DNA of 64,000 bases, taken from assembly GCA_964476125.1 (NCBI GenBank), contig CAYZAE010000007.1, positions 10,290 to 74,289 of the forward strand. The letters run 5' to 3'. Positions 1 to 64,000 of the stretch are shown here, in pieces; the first letter of the stretch is position 1, and every line of letters starts with the position of its first letter. The notes below the pieces were generated by a model. It was not told the origin of the DNA, did not search any database, and was given only the letters and a program-made list of their open reading frames with translations. The position numbers were made by a program, and so were the translations under genes. Source of the DNA: an uncultured Verrucomicrobiota bacterium (GTDB lineage: Bacteria; Verrucomicrobiota; Verrucomicrobiia; Limisphaerales; CAIMTB01).

Positions 1-186
1 CTCTACACCTCGGCATCGAGCGATCCCCGGGGCCCGTGGAGCGCTCAATCCATTGATGACAATCAGATGGCTTGTGAAGACCTGCAGGCCGCAGATCTGG
101 ATGCCGACGGAGACCTGGATCTGGTCGCCGCGGGGCGTGCCACGAAAAACGTGAAGATCTACTGGAACGAGAGACCGCGGAGGTAA
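1..186 (+). CDS. C-terminal fragment of an FG-GAP/VCBS-repeat-like protein (5' truncated by window edge)
   Basis: Frame 1 reads through from base 1 to TAA at 184-186. It contains DLDADGDLDLVAAG, the Ca-binding-type FG-GAP repeat signature. Confidence 0.45.
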   Translation, partial: LYTSASSDPRGPWSAQSIDDNQMACEDLQAADLDADGDLDLVAAGRATKNVKIYWNERPRR

Positions 187-253
187 GGCGCTTCCGGAGA
201 TGGCGAATCCTCCTGCCGGGCTCGACGGCCGGCGCCGCCTCCAGGGTTTCGCG

Positions 254-1561
254 TCAGACCGTCGGCCGCCTCGCCCCTCGTGGAACACGCGACCAGGTCA
301 GGAAGGCCGCGAGCAGGGCGAGGCCGGAACAGATGAAATAAGGAACCGAGGCGTGCCAGGCGTAGGTCGAACTCGCGAACAGCGGTCCCGCAATACGCGC
401 CAGCGAACCCGCGCTCTGGGCGACGCCCAGGGTGTGACCCTGTTCATCGGCCGGGGTCAGGACCGAGATCAGCCCGAAGAGCGGCGGACGCGTCAGGCCG
501 GAGCCGATGGAAAGCACGGAAAGGGTTGCGAGAAGGAGCACCCACGAACCGCCACCGACGTGGAACAGCGTCCCAATGAAGCGAAGGCGCGCGCCCTCCG
601 GGGCGTTCCACAGTTGCGAAAGCGACGCCTCCGGAGTCCCGCTGAAAAAGGGCAGGGGAGCCAGGCTGATGGCGACCATCACCAGGCTCAGAGTGATGAG
701 GCGGGCTTCCCCAAGGCTCCGCACCAGCCGCCCAATCGGGCCGCCCTGGATGAAGGCACCCGTCAGACCGCAAAACGCGAAAAGGAAGGCGATCGCAATC
801 TCCCCGTCCGCGCTTCCCCGGGCGAATTGGAAATTCTCGGCAACCAGGAGTCCCAGCGTGGTCTCAAAACAGCTGAATGCGAAAGTGGCAAGGAAGAAGA
901 CCAGCACCAGCGTGCCGACCCCGGGCCGACTGAGGACCTCGCGCCAGTGATCAAAACGTCCGCCCTCACGCACCGTGGCGGCCTTGCCGGGACTCCGGCT
1001 TTCACCCAGATAACGCCAGGCCAGAACAAGGTTGACGAGGCACACCGCCGAGGCCAGCCAGCCGGGGCCGGATAGCCCGCGCCAGAGCAGCGCTCCCACC
1101 GCCAGCGAAGGCCCGCAGATGAATCCCAGCCCAAACGCCATGCCGATCAGCCCCATCTTTTTCGAACGTTCGTGCGGCGGAGTGAGATCCGCGATGTAGG
1201 CCTGCGCCACCGTGATGTTGGCACCACAGATGCCCGACAGGATCCGTGACGCCAGAATGACGGCCAAGGCGGCGTTCGGATTCTTCATCCCCGAACCCAG
1301 CGCAAACAGCGCATAGGAAAAGACAAAGCCCGCCGTGCTCACGAGCAGCACCGGACGACGTCCAATGCGGTCCGAGAGCCGCCCCCACGCCGGAGCAAAC
1401 AGGAACTGCATCACCGAATACGAAGCCACGATCGCCCCCAGCATCCAACCCGGTGCGCCGAAATCCTTGACGTACTTCGGGAGCAGGGGAAGGACGATGC
1501 CAAAGCCGACCAGGTCGACGAAGACGGTGAGGAAAATGACCAGCAACGACGGCTTTCTCAT
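254..1561 (-). CDS. MFS transporter (DHA1/TetA-like drug:H+ antiporter family)
   Basis: 435 aa ORF. N-terminus FLTVFVDLVGFGIVLPLLP and GRLSDRIGRRPVL (MFS motif A-like), with about 12 hydrophobic segments. Confidence 0.85.
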   Translation of the reverse strand: MRKPSLLVIFLTVFVDLVGFGIVLPLLPKYVKDFGAPGWMLGAIVASYSVMQFLFAPAWGRLSDRIGRRPVLLVSTAGFVFSYALFALGSGMKNPNAALAVILASRILSGICGANITVAQAYIADLTPPHERSKKMGLIGMAFGLGFICGPSLAVGALLWRGLSGPGWLASAVCLVNLVLAWRYLGESRSPGKAATVREGGRFDHWREVLSRPGVGTLVLVFFLATFAFSCFETTLGLLVAENFQFARGSADGEIAIAFLFAFCGLTGAFIQGGPIGRLVRSLGEARLITLSLVMVAISLAPLPFFSGTPEASLSQLWNAPEGARLRFIGTLFHVGGGSWVLLLATLSVLSIGSGLTRPPLFGLISVLTPADEQGHTLGVAQSAGSLARIAGPLFASSTYAWHASVPYFICSGLALLAAFLTWSRVPRGARRPTV

Positions 1562-1614
1562 GGGTTCCAGGCGAAACCCGGCCCGGGCCCGCCCCGCCAG
1601 CCTAGAGGCCGGGA

Positions 1615-2556
1615 TCAGTCACCCGCAAGATCCCCGCACTCCCGGGCCGCCAGTCGTCGCATGTCGTCGCTGAACAAACGGTGTTCCAAACCAAACCGCG
1701 CATCCGCAGCGCTCCCATCCCCAATGTTGTCCTCCTCCAGCATGAGGAGCTGGTCGCGATTCAACGGAGGCGGCCGGCGCAACAGCGCCGGATAAAATCC
1801 CTCGAAAACGGCGGCCTGAAGTCGCGCCACAGGCATGGGAATGTGGAGCAACCACCGGCGACGCCCATGGGCCCGCAGGATGGCTCGCAGAACATCCACG
1901 AAGGTCAGGCGCTCGGCACCGCAAAGATCATACGTCCGCCCCACCGCATCCGGGGTTGTCACCGCGCTCGCAAAGGCCCTGGCCACCTGGCTTACGGCGA
2001 TCGGTTGCAGGAGGGAGGTTCCCTTCCCCATCACCGGAAGCACGGGAGACCAGCGTGACAAACGCGCAAAAAGGCGCGTGAACCCATCGCGCGCCCCATG
2101 GATGAGGGAGGGGCGGAAAATCGTCCAATCCAGCCCCGATCTGCGGACGAGTTCCTCCCCGGCCCACTTGGTTCGGTGATATCGCGAGGCAGCCCCGTCC
2201 CGGGTCCCCAGAGCGCTCATGTGGATCCAACGCTGGAGACCGGCGGCGCGGGCCGCAGCGAGCGCTGAGGCGGTTAAATCCACGTGAACATGCTCAAAGG
2301 TTCGGTCGGGTCCGCACTCGGCAATAATGCCGACCAGATGGATGGCAATGGTCGTTCCACGAAAGGCTTCGGCGAGCTGGCCGGGATCGCGAAAATCAAT
2401 ACCCAGAAAATTCTCGAGGCGGGGATGCGTGGTGCGCCTCGGCGTGGGGCTGGGGCGGGAGCGGCTGATGAGTCGCACGCGATGACCCTGGTTCAAGAGT
2501 TCGTGGGTCACCTCACGGCCGACAAATCCCGTGCCGCCGGTGATGGAAATGTTCAA
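1615..2556 (-). CDS. NAD(P)-dependent epimerase/dehydratase-family protein (NDUFA9/NmrA-like)
   Basis: 313 aa. N-terminal Rossmann motif [12 protein letters not shown] and short-chain dehydrogenase-like layout. Confidence 0.75.
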
Positions 2557-2715
2557 GGCGAAGGGAGTCTAGATCGGGGTGCTTCGGAAGGCAGCTTCGA
2601 GAGTAGTGAAGAATTTAAGAAAAACATATTGCGGTGGAGGTACTGTTTGGGCAGTTTGTTCGTCCCTTTCGCCCAGTGGGTCCGAACGGGGTCCCAGAAC
2701 AACGCGCGAATCGCG

Positions 2716-3108
2716 ATGCCGACCATCAACCAACTTGTCCGTAAAGGACGCCGGAAGCTCAACTACAAGTCGAAGGCGCCTGCCCTCGAAGGAGCGCCAT
2801 TTCGGCGAGGGGTGTGCCTGCAGGTGATGACCCGCACGCCCAAGAAGCCCAACTCTGCGATGCGGAAGGTGGCGAAGGTTCGCCTTACCAACGGCTTCGA
2901 AGTCATTGCCTACATCCCCGACGAAGGTCACAACCTTCAGGAGCACTCGATCGTCCTGGTGCGCGGAGGCCGTGTGAAGGACTTGCCTGGCGTTCGATCT
3001 CATATCGTTCGCGGTACCCTGGACTGCCAGGGTGTCGAGAAGCGCCGGGTTAGCCGATCCAAGTACGGCGTCAAGCGCCCGAAGGCTGCCAAGCCTGCCA
3101 CCAAGTAA
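2716..3108 (+). CDS. rpsL: 30S ribosomal protein S12
   Basis: [12 protein letters not shown]...[22 protein letters not shown]...[11 protein letters not shown]. The ATG at 2716 lies inside the longer ORF-track frame 2284..3108. Confidence 0.97.
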
Positions 3109-3201
3109 CCGAGGTCAAGCCAAAGTCCCTACTAAAGCCGTACCCGGAAACACCGCGCCCGCCCAACCTCCCCCTTTCCTCCCTCCCTACCGTTCTTTCC
3201 T

Positions 3202-3675
3202 ATGTCGCGTCGTCGTCGAGCCGAGAAGCGTCCACTCATTTCGGACCCGAAGTACAACAGCCCGCTGGTTACGCGGCTGGTGAACACGGTGATGATCAGT
3301 GGTAAGAAGAGTCTTGCCCAGCGTGTCGTCTACGGGGCGTTTGATCGCATCATTGAAAAGAATCCGACATCCAACCCGCTGGAAATTCTCCAACGTGCGG
3401 TGGACAACGCGAAGCCTCGCCTGGAAGTGAAGGCTCGTCGTGTCGGTGGTGCAACCTACCAGGTTCCTCTGGAAGTGGCTCCTGAGCGTCAGGCTGGGCT
3501 CGCGGTCCGCTGGATTGTTGACCTCGCGGACGCCCGCAAAGGCGTTCCCATGAAAGACGCCCTCGCCAGCGAAATCATGGATGCCTATCAGGGCCAGGGG
3601 AACGCCATCCGCAAGCGGGACGAAGTCCACAAGATGGCCCAGGCCAACAAGGCCTTCGCTCACTTCCGCTGGTAG
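3202..3675 (+). CDS. rpsG: 30S ribosomal protein S7
   Basis: 157 aa. [17 protein letters not shown]...[11 protein letters not shown]...AFAHFRW. Confidence 0.97.
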
Positions 3676-3752
3676 TCAGGGTTGCGAATTACTCGTTACC
3701 CCCAAGGCAACCTCGTCCCCGTAAACCACCTCTTTTTAGCTCCGCGCGACCG

Positions 3753-5933
3753 ATGACCGCTGAAGCCAAGGATTCTAAAGCGTTAAACGCTCCCGACCGG
3801 CTCTACCCGCTGGAAAGGACGCGCAATATCGGCATCGCTGCGCACATCGATGCCGGCAAGACGACGACCACGGAGCGTATTCTGTTCTACACCGGCCTCA
3901 TCCACAAGATGGGCGACGTCGATGATGGCAATACTGTCACCGACTGGATGGAGCAGGAACGCGAGCGTGGTATCACCATCACCTCGGCAGCGACCACCTG
4001 TTTTTGGACGCAAAAGGATGATGGCATCGCCAAGCTTCATCCGAACGTCGCTCACCGCATCAACATCATCGATACCCCCGGCCACGTGGACTTCACGGCC
4101 GAAGTCGAACGATCGATGCGCGTTCTCGATGGTGCAGTCGCTGTCTTCTGTGGCGTTGCAGGCGTCCAACCTCAATCGGAGACGGTCTGGCGGCAGGCCA
4201 CGAAGTATCAGGTTCCCCGTATCGCGTTCGTCAACAAGATGGACCGGATCGGAGCCAACTTCGAAAACGCCGTCGCCGAGATGCGCAAGAAGCTCAATGC
4301 CTATGCGTATCCGGTGGTGCTGCCGATCGGTAAGGAAGACGCACTTAAGGGCGTCATCGATCTGATCAGCAACAAGGCCATCGTTTATGACGATCGAGAC
4401 GAGGCCGGGCTGAAGTATTCGGTGACCGAGGTTCCCGAGGAACTCAAGGAACGCACAGCGCAAGCCTACGCCGAACTGGTCAATGCCGTGGCCGATCGCG
4501 ACGATGTCGTCGCCGAGTACGTGCTGAACGAAAAGCCGGTGCCGGGCGATGTCCTGAAGCTGGCGATCCGGCGGCTGACCTGCGCCATTCGATTTGTCCC
4601 CGTTCTCTGCGGATCCGCCTTCAAGAAGAAGGGTGTCCAACCTCTGGTCGATGCCGTGATCGATTATCTCCCGTCCCCGCTCGATACCGAGCCGATGACG
4701 GCCGAGGTTCCGGGTGGCAATGGCGAACGTGTTCCGGTTGGTCCCGACGACTCCGCCAAGTTCTGTTCGCTCGCCTTCAAGCTCTGGACAGACCCCTTTG
4801 TCGGTAAACTGGTTTTCTTCCGCGTCTATCGCGGACGGTTGAGCAAGGGCGACACGATCTACAATCCGCGCACCCGCAAGCGTGAGCGTGTCTCCCGCGT
4901 GATGATGATCCAGGCTGACAAGCGCCTGGATGTCGAGGCGGTCCACAGCGGTGACATTGCCGCGTTGGTGGGGCTGAAGAACATTACCACCGGCGACACA
5001 CTCTGCGACGAGGAAGCCGAGCTGCTTCTTGAGCCGCCGACGTTCCCTGAGCCTGTTATTTCGATGGCGGTGGAGCCGAAGAGCAAAGCTGATCGCGACA
5101 AAATGTCTGCGGGTTTGCAGCGGCTTGCGGAAGAGGATCCTACTTTCCGCTGCTTCACCAATGAAGAAACCGGCCAGCTGATCATCGCTGGAATGGGTGA
5201 ACTTCACCTGGAAATCATTCGGGATCGGCTCCTCCGCGAGTTCAAGGTGGAAGCCAGCGCGGGAGCGCCTCAGATCGCCTATCGTGAAACGATCACGAAC
5301 AAGGCCGAGGGCGAAGGAAAGTTTATCCGCCAGTCCGGTGGACGTGGTCAGTACGGCCACGCCTGCGTCGAGATCGAACCCAACGAGCGCGGCAAGGGAG
5401 TCGAGATCGAAAACAAGATTGTCGGAGGTGTCATTCCCAAGGAATACATCCCCGCGGTCATCGATGGTGTCGAGGAAGCGATCAAGGGCGGCGTTGTCGC
5501 CGGATATACCATGGTCGACGTCAAGGTGGCAGTCACCTACGGCAGCTTCCATGAAGTCGACTCCTCGGAGCTGGCCTTTAAGATGGCGGGCATCTTCGCG
5601 ATGAAAGACGCCGTTCGCAAAGCGAATGGAATCATCCTCGAGCCCATCATGAAGGTCGAAGTCACCACTCCTGATGAATATCAGGGTGACATCCTGGGCG
5701 ACCTAAACCGCAGGCGCGGCAAAATCATCGCCATCGACAACAAGAGCGACGCAACCATTTTGCGCGCCGACGTCCCTCTCGCAGAAATGTTCGGATACGC
5801 GACGGCCGTGCGTTCCCTCTCCAAGGGACGTGCAGCGTATTCGATGGAACCCTCTCACTTTGAACCCGTCCCGGCCAGCATCGCCGCAACGATCCTGGAA
5901 TCGGCGAAAAGCAAGCCGGCGGCCCGGAGCTGA
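3753..5933 (+). CDS. fusA: Translation elongation factor G
   Basis: 726 aa. [39 protein letters not shown] and the EF-G domain IV/V sequence. Confidence 0.97.
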
Positions 5934-5947
5934 CCCGGAGGAACATC

Positions 5948-6256
5948 ATGTCTGGACAACGCATTCGCATCCGTCTCAAAGCGTTCGATCATCGGATCAT
6001 CGACCAGTCCGTCGCGGACATCGTCGAGACCGTGAAGCGGTCGGGCGCCCGGGTGGCCGGGCCCATCCCGCTGCCTACGAAAATCGAAAGATACACCGTC
6101 GGCCGTTCGCCCCACGTCGACAAAAAATCCCAGGAAACCTTCGAGATGCGCACTCACAAGCGCCTGCTCGATATCATCGGGCCGACGGCAAAAACCGTGG
6201 ATGAGCTGAAGAAGCTCAATCTGCCCGCCGGCGTCGACATCACCATCAAGATCTAG
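5948..6256 (+). CDS. rpsJ: 30S ribosomal protein S10
   Basis: 102 aa. [18 protein letters not shown]...THKRLLDI. Confidence 0.97.
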
Positions 6257-6261
6257 TTCCC

Positions 6262-6906
6262 ATGATCGGCCTTATTGGCAAAAAGCTGGGTCAGACCCGC
6301 GTTTACGACGCGAGCGGGAAAGCAGTTCCCGTAACCGTCGTGCAGGCAGGTCCGAATTACGTCGTCCAGACCAAAACGGTCGAGACGGACGGCTACAAGG
6401 CGGTGCAACTCGGGTTTGGTGCCCAGAAAGAGTCGCGCCTCACCAAGGCCGTCACTGGACATCTCACCAAGGCAAAGGCTCCTGCCCTCCGCCGCCTACG
6501 TGAGTTCCGCGACTTCACACCCGACGTGAAGCCCGGTGACACTGTTGGAGTCACGTTGTTCGCCGAAGGCGACTACATCGACGCCATCGGCATCACCAAG
6601 GGCCGAGGTTTCGAGGGCGTGGTCAAGCGGCATCATTTCCGCGGTGGCGATATGACCCACGGCGCCAAGGGATGGCACCGCCGCTCGGGCGCCATCGGCC
6701 AGCGCCTTTTCCCTGGCACCGTCATGCGCGGCATGAAAATGCCCGGCCACATGGGCCAAGTCCGGCGAACCGTCCAGAATCTTCTGGTGGTCAAGGTGCT
6801 CGCCGAGGATCAAATCCTCCTCATCCGAGGCGCGATTCCCGGTGCCGCCGGCGAGTTCGTCGTGATCCGCGAATCGAAGAAGCGCCCGAAAACGGCCACG
6901 AAGTAA
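6262..6906 (+). CDS. rplC: 50S ribosomal protein L3
   Basis: 214 aa. GLIGKKLGQTRVYD...GITKGRGFEGVVKRHHF and conserved S10-operon position. Confidence 0.96.
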   Translation: MIGLIGKKLGQTRVYDASGKAVPVTVVQAGPNYVVQTKTVETDGYKAVQLGFGAQKESRLTKAVTGHLTKAKAPALRRLREFRDFTPDVKPGDTVGVTLFAEGDYIDAIGITKGRGFEGVVKRHHFRGGDMTHGAKGWHRRSGAIGQRLFPGTVMRGMKMPGHMGQVRRTVQNLLVVKVLAEDQILLIRGAIPGAAGEFVVIRESKKRPKTATK

Positions 6907-6918
6907 AGGAGGACACGA

Positions 6919-7554
6919 GTGAATATCACCATTTCCGACCTGCAGGGTAACAAGGTGTCCGAACGCGCCGTCGCATTCGACATCATCGAAAACGCCCGAG
7001 GCACCCAGGCCGTCAAGGATACGGTCGTCGCCCATCTCGCCGCCCGCCGCCAGGGAACGCGCCAAGCCAAAACGGTTGGCGAAGTCTCCGGCACCAACAA
7101 GAAGCCGTGGCGCCAAAAGGGCACAGGCCGAGCCCGCGCCGGCTCTTTCCAGTCTCCGCTGTGGCCTGGTGGTGGTGTCGTGTTCGGCCCTCGGCCTCAC
7201 GACTTCAGCATCAAGATCAATCACCGTGTCAAGAAGCTTGCCCTGCGCAAGGCTCTGAGTGAGCGGTTGAAGGCCGGCGACATCACCATCGTCAGCGAAC
7301 TGAAGCCCGGTTCTCACAAAACCAAGGATCTGGTCAAGACCTTGTCCGGACTTGGGGTCGGCAAGGGGAGTCTGCTGCTGGTTTCCAGTGCTGACAAAAA
7401 CCTGCTTCTCGCCAGCGGTAACGTGCCGAATCTCAAGGTGAGCAGCGGCGAAGACCTGAATACATATCTCGTGCTTTGGCCCGACAAGATCGTGTTCACC
7501 GAAGAAGCGTTCAGGAAGGTCGAGGCCCGCCTCGGCACGAAGGAGGTCGCATGA
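6919..7554 (+). CDS. rplD: 50S ribosomal protein L4
   Basis: 211 aa, GTG start. KKPWRQKGTGRARAGS. Confidence 0.95.
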   Translation: MNITISDLQGNKVSERAVAFDIIENARGTQAVKDTVVAHLAARRQGTRQAKTVGEVSGTNKKPWRQKGTGRARAGSFQSPLWPGGGVVFGPRPHDFSIKINHRVKKLALRKALSERLKAGDITIVSELKPGSHKTKDLVKTLSGLGVGKGSLLLVSSADKNLLLASGNVPNLKVSSGEDLNTYLVLWPDKIVFTEEAFRKVEARLGTKEVA

Positions 7555-7832
7555 CCATCTACGACGTCGTCAAAACTGTTCGACTCACGGAAAAGGGCAC
7601 TCTGCTCTCCTCCAAGTTCAATCAGTACACCATTGTTGCCGACCGGCGCGCCAGCAAGGTGCAGATCCGCCAGGCCGTGGAACAGATTTTCAACGTGACC
7701 GTGCTCAAGGTCAACACCCAGAACATTCGCGGGAAGTCCCGACGGCAGCACACTGCCGCGGCTGGTCGCGATCAGAACTGGAAGAAGGCCATCGTGACCC
7801 TGAAAGACGGCGATAAAATCCAGCTGACCTGA
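7551..7832 (+). CDS. rplW: 50S ribosomal protein L23
   Basis: ATG at 7551 overlaps the rplD stop (ATGA). MTIYDVVKTVRLTEKG...KKAIVTL. Confidence 0.95.
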   Translation: MTIYDVVKTVRLTEKGTLLSSKFNQYTIVADRRASKVQIRQAVEQIFNVTVLKVNTQNIRGKSRRQHTAAAGRDQNWKKAIVTLKDGDKIQLT

Positions 7833-7836
7833 ACGT

Positions 7837-8691
7837 ATGCCGGTCAAGACCTACAGACCCCTGACGCCTTCACGCCGTTTCTATACGGTGGCGTCCTTTA
7901 GCGAGATTACGAAGAGCCGACCGGAGAAATCCTTGGTCGTCATTCGGAAAAAGACTGGCGGGCGTAACGCGCTTGGTCGCGTGACCGCTCGCGGCATCGG
8001 CGGCGGTCACAAGCAGAAGATCCGGCTGGTCGATTTCAAGCGTCGCAAGTTCGGCATGGACGCGACCGTGATCGGCGTCGAATACGATCCCTGTCGCTCG
8101 GGCCGCATCGCGCTTGTCCAGTACACCGACGGCGAAAAGCGTTACATCCTGTCCCCCAACGGACTGGTGGTCGGCCAGAAAATCCGCAACGGGGCGGATG
8201 CCGCTCCCGAAGTGGGCAATTGCCTGCCGCTGAAAAACGTCCCCGTCGGAATGGCGGTACACGCCATCGAGCTTGTTCCCGGACGTGGGGCCCAGATTGT
8301 TCGCGCAGCGGGTGGATCGGCTACCCTGATGTCCAAGGACGATGGGTTTGCGCAAATCCGGCTGCCTTCGGGTGAGATTCGCCGAGTGAACGAGGACTGC
8401 TTGGCCTGCATCGGGCAGGTTGGCAATCTGGAACACGAAAATCTGCTTCTCGGCAAGGCTGGCCGCTCCCGGTGGTTGGGCAAACGCCCCATCACCCGCG
8501 GTATGGCGCGCAACCCCGTCGACCATCCCAATGGTGGTGGACAGGGCAAGTCGAAGGGCGGCGGTGGATGGCAGCAGGTCAAGTCTCCCTGGGGTGTTCT
8601 CTCCAAGGGCTTCAAGACCCGCAAGAAATTCAAGCCGTCGGATCGTTTTATCGTGGTGCGCCGCGATGGCCGCCCGCCGAAGGTGAAGTAA
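7837..8691 (+). CDS. rplB: 50S ribosomal protein L2
   Basis: 284 aa. GRNALGRVTARGIGGGHKQKIRLVDF...RGMARNPVDHPNGGGQGK. Confidence 0.97.
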   Translation: MPVKTYRPLTPSRRFYTVASFSEITKSRPEKSLVVIRKKTGGRNALGRVTARGIGGGHKQKIRLVDFKRRKFGMDATVIGVEYDPCRSGRIALVQYTDGEKRYILSPNGLVVGQKIRNGADAAPEVGNCLPLKNVPVGMAVHAIELVPGRGAQIVRAAGGSATLMSKDDGFAQIRLPSGEIRRVNEDCLACIGQVGNLEHENLLLGKAGRSRWLGKRPITRGMARNPVDHPNGGGQGKSKGGGGWQQVKSPWGVLSKGFKTRKKFKPSDRFIVVRRDGRPPKVK

Positions 8692-8712
8692 ACTCAATTA
8701 CACTGACCGGTC

Positions 8713-8994
8713 ATGGGACGCTCAATCAGAAAAGGCCCGTTTGTGGATCTGCACCTCATGGATAAGGTGCGCAAACTCAACGCCAGCGGGCAGAAGAAGC
8801 CGATCAAGACGTGGTCTCGACGGTCGATGATCACGCCGGACTTCGTCGGGCACACCATCCAGGTGCATAACGGCAAGATCTTTAACGCGGTGTTCGTTAC
8901 CGAAAACATGGTTGGTCACCGGCTGGGTGAGTTTTCGCTGACACGCACGTTCAAGAAGCACGGCGCGCATACCGCCAAGGCGGAGGCCAAGTAG
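8713..8994 (+). CDS. rpsS: 30S ribosomal protein S19
   Basis: 93 aa. [11 protein letters not shown]...[23 protein letters not shown]. Confidence 0.97.
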
Positions 8995-8996
8995 CC

Positions 8997-9329
8997 ATGG
9001 AAGTACGAGCCATCACCCGAAATATCCGGATGTCCGCGCAGAAAATGCGCGAAGTCACCCGGCAGATCCACGGACTCAACGCCCTTCAGGCAGCGGCCGT
9101 CCTGGAAACCGTTCCGCGCAAGTCGGCCTTCTGGGTCCACAAGACGCTGCGATCCGCAATCGCCAACGCGGAGAACAACAACAATCTCCGTCCGGAATCG
9201 CTCCGGATCAAGGCCGCCCTCACGGGAACCGGTCGCACCATCAAGCGCTTCATTCCCAAGGCTCGCGGTTCCGCCGGCCCAATCCTGAAGCGGAGTTGCA
9301 ACGTCACGATCATCTTGAGCGACGAATAG
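8997..9329 (+). CDS. rplV: 50S ribosomal protein L22
   Basis: 110 aa. [17 protein letters not shown] and S10-operon position. Confidence 0.95.
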
Positions 9330-9336
9330 TCTGCGT

Positions 9337-10029
9337 ATGGGCCAGAAAACCAATCCAATCGGACTGCGTGTCGCGGTCACCAAAGACTGGCAGTCCAAGT
9401 GGTTCGCCGGTAAAAAGGAATTCGGCAAGCTGCTCGTCGAGGATTCGGACATCCGAAACCTCCTGAAGAAACGCCTCGAGAGCGCCTCCGTTCCCCGGAT
9501 CGCCATCGAGCGAGCTGCCAACCGCTGCCGCATCACCATTTTCACCGCCCGCCCGGGTGTCGTGATCGGCCGAAAGGGCGCCGAAATCGACAAAATCAAG
9601 GAGGATCTCTCCAAGATGACCGGCAAAGAGGTCTACGTGGAGATCCAAGAGGTCAAGCAGCCGGAGATTGATGCCCAGCTGGTGGCAGATAACGTCGCGC
9701 TGCAACTTGAGCGTCGAATCTCCTTCCGCCGCGCCATGAAGAAGGCCATCCAGTTGGCCATGGACATGGGTGCCGAAGGCATCAAGATCCGATGCGCCGG
9801 CCGCCTCGGCGGTGCGGAACTGGCTCGCGTCGAGACCTATCACCAAGGACGCGTTCCGCTGCATACGCTGCGTGCGAACATTGACTACGGCTTTTCGGAG
9901 GCTCGCACGGTTTACGGCAAGCTCGGCGTGAAGTGCTGGGTCTGCCGTGGCGAACGCAAGCCGGAGAAGGCGCAGCGCCCCCCGGCCCCGAACCCCATCC
10001 CGAGCGCCACGTCGGCGCCCCGGGAATGA
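9337..10029 (+). CDS. rpsC: 30S ribosomal protein S3
   Basis: 230 aa. [12 protein letters not shown]...[11 protein letters not shown]...[10 protein letters not shown]. Has a Pro-rich C-terminal tail. Confidence 0.97.
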
Positions 10030-10067
10030 GCAGCCAACCCTGACGAGCACGAGGAGATTCCAGGCTT

Positions 10068-10487
10068 ATGGCATTGATGCCCGCAAGGGTTAAGTATCGG
10101 AAGATGCAGCGCGGAAACCGCGCTGGCATCGCGACGCGCTGCAACGCGGTCGCCTTTGGGGAGTACGGACTCCAGGCGATGGAACGCTGCTGGATGGACA
10201 CCAAGCAGATTGAGGCCGCGCGCGTGGCGATCACCCGCCACATGAAGCGCCGCGGGAAGATGTGGATCCGCATTTTCCCCGACAAATCATTCACCAAAAA
10301 GCCCCTCGAAGTTCGAATGGGTACCGGTAAGGGCGGCGTCGAGTCGTGGGTCGCCGTTATTAAGCCGGCAACCATCATGTTCGAAGTCGACGGAGTACCG
10401 GAAGCCCTGGCCCGCGAGGCGATGCGCTTGGCCGCCAACAAATTGCCGATCCGGACGCGTTTCGTCTCCCGGCATCATCTGGCCTGA
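10068..10487 (+). CDS. rplP: 50S ribosomal protein L16
   Basis: 139 aa. [13 protein letters not shown]...[19 protein letters not shown]. Confidence 0.97.
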
Positions 10488-10499
10488 TCGGAGAAACCC

Positions 10500-10706
10500 A
10501 TGAAGTTCGCGGAACTTAAAGATCTCACCCCCCAGGAGCTGTCGGCCCGTTCGGGCGACCTGCGTCGGGAGCTGTTCAATCTGCGCCTCCAAAAGGCGAG
10601 CGCGCAGTTGGAAAAGACCGCCCGACTGCGCACACTGCGCAAGGAAATCGCCCGGGTCGAAACCGCCCTCAGCCTGCGCCGTAAGAGCCAATCAGCCGCC
10701 GTATGA
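10500..10706 (+). CDS. rpmC: 50S ribosomal protein L29
   Basis: 68 aa. ELRRELFNLRLQKASAQLEK. Confidence 0.93.
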   Translation: MKFAELKDLTPQELSARSGDLRRELFNLRLQKASAQLEKTARLRTLRKEIARVETALSLRRKSQSAAV

Positions 10707-10999
10707 CGACCCCCCCCACCCAGCCTGCCGGCCTACGCAAGGAGCGCGTCGGAGAGGTCATCTCCGACAAGATGTCGAAGACGATCATCGTTCGGGTTGA
10801 ACGCCGCGTGGCGCATCCCCGGTTCAAAAAGATCATCACCCGTTACAGCAAGCACTACGCTCACGACGAGAAGGAACTCGCCGGAATCGGCGACACGGTT
10901 CGCATCTCCGAGACGCGTCCGCTCTCGCGCATGAAGCGCTGGGCCCTCGTCGAGGTGATCCAGAAGGCGCCTGAGAAGGCGTCACCCACCGCCAGCTAA
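10703..10999 (+). CDS. rpsQ: 30S ribosomal protein S17
   Basis: 98 aa. GEVISDKMSKTIIVRVERRVAHPRFKKI. 4-nt overlap with rpmC. Confidence 0.95.
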   Translation: MTTPPTQPAGLRKERVGEVISDKMSKTIIVRVERRVAHPRFKKIITRYSKHYAHDEKELAGIGDTVRISETRPLSRMKRWALVEVIQKAPEKASPTAS

Positions 11000-11011
11000 A
11001 ACAAGGTCACC

Positions 11012-11377
11012 ATGTTCCAGGTCAGGTCCATATTTGATGTAGCCGACAATACCGGCGCCCGTCGTGCCGCGTGCATCGGCGTGCTTGGCCGCAACCAGCG
11101 GTATGCCAGTGTCGGCGATGTGATCAAGGTGCACATCAAGGAAGCAAATCCTGATGGCACCGTGAAGAAGAGCGAAGTGTGCAATGCTGTGGTGGTCCGG
11201 TCCCGCAAGGCGATCCGGCGCTCGGACGGCTCGTACCTGCGTTTTGATTCGAACGCGATCGTGATCATCGACAAGGAAAACAATCCTCGCGGCACCCGAA
11301 TCTTTGGGCCCGTTGCCCGCGAACTGCGTGACCGCAAGTTCATGAAGATCATTTCCCTCGCACCGGAGGTTGTCTGA
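11012..11377 (+). CDS. rplN: 50S ribosomal protein L14
   Basis: 121 aa. [17 protein letters not shown]...[11 protein letters not shown]. Confidence 0.97.
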
Positions 11378-11380
11378 GCC

Positions 11381-11656
11381 ATGGCTGCCAAAACTCACGT
11401 CAAAAAGGGCGACGAAGTCGTCGTGATCGCGGGTGCCGAACGTGGCAAGCGCGGTAAGATTCTGATCATTTCCGCCACTTCCGGCCGGGTGGTCGTCGAA
11501 GGTGTCCGCATGGTTAAGCGACACACCCGCAAGTCCCAGCAACACCCCCAGGGTGCCATCGTCGAGCGCGAAGGCAGCCTCCACGTTTCCAAGGTGATGC
11601 TGGCCTCGCGCTTCGATGAACGCGCCGCCAGCCGTGGCACCGCAGCGAAAGCTTGA
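11381..11656 (+). CDS. rplX: 50S ribosomal protein L24
   Basis: 91 aa. VKKGDEVVVIAGAERGKRGKIL (KOW motif). Confidence 0.95.
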   Translation: MAAKTHVKKGDEVVVIAGAERGKRGKILIISATSGRVVVEGVRMVKRHTRKSQQHPQGAIVEREGSLHVSKVMLASRFDERAASRGTAAKA

Positions 11657-11670
11657 GCTGAGTCCCGTCC

Positions 11671-12213
11671 ATGAATTCCAGGCTTTATCAAAAATACGTC
11701 AGCGAAGTGCAGCCCGCGTTGCTCGGGAGCGGTCGCTTCAAGAACGTCCACGAGGTCCCGCGTCTTGAGAAGATCGTGATCAACATGGGCGTGAGCTCCT
11801 CGCTCGAAAAGGTTGCCGTCGACGATGCCGCCAAGGATCTCACAGCGATCTCCGGGCAGAAGCCGGTCATCAACAAGGCCAAGAAGAGCGTCGCCAACTT
11901 CAAGTTGCGCAAGGGTCAGGCGGTCGGTTGCCGCGTGACTCTCCGCCGCGATCGGATGTACGAGTTCTTCGACCGGCTGGTGGCGACTGCACTTCCCCGG
12001 ATCCGCGATTTTCGTGGCGTTAATCCCCGTCATTTTGACGGGCGGGGTAATTACACCCTGGGTGTGTCGGATCAGACCATTTTCCCGGAGATCGATCTAG
12101 ACAAGATCAAGCGTCATCAGGGGATGGACATCACCATCGTGACATCCGCCGGAACGGATGATCCGGCCCGCGAACTGCTTAAGCTGATGGGCTTTCCCTT
12201 CGCGGAACGCTGA
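11671..12213 (+). CDS. rplE: 50S ribosomal protein L5
   Basis: 180 aa. [13 protein letters not shown]...[22 protein letters not shown]...RDFRG. Confidence 0.97.
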
Positions 12214-12250
12214 GCCCGACCCAATCGACCCCTTTTACACCGGAGACCGT

Positions 12251-12520
12251 ATGGCGAAGAAATCATGGAAAGAGCGCGACAAGCGCAAGCGCGCAACGGT
12301 GGCAAAATACGCCGCCAAGCGGGCTGAACTCAAGGCCCGTGGGGATTATGAGGGCCTTGCAAAACTGCCGAAGGACGCCTGTCCCGTGAGGTTGACCAAT
12401 CGGTGCCGCGTCAGCGGCCGTCGACGCGGTTACATCCGGAAGTTTGGTGTTTCGCGTATCACGTTCCGGGAGATGGCTCTCTCCGGTCTGATCCCCGGTG
12501 TGACGAAGGCGAGCTGGTGA
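12251..12520 (+). CDS. rpsN: 30S ribosomal protein S14 (long, non-zinc type)
   Basis: 89 aa. [39 protein letters not shown]. Confidence 0.95.
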
Positions 12521-12524
12521 TGTT

Positions 12525-12920
12525 ATGATGACCGACCCGATTTCCGATTTTCTGTGCCGAGTGCGCAACGCTGCGCTTGCCAGGCATGATGAACTTGTCA
12601 TTCCCCATTCGCGGCTGAAGGAGAGTCTGGCGAAGGTTCTGAAGCAGGAGGGATACCTGACCGACGTTTCCGTCGAGGGTGCTGCCCAGAAGAAGCAGAT
12701 TCGTCTCAAACTGAAGTATACCGCGGCGCGCAAGTGTGTGATTGAGGGGCTTCGCCGACTCAGCTCTCCCGGCCGCCGAGTTTACTCCGGATGTTCCGAG
12801 ATCCCCAAGGTGCGCGGCGGCCTGGGTGTGATCGTCCTTTCCACCCCCGCCGGAATTGTGACGGATCGTGAAGCCCGCAAACGGAATCTGGGCGGCGAGC
12901 TGTTGTGTTCGATCTGGTAG
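12525..12920 (+). CDS. rpsH: 30S ribosomal protein S8
   Basis: 131 aa. TDPISDFLCRVRNA...VLSTPAGIVTDREARKRNLGGELLC. Confidence 0.96.
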   Translation: MMTDPISDFLCRVRNAALARHDELVIPHSRLKESLAKVLKQEGYLTDVSVEGAAQKKQIRLKLKYTAARKCVIEGLRRLSSPGRRVYSGCSEIPKVRGGLGVIVLSTPAGIVTDREARKRNLGGELLCSIW

Positions 12921-12949
12921 GCTGCCGGTGAAGGTTTAAGGAACCCCTT

Positions 12950-13486
12950 ATGTCGCGTATCGGAAAAATGCCCATCGGCATTCCCGCCAAGGTCAAGGTG
13001 GCCGTGGAACAGGGACTGGTTAAGATTGAAGGCCCTAAGGGTCGTCTCGAATTTGCCCTTCCAGGCCGCACTGCCATCGAGGTCCAGGCGGACAAGATCG
13101 TGGTGAGTCGGCCGGACGACTCCGCACAGTCCAAGGCCTTTCACGGCCTGGCCCGAGCGATCGTCAACAACATGGTCAAGGGAGTTGTTGACGGCTTCGT
13201 CAAGCAGCTCGAGATCCAGGGTGTCGGCTTCAAGGCCGCCGTGCAGGGGAAACTGGTGAATCTGAGCCTGGGGTACTCGCACCCGGTTCAATATCCCATT
13301 CCGGACCAGATCAAGGTCACGGTGGAGGAGAATACCAAGATCCGCATCGAAGGCCCCGACCGCCAGTTGGTCGGCCGTGTTGCTTCGGAGATTCGCGCCT
13401 TCTATCCTCCCGAGCCTTACAAGGGCAAGGGTGTGCGCTATGCGGGCGAACTGGTCCGCCGTAAGGAAGGCAAGACGGTTCAGTAA
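12950..13486 (+). CDS. rplF: 50S ribosomal protein L6
   Basis: 178 aa. MSRIGKMPI...PEPYKGKGVRYAGE. Confidence 0.96.
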   Translation: MSRIGKMPIGIPAKVKVAVEQGLVKIEGPKGRLEFALPGRTAIEVQADKIVVSRPDDSAQSKAFHGLARAIVNNMVKGVVDGFVKQLEIQGVGFKAAVQGKLVNLSLGYSHPVQYPIPDQIKVTVEENTKIRIEGPDRQLVGRVASEIRAFYPPEPYKGKGVRYAGELVRRKEGKTVQ

Positions 13487-13524
13487 CCGCCTGTGTCCTG
13501 TAACCCGATTCATTTGCTCGCAGC

Positions 13525-13890
13525 ATGAACATTCAGAACAAGCAGCGCCTCGCGCATTTGCGCCGCCAGCGGATCCGCAAGAAGGTCGTCGGTACCCCTG
13601 AACGACCCCGGATGAGCGTCCGTTTCACCGGCCAGCACATTTACGTCCAATTCATCGACGATTCCGTGGGCAATACCTTGGCCGCCGCCTCCACGCGGGC
13701 CAAGGAAGTCCGCAGTGCTGGCCCCGCGAAGGCCAACGTTGATTCCGCCAAGAAAATTGGTGCTCTTGCCGCGCAGGCGGCCTTGGCCAAGGGAGTTAAA
13801 AAGGTGGTCTTTGATCGAAGTGGGGCCCGTTTTCACGGGAAAGTGAAGGCGCTCGCGGATGCCGCGCGCGAAGGCGGTTTGGAATTCTGA
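13525..13890 (+). CDS. rplR: 50S ribosomal protein L18
   Basis: 121 aa. RPRMSVRFTGQHIYVQFIDD...FDRSGARFHGKVKALADAAREGGLEF. Confidence 0.96.
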   Translation: MNIQNKQRLAHLRRQRIRKKVVGTPERPRMSVRFTGQHIYVQFIDDSVGNTLAAASTRAKEVRSAGPAKANVDSAKKIGALAAQAALAKGVKKVVFDRSGARFHGKVKALADAAREGGLEF

Positions 13891-13906
13891 ATCATTTCAT
13901 CTGGTT

Positions 13907-14596
13907 ATGGCTGAACCCGCACAAGAACAGAGCTCCGAGAGCCGCACTCCCGAGGCCGTAGCGCCGCCGGCGCCGATCGCGCCGCGGCCGCAGGATTCGC
14001 GTGGTGGCGACAACCGTGGCGACAACCGCGGTGGACGGGGACCCCAACGTGGCCGCAGGCCGCGACAGTCCGAATCGAATGACGATCGCGAGGGCAGCGA
14101 TTTGGTGGAAAAGGTCATTTTCATCAACCGCTCCGCCAAGGTCGTGAAAGGTGGTCGCCGGTTCAGTTTCAGCGCGCTGGTTGTGGTCGGCGATCGCAAA
14201 GGGCGGGTTGGTCTTGGGCTTGGCAAGGCTGGTGAAGTTGCCGAAGCCATCAAGAAGGGTGGTTCCGTGGCCAAGCAGGCGATGCTCACCGTGGCCCTGG
14301 CCGATGCCACCATTCCTCACGAGGTAACGTCCGTCTTTGATGGGGCGCGGGTCATGCTGCGTCCAGCCTCCCAAGGTACCGGTGTCATCGCCGGCAAGAC
14401 CGTCCGTGCCGTGCTCGATGCGGCCGGTGTGCGGAACGTGTTGAGCAAATCTCTCGGATCCAACAATGCAGCGAATGTGGCCAAGGCCACGCTGCAGGCA
14501 CTCCTGCGACTTCGCACCCGCGAAGAGATTCTGAAGGCGCGCGGCATTGCCGTGGCACCGAAGTCTCCGATCGCTGTTCCTGCCGCCGCCAACTGA
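13907..14596 (+). CDS. rpsE: 30S ribosomal protein S5 with an about 64-aa Arg/Gly/Pro-rich N-terminal extension
   Basis: ATG at 13907, just after the rplR stop. The ORF-track start 13859 would overlap rplR. Core VNRSAKVVKGGRRFSFSALVVVGD. Confidence 0.93.
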   Translation: MAEPAQEQSSESRTPEAVAPPAPIAPRPQDSRGGDNRGDNRGGRGPQRGRRPRQSESNDDREGSDLVEKVIFINRSAKVVKGGRRFSFSALVVVGDRKGRVGLGLGKAGEVAEAIKKGGSVAKQAMLTVALADATIPHEVTSVFDGARVMLRPASQGTGVIAGKTVRAVLDAAGVRNVLSKSLGSNNAANVAKATLQALLRLRTREEILKARGIAVAPKSPIAVPAAAN

Positions 14597-14604
14597 TTCC
14601 TCCC

Positions 14605-15075
14605 ATGCGTCTTCATAACCTTGTCAATCGGCCTGGAGCCAAAACCCGTTCGAAGCGGGTAGGTCACGGTGAGTCCAGCGGGTTGGGCCGCACTTCCGGT
14701 CGCGGCGGTAAGGGCCAGTCGGCCCGCGCCGGCGGTACTCTGCGTGTGGGATTCGAGGGTGGCCAGATGCCCCTGATCCGGCGCATTCCGAAGCGCGGGT
14801 TCAACAACGCCCGGCACCGGATCGAATATCTCCCCATCAACGTTGGCAGTCTGGCGGAGTTTCCCGCGGGCAGCGTTGTGGATGAAAAGTCGCTGCGTGA
14901 AAGCGGTCTGGCCCGTGGGCGGTTTGAGCGGATCAAGATTCTCGCCGAGGGTGACCTGAGCCATCGGCTCGTGGTTCACGCCCATGCCTTCAGCGCTGCT
15001 GCGCGAAGCAAGATCGAGGCTGCCGGTGGCGAATGCCATGTGGTGACTCCTGCTCCCTTGGCCGCAAAGGCCTGA
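14605..15075 (+). CDS. rplO: 50S ribosomal protein L15
   Basis: 156 aa. RVGHGESSGLGRTSGRGGKGQSARAG. Starts 8 nt after rpsE, leaving no room for L30. Confidence 0.96.
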   Translation: MRLHNLVNRPGAKTRSKRVGHGESSGLGRTSGRGGKGQSARAGGTLRVGFEGGQMPLIRRIPKRGFNNARHRIEYLPINVGSLAEFPAGSVVDEKSLRESGLARGRFERIKILAEGDLSHRLVVHAHAFSAAARSKIEAAGGECHVVTPAPLAAKA

Positions 15076-15093
15076 GGATTTTCCAAGGCCGGC

Positions 15094-16482
15094 ATGTTCC
15101 AAAAGATCATATCTACCCTCGCGAACTGCTTCCGTGTTCCGGAGCTGAAGTCGCGGATCCTGTTCACGCTGGGCATACTGGCCGTGTGTCGGGTTGTGGC
15201 GATCGTGCCTTTGCCCGGCTTGGATGGTGGGGCGCTTACCGCTTTCCTGCGGGACATCCAGCGCACCAGCGGCGGGGATTCGCTGATGAGCATGTACAGT
15301 CTCTTTACGGGTGGCGCCTTGGAGCGCTGCGCGTTGGGAGCATTGGGAATCATGCCCTACATCAGTGCGACGATCATCATCCAGCTCCTGGGTGCTGTTG
15401 TCCCGAGTCTCAGCAAGCTTGCACGGGAAGAGGGTGGTAGGATGAAGATCGTCCAGTACAGTCGCTATTTGACGATCATTCTATGCCTTGGGCAAGGCTT
15501 CGCCATGACGGTTGGGTGGGAAAGCCCCCAAAGTATTCCTGGATTTTCAAGCTTCCAGGGTCGTCTGGTGATCATGGAACCCATTTGGTGGTATCGGATC
15601 CAGACGGTTCTTTTGCTTACCGCAGCGACCATGCTGCTGGTCTGGCTGGGCGAACAGATCACCGAGCGTGGGATTGGCAACGGGGTTTCCCTGATCATTA
15701 CGATCGGGATTCTTGCGAGGCTTCCGGCCACGGCCAAGGGCGTCTATTACATGTTTTGGCCGCCGTCCGGTGAGGGTGGGAAGAATATCTTTCACGCCAT
15801 CGCCTTGATTCTACTGCTTGCAGGCGTGGTTGCCGCGGTGATTGCGGTGACGCAGGCCCAGCGAAAAGTTCCTGTGCAGTACGCACAGCGATCCGTGGGC
15901 CGCAAGGTCGTACCCGGTGGAAGCTCATTCATGCCCCTTCGCGTCAATGCGGCTGGCGTGATGCCGATCATCTTTGCTCAGGCGATTCTCATGTTTCCTG
16001 AGAAGCTTCTGCTGGCTCTGGGGGGACGTTTTCCGTCCCTCAGCTTTTTGAAGAGCGTTGCGCTTGCCATTGGTCATGGAAGCCCAGCCTATCTGTTGAT
16101 GGAAGCTGGGATGATCATTTTCTTCAGTTACTTCTGGGTTGCGACCATCTTCAACGAGATCCAGATCGCGGACGACCTTAAGAAGTATGGTGGTTATATC
16201 CCTGGAGTCCGGCCTGGCCAGGCCACGAGCGACTTCCTTCACTGGACCATGAGCCGGATCACGCTGGCTGGGGCAATCTTCCTCGCCGCCATCGCAGTTT
16301 TGCCTGTGATCCTCTACAGGGCCATGAATGTGCCCTTCGACGTGGCGAGTTTCTTTGGCGGCACAAGCATCCTGATCACTGTCGGTGTGCTCCTCGACAC
16401 GCTGCGCCAACTGGAGTCATTCCTGTTGATGCGCCATTACGACGGCTTCCTCAAGAAGGGCCGTGTTCGCGGTCGGATTTAA
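15094..16482 (+). CDS. secY: Preprotein translocase subunit SecY
   Basis: 462 aa, 10 TM-like segments. LGIMPYISATIIIQLL, GEQITERGIGNGVSLII. Confidence 0.96.
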   Translation: MFQKIISTLANCFRVPELKSRILFTLGILAVCRVVAIVPLPGLDGGALTAFLRDIQRTSGGDSLMSMYSLFTGGALERCALGALGIMPYISATIIIQLLGAVVPSLSKLAREEGGRMKIVQYSRYLTIILCLGQGFAMTVGWESPQSIPGFSSFQGRLVIMEPIWWYRIQTVLLLTAATMLLVWLGEQITERGIGNGVSLIITIGILARLPATAKGVYYMFWPPSGEGGKNIFHAIALILLLAGVVAAVIAVTQAQRKVPVQYAQRSVGRKVVPGGSSFMPLRVNAAGVMPIIFAQAILMFPEKLLLALGGRFPSLSFLKSVALAIGHGSPAYLLMEAGMIIFFSYFWVATIFNEIQIADDLKKYGGYIPGVRPGQATSDFLHWTMSRITLAGAIFLAAIAVLPVILYRAMNVPFDVASFFGGTSILITVGVLLDTLRQLESFLLMRHYDGFLKKGRVRGRI

Positions 16483-16560
16483 TTTCTCTGTTCATTGAAA
16501 GATCCCCGGACCGGTCTCGGCGTCCGAATCGGAATGGGGTAGGAGTCGCCAGGCGAAGCA

Positions 16561-17325
16561 ATGGGCTTGATCAAGAGCCAGGCGGAAGTTGGGGCGATAC
16601 GCGAGGCCTGCCGGCTGGCGTCCGAAGTATTGGACGAAGTGGGCGCTCAGGTGAGGCCTGGTGTTTCAACCATGGATTTGGACCTTTATGCGGCCGAACG
16701 CATCCGGGCCCGAAACGCGAAGAGCGCCTTTTTGGGCTATCGCGGATTTTCCAGGCACACCTGTCTCTCCGTGAATGACGAAGTTGTTCACGGAATGGGC
16801 GGGCCCAGACTACTGCAATTTGGTGACGTGATCAGCGTGGATGTCGGAGTGCTCTACAGGGGGTTCGTGGGAGACACGGCCGCGACCTTCCCGGTGGGGG
16901 GCTGTAGTCCGACTGCTCAGCGCCTGATGGATGTGACGCGGGAGGCCCTGGTTCAGGGAATCGCCCAGGCACGAGGAGGCAATGTGGTTGCCGACATTTC
17001 CCGCGCGGTGCAGGAATTTGTGGAAGCCGCAGGCTTCAGCGTGGTTCGGGAGTTCGTTGGGCATGGGGTGGGCCGCAGTATCCACGAGGAACCTCAGGTT
17101 CCCAACTTCGTGGAAAGCGGTCTGCGTCGCTCACCCAGGCTTCGTCCGGGGATGACCATTGCGATTGAGCCCATGGTCAACGAGGGGCGTCGCGATGTTC
17201 GGGTTTTGAATGACGGCTGGACGGTCGTCACGGCGGATGGCAAGCTATCCGCCCATTTCGAACACACGATCCTGGTGACGGAGGGCGAACCGGAGATTTT
17301 GACGTGTCGAGAGAGGACGCCATAA
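16561..17325 (+). CDS. map: Methionine aminopeptidase type I
   Basis: 254 aa. [51 protein letters not shown] (metal ligands). Confidence 0.95.
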
Positions 17326-17522
17326 GGGTCGAGGGGACCGTTGTGGAGGTGCTTCCGAATACATTGATTCGGGTAGCGCTGCCGAACGGCCATCAAATTT
17401 TGGCCCACATATCGGGCAGGATGCGGCTGGAAGACAGCCGTATGTTGTCCGGCGACAAAGTCGTGGTGGAGATGTCGCCTTACGACTTGTCGACAGGTTG
17501 TATCACGTATCGACAGAAATGA
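17304..17522 (+). CDS. infA: Translation initiation factor IF-1
   Basis: 72 aa, GTG start, overlaps the map end by 22 nt. [16 protein letters not shown]...HISGRMR...[14 protein letters not shown]. Confidence 0.93.
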
Positions 17523-17528
17523 ATTGCC

Positions 17529-17642
17529 ATGAAAGTCCGGGCATCGGTCAAGAAACTGTGTGAGAATTGCAAAGTGGTCCGCCGAAAGGGCGTGATCCGC
17601 GTCATTTGTTCCAACCCGCGCCACAAACAGCGCCAAGGCTGA
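17529..17642 (+). CDS. rpmJ: 50S ribosomal protein L36 (Zn-ribbon type)
   Basis: Not in the ORF track (37 aa). Read directly as [37 protein letters not shown]. Confidence 0.93.
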
Positions 17643-17651
17643 TTATTCGCC

Positions 17652-18047
17652 ATGCCACGTATTATTGGTGTCGAGATTCCCGGCGAGAAGCGCATCGAAA
17701 TTGCGCTTCGCTATATCTACGGGATTGGTCCGAAGAACGCGCTCGAGGTTCTCGAGCGCGCCAACATCCCTCTGGGACTTCGGGCGAAGGATCTTACGGA
17801 GCAGCAGCTCTCCCAGATCGTACATGCGATCCAGGAGGGCAAGTACGTCATCGAAGGTGACTTGCGCCGCGAGATCGGTTTGAACCTGAAGCGGCTTCAG
17901 GGCATCAAGTGCTATCGTGGGGTGAGGCACCTCCGCGGACTCCCTGTCCGCGGTCAGCGCACCCAGACGAATTCCCGGACACGCAAGGGACCGCGCAAGA
18001 CGGTCGGCGTGCAGCGCAATCCCAACGCCAAGACCGGCATCCACTAA
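17652..18047 (+). CDS. rpsM: 30S ribosomal protein S13
   Basis: 131 aa. [10 protein letters not shown]...[26 protein letters not shown]. Confidence 0.97.
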
Positions 18048-18056
18048 TAGGTCGCC

Positions 18057-18662
18057 ATGGCAGACGAGACTATTCCCCAACAGACCCCTGACGCTCCCGC
18101 CGCTGGCGGCAAGGCGCCCAAGACTCCGGCAGGCGAAGGCAAGCCGGCCAAGACGAAGAAGGCCCCCGCAGGTGATGCGGCCGGTGGTGCGGCGCCCGCA
18201 CCAGCCGAGGCTGCGGCTCCGACCGGGCCGGTGGCCGGCACGGCTCCCACAGCGGCCGAGATTCTTGGCACGGACATCAGTCCCAAGAAGATCATCCGTG
18301 CGAAGGGATCCAAGAACATCGCAGTGGGCGTAGCCCACATCCTGGCCACCTTCAACAACACGCAGGTTTCCATCACCGACATGCAGGGGAACCTGCTTGG
18401 CTGGTCGTGTGCCGGGCGTGTGGGCTTCAAGGGTTCGCGGAAGAGCACCGCTTTTGCGGCGCAGCAGGTTGCCCAGGATGCGGCCCGTCAGGCCATGTCT
18501 CATGGATTGCGTGAGATCGAGGTGCGCGTGAAGGGACCCGGTTCCGGCCGTGAGTCCGCGATCCGCGCCCTGCAGGCGATCGGATTGGAAATCAGCGCCA
18601 TCCGCGACGAGACACCGATCCCGCATAACGGGTGCCGCCCGCGCAAGAAGCGCCGAGTCTAA
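18057..18662 (+). CDS. rpsK: 30S ribosomal protein S11 with an about 75-aa Ala/Pro/Lys-rich N-terminal extension
   Basis: 201 aa. Core [18 protein letters not shown]...[14 protein letters not shown]...[19 protein letters not shown]. Confidence 0.94.
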
Positions 18663-18688
18663 GAATTTAACCGCAGGAGAACACGCTC

Positions 18689-19297
18689 ATGGCACGTTAT
18701 ACCGGTCCGAGGGTGCGGATCAGCCGACGCTTCGGAGTCCCCATTTTCGGCTACTCGAAATCACTCGAGAAACGCAACTATGCACCGGGCCAGCACGGCC
18801 CGAAGTCCCGTCGCAAGGTGACGGACTATGCTCTCGGACTGCTCGAGAAGCAGAAGCTTCGCTACTATTACGGACTGCAGGAACGTCAGTTCCGCCGGGT
18901 CTATGAAACGGCGGCAAGCCGTCGTGGCGTTACTGGCGAGCAGATGCTTCAGCTCCTTGAGACGCGTCTTGACAGCGTGGTTTACTCACTTGGCTTCGCA
19001 AACACGCGTCCCGCGGCCCGGCAGATGATCGGTCACGGTCACGTCCGTGTGAACGGCCGGAAGGTTGATGTGGCCTCCTACGCGACCAAGGCGAACGACG
19101 TGATCGAGGTGCGGGGGAACGCGGTTTCCCGGCAGCTGGCGACGCGGGGTATGGAGCTTTCGACGAGCCGGCCTGTTCCGGACTGGCTGTCGGTGAGCAA
19201 GGACACCCTGAAGGGAACCGTGGTTCGGATGCCTACCCGGGAGGACATCCAGCCGATCGCGAACGAGCAAGCGGTGGTTGAATTTTACTCCCGATAA
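18689..19297 (+). CDS. rpsD: 30S ribosomal protein S4
   Basis: 202 aa. MARYTGPRVRISRR...YGLQERQFRR...RLDSVVY. Confidence 0.97.
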   Translation: MARYTGPRVRISRRFGVPIFGYSKSLEKRNYAPGQHGPKSRRKVTDYALGLLEKQKLRYYYGLQERQFRRVYETAASRRGVTGEQMLQLLETRLDSVVYSLGFANTRPAARQMIGHGHVRVNGRKVDVASYATKANDVIEVRGNAVSRQLATRGMELSTSRPVPDWLSVSKDTLKGTVVRMPTREDIQPIANEQAVVEFYSR

Positions 19298-19402
19298 CGA
19301 CACAACAGAGGCGGCCGTCAAGGTCGTCTCGTGGCGAATATAAGGCCGGCCGAGGCCGCGGGAGTGCCTCGGCGGGCAGGTTACATTTGCCAGGAGGAAA
19401 AA

Positions 19403-20416
19403 ATGCCAGTCAGACTAGGTCGTTTTGAAATGCCAAAGCGGTTGGTGAAGGACGAGGCCACCGCGACCGATACCTATGCCCGATTCACGGCCGAGCCGTT
19501 TGAAACAGGGTATGGGTACACCATCGGTAACAGTCTTCGTCGAGTACTTTTGTCCTCTCTCGAGGGTGCAGCGATCACCTCGTTCAAGGTGGACGGGGCC
19601 ATGCACGAGTTCACCACGGTTGAGGGTGTCGTGGAGGACGTGACTGAGATCGTTCTGAATCTCAAGAAGATCAAGTTCAAGCAGTTCAATCGCGAGCCCC
19701 AGCTGGTGCGTCTTTCGGTGAACAAGGAGGGCGCAGTCACGGCGGGTGACATTGAAGCCACGGACAAGCTTGAGATTGTCAATCCCAAGCAGCTCATCTG
19801 CACGCTCGACAAGAAGAAGAAGCTCGAGATGGAGCTTGAGGTGAAGGTGGGCCGGGGTTTCTGCCCGGCGGACGAGAACAAGCGGCTGGATCAGCCGATT
19901 GGCGTGATCGCGATTGATTCCATCTTTTCCCCGGTGATCCGCGTGCGTTATGGCGTCGAGGCCGCGCGTGTGGGTCAGCGGACGGATTACGACAAGCTGA
20001 TTCTGGAGATTTGGACCGACGGCCGGGTGAGTCCTCAGGACGCCCTGGTTCAGTCGAGCTCGATTCTTAAGAAGCACCTGGAACCGTTCTACAGCTACGA
20101 CGAGAACGCGGTTCAGTTCGAGGAAGAGAAGGGCAAGGAGGACGAGGAGCGTGAGAAGTTCAAGAAGCTCCTCCTCATGTCCGTCAATGAGATCGAACTT
20201 TCGGTTCGGGCGGCGAACTGCCTGAACAACGCCAACATCACCACGGTGGGTCAGTTGGCGATGAAGTCGGAGAGCGAGATGCTGAAGTACCGCAACTTCG
20301 GGAAGAAATCGCTGAACGAAATCAAAGACAAGCTTGCGGCATTGGGGCTCTCGCTGGGAATGAACATTGATCCCAGCCTCCTGGAAGCTCCTAAAGAGGA
20401 AATCAACCCGATCTAA
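19403..20416 (+). CDS. rpoA: DNA-directed RNA polymerase alpha subunit
   Basis: ATG at 19403 is preceded by AGGAGG. The ORF-track GTG 19331 is probably an over-extension. FTAEPFETGYGYTIGNSLRRVLLSSLEG and C-terminal domain ELSVRAANCL. Confidence 0.95.
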   Translation: MPVRLGRFEMPKRLVKDEATATDTYARFTAEPFETGYGYTIGNSLRRVLLSSLEGAAITSFKVDGAMHEFTTVEGVVEDVTEIVLNLKKIKFKQFNREPQLVRLSVNKEGAVTAGDIEATDKLEIVNPKQLICTLDKKKKLEMELEVKVGRGFCPADENKRLDQPIGVIAIDSIFSPVIRVRYGVEAARVGQRTDYDKLILEIWTDGRVSPQDALVQSSSILKKHLEPFYSYDENAVQFEEEKGKEDEEREKFKKLLLMSVNEIELSVRAANCLNNANITTVGQLAMKSESEMLKYRNFGKKSLNEIKDKLAALGLSLGMNIDPSLLEAPKEEINPI

Positions 20417-20419
20417 TCC

Positions 20420-20983
20420 ATGCGTCACCTGAAGCAGACCGCCAAGTTGGGGCGCAAATCGCAGCATCGCAATCTGATGCTGGCGAACTTGGTCAACAGC
20501 CTCATCATTCACCGACGCATTCGCACGACGCTCGCCAAGGCCAAAGCAGCCCAGCGAGTTGCGGAGCGAATGGTCACCCTCGGCAAGCGCGGCGTTGCCG
20601 CGGCGAGCGCCGCCAGTTCGGCCGGGGACGACAAAGCCAAGGCTCAGAAGCTTGCGGACAGCGTTCATTGCCGCCGGTTGGTGGCGGCGAGGCTGCACCA
20701 GCAGCCCCGTTCGCTGTTCAAGAGCAAGGAAGAGCGCCTGAAGTGGCGTGATTCCATGGATGTGATTCACATCCTGTTCGAGAAGATCGCGCCCGTGTTC
20801 AAGGACCGTGCGGGTGGTTACACGCGCATTGTGAAGCTTGCAGCCGCCCGGCGTGGCGATGCCGGCGAGCAGGCGATTTTGGAATGGGTTGATCTGCCGG
20901 CGGAAGCGGGTGGAGCTGGCAAGGCCGCACCGGCTGCGTCGACGCCTGCCCCTGCCGACGGTGGCGACAAGCCCCAGGCCTGA
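20420..20983 (+). CDS. rplQ: 50S ribosomal protein L17 with Ala/Pro-rich C-terminal extension
   Basis: 187 aa. MRHLKQTAKLGRKSQHRNLMLANLVNSLIIHRRIRTTLAKAK...GGYTRIVKL. Confidence 0.94.
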   Translation: MRHLKQTAKLGRKSQHRNLMLANLVNSLIIHRRIRTTLAKAKAAQRVAERMVTLGKRGVAAASAASSAGDDKAKAQKLADSVHCRRLVAARLHQQPRSLFKSKEERLKWRDSMDVIHILFEKIAPVFKDRAGGYTRIVKLAAARRGDAGEQAILEWVDLPAEAGGAGKAAPAASTPAPADGGDKPQA

Positions 20984-21007
20984 TTCCAGGCGTTTGGATT
21001 TCCGAGA

Positions 21008-21044
21008 GGGTCCGGTGACGAAGGTCACCGGACCCTTTTTGTTT
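21008..21044 (+). terminator. Rho-independent terminator closing the ribosomal/rpoA supercluster
   Basis: Perfect 12-bp stem GGGTCCGGTGAC-GAAG-GTCACCGGACCC followed by TTTTTGTTT, 25 nt after the rplQ stop. Confidence 0.85.
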
Positions 21045-21085
21045 GGTTGGGCGATGGGGGAATTCGGGCTTGGTTTCGTTCGGCG

Positions 21086-22501
21086 ATGACGCTAGTGAGC
21101 TTGCTTCCCATGAAGTCCAACACGACGGCGGAGGGCGGTGCCTGGTGGCGGAACCTGACCGGTTACCATTGGTTTGTGTTCTCGATGGCTGCCTTGGCCT
21201 GGCTTTTCGACTGCCTGGACCAGCAGCTGTTCATCCTGGCTCGGGCGGATGCCATGCGGTCGTTGCTGCCGCCGGGCTTGGATGGGAATCTTTATGGTGG
21301 GTATGCGACGTCTATTTTTGTGGCGGGATGGGCGACGGGCGGGTTGATTTTCGGTTCGGTTGGCGACCGCATTGGTCGGGCCAGGACGTTGACGATCACG
21401 GTTCTGATGTATTCGGTGTTCACCGGACTTTCGGCGTTATCGAAGGGTTGGGTGGATTTTGCTGTGTACCGGTTTGTGACCGGATTGGGTGTGGGGGGGG
21501 TGTTCGGGTTGGCGGTGGCTTTGATTGCGGACACGTTGCCGGACTCCTCCCGATCGGGGGCCCTTGGTTCTCTTCAGGCTCTCTCAGCTGTTGGGAACAT
21601 CTCCGCGGGTTTGATCAGCATAGGGATTGGTTCGCTGGTTGCTTCCGGGACGATTGCTCCCTCGTGGTCGTGGAAGCTGATGTTTTTGATTGGAGCGATT
21701 CCGGCATTTCTGTGTGTTTTTCTGCAGCTGAGGTTGAAGGAGCCCGAGAAGTGGGTTCGTGCGCGGGAGGAGGGAAGGCGGACGGGGGTGGCTTTTGGTT
21801 CTTATGGATCGTTGTTTGGAGAGTCGCGGTGGCGGAAACCGGCGTTGCTTGGGATGGTGTTGTGCATTGCGGGGGTGATTGGGCTTTGGGGGATTGGCTT
21901 TTTTTCGCCTGAACTTGTGGGACCGGTCATCGAGCGTTCCTTGCAGGAGCAGAATCTGCCGAAGGAGGCGATTGCCGGGGCGCGTTCGAGGTGGATTGGT
22001 CTGAATTCCATCATGCTGAACGTTGGGGCGTTCATCGGCATGCTGTTGATGACTCGGGCTGCGCAGCGGTTTGGTCGGAAGCCCGCCTTTGCGGTGGCTT
22101 TTGTTCTGGCGATGGCGGCCACCATCGCTTTTTTCCGGTTGTTTGATTCGAAGTACGACGTGTTCTGGCTGAGCCCGATCATGGGAATGTGCCAGCTGTC
22201 GCTGTTCGCGGGTTTCGCGATTTATCTTCCGGAGCTTTTCCCGATCCGGCTGCGCAGCACGGGCACAAGCTTTTGTTACAACGTGGGCCGATTCGTGGCG
22301 GCCAGCGGACCGTTTACGTTGGGCAAGCTTCAGGCGGCTCTGAAAGTGGGGGCTGCGACGCCCGAGGCGAAGATCGAGGCGTTTCGGAATGCTGCCACCT
22401 GGATGAGCCTGGTTTTCCTTCTGGGTTTGGTCGCGTTGTTTTTTCTGCCGGAAACGAAGGATCGTCCCTTGCCGGAGGATCTGCCTGTGGGTGCGCGCTG
22501 A
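21086..22501 (+). CDS. MFS transporter (sugar/aromatic-acid porter-like)
   Basis: Frame 21047..22501. The TTG at 21047 abuts the terminator, so ATG 21086 (or 21110) is preferred. WLFDCLDQQLF, GSVGDRIGRARTL, PELFPIRLRSTGTSFCYNVGR. Confidence 0.8.
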   Translation: MTLVSLLPMKSNTTAEGGAWWRNLTGYHWFVFSMAALAWLFDCLDQQLFILARADAMRSLLPPGLDGNLYGGYATSIFVAGWATGGLIFGSVGDRIGRARTLTITVLMYSVFTGLSALSKGWVDFAVYRFVTGLGVGGVFGLAVALIADTLPDSSRSGALGSLQALSAVGNISAGLISIGIGSLVASGTIAPSWSWKLMFLIGAIPAFLCVFLQLRLKEPEKWVRAREEGRRTGVAFGSYGSLFGESRWRKPALLGMVLCIAGVIGLWGIGFFSPELVGPVIERSLQEQNLPKEAIAGARSRWIGLNSIMLNVGAFIGMLLMTRAAQRFGRKPAFAVAFVLAMAATIAFFRLFDSKYDVFWLSPIMGMCQLSLFAGFAIYLPELFPIRLRSTGTSFCYNVGRFVAASGPFTLGKLQAALKVGAATPEAKIEAFRNAATWMSLVFLLGLVALFFLPETKDRPLPEDLPVGAR

Positions 22502-22561
22502 AGAGACAGGGGTTTTGTGGGGGGCGGGGGGTGTTGGGCGAGACCTTCCAAAGCACGAACC

Positions 22562-22592
22562 CCGGTCGAACCCTTTTTTCAGGGTCGGCCGG
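22562..22592. terminator. Imperfect hairpin between convergent MFS and flagellin genes (possible bidirectional terminator)
   Basis: CCGGTCG(A)ACCCT-TTTTC-AGGGTCGGCCGG, about 12 bp with one bulge. There is no clean U-tract on either strand. Confidence 0.3.
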
Positions 22593-22624
22593 GGTTGGTT
22601 GGGTGCTGGTTGGCCGCGTTGGGC

Positions 22625-23431
22625 TCAGCTGAGGAGCCGGAGGGCTCCCTGCGGAAGGGTGTTCGCCTGGGCGAGCATGGCCGTTCCGGATTGGACGAGG
22701 ATGTTGTACCTCGCGTACTCGGTACTCTCTTCGGCGACGTCGACGTCTTTGATCCGACTGTTGGCGGCTGAGAGGTTGGACTTCAGGTCTCCGAGTTGCT
22801 CGGTCGTATAGTTGAGTCTCTGCAGGTTGGCGCCGACCGTGGCGCGGTCCGCGGACAGCTGGGTGATGGCGGCCTTCACGTTCGTGAGGGCGGTGGCGGC
22901 ACCACCGAGTGCGGAGAGGTCCATGCCCTGGGTGGCATCGGTATAGACCGTGCCTCCGAGGTCGACGTTGGACATGCTCCAGGTGTTGGCATCGCTGTCT
23001 ACGGTGACATTCAAAGCCGTGGCCGAGAAGAGACTCACTCCGTTGAAGTCCTTGGTCGCGATATCGTCGACATATGTGGCCAGTTCCTGATATTCCTTAT
23101 CATAGAGGGCCTTGTCGGCGGTGGTCTTGGTGACATCCTGGGCGAGCACGGCGAGTTCACTCATGCGATCGAGGGCCTTGTGGGCTTTCTTGAGAAAGCC
23201 GTCCTGGGTCTGGCTGAACGAGATCGCATTCGAGAGGTTGCTGGTGGTCGCGTTGATGCGGTTTACCTGGGCGTCGAAGCGCATGGAAACCGCGAGTCCT
23301 GCCGAGTCGTCCTCCGGGGAGGTGATCTTGGAGCCGGAGGAAAGGCGGGTCAGTGACTTCGCCAATCGGGTGGACGATTCCGAGAGCAATTGAGAGCTGA
23401 GTTGAGCCGAGATGTTGGTGTTAATGATCAT
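22625..23431 (-). CDS. fliC: Flagellin (short, D0/D1-only type)
   Basis: 268 aa. MIINTNISAQ...RLSSGSKITSPEDDSAGLAVSMRF...N-terminal half, and C-terminal EESTEYARYNILVQSGTAMLAQANTLPQGALRLLS. Confidence 0.95.
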   Translation of the reverse strand: MIINTNISAQLSSQLLSESSTRLAKSLTRLSSGSKITSPEDDSAGLAVSMRFDAQVNRINATTSNLSNAISFSQTQDGFLKKAHKALDRMSELAVLAQDVTKTTADKALYDKEYQELATYVDDIATKDFNGVSLFSATALNVTVDSDANTWSMSNVDLGGTVYTDATQGMDLSALGGAATALTNVKAAITQLSADRATVGANLQRLNYTTEQLGDLKSNLSAANSRIKDVDVAEESTEYARYNILVQSGTAMLAQANTLPQGALRLLS

Positions 23432-23438
23432 AACCGTA

Positions 23439-23496
23439 CTCTTTCCGTGAGTCGCCCCATACGGGGCCTTGACGTCTTTGGCGGCATCCTTGCCGC
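23439..23496 (-). promoter_or_regulatory. Flagellin-1 mRNA leader with two CsrA-type GGA sites (hairpin loop plus SD-overlapping)
   Basis: Minus-strand RNA has GCGGC-AAGGAU-GCCGC (23481-23496) and UCACGGAAAGAG (23439-23450) just 5' of the AUG. Confidence 0.5.
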
Positions 23497-23570
23497 AAGG
23501 TGAACGATTGGGAGGTGTTCACCATTGACCTCACCGGCTCTTCCTGGCTGCCGGCCGCCTGACGACAGAA

Positions 23571-23597
23571 GTATCGGCGGAATACGCGGGCACTTGA
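23571..23597 (-). promoter_or_regulatory. sigma28 (FliA)-type promoter of flagellin-1
   Basis: Minus strand reads TCAAGTGC-N11-GCCGATAC (consensus TAAAGTTT-N11-GCCGATAA). It lies about 130 nt upstream of the ATG. Confidence 0.6.
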
Positions 23598-23742
23598 GTT
23601 GCCTGGTGGGCACGGCGGGCGGGAGGGATCATGGCGGTTGGGGTGGGTGGGGCCGGGGAGAAAGCGGAACCCCGGCGGGCGCCTTGGGGGAGGCACCGGC
23701 CGGGGTTGGAGTGATCCGGTCTGGGCTGGGACCGGAGCGAGG

Positions 23743-24549
23743 TCAGCTCAGGAGCCGCAGGGCGGCCTGGGGCTGGGCGTTTGCCTGGGCGAGCATCGCG
23801 GTGCCCGATTGCACGAGGATGTTGTACCTCGCGTATTCGGTGCTTTCCTGGGCGACATCGACGTCCTTGATGCGGCTGTTGGCGGACATCAGGTTGGTCT
23901 TCTGGATCGCGAGTTGTTCGTTGGTGTAGTTGAGTCGGGTGAGATTGGCCCCGATGGTGGCGCGGTCCGTGGACAGCTGGGTGATGGCCGCCTTGACGTT
24001 GGTGAGGGCGGTGACGCCTCCGTTTGCGGCGGAGAGATCCATGCCCTGGGTGGCGTCGGTGTAGGTGGCGGTGCTGAGGTCGACGGCGGACATGGCCCAG
24101 GTTGCGGCTTCGCTATCGACGGTGACGTTCAGGGCGGTGGAGCCGAAGAGGCTGACGCCGTTGAAGTCCTTGGTGGCGATGTCGTCGACGTAGGCGCCGA
24201 GTTCCTGGTATTCCTTGTCGTAGAGGGCTTTGTCAGCCGTGGACTTGGTGACGTCCTGGGCGAGGACCGCGAGTTCGCTCATGCGATCCAGGGCCTTGGA
24301 GGCCTTCTTGAGGAAGCCCTCCTGGGTCTGGGTGAACGAGACGGCGCTCGTGATGTTGTTGCTGGTGGCGTTGATTCGGTTGACCTGTGCGTCGAAGCGC
24401 ATGGACACCGCGAGTCCGGCTGCGTCGTCTTCCGGGGAAACGATTTTCGATCCGGAGGACAGGCGTGATAGCGACTTGGCCAGGCGATTGGAGGAATCAG
24501 CGAGAAGCTGAGAGCTCTGCTGGGCCGAGACGTTTGTGTTGATGACCAT
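23743..24549 (-). CDS. fliC: Flagellin paralog (short type)
   Basis: ATG at 24549 (MVINTNVSAQ) aligns with paralog 1 and with an identical SD spacing. The ORF-track start 24555 is a GTG two codons upstream. Confidence 0.95.
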   Translation of the reverse strand: MVINTNVSAQQSSQLLADSSNRLAKSLSRLSSGSKIVSPEDDAAGLAVSMRFDAQVNRINATSNNITSAVSFTQTQEGFLKKASKALDRMSELAVLAQDVTKSTADKALYDKEYQELGAYVDDIATKDFNGVSLFGSTALNVTVDSEAATWAMSAVDLSTATYTDATQGMDLSAANGGVTALTNVKAAITQLSTDRATIGANLTRLNYTNEQLAIQKTNLMSANSRIKDVDVAQESTEYARYNILVQSGTAMLAQANAQPQAALRLLS

Positions 24550-24554
24550 AACCA

Positions 24555-24612
24555 CTCTTTCCTTGAGCGGCCCCGGGAGGGGCCTTGTTGTTTTTTAACG
24601 GCATCCTTGCCG
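24555..24612 (-). promoter_or_regulatory. Flagellin-2 mRNA leader with two CsrA-type GGA sites
   Basis: Minus-strand RNA has CGGC-AAGGAU-GCCG (24599-24612) and CUCAAGGAAAGAG (24555-24567) over the SD. Confidence 0.5.
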
Positions 24613-24686
24613 CGAGACGGGATTGTTGGAGGTCCCCGTCGTTTTCCTCTCTGGTGGTTCCGGGCGACCAGCCGCCCTGCAACCAT

Positions 24687-24714
24687 GCATCGGCCGGATG
24701 GCCGGATGTCTTTA
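24687..24714 (-). promoter_or_regulatory. sigma28-type promoter of flagellin-2
   Basis: Minus strand reads TAAAGACA-N12-GCCGATGC. The -35 overlaps the stop codon of the upstream HD-GYP gene. Leader length is about 130 nt, as for flagellin-1. Confidence 0.5.
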
Positions 24715-25959
24715 GCAATACACCAGCAGCGACTGGGTGATGTCGCTGACGAGGTTGTGGTTCTTGAGTTTGGTGATGTGAGGGAGGCTGAGGGCTTCGC
24801 CGGCCCGGATGAGGAGGATGCCGTTGGAGGTGTAGATGCCGCTGGCGAGGACCATTCCGGGGGTCAGTTCGGAGATGAGGACTTCGCGTTGGCGGCGGGG
24901 GACGACGGCATGGGGCAGGCTGCGGGTGAAGGCGCGGACGGCTTCGGGATCGAAGGCGGAGCCGCTGGCATTGCGGATCCATTCGACGGCGACGGGGCCT
25001 TCGGTGGGGCAATGGGCGTAGGCGACGGCGACGGCCAGGAGGCGGGCGAGCCAGGGGATTTGATCGCGGGAGAGGTGGTCGGGGTATCCGGTGCCGTCGA
25101 AGCGTTCGTGGTGGGCCCGGATGATGGTGCCTACGGCTTCGAGGTTATGGCCGAAGTTGGCGAGTTCCTGGCCGGCGGCGGGGTGACGTTCGATGAGGAG
25201 GCGTTCCGATTCGTCGAGGCTGTTGGGATCGGTTTGCCATTTGCGGATGAGGCTGCGTGGAGTGCCGAGGAGGCCGATATCGTGGAGCCAGGAAGCGATC
25301 TCAAAGATTTGGCGGTCGTCGGGGGAGAGTTCGAGGCTGCCGGCCATGGCCTTGCAGAGTTCGAAGACGCGGCGGGCCTGGTGGGCGAGGATGGGGTTGA
25401 AGGCCTCCAGGGATTTGACGCTGAGAAGGATGGAGCGGTGGAGGTTGTTGTGGAGGGCGCGGTTGAGAAGGTCGAGTTCGGAGTTTTGTTCGGCGATGCG
25501 GGCGACTTTGGCGGAGAGTTCCGCGTTCATGCCGCGGGTGGCTTCGTAGAGGGCGGCGTTGGATCGGAGCAGTTCGAACCGCTGGACGGCGTTTTTTACG
25601 GCCGCGAGGAGTTCCTCGCGCAGCCAGGGCTTGATGATGAACCGGTAGATTTCGCCTTTGTTGATGGCATCGATGGCGACGCTGAGGCTGAGAACGGCGG
25701 TGATGAGGATTCGCGAGGCGTCGGGCTGGAATTGTTTGGCCTGGGCGAGGAATTCCAGGCCGGAGAGCTGGGGCATTTGCTGGTCGGTGATGATGACACC
25801 GAAGGATTCCTTTTTGATCCGCTCGAGCCCGTCGAGGGGATTGGCCAGAGCCACCACATCGTAGCCCTCCCGTTGAAGTGCGCCCGAGAGTGCAATGAGG
25901 ACGATCTGTTCGTCGTCGATGATCAGGATCCGGTTGCGCGGGTCGGGAGAGTCGGCCAT
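24712..25959 (-). CDS. Response regulator with HD-GYP (c-di-GMP phosphodiesterase-type) output domain
   Basis: 415 aa. REC (ILIIDDEQ...VIITDQQMPQLSG...FIIKPW), then HDIGLLG...HHERFDGTGYP. Confidence 0.88.
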   Translation of the reverse strand: MADSPDPRNRILIIDDEQIVLIALSGALQREGYDVVALANPLDGLERIKKESFGVIITDQQMPQLSGLEFLAQAKQFQPDASRILITAVLSLSVAIDAINKGEIYRFIIKPWLREELLAAVKNAVQRFELLRSNAALYEATRGMNAELSAKVARIAEQNSELDLLNRALHNNLHRSILLSVKSLEAFNPILAHQARRVFELCKAMAGSLELSPDDRQIFEIASWLHDIGLLGTPRSLIRKWQTDPNSLDESERLLIERHPAAGQELANFGHNLEAVGTIIRAHHERFDGTGYPDHLSRDQIPWLARLLAVAVAYAHCPTEGPVAVEWIRNASGSAFDPEAVRAFTRSLPHAVVPRRQREVLISELTPGMVLASGIYTSNGILLIRAGEALSLPHITKLKNHNLVSDITQSLLVYC

Positions 25960-25975
25960 GGCGGCGGGGGGAATG

Positions 25976-27979
25976 TCAGGTGAAGAGGTTCCGGATGCGG
26001 CGGACCATCTCGGCTTCGCTCATGTCGGTCCCGATCAGCAAGTCTATTCGCGGCAGGAGGTCGCTGGGAAGTTGTTCGGGGTCGCCGCCGACCAGCTGAA
26101 GGATCACGGTGAGTTTGGGGTGGGACTGTCGGACCTCGGGGATGAGATGGAGGAAGGAGGTGTCGGCGGGGCTCGCGAGCACGGCCAGTCCATGGAACTG
26201 GTTGTCTTCGCCGGCGAGGATGTCGCGGGTGCGGTCGGGAGCGAAGGCCTGGAGGACGTAGTAACCGTGGACGCGGAGGAATTCGGCGGTGGAGTCGTGG
26301 AGGAATCCGGGTTCGCCGGCGAGGAGGATGCTGGGGCGTTGTTGGACGACGGCGTTTTGGACGCGTTCGGCTTCGGAGAAATCGGCGAGGGGCAGCCAGA
26401 TGGAGAACTGGGTGCCGACGCCTTCCTGGGAGGAGACGGAGATGGCGCCGCGGTGGCGTTCGACGAAGAGTCGGGCGTTGTAGAGGCCGAGCCCGGAGCC
26501 TTTGTTGACGGGTTTGGTGGTGAAAAAGGGGTCGAAGACGAGGGGCAGATGGCGTGGGGCGATGCCGCAGCCGGAGTCCTGGGCGCTGAGGCAGACGCAG
26601 GGGAAGTGGGGGAATTTGCCGTGGGTGTGCGGGGGGGGGGAGCCGGATTCGCAGTATTCGGTGCGGAAGGTGAGTTTTCCGCGCTGGGGCATGGCTTCGG
26701 CGGCGTTCAGGGCGATGTTGAGGACCACCTGGCGCAGTTCAACGGCGTCCACGTACAGGGGCAGCTGGCGTGGGCTGAGTTGGGTTTCGACGAGGATTCG
26801 GCGGGGAAGGACGCGTTGGGCGAGGTCGGTGAGTTCGGCGATGGTTTCGTTGAGGTCGAGGTAGTTCTGTTCGCCGGTCTGGCAGCGATGGAGGCTCATC
26901 ATGCGTTGGACGAGCTGGCAGGCCTGCATGGCGTTGCCGCGAATCAGATTAAGTCCGGCGGTGAAGGGGTGTTGATCATCCGTTTGGGAGAGGAACGACT
27001 CCGAGAGGGAGAGGATTCCGGCGAGGATGTTGCTGAAGTCGTGGGCCAGACCCATGGTGAGGGTGGCGAGGGTTTCCTTCCAGGCGGAGGAGGAGAGCCG
27101 GCGTTCGGCGATTTTCTCGCGGGTGACGTCGAGCCAGAAGCCCTCGTAGCAGATGATGAGGCCGGAGGCGCTGACCACCGCCTGCCGGTGTTCCATGACG
27201 TGGGCGACCCTGCCGGTCTGGAGATTCCGGACCCGGAAGTAGGTGGTTACGCCGGCGGGGCTGCGGATGGCGCGGCGGCACTGGTTTTGGAGTTCCTCGG
27301 CATCGGCCTCGTGGATGACCTGCCAGAAGCTGCGGCTTTTGGAGAGCCATTGTTCCGAACCGATGCCCGTGAGGTCGGAGATGCGGGGGCTGACGGACTG
27401 GAAGGAGAAATCGGCGCGCTGGCTGAAGAGGACGCCGGGCCAGGAGTCCATCAGGTTGGCGAGTTGGGCTTCCGCGCGAAGAAGCCGGATGAACATCTGG
27501 CGCGATTCACGTTCGCCGGCGAGGTAGGCGTTCCAGGGGGATTCCGCGAGTTCGGTGAAGGGGGGGAGGGTGGATTGGATGCGGAGGGTCCAGCCTGTGC
27601 CGAGGTGGACCAGTTCGACCTCGTACCATGCGGAGCCTTCCTCCCGGAGGATGCGGAGTTGGCTGGTGGAGAAGGGTTTGGATTCGTCCCACCGGGGGGA
27701 ATCGAGCCAGGCGGGGGCAAGGGTTCCGAAGATTTTGTCCCAGGGCTGTCCGATGGGATCGGTGCCTGCGCGTTGGAACCAGTGGATCAGTTCGTCACTG
27801 AGGCGAAGGATCCTGCGGTCGGTGTCGAGCAATGCCGTGCCGGTTTGGATCCAGAGTAGACTGGCCCTGGACTCTGCAAGGGGCACAGCCGGGATCAGGG
27901 AATCCTGAGCGGGTGGGGGATCGTTGGAGGGGGCGGCGTTGTCGCTCATGGGGTCGGATTCCGGTGGGCGCCGCGCCAT
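25976..27979 (-). CDS. Cytoplasmic PAS-PAS sensor histidine kinase with C-terminal receiver-like domain lacking an obvious phospho-Asp
   Basis: 667 aa. H-box GLAHDFSNIL, ATPase G-box KGSGLGLYNARLFVERHRG. The tail ILLAGEP...GLAVLASP has no acidic phosphoacceptor. Starts 13 nt after the cheA stop. Confidence 0.85.
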   Translation of the reverse strand: MARRPPESDPMSDNAAPSNDPPPAQDSLIPAVPLAESRASLLWIQTGTALLDTDRRILRLSDELIHWFQRAGTDPIGQPWDKIFGTLAPAWLDSPRWDESKPFSTSQLRILREEGSAWYEVELVHLGTGWTLRIQSTLPPFTELAESPWNAYLAGERESRQMFIRLLRAEAQLANLMDSWPGVLFSQRADFSFQSVSPRISDLTGIGSEQWLSKSRSFWQVIHEADAEELQNQCRRAIRSPAGVTTYFRVRNLQTGRVAHVMEHRQAVVSASGLIICYEGFWLDVTREKIAERRLSSSAWKETLATLTMGLAHDFSNILAGILSLSESFLSQTDDQHPFTAGLNLIRGNAMQACQLVQRMMSLHRCQTGEQNYLDLNETIAELTDLAQRVLPRRILVETQLSPRQLPLYVDAVELRQVVLNIALNAAEAMPQRGKLTFRTEYCESGSPPPHTHGKFPHFPCVCLSAQDSGCGIAPRHLPLVFDPFFTTKPVNKGSGLGLYNARLFVERHRGAISVSSQEGVGTQFSIWLPLADFSEAERVQNAVVQQRPSILLAGEPGFLHDSTAEFLRVHGYYVLQAFAPDRTRDILAGEDNQFHGLAVLASPADTSFLHLIPEVRQSHPKLTVILQLVGGDPEQLPSDLLPRIDLLIGTDMSEAEMVRRIRNLFT

Positions 27980-27991
27980 CGGGAAAGGCTA

Positions 27992-30187
27992 TCAATGGGC
28001 GAGGGCGAGGTCGAATCCGGCTTCCTGCGGGGAATCCTCGCGGCCATTGCGGTGGGAGCTTTCGGGGTGCAGCAGATCGTTGACATCGAGGATGAGACCG
28101 ACGCGACCGTCGCCCAGGATCGCTGCACCGGCGATAGCGTGGCAGGGTTTGAAGGATTCGCCGAGACTCTTGATGACGACCTCCTGTTTGCCGAGCAGTT
28201 GGTCGACGAGGAGGCAGCGGCTCTCCTGGTCGGATTCCAGCACGACGACGATGGATTGGGTGGGGTCCTCGCTGGCGGGTTCGATGCCCAGGTAGCGGTG
28301 GAGTCGGAGCATTGGGCACTGCCGGTTCCGGACGTTTACGAGTTCGCCCCGACGCTGGACGGTGGAGATCATCGCGGCCGTTGGGCGGAAGGATTCGCGC
28401 ACGGCCAGGGTGGGGAGAATGAACCGTTGGTCGCCGACCCCGACGATAAGGCCGTCGATGATGGCGAGGGTGAGCGGTAGGCTGATGGTGAACGTGGCGC
28501 CCAAGCCTGGAGTGGAAGCGATTTCGATTTTGCCGCGGAGGCTGCTGATGTTGCGCCGGACGACGTCGAGGCCCACGCCGCGTCCGGAGATTTCAGTTAC
28601 TTTTTCCGCGGTGGAGAATCCCGGGGCGAAGATCAGTGCGAAGACCTCCTGATCGGAGGGGGATTCGTCCTCGCGGAGGAGTCCCTGTTTGCGGGCCTTG
28701 GCGAGAATGCGATCCCGGCTGATACCGGATCCGTCGTCCTTGATTTCGATGACGATGTTGCCGCCGCGGTGGAAGGCGCGGAGTTGGATGGTGCCGTTGG
28801 GAGATTTGTTGGCGGCGATGCGTTTTTCGGGGGATTCGACGCCGTGATCGACGGCATTGCGCATCATGTGGACCAGGGGGTCCTCGAGTTTTTCGATGAG
28901 GTTGCGGTCGAGTTCCGTTTCTTCTCCGGAGAAGACGAGTTCGACCTGTTTGCCGGCCTTGATTGAGAGGTCCCGCACCAGGCGCTTCATTTTCTCGAAC
29001 GTGGCCTGGATTCGAACCATGCGCAGGGACATGGCGGTGCGCTGGAGTTCGGCGGTGAGGCGTCCGAGTTGGGTGAGGTGGCGTGCGAGTTGGGGGGTTT
29101 GCGAGGTCTGGAGGTCCGGGTCGTGGGCGACGAGCGACTGGGCGATGACCAGTTCGCCGACGAGATCCACGAGGCCGTCAAGTTTTTGGGTGTCGACTTT
29201 GACGAACCCGGCGCCGGAGCGGTGGTTGGGGCGGGTGGGTGCGTCACCTCCGGAGGTGACTTGGGGGGAGGCGGTGCCCTGGGGGGCTGGGGAAGTGGAG
29301 GGGCTTGGAGCGGCGGATGCCTGGCCTGCGGTGTCGTTGGTGGAGGGTAGGGTTCCTCGGTTGATGTGGCGCCGGATCCGTTCGATGAGGGGCAGTGTGG
29401 GGAGGCTGATCGGGGTGGGCAGGGCGGCTCCGTTGAGCTGGATCCGGATCTCCTCGACGAATCGGCGCAGGGTGTCGGCGCCGACGAGGATGATGTCGAT
29501 GACCGTGGCATCGATCTCCATTTTTCCCTGGCGGGCGAGATCGAGAAGGGACTCGAGGTCGTGGGCCAGGGTGTGGATGGGCTTGAGGTTGAGGAATCCG
29601 GAGCCGCCTTTGAACGTGTGGAAGGCGCGGAAGATCGAGTGCAGGGTGTCGGCGTCGGTCGGGCACTTTTCGAGGGTGAGCACGCCCTGTTCGATGGTGT
29701 TGAGATGTTCCTCGGATTCCGCGAGAAACTCCCGGAGCAGGTCCCCGTCCCGGGCCAGGTCGAGGAGAAGGGCTTGTTCCTGTCCGGAGGCTGGGTGGTC
29801 GGGGTTGGGAGTGCCGGTGTCGGCGGGGTTGGGCCCATTGCCGGCGGGGGTTGGAGCGGTCAACTCCTCGGGAATCTCGGGGAGGGGGCGTTCCTGTTCG
29901 AAGGCGGCGAGAGCGGTGCGCATCCAGGCGGCCCAAAGGCCGAGGCGCTCAAGGCTGTCCGCGGTGAAGCCTCCGGCATCCAGGGCGGCCTCCACGGATT
30001 GCCGGGCGGCGGCGAGGGCGGCGGAGAGGGGTGGAGGGACCGGACCATCCTTGGTGGCGGTTTCGATTTCTGCGACGAGGCTGTTGATGGGGAGAAGGCC
30101 GTCGTCCTTGCCGGGGCTGGCGAAAACCAGTTCCAAGGCGATTTTCTCTACCCGTTGAGAAATGGCAGAGAGGGTGGGGTCGCTCAT
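27992..30187 (-). CDS. cheA: Chemotaxis histidine kinase CheA
   Basis: 731 aa. Hpt SIFRAFHTFKGGSGFL, dimerisation FVKVDTQKLD, N-box HMMRNAVDHGVE, G-box GRGVGLDVV, and a C-terminal CheW-like domain. Confidence 0.94.
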   Translation of the reverse strand: MSDPTLSAISQRVEKIALELVFASPGKDDGLLPINSLVAEIETATKDGPVPPPLSAALAAARQSVEAALDAGGFTADSLERLGLWAAWMRTALAAFEQERPLPEIPEELTAPTPAGNGPNPADTGTPNPDHPASGQEQALLLDLARDGDLLREFLAESEEHLNTIEQGVLTLEKCPTDADTLHSIFRAFHTFKGGSGFLNLKPIHTLAHDLESLLDLARQGKMEIDATVIDIILVGADTLRRFVEEIRIQLNGAALPTPISLPTLPLIERIRRHINRGTLPSTNDTAGQASAAPSPSTSPAPQGTASPQVTSGGDAPTRPNHRSGAGFVKVDTQKLDGLVDLVGELVIAQSLVAHDPDLQTSQTPQLARHLTQLGRLTAELQRTAMSLRMVRIQATFEKMKRLVRDLSIKAGKQVELVFSGEETELDRNLIEKLEDPLVHMMRNAVDHGVESPEKRIAANKSPNGTIQLRAFHRGGNIVIEIKDDGSGISRDRILAKARKQGLLREDESPSDQEVFALIFAPGFSTAEKVTEISGRGVGLDVVRRNISSLRGKIEIASTPGLGATFTISLPLTLAIIDGLIVGVGDQRFILPTLAVRESFRPTAAMISTVQRRGELVNVRNRQCPMLRLHRYLGIEPASEDPTQSIVVVLESDQESRCLLVDQLLGKQEVVIKSLGESFKPCHAIAGAAILGDGRVGLILDVNDLLHPESSHRNGREDSPQEAGFDLALAH

Positions 30188-30353
30188 GGCAGTCCGTGCG
30201 TTGAAGGGGGCATGGGAGACGGTTGGGACCCGGGTTCCTGGGGGAACCCTTCCCGTGGGTGGCGTCGGACGGTGGACGGGGCGGGGAGCGGTCCTGGTTC
30301 ACTGCCTGGGTTGGACGTGATCGGGTCCCGTGTCATGTCGTGGCCTGTGAAGG

Positions 30354-30381
30354 GTATCGGATGATCGGAATCGTTACTTGA
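30354..30381 (-). promoter_or_regulatory. Candidate internal sigma28-type promoter upstream of cheA
   Basis: Minus strand reads TCAAGTAA-N12-TCCGATAC in the 200-nt cheB-cheA gap. The spacer is 1 nt longer than optimal. Confidence 0.35.
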
Positions 30382-30388
30382 GGGATGA

Positions 30389-31477
30389 TCATCCGCCGCC
30401 GAGGGCTACGTTTCTTGCGAAACGGTTGATGGCGAGGGCGATGTGGTCGAGGGGCAGGATTTCGGAAGCCGCCCCGATCTGGATTGCTTCGCGGGGCATG
30501 CCGAAGACGACGCAGCTTTCCTCATTCTGGGCGACGGTGTGGGCTCCCGCGCGGTGCAGGGTGAGCATGCCTGTGGCTCCGTCCGAGCCCATGCCGGTCA
30601 GGAGCGCGGCGAAGGTGTGGGGTGAGGCGCCGGCGCGCGCGGCGGAATCGAACAAGACGTCCACGGCCGGTCGCTGGTGGTGGAGCATGGGGCCCTGGTT
30701 GAGTCCGGCGACATAATGGCTGCCGTTCCAGCGGGCGATGAGGTGGTAGCCTCCTGGGGCGACGAGAGCCAGGCCGGGTTTCACGACGTCGCCCTCCCGG
30801 GCTTCGCGTACTTCCATCTGGCAGAGCTGGTTCAATCGGGTGGCGAAGGCGAGGGAGAATTGGGCGGGAATGTGTTGGACGATGAGAATGCCGGGCAGAT
30901 CCGCCGGGAGCTGGGTGAGGATGGTCCGGATGGCTTCCGTGCCCCCGGTGGATGCGCCGATCAGGATGAGGGAGCGGGACGGATAGTGGCGGCCCTCGGT
31001 TCGGGGCGAGGTCGGGGGGGCGCCTGGGGCGGCAGCTGCGGCCCGGGCGGCCCGCGAGGGCGGGGGCCGGAAGGTGGTGCGGATGCGGGTTCGAGCCGCG
31101 GCCTTGATGCGTTCGGCGAGTTTGCTGGTGGCATCGCCGACGGCATCGGATCGGCCGGGTTTGGCGATGACATCGACGGCGCCGGCATTGAGGGCTTCGA
31201 GCGCGTGATGAGAGCCGGTGGTGGTGAGGGAGCTCATGACGATGACGGGCATCGGATGGTGGCGCATGAGGACCTTGAGGAAGGTCAGTCCATCCATGCG
31301 GGGCATCTCGATGTCCAGGGTCAGGACGTCGGGTTTGAGCTGGAGGATCTTGTCCCTCGCGACATAGGGATCGATCGCGGTGCCAACGACCTCAATATCC
31401 GGATCCGCGGAGAGGCCGTCCGTGAGTGCTTTTCGGACGAGTGCCGAGTCATCGACGATGAGTACGCGGACCGGCAT
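30389..31477 (-). CDS. cheB: Chemotaxis response regulator protein-glutamate methylesterase CheB
   Basis: 362 aa. REC (VLIVDDS...LTLDIEMPRMDG) plus methylesterase (LILIGASTGGTEA, GMGSDG). Confidence 0.94.
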   Translation of the reverse strand: MPVRVLIVDDSALVRKALTDGLSADPDIEVVGTAIDPYVARDKILQLKPDVLTLDIEMPRMDGLTFLKVLMRHHPMPVIVMSSLTTTGSHHALEALNAGAVDVIAKPGRSDAVGDATSKLAERIKAAARTRIRTTFRPPPSRAARAAAAAPGAPPTSPRTEGRHYPSRSLILIGASTGGTEAIRTILTQLPADLPGILIVQHIPAQFSLAFATRLNQLCQMEVREAREGDVVKPGLALVAPGGYHLIARWNGSHYVAGLNQGPMLHHQRPAVDVLFDSAARAGASPHTFAALLTGMGSDGATGMLTLHRAGAHTVAQNEESCVVFGMPREAIQIGAASEILPLDHIALAINRFARNVALGGG

Positions 31478-31488
31478 GGGGTGTGGGG

Positions 31489-32349
31489 TCAGGTTTGGAT
31501 GGAGACGAAGGCCTGGAGGGTGTCGAGATTGTCGTAGGTCTCGATCATGTAGCGGGGCAGGTCGACGGGGTTGAGTCCGACGAGTTGGAGGGCGTCGGCG
31601 CGGCCGCGGAGGGCGAGGGCGTGATGGCCGTAGCCGAAACCCATGAAGTGGGCGATGAGGTCGCCCAGGTAGACGAAGGAGGCGAGCCGTTCATGGCCGA
31701 TGGCCTTGACGGGGTCGTGGTGGTTCCAGACCGAGGCGACGAGGTCGGCGGGAAAATTCCAGCGGGCAAGCAGGCGTCCGCCGATTTCGGCGTGTTGGAC
31801 GCCGAGGATTTGGGCTTCGCTTTCGAGGAGTGAGGCCTGGTTGATTTCGATTTCGCGGGTGAGTCGCTGGTAGCTGCCCTCAAGGGCCTGGGCGAGGACG
31901 ATTTTCCCGATGTCGTGGAGGATGGCGGCGGTGAAAACGACGCCTTCGTCGGCGCCGGCGTCGCGGGCCATGCTTTTGGCGGCGAGTGCGGTGGCCACGC
32001 TGTGTTTCCAGAGGCCGCCCTCGTCGATTCCGTAGCCCTTGGGGGTGGCTTTGAGGGTGCGGGCGCCGATGATGGCGACGACGAGTTCGTAGACGGCTCC
32101 GAAACCGACCCGGATGACGGCTTCGAAGAGGTCGGAGACGGAGGACGAGTAGCCGAGGGTGGCGCTGTTGCAGAGCCTGAGGACGGCGGCGGTGAGGCTT
32201 GGGTCGCTGGAGATGAGGTTGACGATGGATTCGCTGTCGGCGTCCGGCAGGGAGAGCTGATGGAGGAGCCGCGGCAGGATGACCGGTGCGGGCGGCAGGG
32301 TCTGGACCCGGTCGATATAGGTGTCGAGACTCTTGTTCAATGCTTCCAT
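31489..32349 (-). CDS. HDOD-domain signalling protein
   Basis: 286 aa. LPPAPVILPRLL...SDPSLTAAVLRLCNSA...AAILHDIGKIVL. Confidence 0.8.
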   Translation of the reverse strand: MEALNKSLDTYIDRVQTLPPAPVILPRLLHQLSLPDADSESIVNLISSDPSLTAAVLRLCNSATLGYSSSVSDLFEAVIRVGFGAVYELVVAIIGARTLKATPKGYGIDEGGLWKHSVATALAAKSMARDAGADEGVVFTAAILHDIGKIVLAQALEGSYQRLTREIEINQASLLESEAQILGVQHAEIGGRLLARWNFPADLVASVWNHHDPVKAIGHERLASFVYLGDLIAHFMGFGYGHHALALRGRADALQLVGLNPVDLPRYMIETYDNLDTLQAFVSIQT

Positions 32350-32864
32350 AAAATCATCTCCGAGGTTTGTCCGGAGACTTTCAGGCGGACTTCGCCGGTG
32401 ATGAGTCGCAGGGACATGGTGCGGTTGATGGTGCCGCCGACGTCTTCGGCGGCGATGCGGAGGCGTTCGCGGTCGAGGAGCATTCGGAGCGCCTCCTGGT
32501 TGCGGCGGCCGATGTTGAAGAAGCCTTGGGCATCCATGATTTGGGCTCCTCCAGCCACGCAGATGATGGCGCGACTTGGGTCGAGCCTGAGTTGGCGGGC
32601 GGAACCGAGCAGCTGGGGCAGGCCGGTGTCGAGGAACATGGAGGGGCGGGAGCGCGCCTTTTCCTCGGAGATGCTGGAATCAGGGAGCATGGCGTGGAGG
32701 AGCCCCCCGACCTTGGTGATGGGATCGTAGATTGAGATGCCGAGGCACGATCCGAGGGAGTAGGTGGTGAGGGTGAGGGACGGTTGATTGGCGACCGCCA
32801 TGTCCGCCATGCCAACCACGAGGCGCTGGACCAGTCCCGCGGCGCTGAGTGTGGGTGAGGGCAT
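32337..32864 (-). CDS. cheD: Chemoreceptor glutamine deamidase CheD
   Basis: 175 aa. TYSLGSCLGISIYDP...GGLLHAMLP...GGAQIM...NIGRRN. 13-nt overlap with the downstream HDOD gene. Confidence 0.9.
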   Translation of the reverse strand: MPSPTLSAAGLVQRLVVGMADMAVANQPSLTLTTYSLGSCLGISIYDPITKVGGLLHAMLPDSSISEEKARSRPSMFLDTGLPQLLGSARQLRLDPSRAIICVAGGAQIMDAQGFFNIGRRNQEALRMLLDRERLRIAAEDVGGTINRTMSLRLITGEVRLKVSGQTSEMILWKH

Positions 32865-32870
32865 GGTGGA

Positions 32871-33743
32871 TCAGCGTTTCTGGTAGTAGCTGGGCCTGAG
32901 ACAACGGAACGGAATGGGAAGGCCGACGAGGCTTTCCGAATGTCCGATGAGCAGATATCCGGAGGGCACGATGTGCCGTCCGAGGGCTTCGACGAGCTGC
33001 TGTTGGGTGGGGCGATCGAAATAGATCATCACGTTGCGGCAGAACACCGCCTCGAACTGGTCCGTGATTTCCGGGAGGGCGAGCAGGTTGGCCTGGCGGA
33101 AGGAGATGCGTTCCCGGATATGGCTTTTGACCCGGAAGTTGCCATCGTTTTTTCCGATTCCCTTCTGGAAGTATTTTCGCAGCCAGGCGGCGGGGAGGGT
33201 TTCGAGCCGGCCTTCGGCATAGATTGCCTCGCGGGCGTGATGAAGCACCCGGGTGCTGATGTCGGTGGCCAGGATCTGCCAATCCCAGCCTTCGGCGAGG
33301 GGAAAGGCGGCGTCGAGGTAGAAGGCCAGACTGTACGGTTCCTCTCCGCTGGCGCAGGCGGCGCTCCAGATTTGGAACCGTCGGCGTTGCCTGCCCAGGC
33401 GTTCGGGGAGGGCTTTTTCGACGAGGAATCGGAAATGGTCCTCCTCCCTGAGGAAGCTTGTGAAATTGGTGGTGAGGGCGTCGACGACGTGGGTGATCTC
33501 GTTGTCGTCGTGGGTGCTGCGGATTTGGTCGCAGTAATCGGCGAGGGTGGCGCAGTGGAGGGCCCTCATTCGTTTGCCCAGGCGTGCGCGGATCAGGGCC
33601 TGTTTTCCTTCGTTCAGCTGAACCCGGGAGCGTTCGTAGACGAGGGAAACGATGAATCGGCAGGCCTCGGAGTCGCGGCGGGCCTCGGAGGCTGCGGAGC
33701 GCGACGGGGTGAGGGATTCCTTGGGGTCGGCGCCTTCGGTCAT
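32871..33743 (-). CDS. cheR: Chemotaxis protein methyltransferase CheR
   Basis: ATG at 33743 (MTEGADPK). ALTTNFTSFLRE, IWSAACASGEEPYSLA, FCRNVMIYFD. The ORF-track frame extends spuriously to 34901. Confidence 0.93.
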   Translation of the reverse strand: MTEGADPKESLTPSRSAASEARRDSEACRFIVSLVYERSRVQLNEGKQALIRARLGKRMRALHCATLADYCDQIRSTHDDNEITHVVDALTTNFTSFLREEDHFRFLVEKALPERLGRQRRRFQIWSAACASGEEPYSLAFYLDAAFPLAEGWDWQILATDISTRVLHHAREAIYAEGRLETLPAAWLRKYFQKGIGKNDGNFRVKSHIRERISFRQANLLALPEITDQFEAVFCRNVMIYFDRPTQQQLVEALGRHIVPSGYLLIGHSESLVGLPIPFRCLRPSYYQKR

Positions 33744-33778
33744 GGGGATGTTCGGGCGCAAGCCCGGGCGGCTCGGTT

Positions 33779-34699
33779 TCAAATGATTCCGTCCAGGATT
33801 TGGGGAAGCCGGGCGAGACTGTGTTTCAGGTCGTTCCGGAGCATCTCCTGATCCTCCTCGGTGCGATCGGGGAAGAGAATTCCCCAGCCAGGGAGCTGGA
33901 GCCATGCTTCCTCGTTGATGGGTGCGGGGTTGCCGCTGTCGCCGATGCGGTGCAGGCGGACGATGTGGTTGGCGAGTTGGACGGCGGCGACCAGAGGGGC
34001 GTGACGGGTGGCCTGGGTGGGATCGGCGTGCCAGCGGGCGGTGTCGACGATGCTGTCTGGGAGCCTGTGATGGGCGAGGTACATGGCGCCGAGTTCGCAG
34101 TGATCCATGCCGAGCAGTTCGATTTCGATGTCGCGGAGGTCGCTGGTGGAGTTGGCGGCCTGAGTGCAGACGGCTCCGAATTCGGTGGGGAATTCGGCGG
34201 CCATGACGATGCGGCCGACGTCGTGGAGGAGGCCGGCGACGTATTCGAGTTCGTCCTGGGCGGGTTGGATGGCGCTGGAGATCTCGCGGGTCATGATGGC
34301 GGTGGCGATGCAGTGTTGCCAGAAGCCGCGCCAGGGGAAGGGGTTGTGACGGGAGATTTTCTGGAGGTCTTCGATGACGGGGGTGGACATCGCGAGTTGT
34401 CGGACCTGCCGTATGCCGAGGTAGAAGACGGCTTCTTCGATGCTGGTGACGGGGGAGGAGAGTCCGTAGTAGACGGAATTGACGAGGCGCAGCATCCGGG
34501 TGGCCATGCTGGGGTCGCGTCGGATGACCTCGGAGATTTGGGCGGTGAAGCGTTGTTCCGCATTCAGGAGTTCGCGGAGGACGCCGTTGATGCTGCTGAG
34601 TGATGGCAGAAGGGCACAATTGCTGATCCGCTGGATAATGGCGTTCCTCTCGAGGGGAACGCAGCCTGGTGCGGGGGCGGCTGGCGGCGGCGTGCTCAC
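33779..34699 (-). CDS. HDOD-domain signalling protein, first gene of the che operon
   Basis: LPSLSSINGVLRELL...RDPSMATRMLRLVNS...AGLLHDVGRIVM. A GTG at 34699 sits 12 nt downstream of a sigma28 -10 element. The ORF-track start 34849 would override both divergent promoters. Confidence 0.75.
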   Translation of the reverse strand: MSTPPPAAPAPGCVPLERNAIIQRISNCALLPSLSSINGVLRELLNAEQRFTAQISEVIRRDPSMATRMLRLVNSVYYGLSSPVTSIEEAVFYLGIRQVRQLAMSTPVIEDLQKISRHNPFPWRGFWQHCIATAIMTREISSAIQPAQDELEYVAGLLHDVGRIVMAAEFPTEFGAVCTQAANSTSDLRDIEIELLGMDHCELGAMYLAHHRLPDSIVDTARWHADPTQATRHAPLVAAVQLANHIVRLHRIGDSGNPAPINEEAWLQLPGWGILFPDRTEEDQEMLRNDLKHSLARLPQILDGII

Positions 34700-34710
34700 T
34701 TTCTGCCGGT

Positions 34711-34737
34711 CTATCGGACGGTTGGCGGAAAAGTTGA
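34711..34737 (-). promoter_or_regulatory. sigma28-type promoter of the HDOD-cheR-cheD-HDOD-cheB operon
   Basis: Minus strand reads TCAACTTT-N11-TCCGATAG. Confidence 0.55.
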
Positions 34738-34792
34738 ACCGGGACAGCAAAAATGTCGTGGGTCGGTTTTTTCCCCGGTTTTGTGTTTTGGC

Positions 34793-34819
34793 TAAAGGAC
34801 CGGCAAGAACTGCCGATGG
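34793..34819 (+). promoter_or_regulatory. sigma28-type promoter of cheX
   Basis: Plus strand reads TAAAGGAC-N11-GCCGATGG. The -10 ends 9 nt before the cheX ATG. Confidence 0.55.
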
Positions 34820-34827
34820 GGGTGGTG

Positions 34828-35310
34828 ATGATTGCCAATGTCGAGACACTGGTGAACAGCGCCGTCACGACGGTCTTCGACACCATGTTGGGACTTCCCA
34901 TGAAGGACGCTCCCGTGGAGGCCTGTGTGTTTGGGGATGCCCCCCAGATCGCAAGTGCCGTGGGGTTCGCCGGGTCGGCCTCGGGTGTGATCTATCTTTA
35001 TACGACGGTCCGTTTCGCGGGCCGGATCACGGGAGGGCTGCTGGGGCTTCCGGAAGCGGAGGCTCAGCGGGAGGACTACGTGAACGACGCCATGGGTGAG
35101 ATGGCCAACATGGTGATGGGCCATGTGAAGTCCCGCCTGACGGATCGCGGCGTGAAGTGCGTGATGACGATCCCCTCGATCGTCCGGGGGTCCGGACTTG
35201 GCATTGAGGCGGTGAGTCATACCAGGGTGCAGCGGATGGGATTCCGCAGCGGAGACGATTTCGTGTTGGTGGAGGTACTGATCGAGAACAGCGACGGTAA
35301 GGGGAAATAA
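34828..35310 (+). CDS. cheX: CheY-P phosphatase CheX (CheC/CheX/FliY family)
   Basis: MIANVETLVNSAVTTVFDTMLG N-terminus. Family motif D-x3-E-x2-N ... P is present as DAMGEMAN-x21-P. Confidence 0.8.
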   Translation: MIANVETLVNSAVTTVFDTMLGLPMKDAPVEACVFGDAPQIASAVGFAGSASGVIYLYTTVRFAGRITGGLLGLPEAEAQREDYVNDAMGEMANMVMGHVKSRLTDRGVKCVMTIPSIVRGSGLGIEAVSHTRVQRMGFRSGDDFVLVEVLIENSDGKGK

Positions 35311-35332
35311 AACCTTCTTCCGGAGTTAAGCC

Positions 35333-36475
35333 ATGGGCCCAAAGATACTTACGGTCGACGATAGCAAAACGATCCGCATGATTGTGGCGAGGGCATTCAA
35401 ATCCTTCGCGTGCGAGATCCTAGAAGCGGCGGACGGCGTGGAAGGATTAGCCGTCGTGAACCGGGAGAAGCCCGACATCATCCTGCTGGATTACACCATG
35501 CCGGTGATGGACGGCTTCGAGATGCTCAACAAGCTCAAGTCGGATCCTGATACGCGCAATATTCCGGTGGTGATGCTCACTGCCGAGGCAGGGCGTGACA
35601 ACGTCCTGAAGATTGCGCGCCTGGGTGTCCGCGACTATCTGGTCAAGCCGTTCAAAGAGGACCTGGTGGTGGAGCGTGTGGGGCGCATCATAGATTTGAA
35701 GGCCTGGCACGAGGCAACCGCCAAGGCCAAGCGCTTCGACGATCCCCTGCAGATCCTGCTGGTGGACGACAAACCCGCGATCCTGGATCTGGTGAAGTCG
35801 GGGCTGTCGGACACCAACTGGGTGTTGAATGCGCTGACGCAGGCGGGGCAGGCGGTGGACTTCTGTTCCCGGCAGATGCCGGACGTGATCATGGTCAGTC
35901 TTTCGCTGACGGAAGGGGCCGGGTTCATGCTCTTCCAGATGATGCGGGCGGCGTTCAAGACCAAGGCCATTCCGGTGTTTGCGCTGAGTGTGAAGACGGC
36001 GCTTGAGGAGCAGCAGAGGGCGCAGCAGATGGGGTTCTCCGGCATCATCACCAAGCCGATTGATGTTGAGGATCTCAAGTCCAAGGTGACCCGTGCGCTC
36101 AATCTGGATACCTCGTACCGGTACTTCCTGATGAAGGACGGGGTGCTGCTGCTGAAGCTGCCCGCCAACTTCAATCCGCATGCCGCCAATGACATCACCA
36201 TGAACCTGCGGACCAAGGTTACCGAGAGCGTGGATGCGGGTCTGGGTCGGTTGCTGATGGACATGAGCCAGCTGTCGAGTGCGGATGTGAATCTCATCAA
36301 GCTGGGAATCACGGTGACCAGCCTGTGCCAGGAACTCGGTGTCAAACTCACCATGATCGGTTCCGCGGCGGTGAGTGCCGAGTGCAAGAATTACGAGGAA
36401 ACCAAGGACTGGCAGTTCGTTAACAGTTATGAAGAAGGCCTGTCTCAGCTCAATGGCGCCTCGGCCGGCGGGTAG
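35333..36475 (+). CDS. CheY-like receiver / degenerate receiver / STAS-like three-domain protein
   Basis: 380 aa. REC1 has DD, LLDYTMPVMDG, MLTAE, LVKPF. REC2 has Ser (VIMVSLSL) at the phospho-Asp position. The C-terminal about 110 aa (LLLKLPANF...LMDMSQLSSADVNLIKLG...LTMIG) resembles the STAS/anti-sigma-antagonist fold. Confidence 0.7.
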   Translation: MGPKILTVDDSKTIRMIVARAFKSFACEILEAADGVEGLAVVNREKPDIILLDYTMPVMDGFEMLNKLKSDPDTRNIPVVMLTAEAGRDNVLKIARLGVRDYLVKPFKEDLVVERVGRIIDLKAWHEATAKAKRFDDPLQILLVDDKPAILDLVKSGLSDTNWVLNALTQAGQAVDFCSRQMPDVIMVSLSLTEGAGFMLFQMMRAAFKTKAIPVFALSVKTALEEQQRAQQMGFSGIITKPIDVEDLKSKVTRALNLDTSYRYFLMKDGVLLLKLPANFNPHAANDITMNLRTKVTESVDAGLGRLLMDMSQLSSADVNLIKLGITVTSLCQELGVKLTMIGSAAVSAECKNYEETKDWQFVNSYEEGLSQLNGASAGG

Positions 36476-37028
36476 CCGGTCGGTGCGGTTTTCCCGGGGC
36501 GTTCTGGCGGTGCTCCTCGCGGTCCCGATGTTGTCGTGGGGGGCGGTTCCGCCGGCGGATTCGCACTACACGCTGCGAACGCGCAAGGAGCCGAAGACCA
36601 CGCGAGCCTATCTTCCCACGGTCGGGCCCATTCCCCTCCGGATCCGGCGTCCCGCGCCCCCGTCGGTCCCCGCAGTGCTTCCGCCGCTGGCGATGAGGGA
36701 TCCGGAGCCCGCGCCGCAATCCACCCGCACCAATCTGGTCGCCGAAATCCCCACGGATATGGGGAAGTTGTCGCCGGATGACCCTGCGGATGGCGGTGCC
36801 GACATTGGCGCGGGAGGGGACGGTCGCAATCCGCTCGATCCTGGTGGGACCGATGCAAACGTCAGTCCGATCGTCACGCCCGGGATGCTGGTGCACTACT
36901 TCAAGCCGGCGAGCAGCAATGCGCCCGGTGGGGCGATCTCGTTGCCGGTCTTTCTTCCCGCCTCGCCGCCGCCGCCCTCGACGGTGCCGGGTGGGAACGT
37001 CAGTTCGGCGACCTATCGGTCGAAATAG
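36429..37028 (+). CDS. Hypothetical secreted Pro-rich protein
   Basis: ATG at 36429 (MKKACL...), signal-like GVLAVLLAVPMLSWGA. No recognisable domain. Overlaps the preceding gene by 47 nt. Confidence 0.5.
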   Translation: MKKACLSSMAPRPAGSRSVRFSRGVLAVLLAVPMLSWGAVPPADSHYTLRTRKEPKTTRAYLPTVGPIPLRIRRPAPPSVPAVLPPLAMRDPEPAPQSTRTNLVAEIPTDMGKLSPDDPADGGADIGAGGDGRNPLDPGGTDANVSPIVTPGMLVHYFKPASSNAPGGAISLPVFLPASPPPPSTVPGGNVSSATYRSK

Positions 37029-37066
37029 GCGGGCCTGAGCAAGCCGCCCATGGCGCGGCTCTTTCC

Positions 37067-38821
37067 ATGACCCCATCCAACCCATCCTTCCCCGCCGGAG
37101 TTGAATCCCGATCCCTGGATCGAATCGGGTGCGATTCGGACGGATCGGGTGGGAGGGGCGGCGGGACCCGCTTCCGGTCCAACGCCCGCCCCGGCTTCCG
37201 CTTCCGCTTCCGCCTCCGGGCCTGGTCATGGTCCTGGTCGCGGATTGTGGCGGTGCTTTGCCTCCTGGCGGTGGGTGAATGGCCGGCGAGGTTGTCGGGT
37301 TCGGACGCGCCGCCGATGGCGGGGCCTCCCCCGCGTCCTGGGCGGGAGGTGTCGGGTGTCGGTCCTGGGGCTGGGACGAATGCGGTGTCTGCGGGAGGGG
37401 CTGCAAAGCCTGCGGCCGCCCGCCACGAGCCGGCGCCGAAGGCGCAGGAATCCGCGCATGAGCCAGCTTCGAAGGTGGTTGAGCCGGCGCATGCGCCGCC
37501 GGCCAAGCCGGTGCGGGACGGTCATGAGGCGGCTGTGGCCGCGACGGGTCACGGGGAAGGGGCGGGTTCGGGAGCGGCAGCGGCAGCGGCAGCGGAGTCG
37601 GGGCACGGGGTTTCCGGGGCGGCCGCGCAGGTTCTTCACGAAAAGAACATGCTGTTCGCCTCCACCAACCTCATCATGTCGGATCTTGAGCAGCGTCGGG
37701 CGGCGGCGCGGAAGGCGGAGATCGAGAAGTTCGAGCAGATCCTGGAGAATGCGCGCCGGTTGCGTTCGGCGAAGATGTACGAGGAGGCGCTGCCGAGTTT
37801 CATGGCCGTTCTGAACGGGAACGCGCCGGAGGACCTCAAGCGGTCGGCGCTTCTTGAGCTTGCGTTGATCGCGCAGGAGAGGAATGAGCTTCCGCGGGCG
37901 CTGCAGGTGCTGTCGCAATACCTCACCCGGTGGCCGCAGGATCCGAGCGCCCCGGAGATCCTGTTGCGACAGGGATTGATCTACCGCCAGCTGGGCATCC
38001 ACCAGATGGCGCTTTCGAAGTTTTACGCGACGATGACGTCGTCGCTGGTGGTGAAGGATGAATTGTTCGACTACTACAGGCGACTGGTCCTGCAGGCGCA
38101 GGCTGAGATTGCCGAGACGCTGGCGATGCAGAGCCAGCATGCGGAGGCGGCTCGGGCGTTTGCGCGGCTTTTGAAGGAGGATTCGCCGACCTTGAACCGG
38201 GTCCGGGTTCACTACCGGTACATTCAAAGCCTGGCGGCCCAGGGGAAGCTTTCCGAGACGGTGGGGCAGGCGCAGTTGTTTCTTTCGAAGTATGAGGATG
38301 TCGCCGAGCAGCCGGAGGTGCGATTCCTGCTCGCCACGGCGCTGAAGAAGTTGAATCGGAAGAGCGAGGCGCTGCTTGAGATCCATCGGCTCTTGGCGTC
38401 CCAGCAGGGTGAGGCCCGGGATCATCCGGAGACGCTGGCGTTCTGGCAGCAGCGAACCGGGAACGAAATCGCGAACCAGCTTTATCAGGAGGGCGACTTT
38501 GTCCATGCGCTCGACATCTACCAGAGTCTGCTGGTGTTGAATGCGACGCCGGAGTGGCAGTTCCCGCTGCGGTATCAGATCGGACTGGCTTACGAGCGTT
38601 TGGAGCAGCCGGCGAAGGCGTCGGAGTCGTATGGGGCGATCGTGTCGATGGGGAAGGATTTGGGGACGAACGCGGCGCCGGCGTTGAGGACGACCCTGGA
38701 CATGGCGCGGTGGCGGCAGGATTTCCTGAAGTGGCAGGAGCGGGCGGAGGCGTCGCGGCGCGGGCTGGGATCGCTGATTGACTCGGCCCCGACGTCGGGC
38801 AGCGTGACAAACAGTTTATGA
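37067..38821 (+). CDS. Membrane-anchored TPR-repeat protein (start uncertain)
   Basis: 584 aa frame. One hydrophobic segment (RIVAVLCLLAVGEW), a low-complexity Ala/Pro/Gly linker, then multiple TPR-like helices (YEEALPSF..., LQVLSQYLTRWPQDPSAPEILLRQGLIY..., FVHALDIYQSLL...). Confidence 0.65.
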   Translation: MTPSNPSFPAGVESRSLDRIGCDSDGSGGRGGGTRFRSNARPGFRFRFRLRAWSWSWSRIVAVLCLLAVGEWPARLSGSDAPPMAGPPPRPGREVSGVGPGAGTNAVSAGGAAKPAAARHEPAPKAQESAHEPASKVVEPAHAPPAKPVRDGHEAAVAATGHGEGAGSGAAAAAAAESGHGVSGAAAQVLHEKNMLFASTNLIMSDLEQRRAAARKAEIEKFEQILENARRLRSAKMYEEALPSFMAVLNGNAPEDLKRSALLELALIAQERNELPRALQVLSQYLTRWPQDPSAPEILLRQGLIYRQLGIHQMALSKFYATMTSSLVVKDELFDYYRRLVLQAQAEIAETLAMQSQHAEAARAFARLLKEDSPTLNRVRVHYRYIQSLAAQGKLSETVGQAQLFLSKYEDVAEQPEVRFLLATALKKLNRKSEALLEIHRLLASQQGEARDHPETLAFWQQRTGNEIANQLYQEGDFVHALDIYQSLLVLNATPEWQFPLRYQIGLAYERLEQPAKASESYGAIVSMGKDLGTNAAPALRTTLDMARWRQDFLKWQERAEASRRGLGSLIDSAPTSGSVTNSL

Positions 38822-39255
38822 ACAAGGTTGTATCGGCAGCCGGAGCGCCTGGGATTGGCGCGGATCTGGAGGGGCACCTCGCCCTGTGCCGGGAGGTGCT
38901 GGAGTTGGTGGAGCGGGAGGGGGAGGCGTTGCGGCAGCCTGGAGAGTTTGAAGGCAGGGACTTCGCGGTGCGTCGGGCGTCGCTGCTGCCGCGTCTGGAG
39001 AAGTCTCTGGGTGCGCTGCGGCATGCCCGGGAGGCCTGGCTGCGGCTCGACCCGAGGGTGAGGAGCCGGCAGACTGATCTGGATTCGCTGCTTCGCGACA
39101 ATCAGAATTTGATCATGAAAATCATCGTCCTGGACAGGGAGAACGAGCAGGCGCTGCTGCGGCGCGGCCTGCTGCCTCCGGGACATCTGCCGACCTCGCA
39201 GAGCCAGCGTCCGCACATGGTGGCGGCCCGGTACGCCAAGAACCTCCCAGCCTGA
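38818..39255 (+). CDS. Small helical hypothetical protein, possibly FlgN-like
   Basis: 145 aa. ATGA overlap with the TPR gene. Helical heptad pattern with LLRDNQNLIMKIIVLDRENEQALL, reminiscent of the FlgN family. Weak call. Confidence 0.4.
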   Translation: MNKVVSAAGAPGIGADLEGHLALCREVLELVEREGEALRQPGEFEGRDFAVRRASLLPRLEKSLGALRHAREAWLRLDPRVRSRQTDLDSLLRDNQNLIMKIIVLDRENEQALLRRGLLPPGHLPTSQSQRPHMVAARYAKNLPA

Positions 39256-39264
39256 CGAGGAGCA

Positions 39265-40764
39265 ATGCCCATCGAGCGGATTCTCGTACTCGAAGACGAT
39301 CTGATCGTCCGTAAGAACCTGGAGCAGCAGCTGCGCCAGCGTCGGTACGAGGTCGTGGCGGTTTCGACCCTCGCCGCGGCGCAGGAACAGCTCGGTCGTG
39401 ATTCGTTTGATTTGATGTTCGTCGATGTCCGGCTTCCGGACGGCGAGGGCACGGATCTGCTGCGGATGGTGAAGCAGCGGCCCCAGAGTCCCCTGGTGGT
39501 TTTCGTGACCGGATTTGGTTCCGTGGAGTCGGCGGTGGACTGCATGCGGAACGGCGCCTTCGATTATTTGATCAAGCCCTTCTCGGCGGATCAGATCGAG
39601 ATCACGCTGCGGAAGGCGACGGAATTCACGCAGTTGTTGAAGGTCAGCCGCCTGTTGAACCAGGAGGATGAGGAGACCGGGTACGAGCTGCTCGGGCCGA
39701 GTCCAGCGATCGAGAATCTCCGGGCGCTGATCCGGCGGGTGGGGCGGACGGATGCCACGGTGCTGATCCAGGGGGAGAGCGGCACGGGCAAGGAGTTGGT
39801 GGCGCGCACGCTGTATCGGGAGAGCCCGCGGGCCGGGGCGCCCTTCATCAAGCTCAACTGCGCCGCGGTCTCTGAAAGCCTGATCGAGAGCGAGTTTTTC
39901 GGACACGAGAAGGGGGCGTTCACCGGCGCGCTGAGCAAGCGCGAGGGGCGTTTCGAGCTGGCCCATGGGGGTACCCTGCTCCTGGATGAGATCAGCGAGA
40001 TCAGCCCCACGGTCCAGGCCAAACTCCTGCGGGTGCTTCAGGAAAGGGAGTTCGAACGGGTCGGCGGCGCCCGGACCATCAAGGTGGACGTCCGCGTGAT
40101 CGCCACCACCAACCGTCTGCTCGAGCAGAGCGTGGAGCGGAAGGAGTTTCGTCAGGATCTCTATTTCCGGCTCAACGTGGTTCCGATTCGCGTGCCGCCG
40201 TTGCGCGAGCACCGGGAGGACGTGCCTTTTCTCGCCCAGCATTTCCTGCAGCGTTTTGCCCGCAAGCACGGCGTGCGGGTGCGCGGGATCGCGGAGGAAT
40301 GTCTGCAGGCGTTGAGCCGGCACGACTGGCCGGGCAATGTGCGGGAACTCCAGAACGTCATCGAGCGTGCGGTGATTCTCTGCGGGGACGCCCCGAATCT
40401 GGAGACTGAACACTGCTGCCTGCCGGCCTCCTCGCGCGGGGGCCCGACTCCCGCGGTCGCCGCGGCCCCGGCCTGTGTGCTCACCCCGGAGTCCGGTTCC
40501 AACGGCGCAGCCGCAATCCCGGCCGCGGTTCCGCCCCACGGAACCGAGCCGATGATGACCCTCTACGACCTGGAGAAACGGCACATCCTCAACACGCTGG
40601 AGCAGTGCAACAACAACCGCACCCAGGCGGCCCGGCTGCTCGAAATCAGCGTGCGCACCCTCCGGAACAAACTGCATGAATACGGCGTCATGCCGGCGGT
40701 GGCTCCGGAGGCGGATTCGGAGGATGCGGCGACTCCGGTGACCGCCGACGGCAAGTCCGCCTGA
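39265..40764 (+). CDS. sigma54-dependent response regulator (NtrC/FleR/FlrC class enhancer-binding protein)
   Basis: 499 aa. REC (ILVLEDD...[13 protein letters not shown]), AAA+ ([21 protein letters not shown]), and C-terminal Fis-type HTH ([20 protein letters not shown]). Confidence 0.93.
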
Positions 40765-40791
40765 GGCGCGTCCGGGAGAGGCGCGTCCGGG
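40763..40791. repeat. Exact 14-nt tandem direct repeat (GAGGCGCGTCCGGG x2, 1-nt spacer)
   Basis: Read directly. It begins inside the TGA stop of the sigma54-activator gene. Confidence 0.8.
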
Positions 40792-40918
40792 GGGTGCCGA
40801 TCCGACCTAGCGCCCGGGCGGGGGGGCGGTTGGGGTGGGCCTGCGGGCGCAGCCCGGCAGGAGGCATCCCGGTTCGGGATGGACCGTGACCGGGTTGGGT
40901 CCGGAGAGAAGGCGGATT

Positions 40919-41434
40919 TCAGGCCTTGGCGAACTCGAGGGCGTCGACTTCCTGGGGAGCGAGGATTCGGTCGAGATCGATGAGCAGTTTCACGAGTCCC
41001 CTGCTCTTGGCCACTCCCAGCAGATAGCGGGTATCCACGTCCGTTCCAAAGTCCGGGGTGGCCTCGATTTCCTGGGGATTGATGGTCATCACTTCCTCGA
41101 CAGCATCGACCACCAACCCGGTTTCGCGGCGCATTCCGGATCCGATCTGGATCTGAACGACGACGATGCACGTGTGCTCGGTGGTGGTTGGATCGGGGAA
41201 GCCGAAGCGCATGCGAAGATCGATCACGGGAATGACCTTGCCTCGGAGGTTGATGACCCCCCGGACGAAGTCGGGCATCTGGGGAACCCGGGTGATATCC
41301 GTCATGCGGATGATTTCGCGAACCTTACGGACGTCGACGGCGTAGGATTCCTCCATCAGCGCGAAGGTGAGGTATTTGCCGCCGTGTCGGGACTCGGTCG
41401 GAAGGGTGGGAAGAGCCTTCTCGGGGGTGGTCAT
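40919..41434 (-). CDS. cheW: Chemotaxis coupling protein CheW
   Basis: 171 aa. YLTFALMEESYAVDVRKVREI...VPQMPDFVRGVINLRGKVIPVIDLR. Confidence 0.92.
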   Translation of the reverse strand: MTTPEKALPTLPTESRHGGKYLTFALMEESYAVDVRKVREIIRMTDITRVPQMPDFVRGVINLRGKVIPVIDLRMRFGFPDPTTTEHTCIVVVQIQIGSGMRRETGLVVDAVEEVMTINPQEIEATPDFGTDVDTRYLLGVAKSRGLVKLLIDLDRILAPQEVDALEFAKA

Positions 41435-41541
41435 TGGGGGTGTGGGCCTTTGGCGTTAACGGACCGGATGGGCGTCCACGGGCCGGACGCAGGGGCAGCG
41501 GGAGAGGGGGGACGGATTCCACCGGGACTCACGCCATTCCA

Positions 41542-41568
41542 GCATCGGCAGAATTCGGGCGGACCTGA
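41542..41568 (-). promoter_or_regulatory. sigma28-type promoter of cheW
   Basis: Minus strand reads TCAGGTCC-N11-GCCGATGC, about 100 nt upstream of the cheW ATG. Confidence 0.45.
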
Positions 41569-41597
41569 GCGGGGATGCGGGAGCAAAGGCAGGCGGG

Positions 41598-44348
41598 CTA
41601 GGCGGGAGCCGACGGGGAGGGTGGAGGCGGTCCGGCTGGATCGGAAGCGGGGGGTTCGGTTCCCGCGGGAGGGGGTGTGGAGGCGCCGGACTGGCGGCAG
41701 GCGGCCTGGATGGCCTTGATCAGGGCGTCGCCGGTGAAGGGTTTTTCGAGGAAGTGAACGCGGGATTCCGCGGCGTCCCGGGCGTCTTCCCGATGATCCT
41801 GGGAGCCGCTCATGACGAGGATGGGGACGGTGGGGGAGATTTTCCGCACGGCGCGGATGAACGCCGGGCCCTCCATTCCGGGCATCATCATGTCGGTGAT
41901 CACGACCCTGAACGTATCCGGAGCCTGGGCCAGATAACGGATGGCTTCGGTGCCGTTGGCGGTGGTGACGGCGCGGTAGTGATAGCCCTGGAGCACCTTT
42001 CGGACGCTTTCGCAGACGGCTTCCTCGTCGTCGAGGACCAGAACCTTCTCCCCCTGGCCATCGAAGACGCAGACCTGCTCCGGGGCGGGCGGATCGAATT
42101 CCGCGGGAGCGACGGCGGGAATGAAGAGGCGGAAGCGGGTGCCGTGACCGACGCGCGAGTGGACTTCAAGGAAGCCCTGGTGGGCCTTGACGATGTTGGT
42201 GACGGTGGGCAGTCCGAGGCCGGTGCCTTTGCCGGGTGCCTTGGTGGTGAAGAACGGGTCGAAGATACGGTCGATGATCTCGGGGGGGATGCCTTCGCCG
42301 GTGTCCGTGATTTCGAGCAGCACGTAGGGCCTGGGTTGGGCCTCCGGGGTCATCTGGCAGAAGATGGCATCGGCGCGGAAGTTGGAGGCGGCGATATTGA
42401 GTCGGCCGCCGTTGGGCATGGCGTCGCGTGCGTTGACGCACAGGTTGAGCAGCACCTGGTGCAGTTGGACCACGTCGCCGACGATGGCCCAGAGGTCGGG
42501 AGCCAGGTAGGTGGAGAAGGAGATGTTTTTCGGGAAGGTTTCGCGGGCGAGCCGGCTCATTTCCTTGAGCAGCTGGTCAACCCGGAGTTCAACGCGGTCG
42601 ATTTCCTGTCCCCGGCTGAAGGCGAGGAGCTGACGGACCACGCCGGCGCCGCGTTCGGCGCTGTTGCGGACCAGTTCGATCAGTTCGGCGTCGTTGGGAT
42701 CCTGGTTCCGGCCTGCGAGGCAGTCAGCCACCATCAGAATCGGGGAGAAGACATTGTTCAGGTCGTGGGCCACCCCGCTGGCGAGAGCGCCGATGCATTC
42801 CAGGCGCTGCGCGCGGAGGAACTGCTGCTCCAGTCGCTTGCGGTCGGTGAGGTCGGTGCTGACGATCAGGATCGACTTGGGTTTTCCGCTGGCATCGCGG
42901 ACCAGGCTGAATCGGCTTTGGGTCTGGATGACGCGGCCGCCGCGGCCGGCCTGGGTGAGTTCGCCGGTCCAGGAGCCCAGGGAGATGACGTCGGCCTGGG
43001 CCTGGAGGAGTTCCTTGGAGACGCGGCCGAAGAGGAGGTCCTGACCCGGGGCTCCCAGGACCTCGTCGCGGGTCCAGCCATAGAGACGTTCGGCGGCTGG
43101 ATTCCAGAATTCGATGCGCCCGTCGAGGGATTGCACGCAGATCGCATCCTGGGCGATGTCGAGGAGGGCGGCCTGTTCGCGCAGCCTGCTTTCGTCCGAC
43201 CGCCGCGCCGTGGTGTCCTGGACCATGGCGAGCCGGCCGAGTGGGCGGCCGTCCTCGCGCCGGAGGAACACGGCGGTGACATTGCCCCAAACCCGGGAGC
43301 CGTTCCTGCCGAGGTAGCATTGTTCGAGCCGGTAGACTTTGTGGGGGGAGGCTTCCGACTGGGAGAGCAGCTCGCGGCAGGCGGGAAGGCATTCCTCGTG
43401 GATGACCTCGAGGATGTTGCGTCCGAGCAGTTCCTTCTGGGAGCAGCCGAGCATTTCGGCGAATGCGCGATTGACCTGGGTGAACCGTCCCTCGGCATCC
43501 GTCAGGATCAGCCCGAGCGGTCCCTCCTCGAACACGAGCCGGAAACGGGCCTCGCTTTCAGTGAGTCGGAGGTTGATGGCCTGGGCGTCCTGAAGCCTTT
43601 GCTGGACGTCGCGGAAGGAGCGCCGGAGCCAGAGGAGACCGATGATCCAGCAGGCGCCGAGACCGGCGCAGGCGGCCTTGGCGGGGTTCGAGGGGTCCGA
43701 AGGGCCGGTGTCGAGGGGAATGCTGACACTGATGCCCCCGACCACTTCGCCCACGGCGCGCCGAGCGGGTGCATGACATACGCTGCACTGGGCATCGAGG
43801 ATCACGCCGCCCAGGTATCGGAGCACGGGGCGGCCCTGAAGTGTAACGTGTTCCCCGACCGCACGTTCGAGCAGGGTCAATCGCTTGAGCGCCGCGGCCT
43901 CCCAGGCGTCCGGAACGAGGCTTTCAGCGGCCCCCGGGGCGGCGTCGAGGCCAAGCATGCGGGCCCGCGGCAGCTCCCCGTCCGGTGCGGATTCCGTCGT
44001 CGATCGGCGGCGGTGGGTGGGGCTGACCAGAGTCAGTTTCTGTCCCGTGGGTGTGGATAGGTCGCGTTGGGGAAGGCGTTCGAGACGCGGATCGGGCGTG
44101 AGTTGCTCCGTGACGGTGGCGTAGACGCCGCCGAGGCCGGCGTCGGCGGAGTGCAGACGAAGTTCCGAACGGCAGATCTCCTCCGCCCGGATTCGCGCTG
44201 CCGCCGATTTGGCGCGATGAGAATCGCCGAGGACGATCGCTGCCACGAAGGCAACGACCGCGGTCCAGCCGGCGGTCCAGCCCCAGAATACGAACCGGGC
44301 GGACCCCCAGGCCGACGAGAAGCCCGGCCTTTCGCTGTGAACGCTCAT
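41598..44348 (-). CDS. Hybrid sensor histidine kinase: TM / CXXCH (DUF3365-like heme-c) sensor / TM / PAS-PAS / HisKA-HATPase / REC
   Basis: 916 aa. [12 protein letters not shown]...[10 protein letters not shown] in the extracytoplasmic part, [13 protein letters not shown]-box, [12 protein letters not shown]-box, and a C-terminal receiver VLVLDDE...[12 protein letters not shown]. Confidence 0.88.
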
Positions 44349-44448
44349 CGGTGCCTACTCAAAGTTTCGTTGGGCACGGGATGGGACGCAAGCCTTTGGG
44401 GTTAGTCCGGAGAATCCCCGGGAAAGACCTGCGCCGATGACATCAAAG

Positions 44449-46071
44449 TCAGGAGTTAAGGGAATGATTGGGAAGGGTTTCTTGCGAATCCGCGGGAGCG
44501 GCGGTTCCCGGACGCGGAATGCGATTCAGGGTGCCGGTCCTCGCGCAGGCGGTGGTGTCGGCCGGCGTCGATGCGATCCAGGCCCCGGGATGCCCGGGGG
44601 CCGCATCACGGAGAAGGGAGGCCTCGCCACCGTCCACGAGGCGGACGAGGGTGTTGATGGTGCCGCGGAGGGAGTGAGCCTGGGCGGTGAGTTCCTCGGC
44701 GGCGCTGGCGCTCTCCTCGGCCGTGGCCGCGTTGCCCTGGGTGATGTCGTCGACGCGCCTGACCGTTTCGTTCACCCGTTGGATTCCGGCGTCCTGCTCG
44801 CGGGAGGCGTTGGCCAGTTCGCCGGCGAGCCGGTCGACCTCGCGGGATTTTTCGACGATGTCGCGGATGGAATGGGCGACCTGGTCGGTGATCTCGACGC
44901 CGTGGGCGCATTTGCGGACTGAATCCTCGATCTTGGCGGCGGTCTCCTTGGCGGCCTGGGCGCTGCGATGGGCGAGGTTGCGGACTTCGGAGGCGACAAC
45001 GGCGAAGCCGGCGCCCGCCTCCCCGGATCGGGCGGCTTCCACCGCGGCGTTGAGTGCGAGAATGCTGGTCTGGAAGGCGATCTCGTCGATGGTTTTGACG
45101 ATCTTGGCGATCTGGTCGCTGGAGGTCTTGATGGCGTCCATCGCCTGGGCCATGGCCTGCATGTCCTGGGCGGCGGCATCGCCGGCGACCCGCGCCTGCG
45201 AACTGAGTTCGCGGACCTGGGAGACGGCATTGACGTTGCGCTGCGTTAGCGCGGACATCTGGCGAAGGGAATCGCTGCCATCGTGGAGGGAAGCCGCCTG
45301 TTCGACGGCGCCGTCGGCGAGGGAACGGCTTCCGGCGGCGACGAGTCCCGCGGCGGCGGCTGTTTGTTCGGCGCCTTCGAGGAGGCTTTCGGCGAGGAAA
45401 CGGATGGGTTTGGCGACGAGGGACTGGACCACGAGGCTGAGGAGCAGGCCGGTGGTGACGAACAGGCCGATCCCGGTGAGGAACGAGGCGGACAAGGTGC
45501 TTCGGCCCACATTCGAGGCGAATTCCGCCCAGGCGGCCTTCTCGTCCTTGAGCCCCTGGTCGGAGAAGCGAAGGCTCATGACTCCGCAGATGTTGCCGGG
45601 GGCCCAGGTGGGGTGACACTCGATGCAGGAGGGTGTCACCGGGATGGGGACGTGGATGTCGAAGGATTGGTCGGTGTGGACCTTGAGTGTGTTGGGATCC
45701 TTGAGCAGACGGTTCTTGAGATCCGGGTCGATGAACTGGTGCATCCGGGAGGCGACGGTGGAGCGAGCGACCTGGCCGTCCTCGTCGGTGAGAGTGAGTT
45801 CGAGCAGGCCGGGGACGTTGGTGGAATGGGCCAGGAGTTTGTTGAACCGGTCCATTTCGCCGGCGGCCATGGCATCCATCAGCGGCAGTTGGAGGCTGGA
45901 ATGAAGCCGTTCGACCCAGCGCCATTGCCTGGCCTCCTCCCCCCGGGTGCTCTCGTGCGCGAATCGTTGGATGGACGACTGGGCTCGGAGATGCTGGAAG
46001 ACGGCGGCGATGAGATAGATGACGAGCAGTCCGGACACCAGGACTGCGATGAGTTTGGTCCTGAGCCTCAT
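44449..46071 (-). CDS. Methyl-accepting chemotaxis protein with CXXCH-containing periplasmic sensor domain
   Basis: 540 aa. TM1, PSCIECHPTW, TM2, and the conserved signalling hairpin EIAFQTSILALNAAVEAARSGEAGAGFAVVASEVRNLA. Confidence 0.92.
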   Translation of the reverse strand: MRLRTKLIAVLVSGLLVIYLIAAVFQHLRAQSSIQRFAHESTRGEEARQWRWVERLHSSLQLPLMDAMAAGEMDRFNKLLAHSTNVPGLLELTLTDEDGQVARSTVASRMHQFIDPDLKNRLLKDPNTLKVHTDQSFDIHVPIPVTPSCIECHPTWAPGNICGVMSLRFSDQGLKDEKAAWAEFASNVGRSTLSASFLTGIGLFVTTGLLLSLVVQSLVAKPIRFLAESLLEGAEQTAAAAGLVAAGSRSLADGAVEQAASLHDGSDSLRQMSALTQRNVNAVSQVRELSSQARVAGDAAAQDMQAMAQAMDAIKTSSDQIAKIVKTIDEIAFQTSILALNAAVEAARSGEAGAGFAVVASEVRNLAHRSAQAAKETAAKIEDSVRKCAHGVEITDQVAHSIRDIVEKSREVDRLAGELANASREQDAGIQRVNETVRRVDDITQGNAATAEESASAAEELTAQAHSLRGTINTLVRLVDGGEASLLRDAAPGHPGAWIASTPADTTACARTGTLNRIPRPGTAAPADSQETLPNHSLNS

Positions 46072-46089
46072 GATTCCGAGGGTGGGGGG

Positions 46090-47787
46090 CTAACTGAAAG
46101 TCTTGGTGAGATACTGAAGCTGCTGGTTGTTTCGCGCCTGGGCCGCCTCCATGGCGACGAAGTTGGCGGTCAGTCGTTCGATTTCCCCCAGGACCCATTT
46201 CTCCTGCGCGTCGATCTGCGGGGTGATGGCCTGGGCCTGGTTGTTGAGGGTGGTCTGGTGCGCGAGCAGCGTCCCCTCGTCACCGATGAATCGGTCCAAC
46301 AGGCTGTCGAACGACACCGCGAAGCCGAGGTCCTCGTTCGAGAAGAAATCCTTCAGACCCGCAAGGTTGCCTTCCAGGGCCGTGTCCAGGTTGTCGAGGT
46401 TCGCGGTGGAGAGGGCGTCGTCGTAGCCGTTCGAGGAGATGCCCAGGGATTCGAGCCGGATGACCGTCCCGTTGAGCCCCGAAATCGTCGAGGTGGCGAG
46501 GGAACGGAGCTGGGAAGCGAGGGCCCCGGCCTCGGGGTCGTCTGCCAGGATACCCGCCTTGACGGCGCCCTTGGCATCGGTGGAGGAGGCGGTGAGGGAG
46601 GCGATCTGGGACTGGCTGCTGTTGTAGGCTGAGACGAAATCGGTGATGGCCGACCGGATCCCTTCGGTGTCGGTTCCGACGTTGATGGTGAAGGTGTCCT
46701 GGGCCAGGGCGGTGACGCTGAGGCCGGTGAGCCCTGAACTGGACTCGTTGATGGTGTTGCTGAGGCTGGACAACGTGCTGCCCCCGTTGACGTTGTATTG
46801 GAGGTTTTTCCCCAGGTCCAGGGTGCCCCCGAGCAGTCCGGTGGCGGCCAGGAAATTGCTTCCCGCGCCGTCCTCCAGAGCGATGCCCGTGTTGCCTGTG
46901 CTGTTGTTCGTCAGCGTGAACCGGTCCTGGGTGGCGTCGTAGCCGGCGACAACCCCGGCGGCTGAGGCGTTGATGCGGGACAGGAGGTCGCCGACGGTAT
47001 CGGTGGAGGTGTCGTACTGGATGGTGACGCCGTTGATTTTGAATTCCCCTGCGCTGCCCCCGGTGATCGCCGTTCCGAAATTGGCCTCGTCCAGCGTGGA
47101 GTTGAGCCGGATGGCCCCGAGCTCGCCGTCGCTGGTGATGGTGGACTGGTTGTTGCTCGTCAACCGGGCGGCCTGCAGGAAGTTGCTGGTGTCGGTCACC
47201 GTGCCCAGAACGATCGAGGAAGCGGAGGACAGTGAGATTTTGTCCGTGTTCGGATCGTAGCTGGCGGTGACGTCGCCGCCGGTGGCGTCGGAGATCTTGG
47301 TGAAGACGGAAGCCAGGGAATCGGTGGATTCGATGCTGATCTGCTTTCCGTTAACGGTAAAAGTGCCTGCTGTGATGGTGTTGGCGAAGGGGGCGTCGCC
47401 CACGGTGATTCCCGAGAGGTCGGGGGTGGTGCCCAGGGCGGATCCGGCGCCGGCGGTGCCCAGCTGGCGGGAGGCGGTGGCGAGCTGGGTGATGTTGAAC
47501 TTGTACTGGCCGACGGTGGCTCCGGCGGAGGCGGTGGCGGTTCCGAGATCGGAATCGGAGGAGGAGGTGGTTCGGGAGTCGAAGAGCGCGGGGTCCTTCA
47601 GGGCTTGGACCTTGGCTTTAAGGATATCGAGATTGGTTTTTATGGCACCGAAGGCCTGGCTGCGGCCTTCGATCTTGGTTTGCTCGCTGAGCATGGTGCG
47701 CTGGGGAGCACGTTCCACTTCAGCGAGCTGGCTGATCAGCGATTGCCAGTCAAAGCCCGAGGCGAGGCCTGAAATTCCAAGATTCAT
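46090..47787 (-). CDS. fliD: Flagellar filament cap protein FliD
   Basis: ATG at 47787 (MNLGISGLASGFDWQSLISQL). Upstream in-frame codons overlap the sigma28 -10 element. C-terminal FliD signature ...RFIGDEGTL...EIERLTANFVAMEAAQ. Confidence 0.9.
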   Translation of the reverse strand: MNLGISGLASGFDWQSLISQLAEVERAPQRTMLSEQTKIEGRSQAFGAIKTNLDILKAKVQALKDPALFDSRTTSSSDSDLGTATASAGATVGQYKFNITQLATASRQLGTAGAGSALGTTPDLSGITVGDAPFANTITAGTFTVNGKQISIESTDSLASVFTKISDATGGDVTASYDPNTDKISLSSASSIVLGTVTDTSNFLQAARLTSNNQSTITSDGELGAIRLNSTLDEANFGTAITGGSAGEFKINGVTIQYDTSTDTVGDLLSRINASAAGVVAGYDATQDRFTLTNNSTGNTGIALEDGAGSNFLAATGLLGGTLDLGKNLQYNVNGGSTLSSLSNTINESSSGLTGLSVTALAQDTFTINVGTDTEGIRSAITDFVSAYNSSQSQIASLTASSTDAKGAVKAGILADDPEAGALASQLRSLATSTISGLNGTVIRLESLGISSNGYDDALSTANLDNLDTALEGNLAGLKDFFSNEDLGFAVSFDSLLDRFIGDEGTLLAHQTTLNNQAQAITPQIDAQEKWVLGEIERLTANFVAMEAAQARNNQQLQYLTKTFS

Positions 47788-47810
47788 GATTTGCCACCAA
47801 GGCAGATCCT

Positions 47811-47837
47811 TCATCGGAAACCGCTGGTGAAACTTGA
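47811..47837 (-). promoter_or_regulatory. sigma28-type promoter of fliD(-mcp-kinase)
   Basis: Minus strand reads TCAAGTTT-N11-TCCGATGA. This is the best match to the TAAAGTTT-N11-GCCGATAA consensus in the window. Confidence 0.6.
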
Positions 47838-47960
47838 GTCGGGGAAGGAAGGGAAGGGGGCGGGCGAGGGGGGGACAGATTTTCCCGGAGGCGGAAGGGG
47901 TGGGGGACGAAACTTCCGGTGGCAACCGGCTGGGGTGCGGATTGGCGGGGGGATCGCGGA

Positions 47961-47976
47961 TGGCATCACCCGTGCT
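47961..47976 (+). promoter_or_regulatory. sigma54 (-24/-12) promoter of the flgB fla operon
   Basis: TGGCAT-CACCC-GTGCT with the correct GG-N10-GC spacing. The predicted start is about 12 nt before the flgB ATG. Confidence 0.5.
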
Positions 47977-47998
47977 TCACCGGGTGCAGGACGCAATC

Positions 47999-48382
47999 AT
48001 GATCCAGGCACTCTTCAACCAAACGAACTACGTCGGGGCGAAGAAACTGATGGAGGCCACGATGCTCCGTCACGAGGCCATCGCGAGCAACATCGCGAAC
48101 CTGGAACGTCCCAAGTATCAGCGGATCGACCTGGCACCCTCCTTTCAGCAGGAGCTGGGGCGGGCGCTGGGCAGCCGGGATGCGGGGCAGATTGCGCGCG
48201 TGGAGCCCAAACTGATGGTGGATCCCGAGGCGGTGGCGGCGAACAAGGACGGGAACAACGTCCGCCTGGAGACGGAGCTCGCCGCCTTGAGCCAGAACTA
48301 CCTCGAACATGCGGTCGAAAGTCAGCTCGTCACCGGAAACCTCCTCAAACTTCGCCTGGCCATCACCGGCCGCGCGGCCTGA
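47999..48382 (+). CDS. flgB: Flagellar proximal rod protein FlgB
   Basis: ATG at 47999. RHEAIASNIANLERPKYQRIDL...NNVRLETELAALSQN. Confidence 0.9.
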   Translation: MIQALFNQTNYVGAKKLMEATMLRHEAIASNIANLERPKYQRIDLAPSFQQELGRALGSRDAGQIARVEPKLMVDPEAVAANKDGNNVRLETELAALSQNYLEHAVESQLVTGNLLKLRLAITGRAA

Positions 48383-48387
48383 ATCCC

Positions 48388-48822
48388 ATGACCAACCTCG
48401 TTCCTGGAATCCAAAGCACCACCGCCGCCCTGAACGCGGAGCGGACGCGGCTCGATATCATCGCCCAGAACATCGGCAACGCCCACACGACGCGGGGAAT
48501 CGATGGCAAACCCTACCAGCGGCAGCAGGTGGTCTTCGAGGCGGTGCTCAACGAGGCCCAGGGGGCCGGACGGAATGGGGTGGCAACCTCGGGGCCCAAG
48601 GTGAGCCAGATCATCAAGGACACCCGGCCCATGCGCACCATCTTCGAGCCCACCCACCCGCACGCCGATCCTGCGACCGGCATGCTCTCGCTGCCCAACG
48701 TGGATATCTTCGAGGAAATGGCGGACCTGATCGCCGCCGGGCGGACCTTCGAAGCCAACATCGCGGTCATGAAGACCGGAAAGCAGATGACCATGCAGTC
48801 CCTTGGCATCGGGCGCCGCTGA
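48388..48822 (+). CDS. flgC: Flagellar proximal rod protein FlgC
   Basis: ATG at 48388. ALNAERTRLDIIAQNIGNAHTTR...PNVDIFEEMADLIAAGRTFEANIAV. Confidence 0.92.
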   Translation: MTNLVPGIQSTTAALNAERTRLDIIAQNIGNAHTTRGIDGKPYQRQQVVFEAVLNEAQGAGRNGVATSGPKVSQIIKDTRPMRTIFEPTHPHADPATGMLSLPNVDIFEEMADLIAAGRTFEANIAVMKTGKQMTMQSLGIGRR

Positions 48823-48851
48823 ACTTCTGAACGATCCCCCGCGCGCTCATC

Positions 48852-49238
48852 ATGAACACCCTCGGCTCCATCGGCGGACTTTCCAACCTGGCGAACCAGA
48901 CCTTCGTTCCACGGATGGTGCCGGGACCCGGTTCCATCCGGCCGACGGAATTGCAGGACCTGGCGCGCACCGCGGCGGCCCAGCCGTCGGCTCCGGGCCA
49001 GAGCGGATCGGCCTCGGATGGGTCCTTCTCGGGGCTGCTGGGGAAGATGGTTTCCGAGGTCAACGCCAAGCAGGCGGCTGCGGGTCAGGCGGTGGCCGAT
49101 CTCCAGGCGGGGAAGCCGGTCACGCTTCACCAGGCGATGATTTCCATGGAGGAAGCCAGCATTTCGTTCCAGCTGATGGCGGAGGTTCGGAACCGCCTTC
49201 TCGAGTCGTACCAGGAACTGATGCGAATGCAGGTCTGA
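48852..49238 (+). CDS. fliE: Flagellar hook-basal body protein FliE
   Basis: 128 aa. LHQAMISMEEASISFQLMAEVRNRLLESYQELMRMQV. Confidence 0.88.
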   Translation: MNTLGSIGGLSNLANQTFVPRMVPGPGSIRPTELQDLARTAAAQPSAPGQSGSASDGSFSGLLGKMVSEVNAKQAAAGQAVADLQAGKPVTLHQAMISMEEASISFQLMAEVRNRLLESYQELMRMQV

Positions 49239-49250
49239 GGTCGTGTCATC

Positions 49251-50936
49251 ATGAACGAGAATCTCGCCAAGGTCGGGCAGCAACTGCTGGGAATCTGGAA
49301 GCAGCTCGGGGTCAATCAGCGGGTCCAGATCGGCGTCGCCACCCTCGCGCTTCTGATCGGAACGATCGGGGTCGCCATCTGGTCCGGGCGGTCCGCCGAA
49401 GGTCTCCTCTACTCCCGGCTTTCCGACGCCGAGGCGGCCAAGGTGGTCCAGGCCCTGGACGAGGCCAAGATCCCCTACACGGTCGGTCGGGGAGGCTCCA
49501 TCTACGTGCCTGCCGACAAGGTCACCACCACCCAGGTCCAGCTCGCCGGCCGGGGAATCGCCCGCGGCGACACCGTCGGCTTCGAGATCTTCGACAAACC
49601 CAACTTCGGCATCTCCGACTTCATCCAGCGCGCCAACTACCTGCGCGCCCTCCAGGGGGAACTGGCCCGGACCATTGCCCAGCTCGACGACGTCGACAAG
49701 GCGGTGGTCAATCTCGTTCTTCCGGAGAACCGGCTGCTCGCCGACAAGGACCGCCATCCGACCGCCTCGGTGCTGGTCCGGCTCCGCGGCAACCTGCCGC
49801 TTTCCCCTTCGACGGTGAACTCCATCCGGTCGCTGGTTGCCAACGCGGTGGAGGGGCTCAAGCCCAACTTCGTCACGGTGGTGGACAACAAGGGGCATTC
49901 GCACGGGGAGACGGCCGACGAGGATTCCGTGGCTGGAGCCACGGCAAACCAGCTGGCGATGCGACGGGAGCTGGAGGCTTATTTGTCGAAGAAGGCGGAA
50001 GGAATGCTTGAGACCGTGCTGGGGCCGGGCCAGGCCGTGGTGCGGGTTTCCGCGGACATCAATTTCGAGACTGTTTCGCGCATCGAGGAGAAGTTCGATC
50101 CCGAGGGTCAGGTGATCCGGAGCCAGACGCGCAACGATGAGAACATGGATAGCACGACGGCCGACACCGCGGCCGCGGTGGGGGTGACGGCGAACACGCC
50201 CTCGGCCTCGAACGCTGCGGGTGGAGCCCCGGCTCCTGCGGCGGCTCCGGCCGCGGCTCCCAACTCCACCAAGAACCGGAAGGTGCTGGGAACCACGGAG
50301 TACGAGATCGGACGGACGACCAGCAACACCTATCAGGCGGCCGGCGGCATCAAGCGTATCTCGAGCGCGGTGACCGTCGCGGCGCGCATGGAGGGAACCG
50401 GAGCGGATCGCAAGGCGGTGCCGCGGACGCCCGAGGAACTCGAGAAGCTCCGTCGGGTGGTCCAGAACGCCCTGGGCTACGACACCACCCGGGGCGACCA
50501 GGTGATTGTGGAGGAACTGACCTTCGACCGTGAGTTCGTCACGGAGCTGAACAAGCGTTTCGACAATCAGGAAAAGCGTGATTTCTGGTGGGGCGTGGGT
50601 CGCTCGGCGCTCTATCCGGGCGTCGCCCTGGTGATCCTCATGGTGCTCCTCCGTCTGGTGAAGCGCACCAAGGTCGAGGAGTTCAGCTTCGGCATTCCCG
50701 TGGGACAATTTCCGTCGTCGGGCCCTGGCGGCGGCGGATCCGGCGGGGCCCTGAGCGCGAGCGGCGGCACCGGCGGCGGCGCGGGCAAGGGCCAGGTCGG
50801 GCAGGGCTCCGATTGGTTCGGCGAACCCCGCGTCGTGACCGTCGAGGTGCTCAACCAGCTAGTCCGTGAAAATCCCACCAACATGACCGGTGCCATCCGC
50901 GCCTGGCTGAATCGTGGAAGCCCTCCCCCGAAATAA
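49251..50936 (+). CDS. fliF: Flagellar MS-ring protein FliF
   Basis: 561 aa. GRGIARGDTVGFEIFDK...YLRALQGELARTI...LVLPE and a C-terminal TM. Confidence 0.93.
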   Translation: MNENLAKVGQQLLGIWKQLGVNQRVQIGVATLALLIGTIGVAIWSGRSAEGLLYSRLSDAEAAKVVQALDEAKIPYTVGRGGSIYVPADKVTTTQVQLAGRGIARGDTVGFEIFDKPNFGISDFIQRANYLRALQGELARTIAQLDDVDKAVVNLVLPENRLLADKDRHPTASVLVRLRGNLPLSPSTVNSIRSLVANAVEGLKPNFVTVVDNKGHSHGETADEDSVAGATANQLAMRRELEAYLSKKAEGMLETVLGPGQAVVRVSADINFETVSRIEEKFDPEGQVIRSQTRNDENMDSTTADTAAAVGVTANTPSASNAAGGAPAPAAAPAAAPNSTKNRKVLGTTEYEIGRTTSNTYQAAGGIKRISSAVTVAARMEGTGADRKAVPRTPEELEKLRRVVQNALGYDTTRGDQVIVEELTFDREFVTELNKRFDNQEKRDFWWGVGRSALYPGVALVILMVLLRLVKRTKVEEFSFGIPVGQFPSSGPGGGGSGGALSASGGTGGGAGKGQVGQGSDWFGEPRVVTVEVLNQLVRENPTNMTGAIRAWLNRGSPPPK

Positions 50937-50942
50937 GGATGT

Positions 50943-52004
50943 ATGTCGGATGCAGTGACCAACGGACAGGAAACCGCGAGCACGGGGAACTCGGAGATCT
51001 CGAGTCTCACCAAGATCCAGAAGCTGGCCACGCTCCTGGTGATGATGGGAAGCGAAGGGGCTGCCGCGGTTCTCAAGACCTTCGACCGCGAGGAGGTCGA
51101 GTTGATCACCGCCGAGATGACGAAGCTCACGTTGATCAGCCAGGAACTTCAGCGCGACATCCTCGTGGAGTTCTCCGAGGTCGCCATCGAAGCCGGCACC
51201 TCCCTCACCGGAGGGGTTGATTTCACCCGCACCTCCCTGGAAAAGGCCCTCGGCGTCTCGCGGGCCACCGACATTCTCAACCGCATCGCCCCCACCCGGT
51301 CCTCCCCGGCGGCTCTCCAGGGCGTGGCGGATCTCGAACCGCGCCAGGTCTACAACCTTCTCCGGCACGAACAGGCCCAGACCGTCGCCCTCGTCCTCAG
51401 CTTCATCCCTCCCGACAAGGCCTCCCTCGTCCTCGCCCTGATCCCGGCCGACCAGCGCGAAAAGGTCCTCGAACGCCTGGCCAGCCTCTCCCCCACCCCC
51501 TCCGAGGTCGCCGAAAAAGTCATCGGCGTGCTCAACGCCAAACTCGGCGTCCGTCCCACACGCGCCATGAACCAGACCGGCGGCGTCAAAACCGCGGCCG
51601 ACGTTCTGAACTGCATGGACAAGACCACGAGCAAGGCGCTCCTGATGTCGCTGGAGGAACGCAATCCCGAACTCTGCGCCTCGATCCGTCAGAAAATGTT
51701 CACCTTCGAGGATCTGGCCGCGATGGAAACGCCCGTCCTCCAGCGGATTCTCCGCGAAGTCGACATGCGCGATCTCGCCCTCTCGCTCAAGACCGCCAGC
51801 GACAAGCTCAAGAACGCCATGCTCACCTGCGTTTCCAAACGCGCCGCCGAAACCGTCCAGGAGGAAATCCAGTTCATGGGCCCGGTCCGCCTCCGCGACA
51901 TCGAGGCGGCCCAGCTGCGGGTCATCGATGTGGTCCGGAAGCTGGAGAGCGAGGGCGACATCGAGATCGACCGGTCGCGCTCGGAGAAAGCCAATGTTGC
52001 CTAA
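50943..52004 (+). CDS. fliG: Flagellar motor switch protein FliG
   Basis: 353 aa. LEERNPELCASIRQKMFTFEDL...MRDLALSLK...EEIQFMGPVRLRDIEAAQ. Confidence 0.95.
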   Translation: MSDAVTNGQETASTGNSEISSLTKIQKLATLLVMMGSEGAAAVLKTFDREEVELITAEMTKLTLISQELQRDILVEFSEVAIEAGTSLTGGVDFTRTSLEKALGVSRATDILNRIAPTRSSPAALQGVADLEPRQVYNLLRHEQAQTVALVLSFIPPDKASLVLALIPADQREKVLERLASLSPTPSEVAEKVIGVLNAKLGVRPTRAMNQTGGVKTAADVLNCMDKTTSKALLMSLEERNPELCASIRQKMFTFEDLAAMETPVLQRILREVDMRDLALSLKTASDKLKNAMLTCVSKRAAETVQEEIQFMGPVRLRDIEAAQLRVIDVVRKLESEGDIEIDRSRSEKANVA

Positions 52005-52587
52005 GTCCATCCGGTTTTCCGAACCCCTCCGCTCCGTCACCCTGAGCCGCCGCCCCGCCGCCTTCTCCCCCGAGGAACTGGAGGCCCACCGGCGCCGCGA
52101 GGAACAGGCCTACGAACGCGGCCTCATCGACGGCGAACGCCGCCTGGGCGAGCAGTTGATGCAGCAACGTACTGAGCTCCAGCATCTCCACGCCGGTATT
52201 CTCGCCTCCCTCGGCAACGCCGTCTCCCAGGTCGTGCGCGACACCGAAACCTCCCTCATCGACCTCGCCTTCGAGATCGCCTGCAAACTGGTCGACGACC
52301 TCCCCATCAAACGTGAATTGATCGAGAAAAGCATCCAGGCCGCCCTCGCCAAGGTCAGCGAAGCCACCCAGATCAGCATCCATCTCCATCCCGAGGACCT
52401 CGAACTGCTCCAGAAAAACACCTCCGAGACCCCTCCTGAACCCGCCGGCTCCCGCTCGATCCGATTCGTGGCCGATGCCGAGGTCGGACGCGGCGGCAGC
52501 CTGGTCCGCACCGAATTCGGCGTCATCGACGCACGCCGCGAGACCCGCAAGAAACGCGCCAAAAAGGCCGTCGCCGCTCCCAAGTGA
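51994..52587 (+). CDS. fliH: Flagellar export apparatus protein FliH
   Basis: ATG at 51994 (11-nt overlap with fliG). Position between fliG and fliI, with an E/R-rich coiled N-terminus. Confidence 0.78.
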   Translation: MLPKSIRFSEPLRSVTLSRRPAAFSPEELEAHRRREEQAYERGLIDGERRLGEQLMQQRTELQHLHAGILASLGNAVSQVVRDTETSLIDLAFEIACKLVDDLPIKRELIEKSIQAALAKVSEATQISIHLHPEDLELLQKNTSETPPEPAGSRSIRFVADAEVGRGGSLVRTEFGVIDARRETRKKRAKKAVAAPK

Positions 52588-53960
52588 ATGCCGCCCCTCT
52601 TTCCGACGGGTCCCGAATCCGTGGCGCCATCGAACGGGTGCGCGCCCTGCCCGGTTTCGAGGCCCGCGGGCGCGTCGCCCAGCTGATCGGGCTGGTGGTC
52701 GAGTCCGAGGGACCCGTGGCCGCCGTCGGCGAAGTCTGCCGGATCCAGTCCCTCCGCCACGACGAATCGACACTCGCCGAGGTGGTCGGCTTCCGGAATC
52801 ACCACCTGCTCCTCATGCCCCTCGGCGAGGTGCACGGCATCCACCCAGGGAGCGAAGTCATCGCCACCGGCTCCCCCCTCATCGTCCCCGTCGGCGAAGC
52901 CCTCAAGGGCCGCGTCATCGACGGACTCGGCCGGCCGCTCGACGAGAAGGGGCCGATTCAGGGCACCGACCACGTCCAGCTGAACCTCTCGCCGCCTCAT
53001 CCGCTCCGTCGCCAGCGGATCCGGAATGTGTTCCGCACCGGAATCAAGGCGCTCGACACCTTCGTGCCCTGCGGTCGCGGACAACGTCTCGGCATCTTCG
53101 CCGGCAGCGGCGTCGGCAAGTCGACCCTGCTCGGCATGATGGCCAGCCAGGCTGAGGCGGATGTGAACGTGATCGCCCTGATCGGGGAACGCGGCCGCGA
53201 GGTTCGCGAGTTTCTCGAAAAGGACCTCGACGAGGCGGGCCGCCGCAAGTCGGTGACCATCGTGGCCACCTCGAACGAGTCCGCGCTGGCCCGGTTGAAG
53301 GGGGCGTTTCTTGCCCTGTCGGTGGCCGAGTATTTCCGGGACCGGGGGCAGAATGTGCTCCTGATGATGGATTCCGTGACGCGCTTCGCCATGGCCCAGC
53401 GCGAGATCGGCCTGGCTGTCGGCGAACCGCCCGCCACCCGCGGCTACACGCCGTCCGTGTTCTCGCTCCTCCCCCAGCTTCTCGAGCGGGCCGGAACCGG
53501 CGAACGCGGCTCCATCACCGGGTTGTTCACCGTGCTCGTCGAGGCCGACGACATGAACGACCCCATCGCCGATGCCGTCCGGTCGATTCTCGATGGGCAC
53601 ATCGTGCTCACCCGGGAACTGGCCACCCAAAACCATTATCCGGCCATCGACGTGCTTGAGAGCGTCAGCCGGCTGACTCGGGATCTGCTTACGCCCGAAC
53701 AGCTTGAGCTGACCGCGCGCGCGCGGGAGCATCTCGCCACCTATCGGAAGAACCAGGACTTGATCAACATCGGCGCCTACCCGCCGGGCAGCAGCGCCCC
53801 GATCGATCTGGCCATCCGGCTGCACGAACCCCTTCGCACCTTCCTCCGCCAGCCGGTGGGGCAGGGCGCCCCCACAGCCCAGAGCTGGACCGGCCTGGCC
53901 GCCGCGTTGTCGGGACCTCCAGCCCAGGCGGTTCCACGCGCCGTCCGCCCCAAATCCTAA
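52584..53960 (+). CDS. fliI: Flagellum-specific ATPase FliI
   Basis: 458 aa. Walker A GSGVGKSTLLGMM, Walker B LLMMDSVTRFA, ...AIDVLESVSR. Confidence 0.95.
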   Translation: MNAAPLSDGSRIRGAIERVRALPGFEARGRVAQLIGLVVESEGPVAAVGEVCRIQSLRHDESTLAEVVGFRNHHLLLMPLGEVHGIHPGSEVIATGSPLIVPVGEALKGRVIDGLGRPLDEKGPIQGTDHVQLNLSPPHPLRRQRIRNVFRTGIKALDTFVPCGRGQRLGIFAGSGVGKSTLLGMMASQAEADVNVIALIGERGREVREFLEKDLDEAGRRKSVTIVATSNESALARLKGAFLALSVAEYFRDRGQNVLLMMDSVTRFAMAQREIGLAVGEPPATRGYTPSVFSLLPQLLERAGTGERGSITGLFTVLVEADDMNDPIADAVRSILDGHIVLTRELATQNHYPAIDVLESVSRLTRDLLTPEQLELTARAREHLATYRKNQDLINIGAYPPGSSAPIDLAIRLHEPLRTFLRQPVGQGAPTAQSWTGLAAALSGPPAQAVPRAVRPKS

Positions 53961-53963
53961 GCC

Positions 53964-54440
53964 ATGAAACCCTTCCGATTTCCCCTGGAGGCCATCCTGA
54001 CCCTCCGCGAGGAGGTGGAGCAGGAGGCCCAACGCGCCGTCGCCCGCGCCCTCCAGGCGGTGCGTTTGGTGCAGGCGGACCTCACCGCGCTCGCTGCCGA
54101 GGCGGATCGGATGGCGGTGGAAATGAAATCCCGGCTGAACGAGGGAATGACGGCCGCCGATCTCGAGCGCTACGGGAACTACCGGACCTTGCTGGCCGAG
54201 CGCCGGAAGCGTCGTGAGCAGGATCTCGCCATGGCCGAAGCTTCCGTGCGCGAAGCCCGTCAGCGGTTGCTCAAGTCCACCCAGGATCGACAGGCCCTGG
54301 AGAACTACCGGGCCAAGCTCCGGACACGCTTCGACTACCGGCAATCCTGTGAGGAACGAAAACTGCTAGATGATCTCGCGGGCCGTCCGTCCGCACTCGG
54401 AGTCGGCCGGAAAACCAACCCGGCCTCCTCCACACCCTAA
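53964..54440 (+). CDS. fliJ: Flagellar export protein FliJ
   Basis: 158 aa. FRFPLEAILTLREEVEQEAQ coiled coil, located after fliI. Confidence 0.8.
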   Translation: MKPFRFPLEAILTLREEVEQEAQRAVARALQAVRLVQADLTALAAEADRMAVEMKSRLNEGMTAADLERYGNYRTLLAERRKRREQDLAMAEASVREARQRLLKSTQDRQALENYRAKLRTRFDYRQSCEERKLLDDLAGRPSALGVGRKTNPASSTP

Positions 54441-55162
54441 TGCGCATCCTTCAATCGCCCTGGGTCGCTGCCGCTTTGGGAGCCCTGGTCTACCTGCTCA
54501 CCACAGTCATGATGCTCCGTCCGGAGCGTCTTCTCGCCAACCGCCCCGCGACCCCAGCCACGGCCGAAGCCCACTCGGAACCCGAAGTTCCGGGCCCGTC
54601 CTGGGTCTACAAAAACCCCGAGGTCGATCAGCTCGTCTCCGAACTGAAAACCGAACGCGAAGCCGTGAAGGCCCGGGAAAAGGAACTCCAGGATCTTGCC
54701 ACCCGGCTCGCCGTCGAACGTCAGGAAATCGGCACCATCACCCAGCGCGTCGCCGTGATTCAGGCCGAAATCGAACGCTCCATGCTCCGCATCAAGGATG
54801 ACGAGGCCGTCAACCTCAAGCGCCTCGCCAAAGTCTACGTCAGCATGTCCCCCGAGGCCGCCGCCAAAATCATGGCCGAGTTCCAGGACGACGTCGCAGT
54901 CAAGGTCTTCTCCCTGATGAAGGAATCCGAAACCGCTCCCATCCTCGAAATCATCTCCAAATCCGGGGAGGCCGCCGTCCGCCGGGTAGCCCTCATCTCC
55001 GACCGACTCCGGCTCATGGGCTCGTCCAACCCTCCGCCCACCAGCGTCACAGGCCCGGCTCCCACCCCGACGCCCACGCCCGCCCCGACTCCTGCTCCTG
55101 CTGCCGCTGCTGCTCCCGCCGCCGCCCCCGCCTCCACTCCCCCCCAATCCGCCACCCCATGA
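54440..55162 (+). CDS. MotE/YlxF/FlbB-like flagellar protein (MgtE-N-like domain) with N-terminal TM and Pro/Ala/Thr tail
   Basis: 240 aa. LAKVYVSMSPEAAAKIMAEFQDDVAVKVFSLMKESETAPILE. Occupies the same position as ylxF in the Bacillus fla operon. Confidence 0.65.
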   Translation: MRILQSPWVAAALGALVYLLTTVMMLRPERLLANRPATPATAEAHSEPEVPGPSWVYKNPEVDQLVSELKTEREAVKAREKELQDLATRLAVERQEIGTITQRVAVIQAEIERSMLRIKDDEAVNLKRLAKVYVSMSPEAAAKIMAEFQDDVAVKVFSLMKESETAPILEIISKSGEAAVRRVALISDRLRLMGSSNPPPTSVTGPAPTPTPTPAPTPAPAAAAAPAAAPASTPPQSATP

Positions 55163-56655
55163 ACCTGCCCAACGCCGTCGCTCCGGAACGCTCTCGGGTT
55201 TCGGCGGCGAACGGACCGGTCCGCCGGGGCGCGGATTCCGGGGCTGTTTCCAGCTCGGACCCTCTCGCCGACCCCTTTTCCGCGCTGCTCGCCGAGGTCT
55301 TTCGTAAGTCGGATATTCTCAGCAAGTTATCCACGCCCTCCGAACCAGGATCGGGCTCTGAATCGAAGGAGGAACCCGGTCGAACAACCCGCCGGTCCCA
55401 CCGCGATTGCCCAGTCGACGACCCCCCTTCCTCCGCAGCCGCAGGCTTCTGCCCTTCGCCCGCATTCAACCCGGTCCCCGACGCCGTCCTGCCCCCCCCG
55501 CAGCCGGAGCCAGACCGGGAGGGTGCCCAGGGGAACGACCTGCTTCCAGGCGGGCCCGCCCAGCCGACCGCGGAGGCCGTTTCCGCCCGGGGGGACGGCT
55601 GGGGCGCCGACGTTTCCGCCCCCTCGGGGACCTGGTTTGGGGAGACGCCCGGACCGGAGGTTTCGCAGGCCTCTGCGGAGGCCCCTTTAGCACCTTCGCA
55701 GGCCATGGGCTCCGGCCAAATTCCGGAGGCGCTTCCGGGGGCCGCTGCAGGGGTTTCTGCCGAGGTCGAGGAGGGGGCTTCGGAGGCGGAATCTTCCCCT
55801 GGCTGCGAACGGGGCGGCGACTCTTCACGGGGGACGGATTCCTCGCTGGAATCCTTTGCCGTCAAAGGGGTTGGTGCCGGGGAGTCGGGGGAATCCGGGG
55901 CCTCGGTAGACTCCGGAGAATCGGGTGGGGCGGGGGAGGAGGGCTCTGGCACGTCCGGTGCTGAGAAGGAAAGTGCCATGCTGGCCGAGACAATGATGGA
56001 CAAAACTTCCGAGGCGGGTGGGCAGGAATTGCCCTCCGATTCCGGGTTTTCCATCACGGCCCAACTGCCGGAGTCGGGCTCTGCCCGGGAATCGCAGGGT
56101 CGTTCGGAGGCTCCGGAGCCGGCCATGGCCACCGTCACCCCCGGCTGGGCGCCGGATGCCGGCCGGGATCGGGAGATGCGGTCGGAAGTCTCCGCCCCGG
56201 CGGATCCGGGACACGCGGAGCGGGTGGAGCGCCTGGCCGGGCTGGCCGAGTCCGCCCTGGTCCAGTTTCGTCGGATGGACGGCGGCGAGTATCAGGTGTC
56301 GATCCGCCCCGACGACGCGACCGAGATCCGGCTGAGTGTTTGGTTGGGCGAGAGTGGGCCCGAGGTGCGGGCCGAGCTGCGTCGTGGGGATGCCGCAGCC
56401 TTCGCCGCCCAGTGGCCCGACCTGCAGGCACGTCTTTCCCAGCAGGGAATCCGTCTGGTGCCGGGTGACGCCGGCCTTGCGACGCCGATGGGCTCGGGCA
56501 ACGGACCCCATCCGGGGCCGGGCCGCGAGCGGCGTCAGGAGTCGGTTTCGAACCCTTTGGAAGCCCGACGGATGTCGTCGGGCGCACGCGATCTCAATGT
56601 CCGTCCCACGCCCGGCCGATTCACTGGCGGGCAGGGATGGGAAACCTGGGCCTGA
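55159..56655 (+). CDS. fliK: Flagellar hook-length control protein FliK
   Basis: 498 aa. Long low-complexity Ser/Gly/Glu/Pro region, then a C-terminal Flg_hook-like domain (IRLSVWLGESGPEVRAELR...LQARLSQQGIRL). Confidence 0.75.
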   Translation: MNLPNAVAPERSRVSAANGPVRRGADSGAVSSSDPLADPFSALLAEVFRKSDILSKLSTPSEPGSGSESKEEPGRTTRRSHRDCPVDDPPSSAAAGFCPSPAFNPVPDAVLPPPQPEPDREGAQGNDLLPGGPAQPTAEAVSARGDGWGADVSAPSGTWFGETPGPEVSQASAEAPLAPSQAMGSGQIPEALPGAAAGVSAEVEEGASEAESSPGCERGGDSSRGTDSSLESFAVKGVGAGESGESGASVDSGESGGAGEEGSGTSGAEKESAMLAETMMDKTSEAGGQELPSDSGFSITAQLPESGSARESQGRSEAPEPAMATVTPGWAPDAGRDREMRSEVSAPADPGHAERVERLAGLAESALVQFRRMDGGEYQVSIRPDDATEIRLSVWLGESGPEVRAELRRGDAAAFAAQWPDLQARLSQQGIRLVPGDAGLATPMGSGNGPHPGPGRERRQESVSNPLEARRMSSGARDLNVRPTPGRFTGGQGWETWA

Positions 56656-56659
56656 ATCT

Positions 56660-57097
56660 ATGTCGACCACCGCCGTATCCTCCGTCTCCTCGATCAAGAC
56701 GAACACCGATGAAGCCGCCGTCCGGCTGCCTTCGAAAACGCTGGGGCAGGATGACTTCCTGCAGCTGCTCGTGGCGCAGTTGAGCGCGCAGGATCCGCTC
56801 AATCCGCAGAAGGACACCGAGTTCATCGCGCAGATGGCCCAGTTCAGTTCGCTGGAGCAGACCCGGGCGATGCAGTCGGACATCGCGGGGTTGCGGCTGG
56901 AGCAGCAGGTCCAGCAGGCCACCGGGCTGATCGGCAAGACAGTCACCTTGCGGGACGAGACGGGTGCGGTCACCACCGGCAAGGTTTCGGGCATCAACCT
57001 CGAACAGCCCGGCAAGGCGTTGATCGTGGTGGATGGCCAGCCGTACTCCATGGACCAGCTTGTCGGCGTCGCCTCCGGCAGCCGGCTGCTCAACTGA
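56660..57097 (+). CDS. flgD: Flagellar hook capping/assembly protein FlgD
   Basis: ATG at 56660. LGQDDFLQLLVAQLSAQDPLNPQKDTEFIAQMAQFSSLEQ. Confidence 0.92.
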   Translation: MSTTAVSSVSSIKTNTDEAAVRLPSKTLGQDDFLQLLVAQLSAQDPLNPQKDTEFIAQMAQFSSLEQTRAMQSDIAGLRLEQQVQQATGLIGKTVTLRDETGAVTTGKVSGINLEQPGKALIVVDGQPYSMDQLVGVASGSRLLN

Positions 57098-57118
57098 ATT
57101 CAACCCGGATCAATCAAC

Positions 57119-57946
57119 ATGCTCACTTCCCTCAACACCGCCGTCAGCGGTCTCCAACAGTTCCAGCACCGGATCGATGTCATCGGCAACAACATCGCGA
57201 ACGTGAACACCGTGGCGTTCAAGAACGCCCGGACCACTTCCGCCGACGCCTTCAGCAACACCCTGCGGGATGCCGTCGGTTCCGGCATCCAGGTCGGCAC
57301 GGGCGTCGCCACCAGCGATGTCAGCTCCGTGTTCACCCAAGGGGATCCGACCTACACCGGAAAACTCACCGACCTGGCGGTTTCGGGCGAGGGCTTCTTC
57401 ACGGTGCGCGATCCGGTTTCCGGCGCGGTCTTCGCCACCCGCGACGGGACGTTTCATTTCGACCCCGAGGGTTACCTCGTGACCGCCCAGAAATTCCGGG
57501 TCCAGGGGTTTTCCGACGCGGCTCTGGCGCAGCGGGGCGACCTCAAGATGGATCTCACCGGCGCCCCGGCCGGCACCCTGCCCGAGGCCCAGATCACGTC
57601 CTTCCGGATCGACGGCCAGGGAAAACTGAGACTCAACCTGGATTCGGGGGAGACCTTCGTGCGCGGACAGGTCCTGCTCCAGAATTTCAACTCGCCGCAG
57701 GCGCTCTCCAAGCAGGGCAACAACCTCTACGCGAACCTGGCGGCCGCCGGGCCGCTCAGCCAGACCGGCGCCCCCGGCACCGGCAATCTCGGCGACATCG
57801 AGGCGGAACATCTCGAGTCGTCCAATGTGGATCTCGCGGGCGAATTCTCGAGCCTCATCGCCGCCCAACGCGGCTTCCAGGCCAATTCGAGAATCGTGAC
57901 CACGAGCGATGAAGTGCTGCAGGAAGTCATCAACCTGAAACGCTGA
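57119..57946 (+). CDS. flgE: Flagellar hook protein FlgE (short form)
   Basis: 275 aa. SLNTAVSGLQQFQHRIDVIGNNIANVNTVAFK...LESSNVDLAGEFSSLIAAQRGFQANSRIV. Follows flgD. Confidence 0.85.
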   Translation: MLTSLNTAVSGLQQFQHRIDVIGNNIANVNTVAFKNARTTSADAFSNTLRDAVGSGIQVGTGVATSDVSSVFTQGDPTYTGKLTDLAVSGEGFFTVRDPVSGAVFATRDGTFHFDPEGYLVTAQKFRVQGFSDAALAQRGDLKMDLTGAPAGTLPEAQITSFRIDGQGKLRLNLDSGETFVRGQVLLQNFNSPQALSKQGNNLYANLAAAGPLSQTGAPGTGNLGDIEAEHLESSNVDLAGEFSSLIAAQRGFQANSRIVTTSDEVLQEVINLKR

Positions 57947-57954
57947 TCCCCACC

Positions 57955-58632
57955 ATGGCCGCAAACCGCACTGACGCCGCAAAAGGCGATGCCGACAAGG
58001 GTGACAAGCGCCCGGAAGGCGGCGCCGGAGCCGATGCCGCTCCGGCGGCAAAGGCCGGAGGGATGCAGGCCTGGCTGCCCCTCATCATCGCCATCACCGT
58101 GCTGCCGGTCGTCTCCTACGCCGTCACCACCTTCGTCCTTCTTCCCAAACTCCAGAAGGGCCTCGGGCTCGCCCCGGCCGCCGCGGCCGCCCCGGCCGCC
58201 GGCGGGCATGGAGCTCCGGCCGACGCCCACGGCGCTCCCAAGGAGGCCGCCGATGCCGGCGGACACGGCGCCCCCAAGGCCGACTCCGGCGGGCACGGCG
58301 CCAAACCCGAGGGCGGCGGCGGATCCGGCGGACGCGAACAGGTCCCGCTCACCAAATTGATCGTCAACGTCGCCGGAACCCAGGCCTCCCGGATCCTGCT
58401 CTCCAGCGTGATCCTCGTCAGCGCCTCCCCCGGATTCCGCGACCGGGTGAAGGAATTCGAACCGCAACTCCGCGACACCGCCTGCGGCATCCTCAGCACC
58501 AAGACCATCCAGGACCTCGAGAAACCGGGAGCCCGCAACATCATCCGCAGCGAGCTGCTCACCTCGTTCAACCACGTCCTCGGCGGGTCCTCCGTGCAGG
58601 AAATCTATTTCACCGACTTCGCCATCCAGTAA
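57955..58632 (+). CDS. fliL: Flagellar basal-body-associated protein FliL
   Basis: 225 aa. TM, Ala/Gly/His-rich linker, then LIVNVAG...RDTACGILSTKT...IRSELLTSFN...IYFTDFAIQ. Confidence 0.85.
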   Translation: MAANRTDAAKGDADKGDKRPEGGAGADAAPAAKAGGMQAWLPLIIAITVLPVVSYAVTTFVLLPKLQKGLGLAPAAAAAPAAGGHGAPADAHGAPKEAADAGGHGAPKADSGGHGAKPEGGGGSGGREQVPLTKLIVNVAGTQASRILLSSVILVSASPGFRDRVKEFEPQLRDTACGILSTKTIQDLEKPGARNIIRSELLTSFNHVLGGSSVQEIYFTDFAIQ

Positions 58633-58644
58633 TCAGTCCCAGCC

Positions 58645-59676
58645 ATGTCCGACAACCTCGATCCCTTCGCGTCCGGGAATACCGTCCTCTCGCAGAACGA
58701 GGTTGAGAACCTGCTCAACCAGGTTCAGGAACAGGAGAACACCACTCCGGTCTACAGCCACCACGGCTCACGAAAACACTTCCGGAACGAGGACATCCAA
58801 CCCTTCGACTTCCGCCAGCCCGCCTTCCTCGCCCCCGCCGAAATGCGGCGCATCCGCCTGCGCTTTGAGGACTTCATCCGCACCCTCGCCGCCAATCTCT
58901 CCATCTATCTCCGGGTCGAATTCGGACTCCGCATGTCCAAACTCCAGACCCTCTCCTACCAGAAACTGGCCGAGGGCCTGCCCAACCCCACCCACCTCAC
59001 CCTGTTCAAGGCCGAGCCGCTCAAGGGGATCTGTCTCATGGACCTCCCCCCGCGCCTCGGACTCACCATCGTCGACCGGCTGCTCGGCGGTCCCGGCCAT
59101 TCCGTGACCGGCAACCGCGACCTCAGCGACATCGAAACCGCCCTGCTCGGCGAGGTGATCAACCTGATCCTCAAGGACTGGTGCACCCAATGGGAACAAG
59201 TCCAGCAGCTCCGCGCCGTCAGTCTCGGACACGAAACCACCCCCCGGTTCCTTCACACCTCCGCCCACGACACCGTCATGCTCGTGCTCGGCATCGAATC
59301 CACCCTCGGCGATTGCGTCGAGGAGATCCAGATGGCCTTCCCGTACTACACCATCGAGCCCCTGGTCCGGCACATCATCGCGATGACCAATCCCGAAAAG
59401 GAGGCCGGAACCAGCGCCGACGCCAAGCCCCAGTGGCACGACGATTTCTACGAAATCGGCGTCCCCGTGACCGCCGAATGGCAGCGACTCGAACTCACCG
59501 TGCGGGCCCTCGCCGATCTGAAACCCGGCGACTTCCTCACCCTCGACCCGCGCTGTTTCAGCGATGTCCTGGTCAATTTCGCCTCCGTTCCCAAATTCCG
59601 CGGCCGCCTCGGCACCCGTGCCGAGCGCTGGGCCGTTGAAATCACCGAGCCCGTTGTTCCCGCGTCCAGCCTATGA
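58645..59676 (+). CDS. fliM: Flagellar motor switch protein FliM
   Basis: 343 aa. N-terminal CheY-P-binding motif LSQNEVENLL, and the middle domain GGPG loop (RLLGGPG). Confidence 0.93.
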   Translation: MSDNLDPFASGNTVLSQNEVENLLNQVQEQENTTPVYSHHGSRKHFRNEDIQPFDFRQPAFLAPAEMRRIRLRFEDFIRTLAANLSIYLRVEFGLRMSKLQTLSYQKLAEGLPNPTHLTLFKAEPLKGICLMDLPPRLGLTIVDRLLGGPGHSVTGNRDLSDIETALLGEVINLILKDWCTQWEQVQQLRAVSLGHETTPRFLHTSAHDTVMLVLGIESTLGDCVEEIQMAFPYYTIEPLVRHIIAMTNPEKEAGTSADAKPQWHDDFYEIGVPVTAEWQRLELTVRALADLKPGDFLTLDPRCFSDVLVNFASVPKFRGRLGTRAERWAVEITEPVVPASSL

Positions 59677-59939
59677 ACCTCACCGGCATCGCCCCGCCGA
59701 ACCTTGAAGTCCTCTACGATGTCCCGGTCAATCTGACCGTCGAACTCGGCAGTTGTCAGATGGCCATGCGCGACGTCCTCCAGCTGACCGTCGGCACCGT
59801 CCTTCAGCTGGACAAAATGGCCAGCGCACCCGTCGAACTCTTCGTCAATCGACGGCTCATCGCCCGCGGCGAAGTCGTCGTCGTCGAGGACCGTTTCGGC
59901 ATCAAGATCACCGAGATCGTCGGCAACTCGCTGGGCTAG
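59673..59939 (+). CDS. fliN: Flagellar motor switch protein FliN
   Basis: 88 aa. VPVNLTVELGSCQMAMRDVLQLTVGTVLQLDK...ARGEVVVVEDRFGIKITEI. Confidence 0.93.
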   Translation: MNLTGIAPPNLEVLYDVPVNLTVELGSCQMAMRDVLQLTVGTVLQLDKMASAPVELFVNRRLIARGEVVVVEDRFGIKITEIVGNSLG

Positions 59940-60499
59940 TGAAATCTCTCCCGCCACGTTTTCGCTCGATCGCCGCCCGGACCGCCCTGGCCGCCCTCCC
60001 GCTGCTGCTCGGTGCCGGGCTCTCCGCCCTCGCCGAGGAAACCGGACTTCCGCCGATCAGCGTCACCAACCGGCCTCCCGTCGCCTCGGAGCTGCCCGAC
60101 GTCACCTTTCCCCTCTTCCGCGTCTTCGGCGCCCTCGCCGTCGTGGTCGCCCTCTTCGTCGGCGGCGCCTGGCTCTTCCGCAACTGGTCCGGTTTCGCCG
60201 GCCCCCGCGGACGCACCGCACGGCTGCGCATGCTCGAAATGCGGTCCCTCGGCAATCGCCACGCCCTCTTCGTCGTCGGGTACGACCAACAGCGGCTGCT
60301 CATCGCCTCGTCCCCCGCCGGAATCACCCTGCTCGAACGGCTTCCCTCCGAACCGGAATTCCCATCCCCCGCCTCCACGGACGCCTCCACGGACACCGAC
60401 CCAGGATCCGCGGTTGGCGGAGCCATCGGCCTCCCGCACTCCGCACCTTCCCACCGCAGCTTTGCCGAGGCCCTTCGGGGTCTCCTTCCGCCACGATGA
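59939..60499 (+). CDS. fliO: Flagellar biosynthesis protein FliO/FliZ
   Basis: GTG at 59939 overlaps the fliN stop. TM FRVFGALAVVVALFVGGAWLF, then LRMLEMRSLGNRHALFVVGYDQQRLLI. Confidence 0.72.
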   Translation: MKSLPPRFRSIAARTALAALPLLLGAGLSALAEETGLPPISVTNRPPVASELPDVTFPLFRVFGALAVVVALFVGGAWLFRNWSGFAGPRGRTARLRMLEMRSLGNRHALFVVGYDQQRLLIASSPAGITLLERLPSEPEFPSPASTDASTDTDPGSAVGGAIGLPHSAPSHRSFAEALRGLLPPR

Positions 60500-61347
60500 A
60501 CGCCACCCCTCCTGACCGGACCGGATCCCCCGGAGAACACCCGGGCGGCCGGGTCGGCGATGAGGCGGGAGTCCGCCCCGTGTTCCGGCGGTTCCGGGGC
60601 TGGCTTCTGCCGTGGCTGACCCTGGTTTTTCTCGTCTCCGGATTGGGCGCGGTCTGGGCTGCGCAGGCTCCGGGGGCGCTGCCGTTCCGGGTGACCATCG
60701 ACGGCGGCAACCAGCCGCAGGACATCGACACCGGGATCCAGGTCCTGTTTGCGATCACGCTGCTGACGTTGGCGCCGTCGTTGATTCTGCTGATGACCTG
60801 CTTCACGCGGATCGTGATCGTGCTTTCGTTCGTGCGTACGGCGCTTCAGTTGCAGGGGGTGCCGGCGAACCAGATTCTGGTGGGGCTTTCGCTGTTCATG
60901 ACGTTTTTCATCATGGCCCCGGTCTGGGACACCATCCAGACGGACGCCATCAAGCCGTATCAGGCGAAGACAATCTCGAGCGAGGTGGCGTTGGAGCGGG
61001 CGACGGTTCCGATCCGGACGTTCATGTTGAAGCAGGCGCGGGCGCGGGACATCGAGTTGTTCGTGAAGCTGGCGCGGATGCAGCCGACGGAGCCCGCGCA
61101 GCTGCCGCTCAAGGTGGTGATTCCGGGCTTCATCGTGAGCGAGCTGCGGACGGCTTTCCAGATGGGATTCCTGCTCCTGGTCCCGTTCATCCTGATCGAT
61201 CTCGTGGTGGCGGTGGTGCTGATGAGCATGGGCATGATGATGATGCCCCCGATGACCATCGCCCTCCCCCTGAAGATCCTGCTGTTCGTGCTCGCCGACG
61301 GCTGGAACCTGGTCATCCGCTCCCTCATGCAGAGCTTCGGTTCCTGA
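60496..61347 (+). CDS. fliP: Flagellar export-gate protein FliP
   Basis: 283 aa. LTLAPSLILLMTCFTRIVIVLSFVRTALQLQGVPANQIL...FQMGFLLLVPFILIDLVVA. Confidence 0.95.
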   Translation: MNATPPDRTGSPGEHPGGRVGDEAGVRPVFRRFRGWLLPWLTLVFLVSGLGAVWAAQAPGALPFRVTIDGGNQPQDIDTGIQVLFAITLLTLAPSLILLMTCFTRIVIVLSFVRTALQLQGVPANQILVGLSLFMTFFIMAPVWDTIQTDAIKPYQAKTISSEVALERATVPIRTFMLKQARARDIELFVKLARMQPTEPAQLPLKVVIPGFIVSELRTAFQMGFLLLVPFILIDLVVAVVLMSMGMMMMPPMTIALPLKILLFVLADGWNLVIRSLMQSFGS

Positions 61348-61373
61348 TCCGAACTTTCACCGCCCGCCCCGCC

Positions 61374-61643
61374 ATGAACTCCGAATTTGCCATCGAACTG
61401 GTCAAGAACCTCATGTTTCAGACCGCGGCGGTGTCGTTCCCGTTCCTGGTCACCGCCATGGTGATCGGACTCGGGGTGAGTCTGTTCCAGGCGGTGACCA
61501 GCATCAGCGAGCAGACGCTTTCGTTCGTGCCCAAGGCGGTCGGCATGCTGGCCCTGCTTCTGGTCCTTCTCCCCTGGCTGGTCCGGACCCTGGTCGAGTT
61601 CACCACCGCCCTCATCGAGCGCATGCCCGAGATGGCCCGCTGA
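61374..61643 (+). CDS. fliQ: Flagellar export-gate protein FliQ
   Basis: ATG at 61374, 89 aa. GLGVSLFQAVTSISEQTLSFVPK. Confidence 0.93.
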   Translation: MNSEFAIELVKNLMFQTAAVSFPFLVTAMVIGLGVSLFQAVTSISEQTLSFVPKAVGMLALLLVLLPWLVRTLVEFTTALIERMPEMAR

Positions 61644-61668
61644 CCGGCGGGCCGTTGCGGCCAAAGCC

Positions 61669-62433
61669 ATGGGACCCGACGGCGTCATGTGGATGCTGGT
61701 TTTCCTCCGGGCCAGCGGTTTTCTCATCGTCCTTCCCCTGTTCTCCGCCACGAATCTCCCCCAGGTCCTGCGCGTCGCGCTGGCCGCGTTCCTCGCCTTC
61801 CTGATCTCCCCCTTCCTCCCCCCGTTCGCGGTCCGCCCCACAGGCATCGCGGATTGGATCGGACTGTTCCTGGTCGAGACAACGGCCGGTCTGGTCGTCG
61901 GATTCGTCACCCGCATGGTGTTCTACGTCTGTGATTTCGCGGGCCGGCTGATCACCAACGAACTCGGACTGAACTCGGCCTCCGTCTTCAACCCCGCCGC
62001 CGGCGAAAGCTCCCAGGCCCCGGGCATGATCCTGTTCTACTTCTCGATCACGGTGCTGATGTCCATGGACCTCCATCACTGGGTGCTGCTCGGCTTCCGC
62101 GACACCTACACGGTGTTGCCCATCGGCACCGCCCACCTGGGCGGCGCCCTGCTCGACAACCTGATCGGCCAGACCAGCCGCATGCTCGCCGTCGGCGTCC
62201 TCATGGCCGCACCGGTCATGGCCGGTTCGTTCATCGTCACCCTCGTCTTCTCCGTGCTCGGCCGCATCGTGCCCCAGATGAGCGCCTTCCTGGAGAGCTT
62301 CTCCGTGCGCGCCATCGGCGGCCTGGTCGTGTTCGGCCTCAGCCTCGATATCATGGCCCAACATCTGCTCAACTACCTGACGCGACTGCCGGACGACATC
62401 CTCCGGGTCGCCCAGTTCCTCGCCGCCCGGTGA
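61669..62433 (+). CDS. fliR: Flagellar export-gate protein FliR
   Basis: 254 aa polytopic protein. FLRASGFLIVLPLF...P..., positioned between fliQ and flhB. Confidence 0.9.
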   Translation: MGPDGVMWMLVFLRASGFLIVLPLFSATNLPQVLRVALAAFLAFLISPFLPPFAVRPTGIADWIGLFLVETTAGLVVGFVTRMVFYVCDFAGRLITNELGLNSASVFNPAAGESSQAPGMILFYFSITVLMSMDLHHWVLLGFRDTYTVLPIGTAHLGGALLDNLIGQTSRMLAVGVLMAAPVMAGSFIVTLVFSVLGRIVPQMSAFLESFSVRAIGGLVVFGLSLDIMAQHLLNYLTRLPDDILRVAQFLAAR

Positions 62434-62467
62434 AGGCCCTCCTCCCAGGCCGCGCCGGATCCCACGC

Positions 62468-63625
62468 ATGAGCGAACACGGCGAAAAAACGGAGCAACCG
62501 ACACAACGTCGGCTTGAGGATGCCCAAAAACGCGGCCAAATCGCCCGCAGCGCCGAGGTCCAGACCGTCCTTGTGCTCGTGGGAATTCTGTTCGGTCTGA
62601 TGTTCTTCGGGCCTGAAACGTGGCGCCAGCTGTACACGGTGGTCCGGGCCGGCCTGGGACACCTCCACGAAACGCCGCTCACCGCCTCCTCGCTCCAGGG
62701 CTATGCCATCGATGGCGCCCTCGTGTTCCTTCGCTGCACCGGCCCGATCGTCCTGGCCGTGCTCGTGGCGGGACTGCTCGCCGGCGCGTTCCAAAGCCGC
62801 TTCCAGACAGCTTCCGAGGCCCTGGCCATGAACTGGGAACGACTCAGTCCTGTGGCCGGATTCCAACGCATCTTCTCCACCCGGGCCATCGTCCCCACCG
62901 TTGTCGTCCTCGCCAAACTGGCCGTCATCATCAGCCTCACCTACGGCACCGTCCGCGCCATCCTCGGCGATCCCATCTTCTTCAGCGTCGTGGGCATCGA
63001 CCGGGTCGTTCAGTTCATGGGCGAATCCGGGCTCCGGATCCTCGCCCGGATCATCCTGGCGCTCGGGGTGATCGCCGCGGCGGACTATGGCTACCAGAGT
63101 TGGCGCCACTGGCAGGACCTCCTCATGACCAAGGAGGAAATCAAGGAGGAGATGAAAAGCCAGGAGGGCAATCCCCAGATCAAGGCCAACCGCCGCCGGA
63201 TGCTCCGCTCCTCCGTCCGCAAAATGCTCCAGGACGTGCCCACCGCCGATGTGATCGTCACCAACCCGACCCGCATCGCCATTGCCCTGCGGTACGACCG
63301 GAAGACCATGAAGGCCCCCCGCCTGATCGCGAAGGGGATACGCCTCAACGCCGCCCGCATCCGCGAAGTCGCCACCCGGCACGGGGTCCCCATGATCGAA
63401 AACAAACCCCTCGCCCGGCTTCTTTTCAAGCACGGCAAGGTGGGTGGCGAGGTTCCTGCTCAGCTGTACCTGGCCGTGGCCGAGGTGCTCGCATGGGTCT
63501 ACCGCACACATCCCTACCGCTTCTACGCCGCCGAAAACCGGGTTTCGGCAGCCGAACCGCGCCCAGCGGGTGGGCAAGTCTCGCCGACCGACCCGGCAGA
63601 ACTTTCCCGTTCCGACGCCCCCTGA
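62468..63625 (+). CDS. flhB: Flagellar export switch protein FlhB
   Basis: 385 aa. EKTEQPTQRRLEDAQKRGQIARS, MTKEEIKEEMKSQEGNPQIK, VIVTNPTRIAIALRY (an NPTH-type autocleavage site reading NPTR). Confidence 0.94.
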   Translation: MSEHGEKTEQPTQRRLEDAQKRGQIARSAEVQTVLVLVGILFGLMFFGPETWRQLYTVVRAGLGHLHETPLTASSLQGYAIDGALVFLRCTGPIVLAVLVAGLLAGAFQSRFQTASEALAMNWERLSPVAGFQRIFSTRAIVPTVVVLAKLAVIISLTYGTVRAILGDPIFFSVVGIDRVVQFMGESGLRILARIILALGVIAAADYGYQSWRHWQDLLMTKEEIKEEMKSQEGNPQIKANRRRMLRSSVRKMLQDVPTADVIVTNPTRIAIALRYDRKTMKAPRLIAKGIRLNAARIREVATRHGVPMIENKPLARLLFKHGKVGGEVPAQLYLAVAEVLAWVYRTHPYRFYAAENRVSAAEPRPAGGQVSPTDPAELSRSDAP

Positions 63626-63731
63626 TCCCCGGTCAGTCCACCGCCCGGCGGCTTGATCGGCTGTCGGTCCTCACCCTCTTCCGGCGACGTCGGCCCACGT
63701 TTCCGGCACCTCCGTTCCCGGCCCTCCAGCC

Positions 63732-64000
63732 ATGGCAACCCTGAGTTCCCAGCTTCGTCTGCTCTTTCGCCACGGCGATCTCTGGCTGGTGGCCGGCCTC
63801 ATCGGCACGGTCCTCCTGCTGATCCTGCCGATCCCGACCCTCCTGCTGGATTGTCTGCTGGCCCTCAGCATCGCCATCTCGCTGCTGATGCTCCTGGTCA
63901 TCCTCTACGTCCGTCAGCCCTCCGAGTTCACCGGTTTCCCCACCCTCCTCCTGTTCGTCACCCTCTTCCGGCTGTCCCTCAACGTCGCCACCACCCGGCT
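63732..64000 (+). CDS. flhA: Flagellar export-gate protein FlhA (N-terminal fragment, runs off the window)
   Basis: Read directly as MATLSSQLRLLFRHGDLWLVAGLIGTVLLLILPIPTLLLDCLLALSIAISLLMLLVILYV...FPTLLLFVTLFRLSLNVATTR. Confidence 0.9.
   Translation, partial: MATLSSQLRLLFRHGDLWLVAGLIGTVLLLILPIPTLLLDCLLALSIAISLLMLLVILYVRQPSEFTGFPTLLLFVTLFRLSLNVATTR

Follow-up and report, generated by a model that had tools for sequence, protein, structure and literature searches.

Several HD-GYP proteins that are inactive as enzymes act instead as regulators or receptors, including HnoD, RpfG and ECA3548 (bioRxiv 10.1101/2021.11.05.467447) and DvhD (PMC13090378). HnoD, from Shewanella, modulates another phosphodiesterase and carries out no c-di-GMP hydrolysis itself (bioRxiv 10.1101/2021.11.05.467447). 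PA2572 of Pseudomonas aeruginosa interacts with a chemoreceptor-like protein, the MCP PA2573, and affects motility (PMC3411652). At the flagellated pole of P. aeruginosa, c-di-GMP turnover is also linked to the chemotaxis kinase CheA, through Pch (DipA) (PMC3861689). The other point of reference for the locus described here is the group of flagellar chemotaxis systems that include CheD and CheX.

We analysed which genes a 64,000-nucleotide stretch of DNA (the window) contains, along with their residues, synteny and promoter motifs. The locus is part of a flagellar and chemotaxis supercluster of ~40 kb from a Verrucomicrobium (subdivision 3, Limisphaerales/Pedosphaera-like), and is a lineage-specific variant of a known flagellar chemotaxis system. 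A preliminary description had proposed a chemosensory operon whose output is c-di-GMP hydrolysis. On balance, we think it probable that the locus combines classical flagellar chemotaxis with a separate PAS kinase-regulator pair, in which the HD-GYP domain of the regulator is non-catalytic.

Gene content and organisation

The eight minus-strand genes first described are real, as are their domains and spacing (Pfam; sequence). They are tightly packed around a single gap of about 200 nt, with successive distances of 35, 6, -13, 11, 201, 12 and 16 nt. The run begins with HDOD1 (33779..34699, minus strand; GTG start at 34699; Pfam HDOD, E 1.8e-50), which encodes an HDOD-domain protein. On the same strand there follow the methyltransferase gene cheR (32871..33743; CheR, E 6e-60; CheR_N, E 1.5e-12), cheD (32337..32864; CheD, E 1.4e-23), HDOD2 (31489..32349; HDOD, E 8e-51), which overlaps cheD by 13 nt, and cheB, for a methylesterase with a receiver domain (30389..31477; CheB_methylest, E 2.5e-60; Response_reg, E 2e-21). 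The last three genes are cheA (27992..30187; Hpt, H-kinase_dim, HATPase_c, CheW), a cytoplasmic PAS histidine kinase gene (25976..27979; PAS_3, HATPase_c) and a REC-HD-GYP response regulator gene (24712..25959; REC, HD_5/HD; HD_5, E 1.8e-24).

Both HDOD proteins match profile PF08668 over positions 1-196 of 196 (E about 1e-50), and their genes are conserved components, as had been proposed. Across 37 related loci, HDOD2 and cheD occur together in 12 and are both absent from 23; two loci have cheD only, and none has HDOD2 only. HDOD1 is divergent from cheX-cheY here and in six relatives (L001, L002, L004, L075, L084, L085; related loci are numbered with the prefix L).

The stated absence of cheY, cheW and mcp holds literally within 24712-34699 and is misleading beyond it. 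Starting ~130 nt upstream of the run, on the opposite strand, are cheX and a gene for a CheY-type protein. The cheX gene (34753..35310, plus strand; Pfam CheX, E 1e-17) encodes a CheY-P phosphatase; its coding sequence, as conserved, probably starts at 34828, and homologues align from residue ~25. The CheY-type protein (35333..36475, plus strand; Response_reg in two stretches, E 2e-43) consists of a complete REC1, a REC2 and a STAS-like tail, and has PDB matches to PleD and CheY. All pocket residues are present in REC1 (D9, D10, D53, T83, K105), while REC2 is an Asp-less receiver with Ser at the phosphorylation site. REC1 shares 52-64% identity with single-domain CheY proteins encoded beside cheX in other Verrucomicrobia, in clusters of the form CheA-CheW-MCP-CheR-(CheD-HDOD)-CheB-CheX-CheY.

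The cheW and mcp genes lie 6-11 kb from the run, in the fliD operon. This minus-strand unit comprises fliD (46090..47787; FliD_N, FliD_C), mcp, encoding a methyl-accepting chemotaxis protein (44449..46071; MCPsignal, E 6.5e-41), a hybrid PAS-PAS-HisKA-HATPase-REC kinase gene (41598..44348; Pfam) and cheW (40919..41434; CheW, E 7e-39). Thus CheW, MCP, CheR and CheB, as expected of the flagellar class, are all encoded within the window, with cheW and mcp outside the span first described. Relatives of the hybrid kinase gene elsewhere are usually 3′ of the HD-GYP gene (L006, L008, L040, L045, L052, L082, L086, L087). The flagellar genes of the window include two flagellin genes on the minus strand (23743..24555; Flagellin_N, Flagellin_C; and 22625..23431; Pfam) as well as fliD, fliE, fliF, fliG, fliI, fliJ, fliL, fliM, fliN, fliR and flhB. 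FliM carries the CheY-docking motif VLSQNEVENLL (pattern LSQxEVxxLL). The motor output of the system is most likely of the normal flagellar type.

Sigma-28-like promoters and transcription units

The pattern T[AC]AA[AG]-N12-17-[GT]CCGAT[AG], assigned to sigma-28 by consensus matching only, has six matches in the window against 0.4 expected, and five of the six precede che or flagellar genes. On the minus strand, sigma-28-like motifs are found before HDOD1 (34711..34737; TCAAC-N14-TCCGATAG), within the 201-nt gap between cheB and cheA (30355..30381; TCAAGT-N14-TCCGATA), before the first flagellin gene (24688..24714), where the motif overlaps the regulator stop codon, before the second flagellin gene (23597-23572) and before the fliD unit (47837-47812). 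A further motif, on the plus strand, belongs to cheX (34793-34818). Relatives repeat such motifs upstream of cheA, flagellin, cheX and HDOD1. The HDOD1 motif recurs upstream of the gene in L001 (at 31 nt) and L002 (at 63 nt), and seven loci have a similar motif 41-74 nt upstream of cheA (L004, L075, L040, L045, L052, L011, L005). In L001 and L032, a GCCGACA variant takes this position, and L032 has, after its regulator gene, both an equivalent motif and an intrinsic terminator.

The notion of one eight-gene operon probably has to be revised. Because a sigma-28-like promoter lies in the cheB-cheA gap, there are probably two transcription units, HDOD1-cheR-cheD-HDOD2-cheB and cheA-PAS kinase-regulator. 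The late genes would then be expressed as separate sigma-28-type units: these two, fliD-mcp-hybrid kinase-cheW, cheX-cheY and the two flagellin genes.

CheA and the PAS kinase

CheA has the extra N-terminal domain that had been noted and lacks a P2 domain. Its layout is a four-helix bundle (residues 5-97), a P1 Hpt domain (144-278), a linker (280-331), P3, P4 and P5. In an AlphaFold2 (AF2) model built from a 47-sequence alignment (mean pLDDT 79.6), the four helices of the bundle exceed pLDDT 90, and the linker, at the expected position of P2, is disordered. The N-terminal domain is kept in homologues (53-73% identity), and the phospho-histidine H190, in FHTFKGGSG, is invariant among 47 homologues.

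The PAS kinase was described as having two PAS domains, of which one is solid (PAS_3, E 8e-6) and the N-terminal one weak (PAS_4, E 0.12). Its HisKA match is also weak (Pfam, E 0.01), and the catalytic motifs are all present in the sequence (H-box HDFSN, N, G1, F, G2). Residues 548-667 form the receiver-like tail, which, as claimed, has no phospho-Asp. Pfam returned no REC match for this tail; hhalign against a REC alignment gave 92% probability (E 6e-7), with Leu in the Asp column and GE replacing DD, as in an Asp-less receiver.

A degenerate HD-GYP domain

The regulator comprises a complete receiver, a long helix, a degenerate HD-GYP domain (residues 189-350) and a small C-terminal domain (352-415). 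In Foldseek, its AF2 model (pLDDT 87) matches PA4781 and PmGH (E about 1e-9) and, among the top hits, DvhD (9rbz, E 4e-9). As in the RpfG family, there is an intact phospho-acceptor pocket (D15, D16, D59, T87 and K110, invariant in 47 sequences) and an HD-GYP fold with HD, HHE and GYP. The receiver belongs to the RpfG/HupR 'KPW' type: its best PDB match is 2rjn, the REC domain of a REC-HD protein (E 7e-25), compared with E 4e-9 for the CheY type.

Aligned to PmGH, PA4781 and V-cGAP3, the domain retains D222, H250, HH and GYP, and reads Q-H-D-H-H-H-V across the metal-ligand row (H189, H221, D222, H250, H276, H277, D305). H189 is replaced by Q, K225 by L, D305 by V and D308 by A, and the R314/K317 segment is deleted. 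The residue set of an active HD-GYP phosphodiesterase (metal ligands plus K225 and D308) is consequently incomplete. PmGH loses its activity in the H189A, K225A and D308A variants; in D305A the activity is strongly lowered but in part retained, and E185A also keeps some (PMC4159591).

This degeneracy is family-wide, being found in about 95% of 120 homologues. Q stands at H189 in 111 of them, L at K225 in 116, V at D305 in 118 and A at D308 in 114, and all 120 have lost the R314/K317 segment. Other positions are conserved: all 120 keep D222, H250, H277, G284 and P286, 119 keep H276, and Y285 is found in 114, the other six having Phe. Among the aligned nearest 50%-identity cluster representatives (up to 900 aa), 71 show the pattern, and 50 of these 71 keep D-H-HH-G[YF]P.

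From the sequence, we infer that the regulator's HD-GYP domain is probably not a phosphodiesterase. With H189, K225, D305, D308 and the base-binding segment lost, the domain is most likely a non-catalytic binding or adaptor domain controlled by phosphorylation, acting as a nucleotide sensor or on a protein partner. The strictly kept metal site and GYP could support some other catalytic activity.

Output of the pathway and role of the kinase-regulator pair

The cheA, PAS kinase and regulator genes are separated by gaps of 12 and 16 nt, with no promoter or terminator motif in between, and their order is repeated in the closest relatives (L001, L032, L085). In the model of the preliminary description, CheA, alone or with the PAS kinase, would phosphorylate the regulator, and chemoreceptor signalling would be turned into c-di-GMP hydrolysis, the converse of Wsp. 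The proposal gains from this arrangement and from the presence of the regulator gene beside or near cheA in 13 CheA-seeded loci (for the pair, within about 2.5 kb, in a sample selected through CheA). It is also helped by Pch, a phosphodiesterase that depends on CheA (PMC3861689), and by L011 and L005, in which the regulator gene is directly upstream of cheA, the PAS kinase is absent and another kinase, possibly CheA, may serve the regulator. However, the linkage to cheA is not conserved among relatives. The pair has no cheA within 10 kb in six of seven regulator-seeded loci (L082, L083, L084, L086, L087, L088), two of which (L082, L084) place it in flagellar clusters. Many relatives carry it upstream of cheA, behind a separate promoter, and a sigma-28-like motif parts the pair or the regulator from cheA in seven loci. 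The PAS kinase gene, by comparison, adjoins the regulator gene in 11/13 CheA-seeded and 7/7 regulator-seeded loci. Since key residues are missing and kinase and regulator form a separate module, it is unlikely that the regulator serves CheA as an output that degrades c-di-GMP. Missing catalytic residues had been named beforehand as an outcome that would count against the proposed c-di-GMP output, and the window has a CheY-type receiver, CheX, CheW, MCP and the docking motif of FliM. Compared with a Wsp-like (ACF) system, the locus probably lacks a catalytically competent output domain and has no output gene conserved in the che cluster. The known c-di-GMP-linked chemosensory systems are of the ACF or TFP class, not flagellar (PMC8846402), and the RpfG-type receiver is a suggestive point in the same direction. 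Altogether, we regard CheA-driven c-di-GMP hydrolysis as very improbable.

Two other explanations leave CheA out. The PAS kinase might activate a functional HD-GYP phosphodiesterase, as in an RpfG-type system, lowering c-di-GMP while the late flagellar genes are expressed and so leaving the motor without a brake. Active RpfG-family proteins require their kinase (bioRxiv 10.1101/2021.11.05.467447), expression of the pair together with flagellar genes suits motility control by c-di-GMP, and the PmGH variants D305A and E185A keep residual activity (PMC4159591). HD, H250, HHE, DG.GYP and the REC phospho-site were counted as invariant in the family, yet the HD histidine is Tyr in 13 of 120 homologues. 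Moreover, four to five residues critical in PmGH, K225 and D308 among them, are missing together (PMC4159591), along with the base-contacting segment, which makes this explanation rather unlikely. Alternatively, the pair may be a passenger, an autonomous module unrelated to motility that sits behind cheA by chance. Its position relative to cheA is indeed variable, and at four of the seven loci found through the regulator (L083, L086, L087, L088) neither flagellar nor che genes occur within 10 kb. On the other hand, the pair often occurs in late flagellar units (fliD-fliS-x-kinase-regulator) or behind cheA, with sigma-28-like promoters, which exceeds expectation for an unrelated module, and HD-GYP and HDOD proteins are repeatedly linked to motility (PMC11004494, PMC11813219, PMC3411652). 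We consider coincidence a decidedly unlikely account.

Classical chemotaxis with a separate, non-catalytic pair thus remains our preferred reading. MCP, CheW and CheA would most likely act by the classical route, through phosphorylation of REC1 of the CheY-type protein, which would dock at the FliM motif and be dephosphorylated by CheX. Adaptation would depend on CheR, CheB, CheD and the HDOD partner of CheD. The PAS kinase would most likely phosphorylate D59 of the regulator, the two forming a self-contained two-component pair, elsewhere usually accompanied by a hybrid kinase, that would have landed behind cheA in this lineage and be co-expressed with it.

We speculate further that REC-HD-GYP proteins with one metal site and GYP are phosphorylation-gated sensors or adaptors within the sigma-28 regulon that talk to CheA, and that HDOD2 replaces CheC. 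Though unlikely, this would make them a large, uncharacterised class of nucleotide sensors or adaptors wired into the flagellar regulon of subdivision-3 Verrucomicrobia. The cell would gain a second-messenger-sensing branch of chemotaxis, and the cheD-coupled HDOD protein would take the place of CheC as the partner of CheD in adaptation. Cross-talk of this kind would fit the lineages with a regulator beside cheA and no PAS kinase.

Comparison with known systems

CheD/CheX flagellar systems (Thermotoga, Bacillus and spirochaete-type) share with the window a CheA with P1, P3, P4 and P5, CheW, MCP, CheR, CheB, CheD, CheX and a CheY-type receiver, as well as embedding among flagellar genes, the N-terminal docking motif of FliM and sigma-28-type late promoters. 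The window differs from them in that CheC is missing and that two HDOD genes are present, one in translational coupling with cheD and the other divergent from cheX-cheY. Its CheA has an additional N-terminal four-helix bundle and no P2, its CheY continues into an Asp-less receiver and a STAS-like tail, and its genes are spread over several units.

The regulator resembles the inactive RpfG-family proteins HnoD and PA2572 in joining a receiver to a degenerate HD-GYP domain downstream of a kinase or sensor. It differs in keeping HD, HHE and GYP while losing H189, K225, D305, D308 and the R314/K317 segment, in its extra 64-residue C-terminal domain, and in being paired with a PAS kinase whose receiver-like tail has no phospho-Asp. 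DvhD, a c-di-GMP receptor of Desulfovibrio vulgaris, is counted alike, as a non-catalytic HD-GYP fold that serves as a nucleotide-binding switch (PMC13090378). However, DvhD has lost HD and HH, binds without metal and is controlled by dCache/PAS, whereas the regulator retains one metal site (D222, H250, HH) and has a receiver as its control domain.

Wsp, an ACF-class system with a REC-GGDEF output, likewise encodes a receiver-fused domain of the c-di-GMP family beside a CheA-type kinase. Yet the Wsp system, with an MCP, CheW proteins and a CheA-REC hybrid of its own, drives no motor, whereas the cluster described here is flagellar. The regulator in this cluster comes with a kinase of its own, can be parted from cheA in relatives and probably has no enzymatic activity. 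Finally, Pch, an EAL protein with enzymatic activity, is recruited through protein contact, whereas the regulator of the window contains a receiver and its gene lies in the che cluster itself.

Gene content and chemotaxis setting

According to ORF listing and Pfam scans, 24712-34699 does contain eight genes on the minus strand: HDOD1 (33779-34699), cheR (32871-33743), cheD (32337-32864), HDOD2 (31489-32349), cheB (30389-31477), cheA (27992-30187), a PAS histidine kinase (25976-27979) and a REC-HD-GYP regulator (24712-25959). Their spacers, from HDOD1 to the regulator, are 35, 6, -13, 11, 201, 12 and 16 nt, as the preliminary description had stated. The best named relatives of CheA and the regulator are Verrucomicrobiota, often labelled Limisphaerales or Pedosphaera.

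The same description found no cheY, cheW or mcp in the operon. This is accurate only in the narrowest sense, for the span itself, and does not hold for the system as a whole, because all three lie nearby, and it also has a phosphatase for CheY-P and a docking site at the motor. Divergent from the span, and directly upstream of it, are cheX (to 35310) and a gene for a 380-residue two-receiver protein of CheY type (35333-36475, plus strand). Further along are cheW (40919-41434), a hybrid PAS kinase gene (41598-44348), mcp (44449-46071) and fliD (46090-47787), all on the minus strand, and a sigma-54 activator gene (39265-40764, plus strand). The regulator gene is followed by two flagellin genes, and 48.8-64 kb of the window is occupied by fliE, fliF, fliG, fliI, fliJ, fliL, fliM, fliN, fliR and flhB. 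The N-terminal start of FliM reads ...VLSQNEVENLL..., the motif for CheY-P docking familiar from E. coli FliM.

The first receiver of the CheY-type protein is complete (D9, D10, D53, T83, K105) and is 52-64% identical to CheY in the che clusters of Horticoccus, Chthoniobacter and other Verrucomicrobia; the second carries Ser at the phospho-site. Elsewhere in the Verrucomicrobia, CheY consists of one domain and a separate gene comes next; the window orthologue is a fusion. Its tail of about 120 residues has RsbS as best PDB match, at a non-significant E of 1.2, and on that match it reads like a STAS-like domain.

A TPR protein, a weakly FlgN-like protein and the NtrC-type sigma-54 activator form a conserved trio (window 37067-40764, plus strand; L082, a related genome locus, 15157-18481). 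In L082 the trio lies just upstream of flgB/C-fliE-fliF, and it is therefore probably a flagellar middle-gene activator module. Plus-strand GC skew is +0.18 to +0.30 over the minus-strand che and flagellar genes (20000-48000), a strong compositional asymmetry, so that their coding strands are markedly C-rich; skew is also negative in the plus-strand flagellar genes at 48-64 kb.

Promoters and leaders

A generic scan for sigma-70 promoters and terminators returned no promoters, and the minus-strand terminator-like sites were weak and inside genes. A sigma-28-type pattern (T[AC]AA[AG]-N12-17-[GT]CCGAT[AG]) has six matches in the window, where Markov shuffles predict 0.4. One site precedes fliD (47837-47812, minus), one precedes cheX (34793-34818, plus), one lies between cheB and cheA (30381-30355, minus), and each flagellin gene has one ahead of it (24714-24688 and 23597-23572, minus); the sixth is inside cheB. 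A near-identical motif, TCAAC-N14-TCCGATAG, stands upstream of HDOD1 (34737-34711, minus). Among relatives, seven loci have such a motif 41-74 nt ahead of cheA, and it also precedes flagellin, cheX and HDOD1; the cheB-cheA gap of the two closest relatives holds a GCCGACA variant. On this consensus matching we read the eight genes as two putative units: HDOD1-cheR-cheD-HDOD2-cheB and cheA-kinase-regulator.

The divergent region between HDOD1 and cheX (34700-34827) holds two sigma-28-like motifs back to back. There are 9 nt between the end of the plus-strand motif and the conserved CheX start (34828). The cheX mRNA would then have almost no leader, unless the true start lies further downstream; the ORF-finder ATG at 34753 is probably not used. 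The closest relative, L032, has a clear intrinsic terminator directly after the HD-GYP gene (7340-7395; AAAAACCCCG...CGGGGTTTTTT). The window has no terminator after the regulator gene, and a flagellin promoter motif overlaps the regulator stop codon.

Both flagellin 5' leaders share an identical GGCAAGGATGCC hairpin with an AAGGA loop (24600-24611 and 23483-23494, minus) beside a AAGGAAAGAG or ACGGAAAGAG ribosome-binding region. The arrangement resembles the two CsrA sites of flagellin mRNAs. This element is present in L032 too. By tblastn, the window has no csrA or fliW; L084 encodes CsrA and FliW beside its flagellin gene. Rfam at gathering thresholds gave no match over the window, and so no c-di-GMP riboswitch or other known leader.

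A regulator with a degenerate HD-GYP domain

The receiver of the regulator is complete, and its nearest relatives are the receivers of REC-HD proteins and HupR (2rjn, E 7e-25); its match to CheY is far weaker (E 4e-9). The HD-GYP domain aligns unambiguously with PA4781, PmGH, V-cGAP3 and DvhD. With the characterised enzyme PmGH as reference, and counting across 120 database homologues (13 orthologues from the related loci give an agreeing alignment), H189 is replaced by Q in the window and in 111 homologues, K225 by L (116), D305 by V (118) and D308 by A (114), and R314/K317 are deleted in the window and in all 120. H221 is retained in the window and is Tyr in 13 homologues. No homologue departs from D222, H250, H277, G284 or P286; H276 is kept in 119 of 120 and Y285 in 114, the other six having Phe. 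In PmGH, activity is abolished by H189A, K225A and D308A and markedly reduced by D305A, and D222, H250 and H276/277 are part of the site nearest GYP (PMC4159591). The family has thus kept one metal site and lost the others.

The preliminary description had proposed that CheA acts through this regulator, with c-di-GMP hydrolysis as pathway output, the converse of Wsp. The alignment speaks against that proposal: such hydrolysis is unlikely for a protein whose key residues are replaced or deleted across its homologues. The degenerate pattern is also widespread. In a full-library search it was found in 71 of the nearest aligned 50%-identity cluster representatives of at most 900 aa, 50 of these 71 keeping D-H-HH-G[YF]P; 19 of the aligned representatives have canonical residues.

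In an AF2 model of the regulator (pLDDT 87), REC is followed by a long helix, the HD-GYP fold and a small C-terminal domain, and Foldseek with this model returned PA4781, PmGH and DvhD. The C-terminal alpha/beta domain (residues 352-415; 24715-24906) has an invariant L.PGM...G.YT.NG..L motif and is not recognised by Pfam at E ≤ 10. Its G-x-M signature recalls DUF3391, a domain found ahead of many HD-GYP domains.

The kinase-regulator pair

The PAS kinase has an H-box (LAHDFSNIL) and all of the N, G1, F and G2 motifs; Pfam gives firm support to one PAS domain and weak support to the N-terminal one. Its 120-residue tail, described earlier as receiver-like and lacking the phospho-Asp, is rightly so called, because it is conserved in orthologues and aligns with receivers (hhalign 92%, E 6e-7), the phospho-Asp column being occupied by Leu. 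Pfam at E ≤ 10 does not recognise it as REC.

We mapped 80 genome loci, selected through CheA, by tblastn with 19 window proteins. The window gene order is common to L001, L032 and the later-found L085. About ten other subdivision-3 genomes have the order flagellin-fliD-...-kinase-regulator-(hybrid kinase)-cheA-cheW-mcp, with the pair upstream of cheA and a promoter motif between them. Horticoccus, Chthoniobacter and other Verrucomicrobia have cheA-cheW-mcp-cheR-(cheD-HDOD)-cheB-cheX-cheY without the pair. Since this sample was chosen through CheA, we also examined the surroundings of seven regulator homologues that lie on long contigs. All seven have the PAS kinase immediately upstream, and three are followed by a hybrid kinase. 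cheA is present in just one context, of window type; another two are flagellar clusters that have no cheA within 10 kb, and the remaining four lack flagellar and che genes altogether. The synteny that the preliminary description took as a check is kept in L001, L032 and L085 and not in the six regulator-seeded contexts that lack cheA. Because these contexts vary while the PAS kinase stays adjacent, the kinase-regulator pair is the constant unit, and its linkage to cheA is lineage-specific. A metagenome scan with the PAS kinase gave one distant locus (30% identity), with no synteny information.

Strict pairing is rejected: in L011 and L005 the regulator lies between fliS-x and cheA, and the PAS kinase is absent. 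Elsewhere, a PAS-HisKA-HATPase-REC hybrid kinase usually follows the HD-GYP gene, giving a kinase-regulator-hybrid kinase trio (L006, L008, L040, L045, L052, L082, L086, L087); its window relative (41598-44348, minus) lies between mcp and cheW in the fliD unit. In non-flagellar contexts (L083 11287-16069; L087 20666-21275) the pair has more REC-HD_5 and REC-HDOD proteins and a GAF-PAS kinase beside it, which suggests larger HD-GYP/HDOD signalling neighbourhoods in those genomes.

CheA and the CheD-HDOD association

The extra N-terminal residues of CheA and its lack of P2, both noted earlier, stand up in an AF2 model built with 47 homologues. A confident four-helix bundle at residues 5-97 (29897-30175) and a disordered linker precede P1 (144-278); 280-331, where P2 would be, is disordered, and P3 to P5 follow. 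The N-terminal domain is shared by verrucomicrobial CheA proteins, has residues invariant across homologues of 53-73% identity and no histidine, and is not recognised by Pfam at E ≤ 10. Its GLLPINSL resembles the NLKPIHTL segment of P1, and hhalign gives 16% probability for the match of bundle to P1; this is a hint, a lead and not a result, that the bundle is a degenerate second Hpt. A recognisable P2 is missing in many CheA classes, and its absence is therefore no argument against CheY signalling.

HDOD2 and cheD share a 13-nt overlap. Of 37 related loci covering cheR and cheB, 12 have both genes, 23 neither, two cheD alone and none HDOD2 alone, counts that are not phylogenetically independent. 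The homologues listed for HDOD2 were all close relatives within Verrucomicrobia. In six loci HDOD1 stands divergent from cheX-cheY. We infer, in a form open to test, a CheD-HDOD partnership that possibly substitutes for the missing CheC. Motility phenotypes of HDOD proteins are described for Pseudomonas, Xanthomonas and Campylobacter (PMC11813219, PMC11004494). If our reading is true, a domain repeatedly linked to motility gains a concrete partner in CheD.

Significance and comparison with known systems

Of interest here is a widespread subfamily of pseudo-HD-GYP regulators, paired with a PAS kinase of its own and, in this lineage, predicted to be co-expressed with cheA; the cheD-HDOD coupling, the extra CheA domain and the CheY fusion are of interest too. 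If our reading is true, HD-GYP regulators include a widespread subfamily of pseudo-enzymes, and the attractive but wrong label 'RpfG family c-di-GMP phosphodiesterase' would be dropped for hundreds of database entries. The strictly conserved residual metal site suggests that the family may have a binding function. In the literature searched, HD-GYP or HDOD genes are nowhere described as defined members of che clusters, and no experimental work on chemotaxis in Verrucomicrobia was found.

There are precedents for HD-GYP proteins that do not act as enzymes. DvhD is an inactive HD-GYP protein and a c-di-GMP receptor (PMC13090378), HnoD, RpfG and ECA3548 are inactive RpfG-family members acting via protein contacts (bioRxiv 10.1101/2021.11.05.467447), and PA2572, a degenerate REC-HD-GYP protein, works with a chemoreceptor-like protein (PMC3411652). 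The window system agrees with a flagellar chemotaxis pathway at every testable point, and disagrees, at the points tested, with a Wsp-like pathway whose output is a c-di-GMP enzyme. Known c-di-GMP-linked chemosensory systems are of the ACF and TFP classes (review, PMC8846402). A flagellar-class example would be new, and the evidence here does not support one; if our reading is true, this locus is not Wsp in reverse.

Follow-up and report, generated by a model that had tools for sequence, protein, structure and literature searches.

The gene at 35333..36475 (+) encodes a 380-aa response regulator with three domains (REC1-REC'-STAS), which is a member of an unstudied family spread over the motility loci of Verrucomicrobiota. 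On the basis of the domain identities, residue states, synteny, promoter motif and family distribution observed here, the protein is interpreted as a chemotaxis-pathway response regulator in which a STAS docking output is gated by aspartate phosphorylation, a reading to which a probability of roughly 0.55 is assigned. The window referred to below is the whole 64-kb stretch of DNA that was analysed.

Domain Architecture of the Regulator

The open reading frame started with an ATG that was preceded by a GGAG sequence 8 nt upstream, and at least 120 full-length orthologues (approximately 381 aa, 64-100% identity) shared its start residue. Pfam recognized two Response_reg stretches (2.3e-43) and no GGDEF domain in the 380-aa protein. 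Public annotation of the family consisted only of a PleD-type label, "cell cycle response regulator," which is misleading because the protein lacks GGDEF. The best full-length matches in the PDB were PleD, both by sequence (2e-25) and by Foldseek (1.6e-18). The full-length AF2 model had a pLDDT of 87.9, a pTM of only 0.55 and a global RMSD of 17-19 Å against PleD. Mean identity over 79 relatives was 71% for REC1, 50% for REC' and 39% for STAS, so that REC1 was the most conserved of the three domains. The residue counts given below were taken over 80 relatives from across the phylum.

REC1 (aa 3-122; 35339..35698, +) is a CheY-like phosphorylatable receiver that was identified by Pfam Response_reg, by PDB matches to CheY and RR468 (1e-18 to 2e-20) and by a match to Escherichia coli CheY (66 bits). 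It contained D9, D10, D53 (in LLDYTMPVMDG), T83 (MLTAE), Y102 and K105 (LVKPF), as well as the TAEA motif, and these key residues were invariant in the 80 relatives except for a single Y102F. CheY structures superposed on REC1 at 1.4-2 Å. The strong constraint on this domain and its invariant phospho-switch residues suggest, at the level of sequence, that phosphorylation is functional. In alignment with E. coli CheY, V91, Y102, V104 and R118 corresponded to I95, Y106, V108 and K122, which belong to the FliM-binding face seen in the CheY-FliM peptide structure. The whole regulator scored 94.4 bits against the NCBIfam CheY model PRK10610, which is below the cut-off of 189.

REC' (aa 139-257; 35747..36103, +) corresponded to the second Response_reg stretch and is an adaptor pseudo-receiver that resembles the D2 domain of PleD. 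In an ungapped alignment of the two receivers, the position of the acceptor aspartate was occupied by Ser189 (VIMVSLSL), and serine was found there in 79 of the 80 relatives. The threonine position was variable (V/S/C/A), and D146 and K241 were kept.

The C-terminal domain (aa 258-373; 36104..36451, +) has the STAS fold and lacks the canonical phospho-serine. Direct sequence evidence for STAS was weak: the window protein had no significant match to the Pfam STAS family (13.5 bits against a cut-off of 22.6), 18 of 20 orthologue tails matched STAS (PF01740) weakly (best 1.1e-5), 11 of 20 matched STAS_2, and profile comparison with the PDB retrieved SpoIIAA and RsbS only at E-values of 0.5-2. Therefore, structure prediction was needed to settle the fold. 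Foldseek with the full-length model returned PleD and receiver matches only, and nothing for the tail, which was therefore modeled separately. The tail alone gave a confident AF2 model (pLDDT 91.1, pTM 0.83) with STAS topology, and its first 28 Foldseek matches in the PDB were all STAS proteins, including RsbS 6jhk (E 1.8e-6, TM 0.75/0.79), SpoIIAA 1h4y and Moorella RsbS 2vy9 (TM 0.77/0.82). Thus, the three domain assignments in the original prediction (receiver, pseudo-receiver and STAS-like tail) were right by Pfam, residue alignment and AF2/Foldseek, respectively, and the comparison of a predicted structure with SpoIIAA-type proteins that it had called for placed RsbS and SpoIIAA closest to the tail.

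The site of the phospho-serine at the N-terminus of helix 2 (position 319) was M, I, V or L in all 80 relatives, and the adjacent position 320 (G/N/T/P/S) held no conserved serine or threonine. The domain also carried an invariant surface loop, ECKNYEETKDW (aa 350-360). The REC'-STAS pair was found attached to heads of the REC, REC-HD-GYP and REC-Hpt types, and also with two or three copies of STAS. The conservation of REC'-STAS, its invariant loop and its reuse with non-CheY heads argue for an output function, and the pair behaves as a portable output module. A search with the STAS tails of single-REC variants gave five matches only, and a tblastn search of plasmids with the STAS tail gave none.

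Genomic Context and Promoter

As originally predicted, the regulator gene was located directly behind cheX (34753..35310, +), which is co-oriented with it, ends 22 nt upstream and encodes a protein of the CheY-P phosphatase family (PF13690, 1.1e-17) with an intact D-x3-E-x2-N motif (DAMGEMAN). Translation of cheX probably begins inside this frame, at ATG 34816 or 34828. A motif scan identified a sigma28-type promoter motif (TAAA-N15-GCCGAT; 34793..34817, +) before cheX. This motif, which predicts a transcription start at about 34825, had two matches in the 64 kb against 0.13 expected, the second being located upstream of a flagellin gene. It was also found upstream of cheX in 25 of the 80 related loci, where 28 of the 67 sigma28-type matches fell within approximately 5% of the sequence. 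Together, cheX and the regulator gene form a late-flagellar unit of the sigma28 type that is conserved across Verrucomicrobiota. A sigma54 promoter before cheX was also considered and rejected, as consensus matches occurred in the number expected by chance and none was upstream of cheX.

Divergent from cheX was an HDOD-domain gene (33779..34750, -; PF08668, 1.8e-50), which by synteny is a conserved neighbor of the regulator even where cheX is absent. A further HDOD protein is encoded at 31489-32349. The cheA gene (27992..30187, -), assigned by domain annotation, encodes the presumed phosphodonor. This CheA had an N-terminal extension of 147 aa and only about 80 aa between the Hpt and dimerization domains, and no P2 docking domain was recognized in it. 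By domain annotation, the last gene of the che cluster (24712..25959, -) encodes a REC-HD-GYP response regulator, a type associated with c-di-GMP phosphodiesterase activity.

Downstream of the regulator were genes for a Pro-rich protein with a signal-peptide-like N-terminal hydrophobic stretch (36429-37028, +), a TPR protein with weak YbgF/BamD matches (37067-38821, +) and a FlgN-like protein of 145 aa (38818-39255, +), for which 7 of 11 orthologues matched FlgN weakly (best 1.7e-6). This trio (36429..39255) was syntenic in Limisphaerales, Verrucomicrobiales and some Opitutales loci. It was followed by a gene for a sigma54-dependent response-regulator activator of the NtrC/FlbD/FlgR type (39265..40764, +), also a conserved neighbor by domain annotation and synteny. 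The fla genes, the FlgN-like neighbor and the sigma28-type motif together define a flagellar setting. The order of the fla genes and an FlbB-like gene resembled those of spirochaetes.

The FliM gene (58645-59676) encoded the N-terminal peptide LSQNEVENLL at residues 15-24 (58687..58716, +), which agrees with the claim that FliM keeps this peptide. A single-domain CheY was absent from every frame of the 64-kb window, as the original prediction had stated. Its further claim, that REC1 is the only CheY-like receiver in the locus, stands for stand-alone CheY-like proteins but not for receivers in general, since CheB, the REC-HD-GYP protein, the sigma54 activator and a hybrid kinase contribute four further receiver domains.

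Distribution in Verrucomicrobiota

In 69 of the 77 related loci with upstream sequence, the gene immediately preceding the family member was cheX. CheA was encoded within 10 kb in 24 related loci, only one of which contained a strongly CheY-like stand-alone ORF; the regulator is therefore the CheA-proximal CheY-like receiver. Two metagenome-assembled genomes held two cheX-regulator pairs each (L056 and L076; L070 and L082), and three of these four loci also encoded CheA; L070 begins at the regulator gene, so that the place where cheX would lie is outside the sequence. The two CheAs scored very differently in one genome (787 and 345 bits) and much alike in the other (551 and 524 bits).

On the other hand, in a clade of eight loci (L014-L018 and L020-L022) the regulator gene was not accompanied by cheX, and no che gene was located within 10 kb of it; thus, coupling to CheA and CheX is not universal. 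A paralogue (P0207) adjoined a non-che hybrid kinase. Furthermore, a conventional CheY of 121 aa was encoded in one operon with cheX and the regulator in four loci (L074, L088, L089 and L090), and this CheY family is large in Verrucomicrobiota (at least 120 members among the matches listed). The regulator is therefore not simply "the CheY" of these bacteria, and the counter-case raised with the original prediction, that a conventional cheY accounts for motor control, is half borne out by these operons.

Comparison with Known Systems

A search of the available literature found no description of a REC-STAS arrangement, which bears out the original impression that the system is undescribed. PleD of Caulobacter (REC-REC'-GGDEF) similarly has a phosphorylatable receiver followed by an adaptor pseudo-receiver without the acceptor aspartate. 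It differs in that GGDEF stands where the regulator has a 115-aa STAS domain, whereas the regulator has a near-invariant serine at the acceptor site of REC' (79/80) and a che/fla rather than a cell-cycle context. CheY and CheX systems of the spirochaete and Thermotoga type share with the regulator all CheY switch residues, the TAEA motif, a gene directly after cheX, a position inside a che/fla cluster and a FliM that keeps the CheY-binding peptide. Unlike CheY, the regulator has three domains and 380 aa, falls below the NCBIfam cut-off and, in some loci, has an ordinary CheY of 121 aa as an operon partner.

The STAS domain has the same fold as SpoIIAA, RsbV and RsbS (TM 0.65-0.82, RMSD 2.3-3.3 Å over about 115 residues), but is only 11-20% identical to them, has M/I/V/L in place of the serine and is fused to two receivers; no cognate GHKL kinase gene was found in the window. 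In Pseudomonas aeruginosa, a phosphorelay governs whether the STAS protein HsbA engages FlgM, HsbR or the cyclase HsbD (PMC5085249). That system is similar in that a phosphorelay steers the partner choice of a STAS protein, with effects on sigma28 and c-di-GMP, and in that its genes lie beside fla/che genes (PMC5085249). However, HsbA is a separate protein that is serine-switched by the REC-PP2C-kinase HsbR (PMC5085249), whereas here the receiver is fused, the phospho-serine is absent, and no kinase/phosphatase gene was recognized in the window. The STAS-only protein CheS of the Sinorhizobium meliloti and Agrobacterium che operons is a CheA-binding protein, and the affinity of CheY1 for the CheA-CheS complex is 100-fold higher than for CheA by itself (PMC12654446, PMC4214558). 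The likeness is a STAS domain, encoded in a che cluster, that works with a CheY-like receiver in chemotaxis; the difference is that the regulator fuses STAS, pseudo-receiver and receiver and has CheX beside it.

Proposed Mechanism and Alternative Explanations

In the preferred reading, CheA of the adjacent cluster would phosphorylate D53 of REC1, and the co-transcribed CheX would strip the phosphate again. Phosphorylation would repack REC1 against REC' as in the PleD stem, probably with dimerization, and this repacking would alter what the STAS domain can bind. The full-length AF2 model does not support the PleD-like repacking, because of its pTM of 0.55 and the lack of a global superposition with PleD. 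Since the STAS domain lacks the serine that is phosphorylated in SpoIIAA, RsbV and RsbS, the fused receiver would take the role of the serine kinase/phosphatase pair, and the device would be a short-circuited rather than a classical partner switch. The general idea of the original prediction, in which Che-type aspartate phosphorylation is converted into a STAS protein-protein output, thus survives as the best hypothesis.

Regarding the partner of the STAS domain, CheA or the receptor array is tentatively put first, by analogy with CheS. Proteins of the cluster that contain an HDOD or HD-GYP domain are less probable candidates, the REC-HD-GYP protein being included because a REC-HD_5-REC'-STAS fusion exists elsewhere (P0152; Rosetta-stone logic). 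An anti-sigma28 factor of the FlgM type is a doubtful one, and the remaining probability falls to other partners, a motor component among them. The downstream TPR protein is unlikely as a partner, as it has a signal-peptide- or anchor-like hydrophobic N-terminus (judged by eye) and weak YbgF/BamD-like matches. Whatever the STAS partner, the chances are about even that phosphorylated REC1 also binds the N-terminal peptide of FliM.

The alternative that survives best, although it is unlikely, is that the protein is a plain motor CheY: phosphorylated REC1 would bind the FliM peptide and switch or stop the motor, CheX would end the signal, and REC' and STAS would be accessory. The 64-kb che/fla supercluster and 23 of the 24 related CheA loci offer no stand-alone CheY for this task, FliM keeps LSQNEVENLL, and REC1 retains the equivalents of the FliM-binding face and superposes closely on CheY. 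A phosphatase is normally paired with a motor-binding CheY, the order cheX-cheY3 occurs in Borrelia, and the spirochaete-like fla gene order with its FlbB-like gene fits the same pattern. The close resemblance of REC1 to CheY would fit this plain motor role, with STAS as an accessory only, just as well as the preferred reading. However, in other Verrucomicrobiota the operon that holds cheX and the regulator also encodes a conventional CheY of a large family, and the conservation of REC'-STAS, its invariant surface loop and its reuse with non-CheY heads speak for an output function. PleD-type stems use the alpha4-beta5-alpha5 face for inter-domain packing, and such packing would compete with FliM binding.

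The docking-output reading can be extended to a phylum-wide second output of CheA, in which a CheX-reset, Asp-gated STAS adaptor acts on a non-motor target (either an anti-sigma28 factor of the FlgM type or the HDOD/HD-GYP c-di-GMP proteins of the cluster), with the receiver replacing the serine kinase/phosphatase pair. This extended form is speculative and unlikely.

It is also quite unlikely that the regulator serves as a phosphate sink or kinetic modulator tethered to CheA, equivalent to a fused CheY1 and CheS. In that case the STAS domain would hold the protein on CheA, REC1 would take phosphate from CheA-P and CheX would clear it from REC1 again, so that signaling to another output regulator would be sharpened and ended. 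CheS binds CheA, and CheY1 not only binds CheA-CheS 100-fold more tightly but also loses phosphate faster (PMC12654446, PMC4214558). The 121-aa CheY in the same operon would give a motif of one kinase and two regulators, the window CheA has no visible P2 in its short Hpt-dimerization interval, and in the two genomes with a second cheX-regulator pair, three of the four pairs adjoin a CheA gene. In contrast, most che clusters with the regulator show no second CheY to drain for, known sink systems have no phosphatase whereas CheX is tightly linked here, and both the che-less clade of eight loci and the non-che paralogue P0207 are a misfit to docking on CheA.

The classical partner switch to which the original prediction pointed is very doubtful. 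In it, the STAS domain would bind and withdraw a kinase of the RsbW/SpoIIAB type or an anti-sigma factor, for instance FlgM, and chemoreceptor input would control sigma-factor activity. RsbS and SpoIIAA are the closest STAS folds, and the late-flagellar unit that contains the regulator gene has both a sigma28-type motif and a FlgN-like gene; flgM and flgN are linked in enterics. A precedent is also provided by HsbA, a STAS protein that binds FlgM under phosphorelay control (PMC5085249). However, the phospho-serine site was hydrophobic in 80 of 80 relatives, and neither the window nor the related loci annotated with Pfam held a recognizable gene for an RsbW-like kinase, PP2C, FlgM or FliA. The proposed search for RsbW/SpoIIAB-like partners covered the window and the related loci; phmmer with SpoIIAB and RsbW sequences found one weak, possible RsbW-like ORF in the 80 related loci. 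The fast, CheX-reset signaling expected here also fits transcriptional control poorly. A stressosome-like assembly was set aside, as RsbT- and RsbR-like genes were absent.

Significance

If the docking-output reading is true, the regulator would be a compact wiring of two signaling systems, in which an aspartate-phosphorylated receiver gates a STAS domain without a serine kinase or phosphatase. It would also provide a testable handle on the role of STAS proteins such as CheS in chemotaxis operons, and on that of the HDOD proteins that repeatedly flank the regulator gene. The protein would then be the cognate regulator of chemotaxis systems in a whole, poorly studied phylum.

Domain composition of the regulator

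The regulator gene (35333-36475, plus strand) began with an ATG, with a GGAG 8 nt 5' and the stop codon of the upstream gene 22 nt before it. Among 5.8 billion proteins, more than 120 orthologues matched over the full length (about 381 aa, 64-100% identity), and all had the same first residue. Pfam identified two Response_reg stretches (2.3e-43) and no further domain. The first receiver (REC1, aa 3-122) contained D9, D10, D53, T83, Y102, and K105, as well as a CheY-style TAEA motif; it scored 66 bits against E. coli CheY, compared with about 20 bits for the remaining receiver domains in the window, and its model superposed at 1.3-2 Å on the structures of CheY, RR468, and Spo0F. Ungapped alignment of REC1 with the second receiver (REC') placed Ser189 at the acceptor Asp, S219 at Thr, I238 at Tyr, and K241 at Lys. 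Among the best 80 of at least 592 relatives, which covered Limisphaerales, Verrucomicrobiales, and Opitutales, D53, T83, and K105 were invariant, and Tyr at 102 and Ser at 189 were each found in 79. PleD was the top full-length match in both sequence (2e-25) and structure (1.6e-18). The receiver and pseudo-receiver pair is a PleD stem, which accounts for the annotation "cell cycle response regulator" in public databases. The full-length AF2 model had a pTM of 0.55, and the inter-domain arrangement was not fixed by it.

Sequence evidence by itself for a STAS assignment of the C-terminal tail was weak. The tail of the window protein reached 13.5 bits against PF01740 (cut-off 22.6), STAS was matched by 18 of 20 orthologue tails (best 1.1e-5) and STAS_2 by 11 of 20, and a profile search of the PDB retrieved SpoIIAA and RsbS at E 0.5-2 only. 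The AF2 model of the tail (pLDDT 91.1, pTM 0.83) had the element order beta-beta-alpha-beta-alpha-beta-alpha-alpha, and its first 28 Foldseek matches in the PDB were all STAS proteins, including SpoIIAA. Matches included RsbS of B. subtilis (E 1.8e-6, TM 0.75/0.79, RMSD 2.4 Å over 117 columns) and of Moorella (TM 0.77/0.82). The original prediction of a CheY-like receiver, a pseudo-receiver, and a STAS-type tail was therefore correct for all three domains.

In SpoIIAA, RsbV, and RsbS, the phosphorylated Ser lies at the N-terminus of helix 2, right behind a conserved Asp. Helix 2 of the tail model begins at residue 319, which was M, I, V, or L in 80/80 relatives; residue 320 was unconserved (G, N, T, P, or S). 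The STAS domain of the regulator does not match a classical kinase substrate. Pfam-annotated gene tables for five related loci and for about 59 kb of the window contained no HATPase_c_2 or SpoIIE (PP2C) gene, and a phmmer search of the 80 loci with SpoIIAB and RsbW sequences yielded one weak candidate. The proposed conversion of chemotaxis-type phosphorylation into a partner-switching output is thus supported by the STAS fold, but not by the phosphorylation site or by kinase and phosphatase genes; the underlying observation stands, whereas its interpretation holds in part only.

A profile of the STAS tail matched only 176 clusters among 1.84 billion representative proteins. Architectures were taken from Pfam scans of 10 matches, the sequences of 14, and match positions for the remainder. 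The main form was REC-REC'-STAS. Others were REC-STAS (P0175, in a flagellar locus behind a sigma54 regulator), REC-REC'-STAS-STAS, REC with three STAS copies, and REC-REC'-STAS with a C-terminal VWA fusion; the two tandem forms and the VWA form were among proteins P0121, P0255, and P0206. REC-HD-GYP-REC'-STAS (P0152, locus L093, 1531-3411) adjoined a REC-HDOD gene, and REC-Hpt-REC'-STAS (P0207, locus L092, 4430-5956) had a non-che context with a hybrid kinase gene alongside, and its MAG also carried a normal family member. With these varied heads and copy numbers, REC'-STAS behaves as a portable output module.

Genomic context

The left end of the window contained the S10/spc/alpha ribosomal operons and two flagellin genes, followed by a minus-strand block encoding, from left to right, REC-HD-GYP, a PAS kinase, CheA, CheB, HDOD, CheD, CheR, and HDOD. 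The divergent block encoded CheX, the regulator, a Pro-rich protein with a hydrophobic N-terminus, a TPR protein, a 145-aa protein, and a sigma54 activator; further right were CheW, a hybrid PAS kinase, an MCP, and FliD, and then flgB through flhB. No single-domain CheY was present in any frame of the 64 kb, and FliM retained its CheY-P-binding peptide (LSQNEVENLL, residues 15-24), both as originally noted. CheA (27992-30187, minus strand) had a 147-aa N-terminal extension ahead of Hpt, and Hpt was separated from the dimerisation domain by only about 80 aa; no P2 (CheY-docking) domain was detected in CheA. The che cluster included two HDOD genes (31489-32349 and 33779-34750, minus strand) and a REC-HD-GYP gene for a NosR-family-like c-di-GMP phosphodiesterase regulator (24712-25959, minus strand), which in Opitutales loci was located between cheD and cheB; this arrangement suggests that c-di-GMP is linked to this chemosensory system.

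The gene upstream of the regulator encoded CheX (PF13690, 1.1e-17) with the active-site motif D-x3-E-x2-N, as DAMGEMAN. A sigma28-type motif (TAAA-N15-GCCGAT, 34793-34817, plus strand) was located just 5' of cheX. The sole other match in the 64 kb (TAAA-N15/16-GCCGAT, 24689-24714, minus strand) preceded a flagellin gene (23743-24555) by about 135 nt, giving two matches against 0.13 expected. A relaxed motif occurred just 5' of cheX in 25/80 related loci, and 28 of its 67 plus-strand matches there fell within about 5% of the sequence. Judged from these motifs, the cheX-regulator unit looks like a late flagellar operon. Within 34750-34830, the called starts of the divergent HDOD and cheX genes were 2 nt apart. 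cheX probably begins instead at an internal ATG, 34816 or 34828, which would make the motif intergenic and leave nearly no 5' leader.

The gene for the 145-aa protein (38818-39255, plus strand) overlapped the TPR-gene stop codon (ATGA). The 145-aa protein on its own had no family match, and FlgN (PF05130) was weakly matched by 7/11 orthologues (best 1.7e-6); it is predicted to be FlgN-like. The 240-aa gene after fliJ (54440-55162, plus strand) weakly matched FlbB, a spirochaete periplasmic-flagellar collar protein (NF047368, 35 bits, E 9e-9, cut-off 110). The overall flagellar gene order resembled the spirochaete flgB superoperon, and a 498-aa protein with no family match (55159-56655) occupied the expected fliK position. 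GC skew was strongly positive (+0.2 to +0.3) over mainly minus-strand genes (20000-48000) and negative over plus-strand genes (48000-64000), so coding strands were C-rich, not G-rich; many long antisense ORFs were present.

Distribution and synteny

At least 592 relatives were found in a scan in which each species was represented by a single genome. The best 80 were almost all titled Verrucomicrobiota, including the cultured Pelagicoccus mobilis; the titles of a few were generic or discordant, for example Limnocylindria (L008) and Akkermansia muciniphila. Of the 77 loci having upstream sequence, 69 had cheX directly upstream. CheA was within 10 kb in 24 loci, and among these only L074 contained a strongly CheY-like stand-alone ORF (81 bits). 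Two MAGs each carried two paralogous cheX-regulator pairs, CAZMKE01 (L056 and L076) and DASRSJ01 (L070 and L082; the L070 sequence begins at the regulator gene, with its cheX out of view). Three of these four units had CheA in the same locus, with very different scores in CAZMKE01 (787 vs 345 bits) and similar scores in DASRSJ01 (551 vs 524 bits).

L088 (5866-14987), L089, L090 (4971-14640), and L074 (5113-15041) shared the operon order CheA-CheW-MCP-CheY-CheB-CheR-(HDOD)-CheX-regulator, and therefore the regulator coexists with a conventional CheY. This 121-aa CheY belonged to a large verrucomicrobial family, and the L088 regulator (383 aa) was 49% identical to the window protein across 373 residues. 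L090 contained a tandem pair of cheX genes, and L074 one cheX at each flank of the cluster. A verrucomicrobial clade of eight loci (L014-L018, L020-L022) had the regulator without cheX, and no che or fla gene lay within 10 kb of it; the clade retained the TPR and FlgN-like genes and an HDOD gene divergent from the regulator gene (e.g., L020, 8716-13895); DUF58/VWA (Bat-like) genes and alanyl-tRNA synthetase flanked it. HDOD genes adjoined family members in several otherwise different contexts. The operonic CheY, the cheX-less clade, and the HDOD flanking complicate a simple picture of the regulator.

Proposed mechanism and relation to known families

In the best-supported reading, D53 of REC1 would be phosphorylated by CheA and reset by CheX, and the change would be passed on via the PleD-like stem, probably through dimerisation, whereupon the STAS domain would gain or lose a binding partner. 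Asp phosphorylation would thereby take the place of the Ser switch that classical STAS proteins use. One candidate partner is CheA, in which P2 was not detected, by parallel with the STAS-only CheS; CheS binds CheA, and CheY1 has a 100-fold higher affinity for CheA-CheS than for CheA alone (PMC12654446, PMC4214558). HD-GYP or HDOD proteins are candidates from fusion and neighbourhood evidence, and FlgM by parallel with HsbA (PMC5085249). Phosphorylated REC1 may additionally bind FliM. Identity to relatives decreased from REC1 (71%) through REC' (50%) to STAS (39%), a gradient that fits conserved partners constraining the receiver and an output that is more specific to each lineage.

With three domains and a score under the curated cut-off, the regulator falls outside CheY. 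The lack of GGDEF places it outside PleD, and the lack of a phospho-Ser and of kinase or phosphatase genes places it outside the partner-switching family of anti-sigma antagonists; it joins parts of all three types. The term "REC-STAS" was not found in the literature searched. The regulator is classed among response regulators that have an output domain of the protein-binding type; it is conserved across the phylum and tightly linked to CheX.
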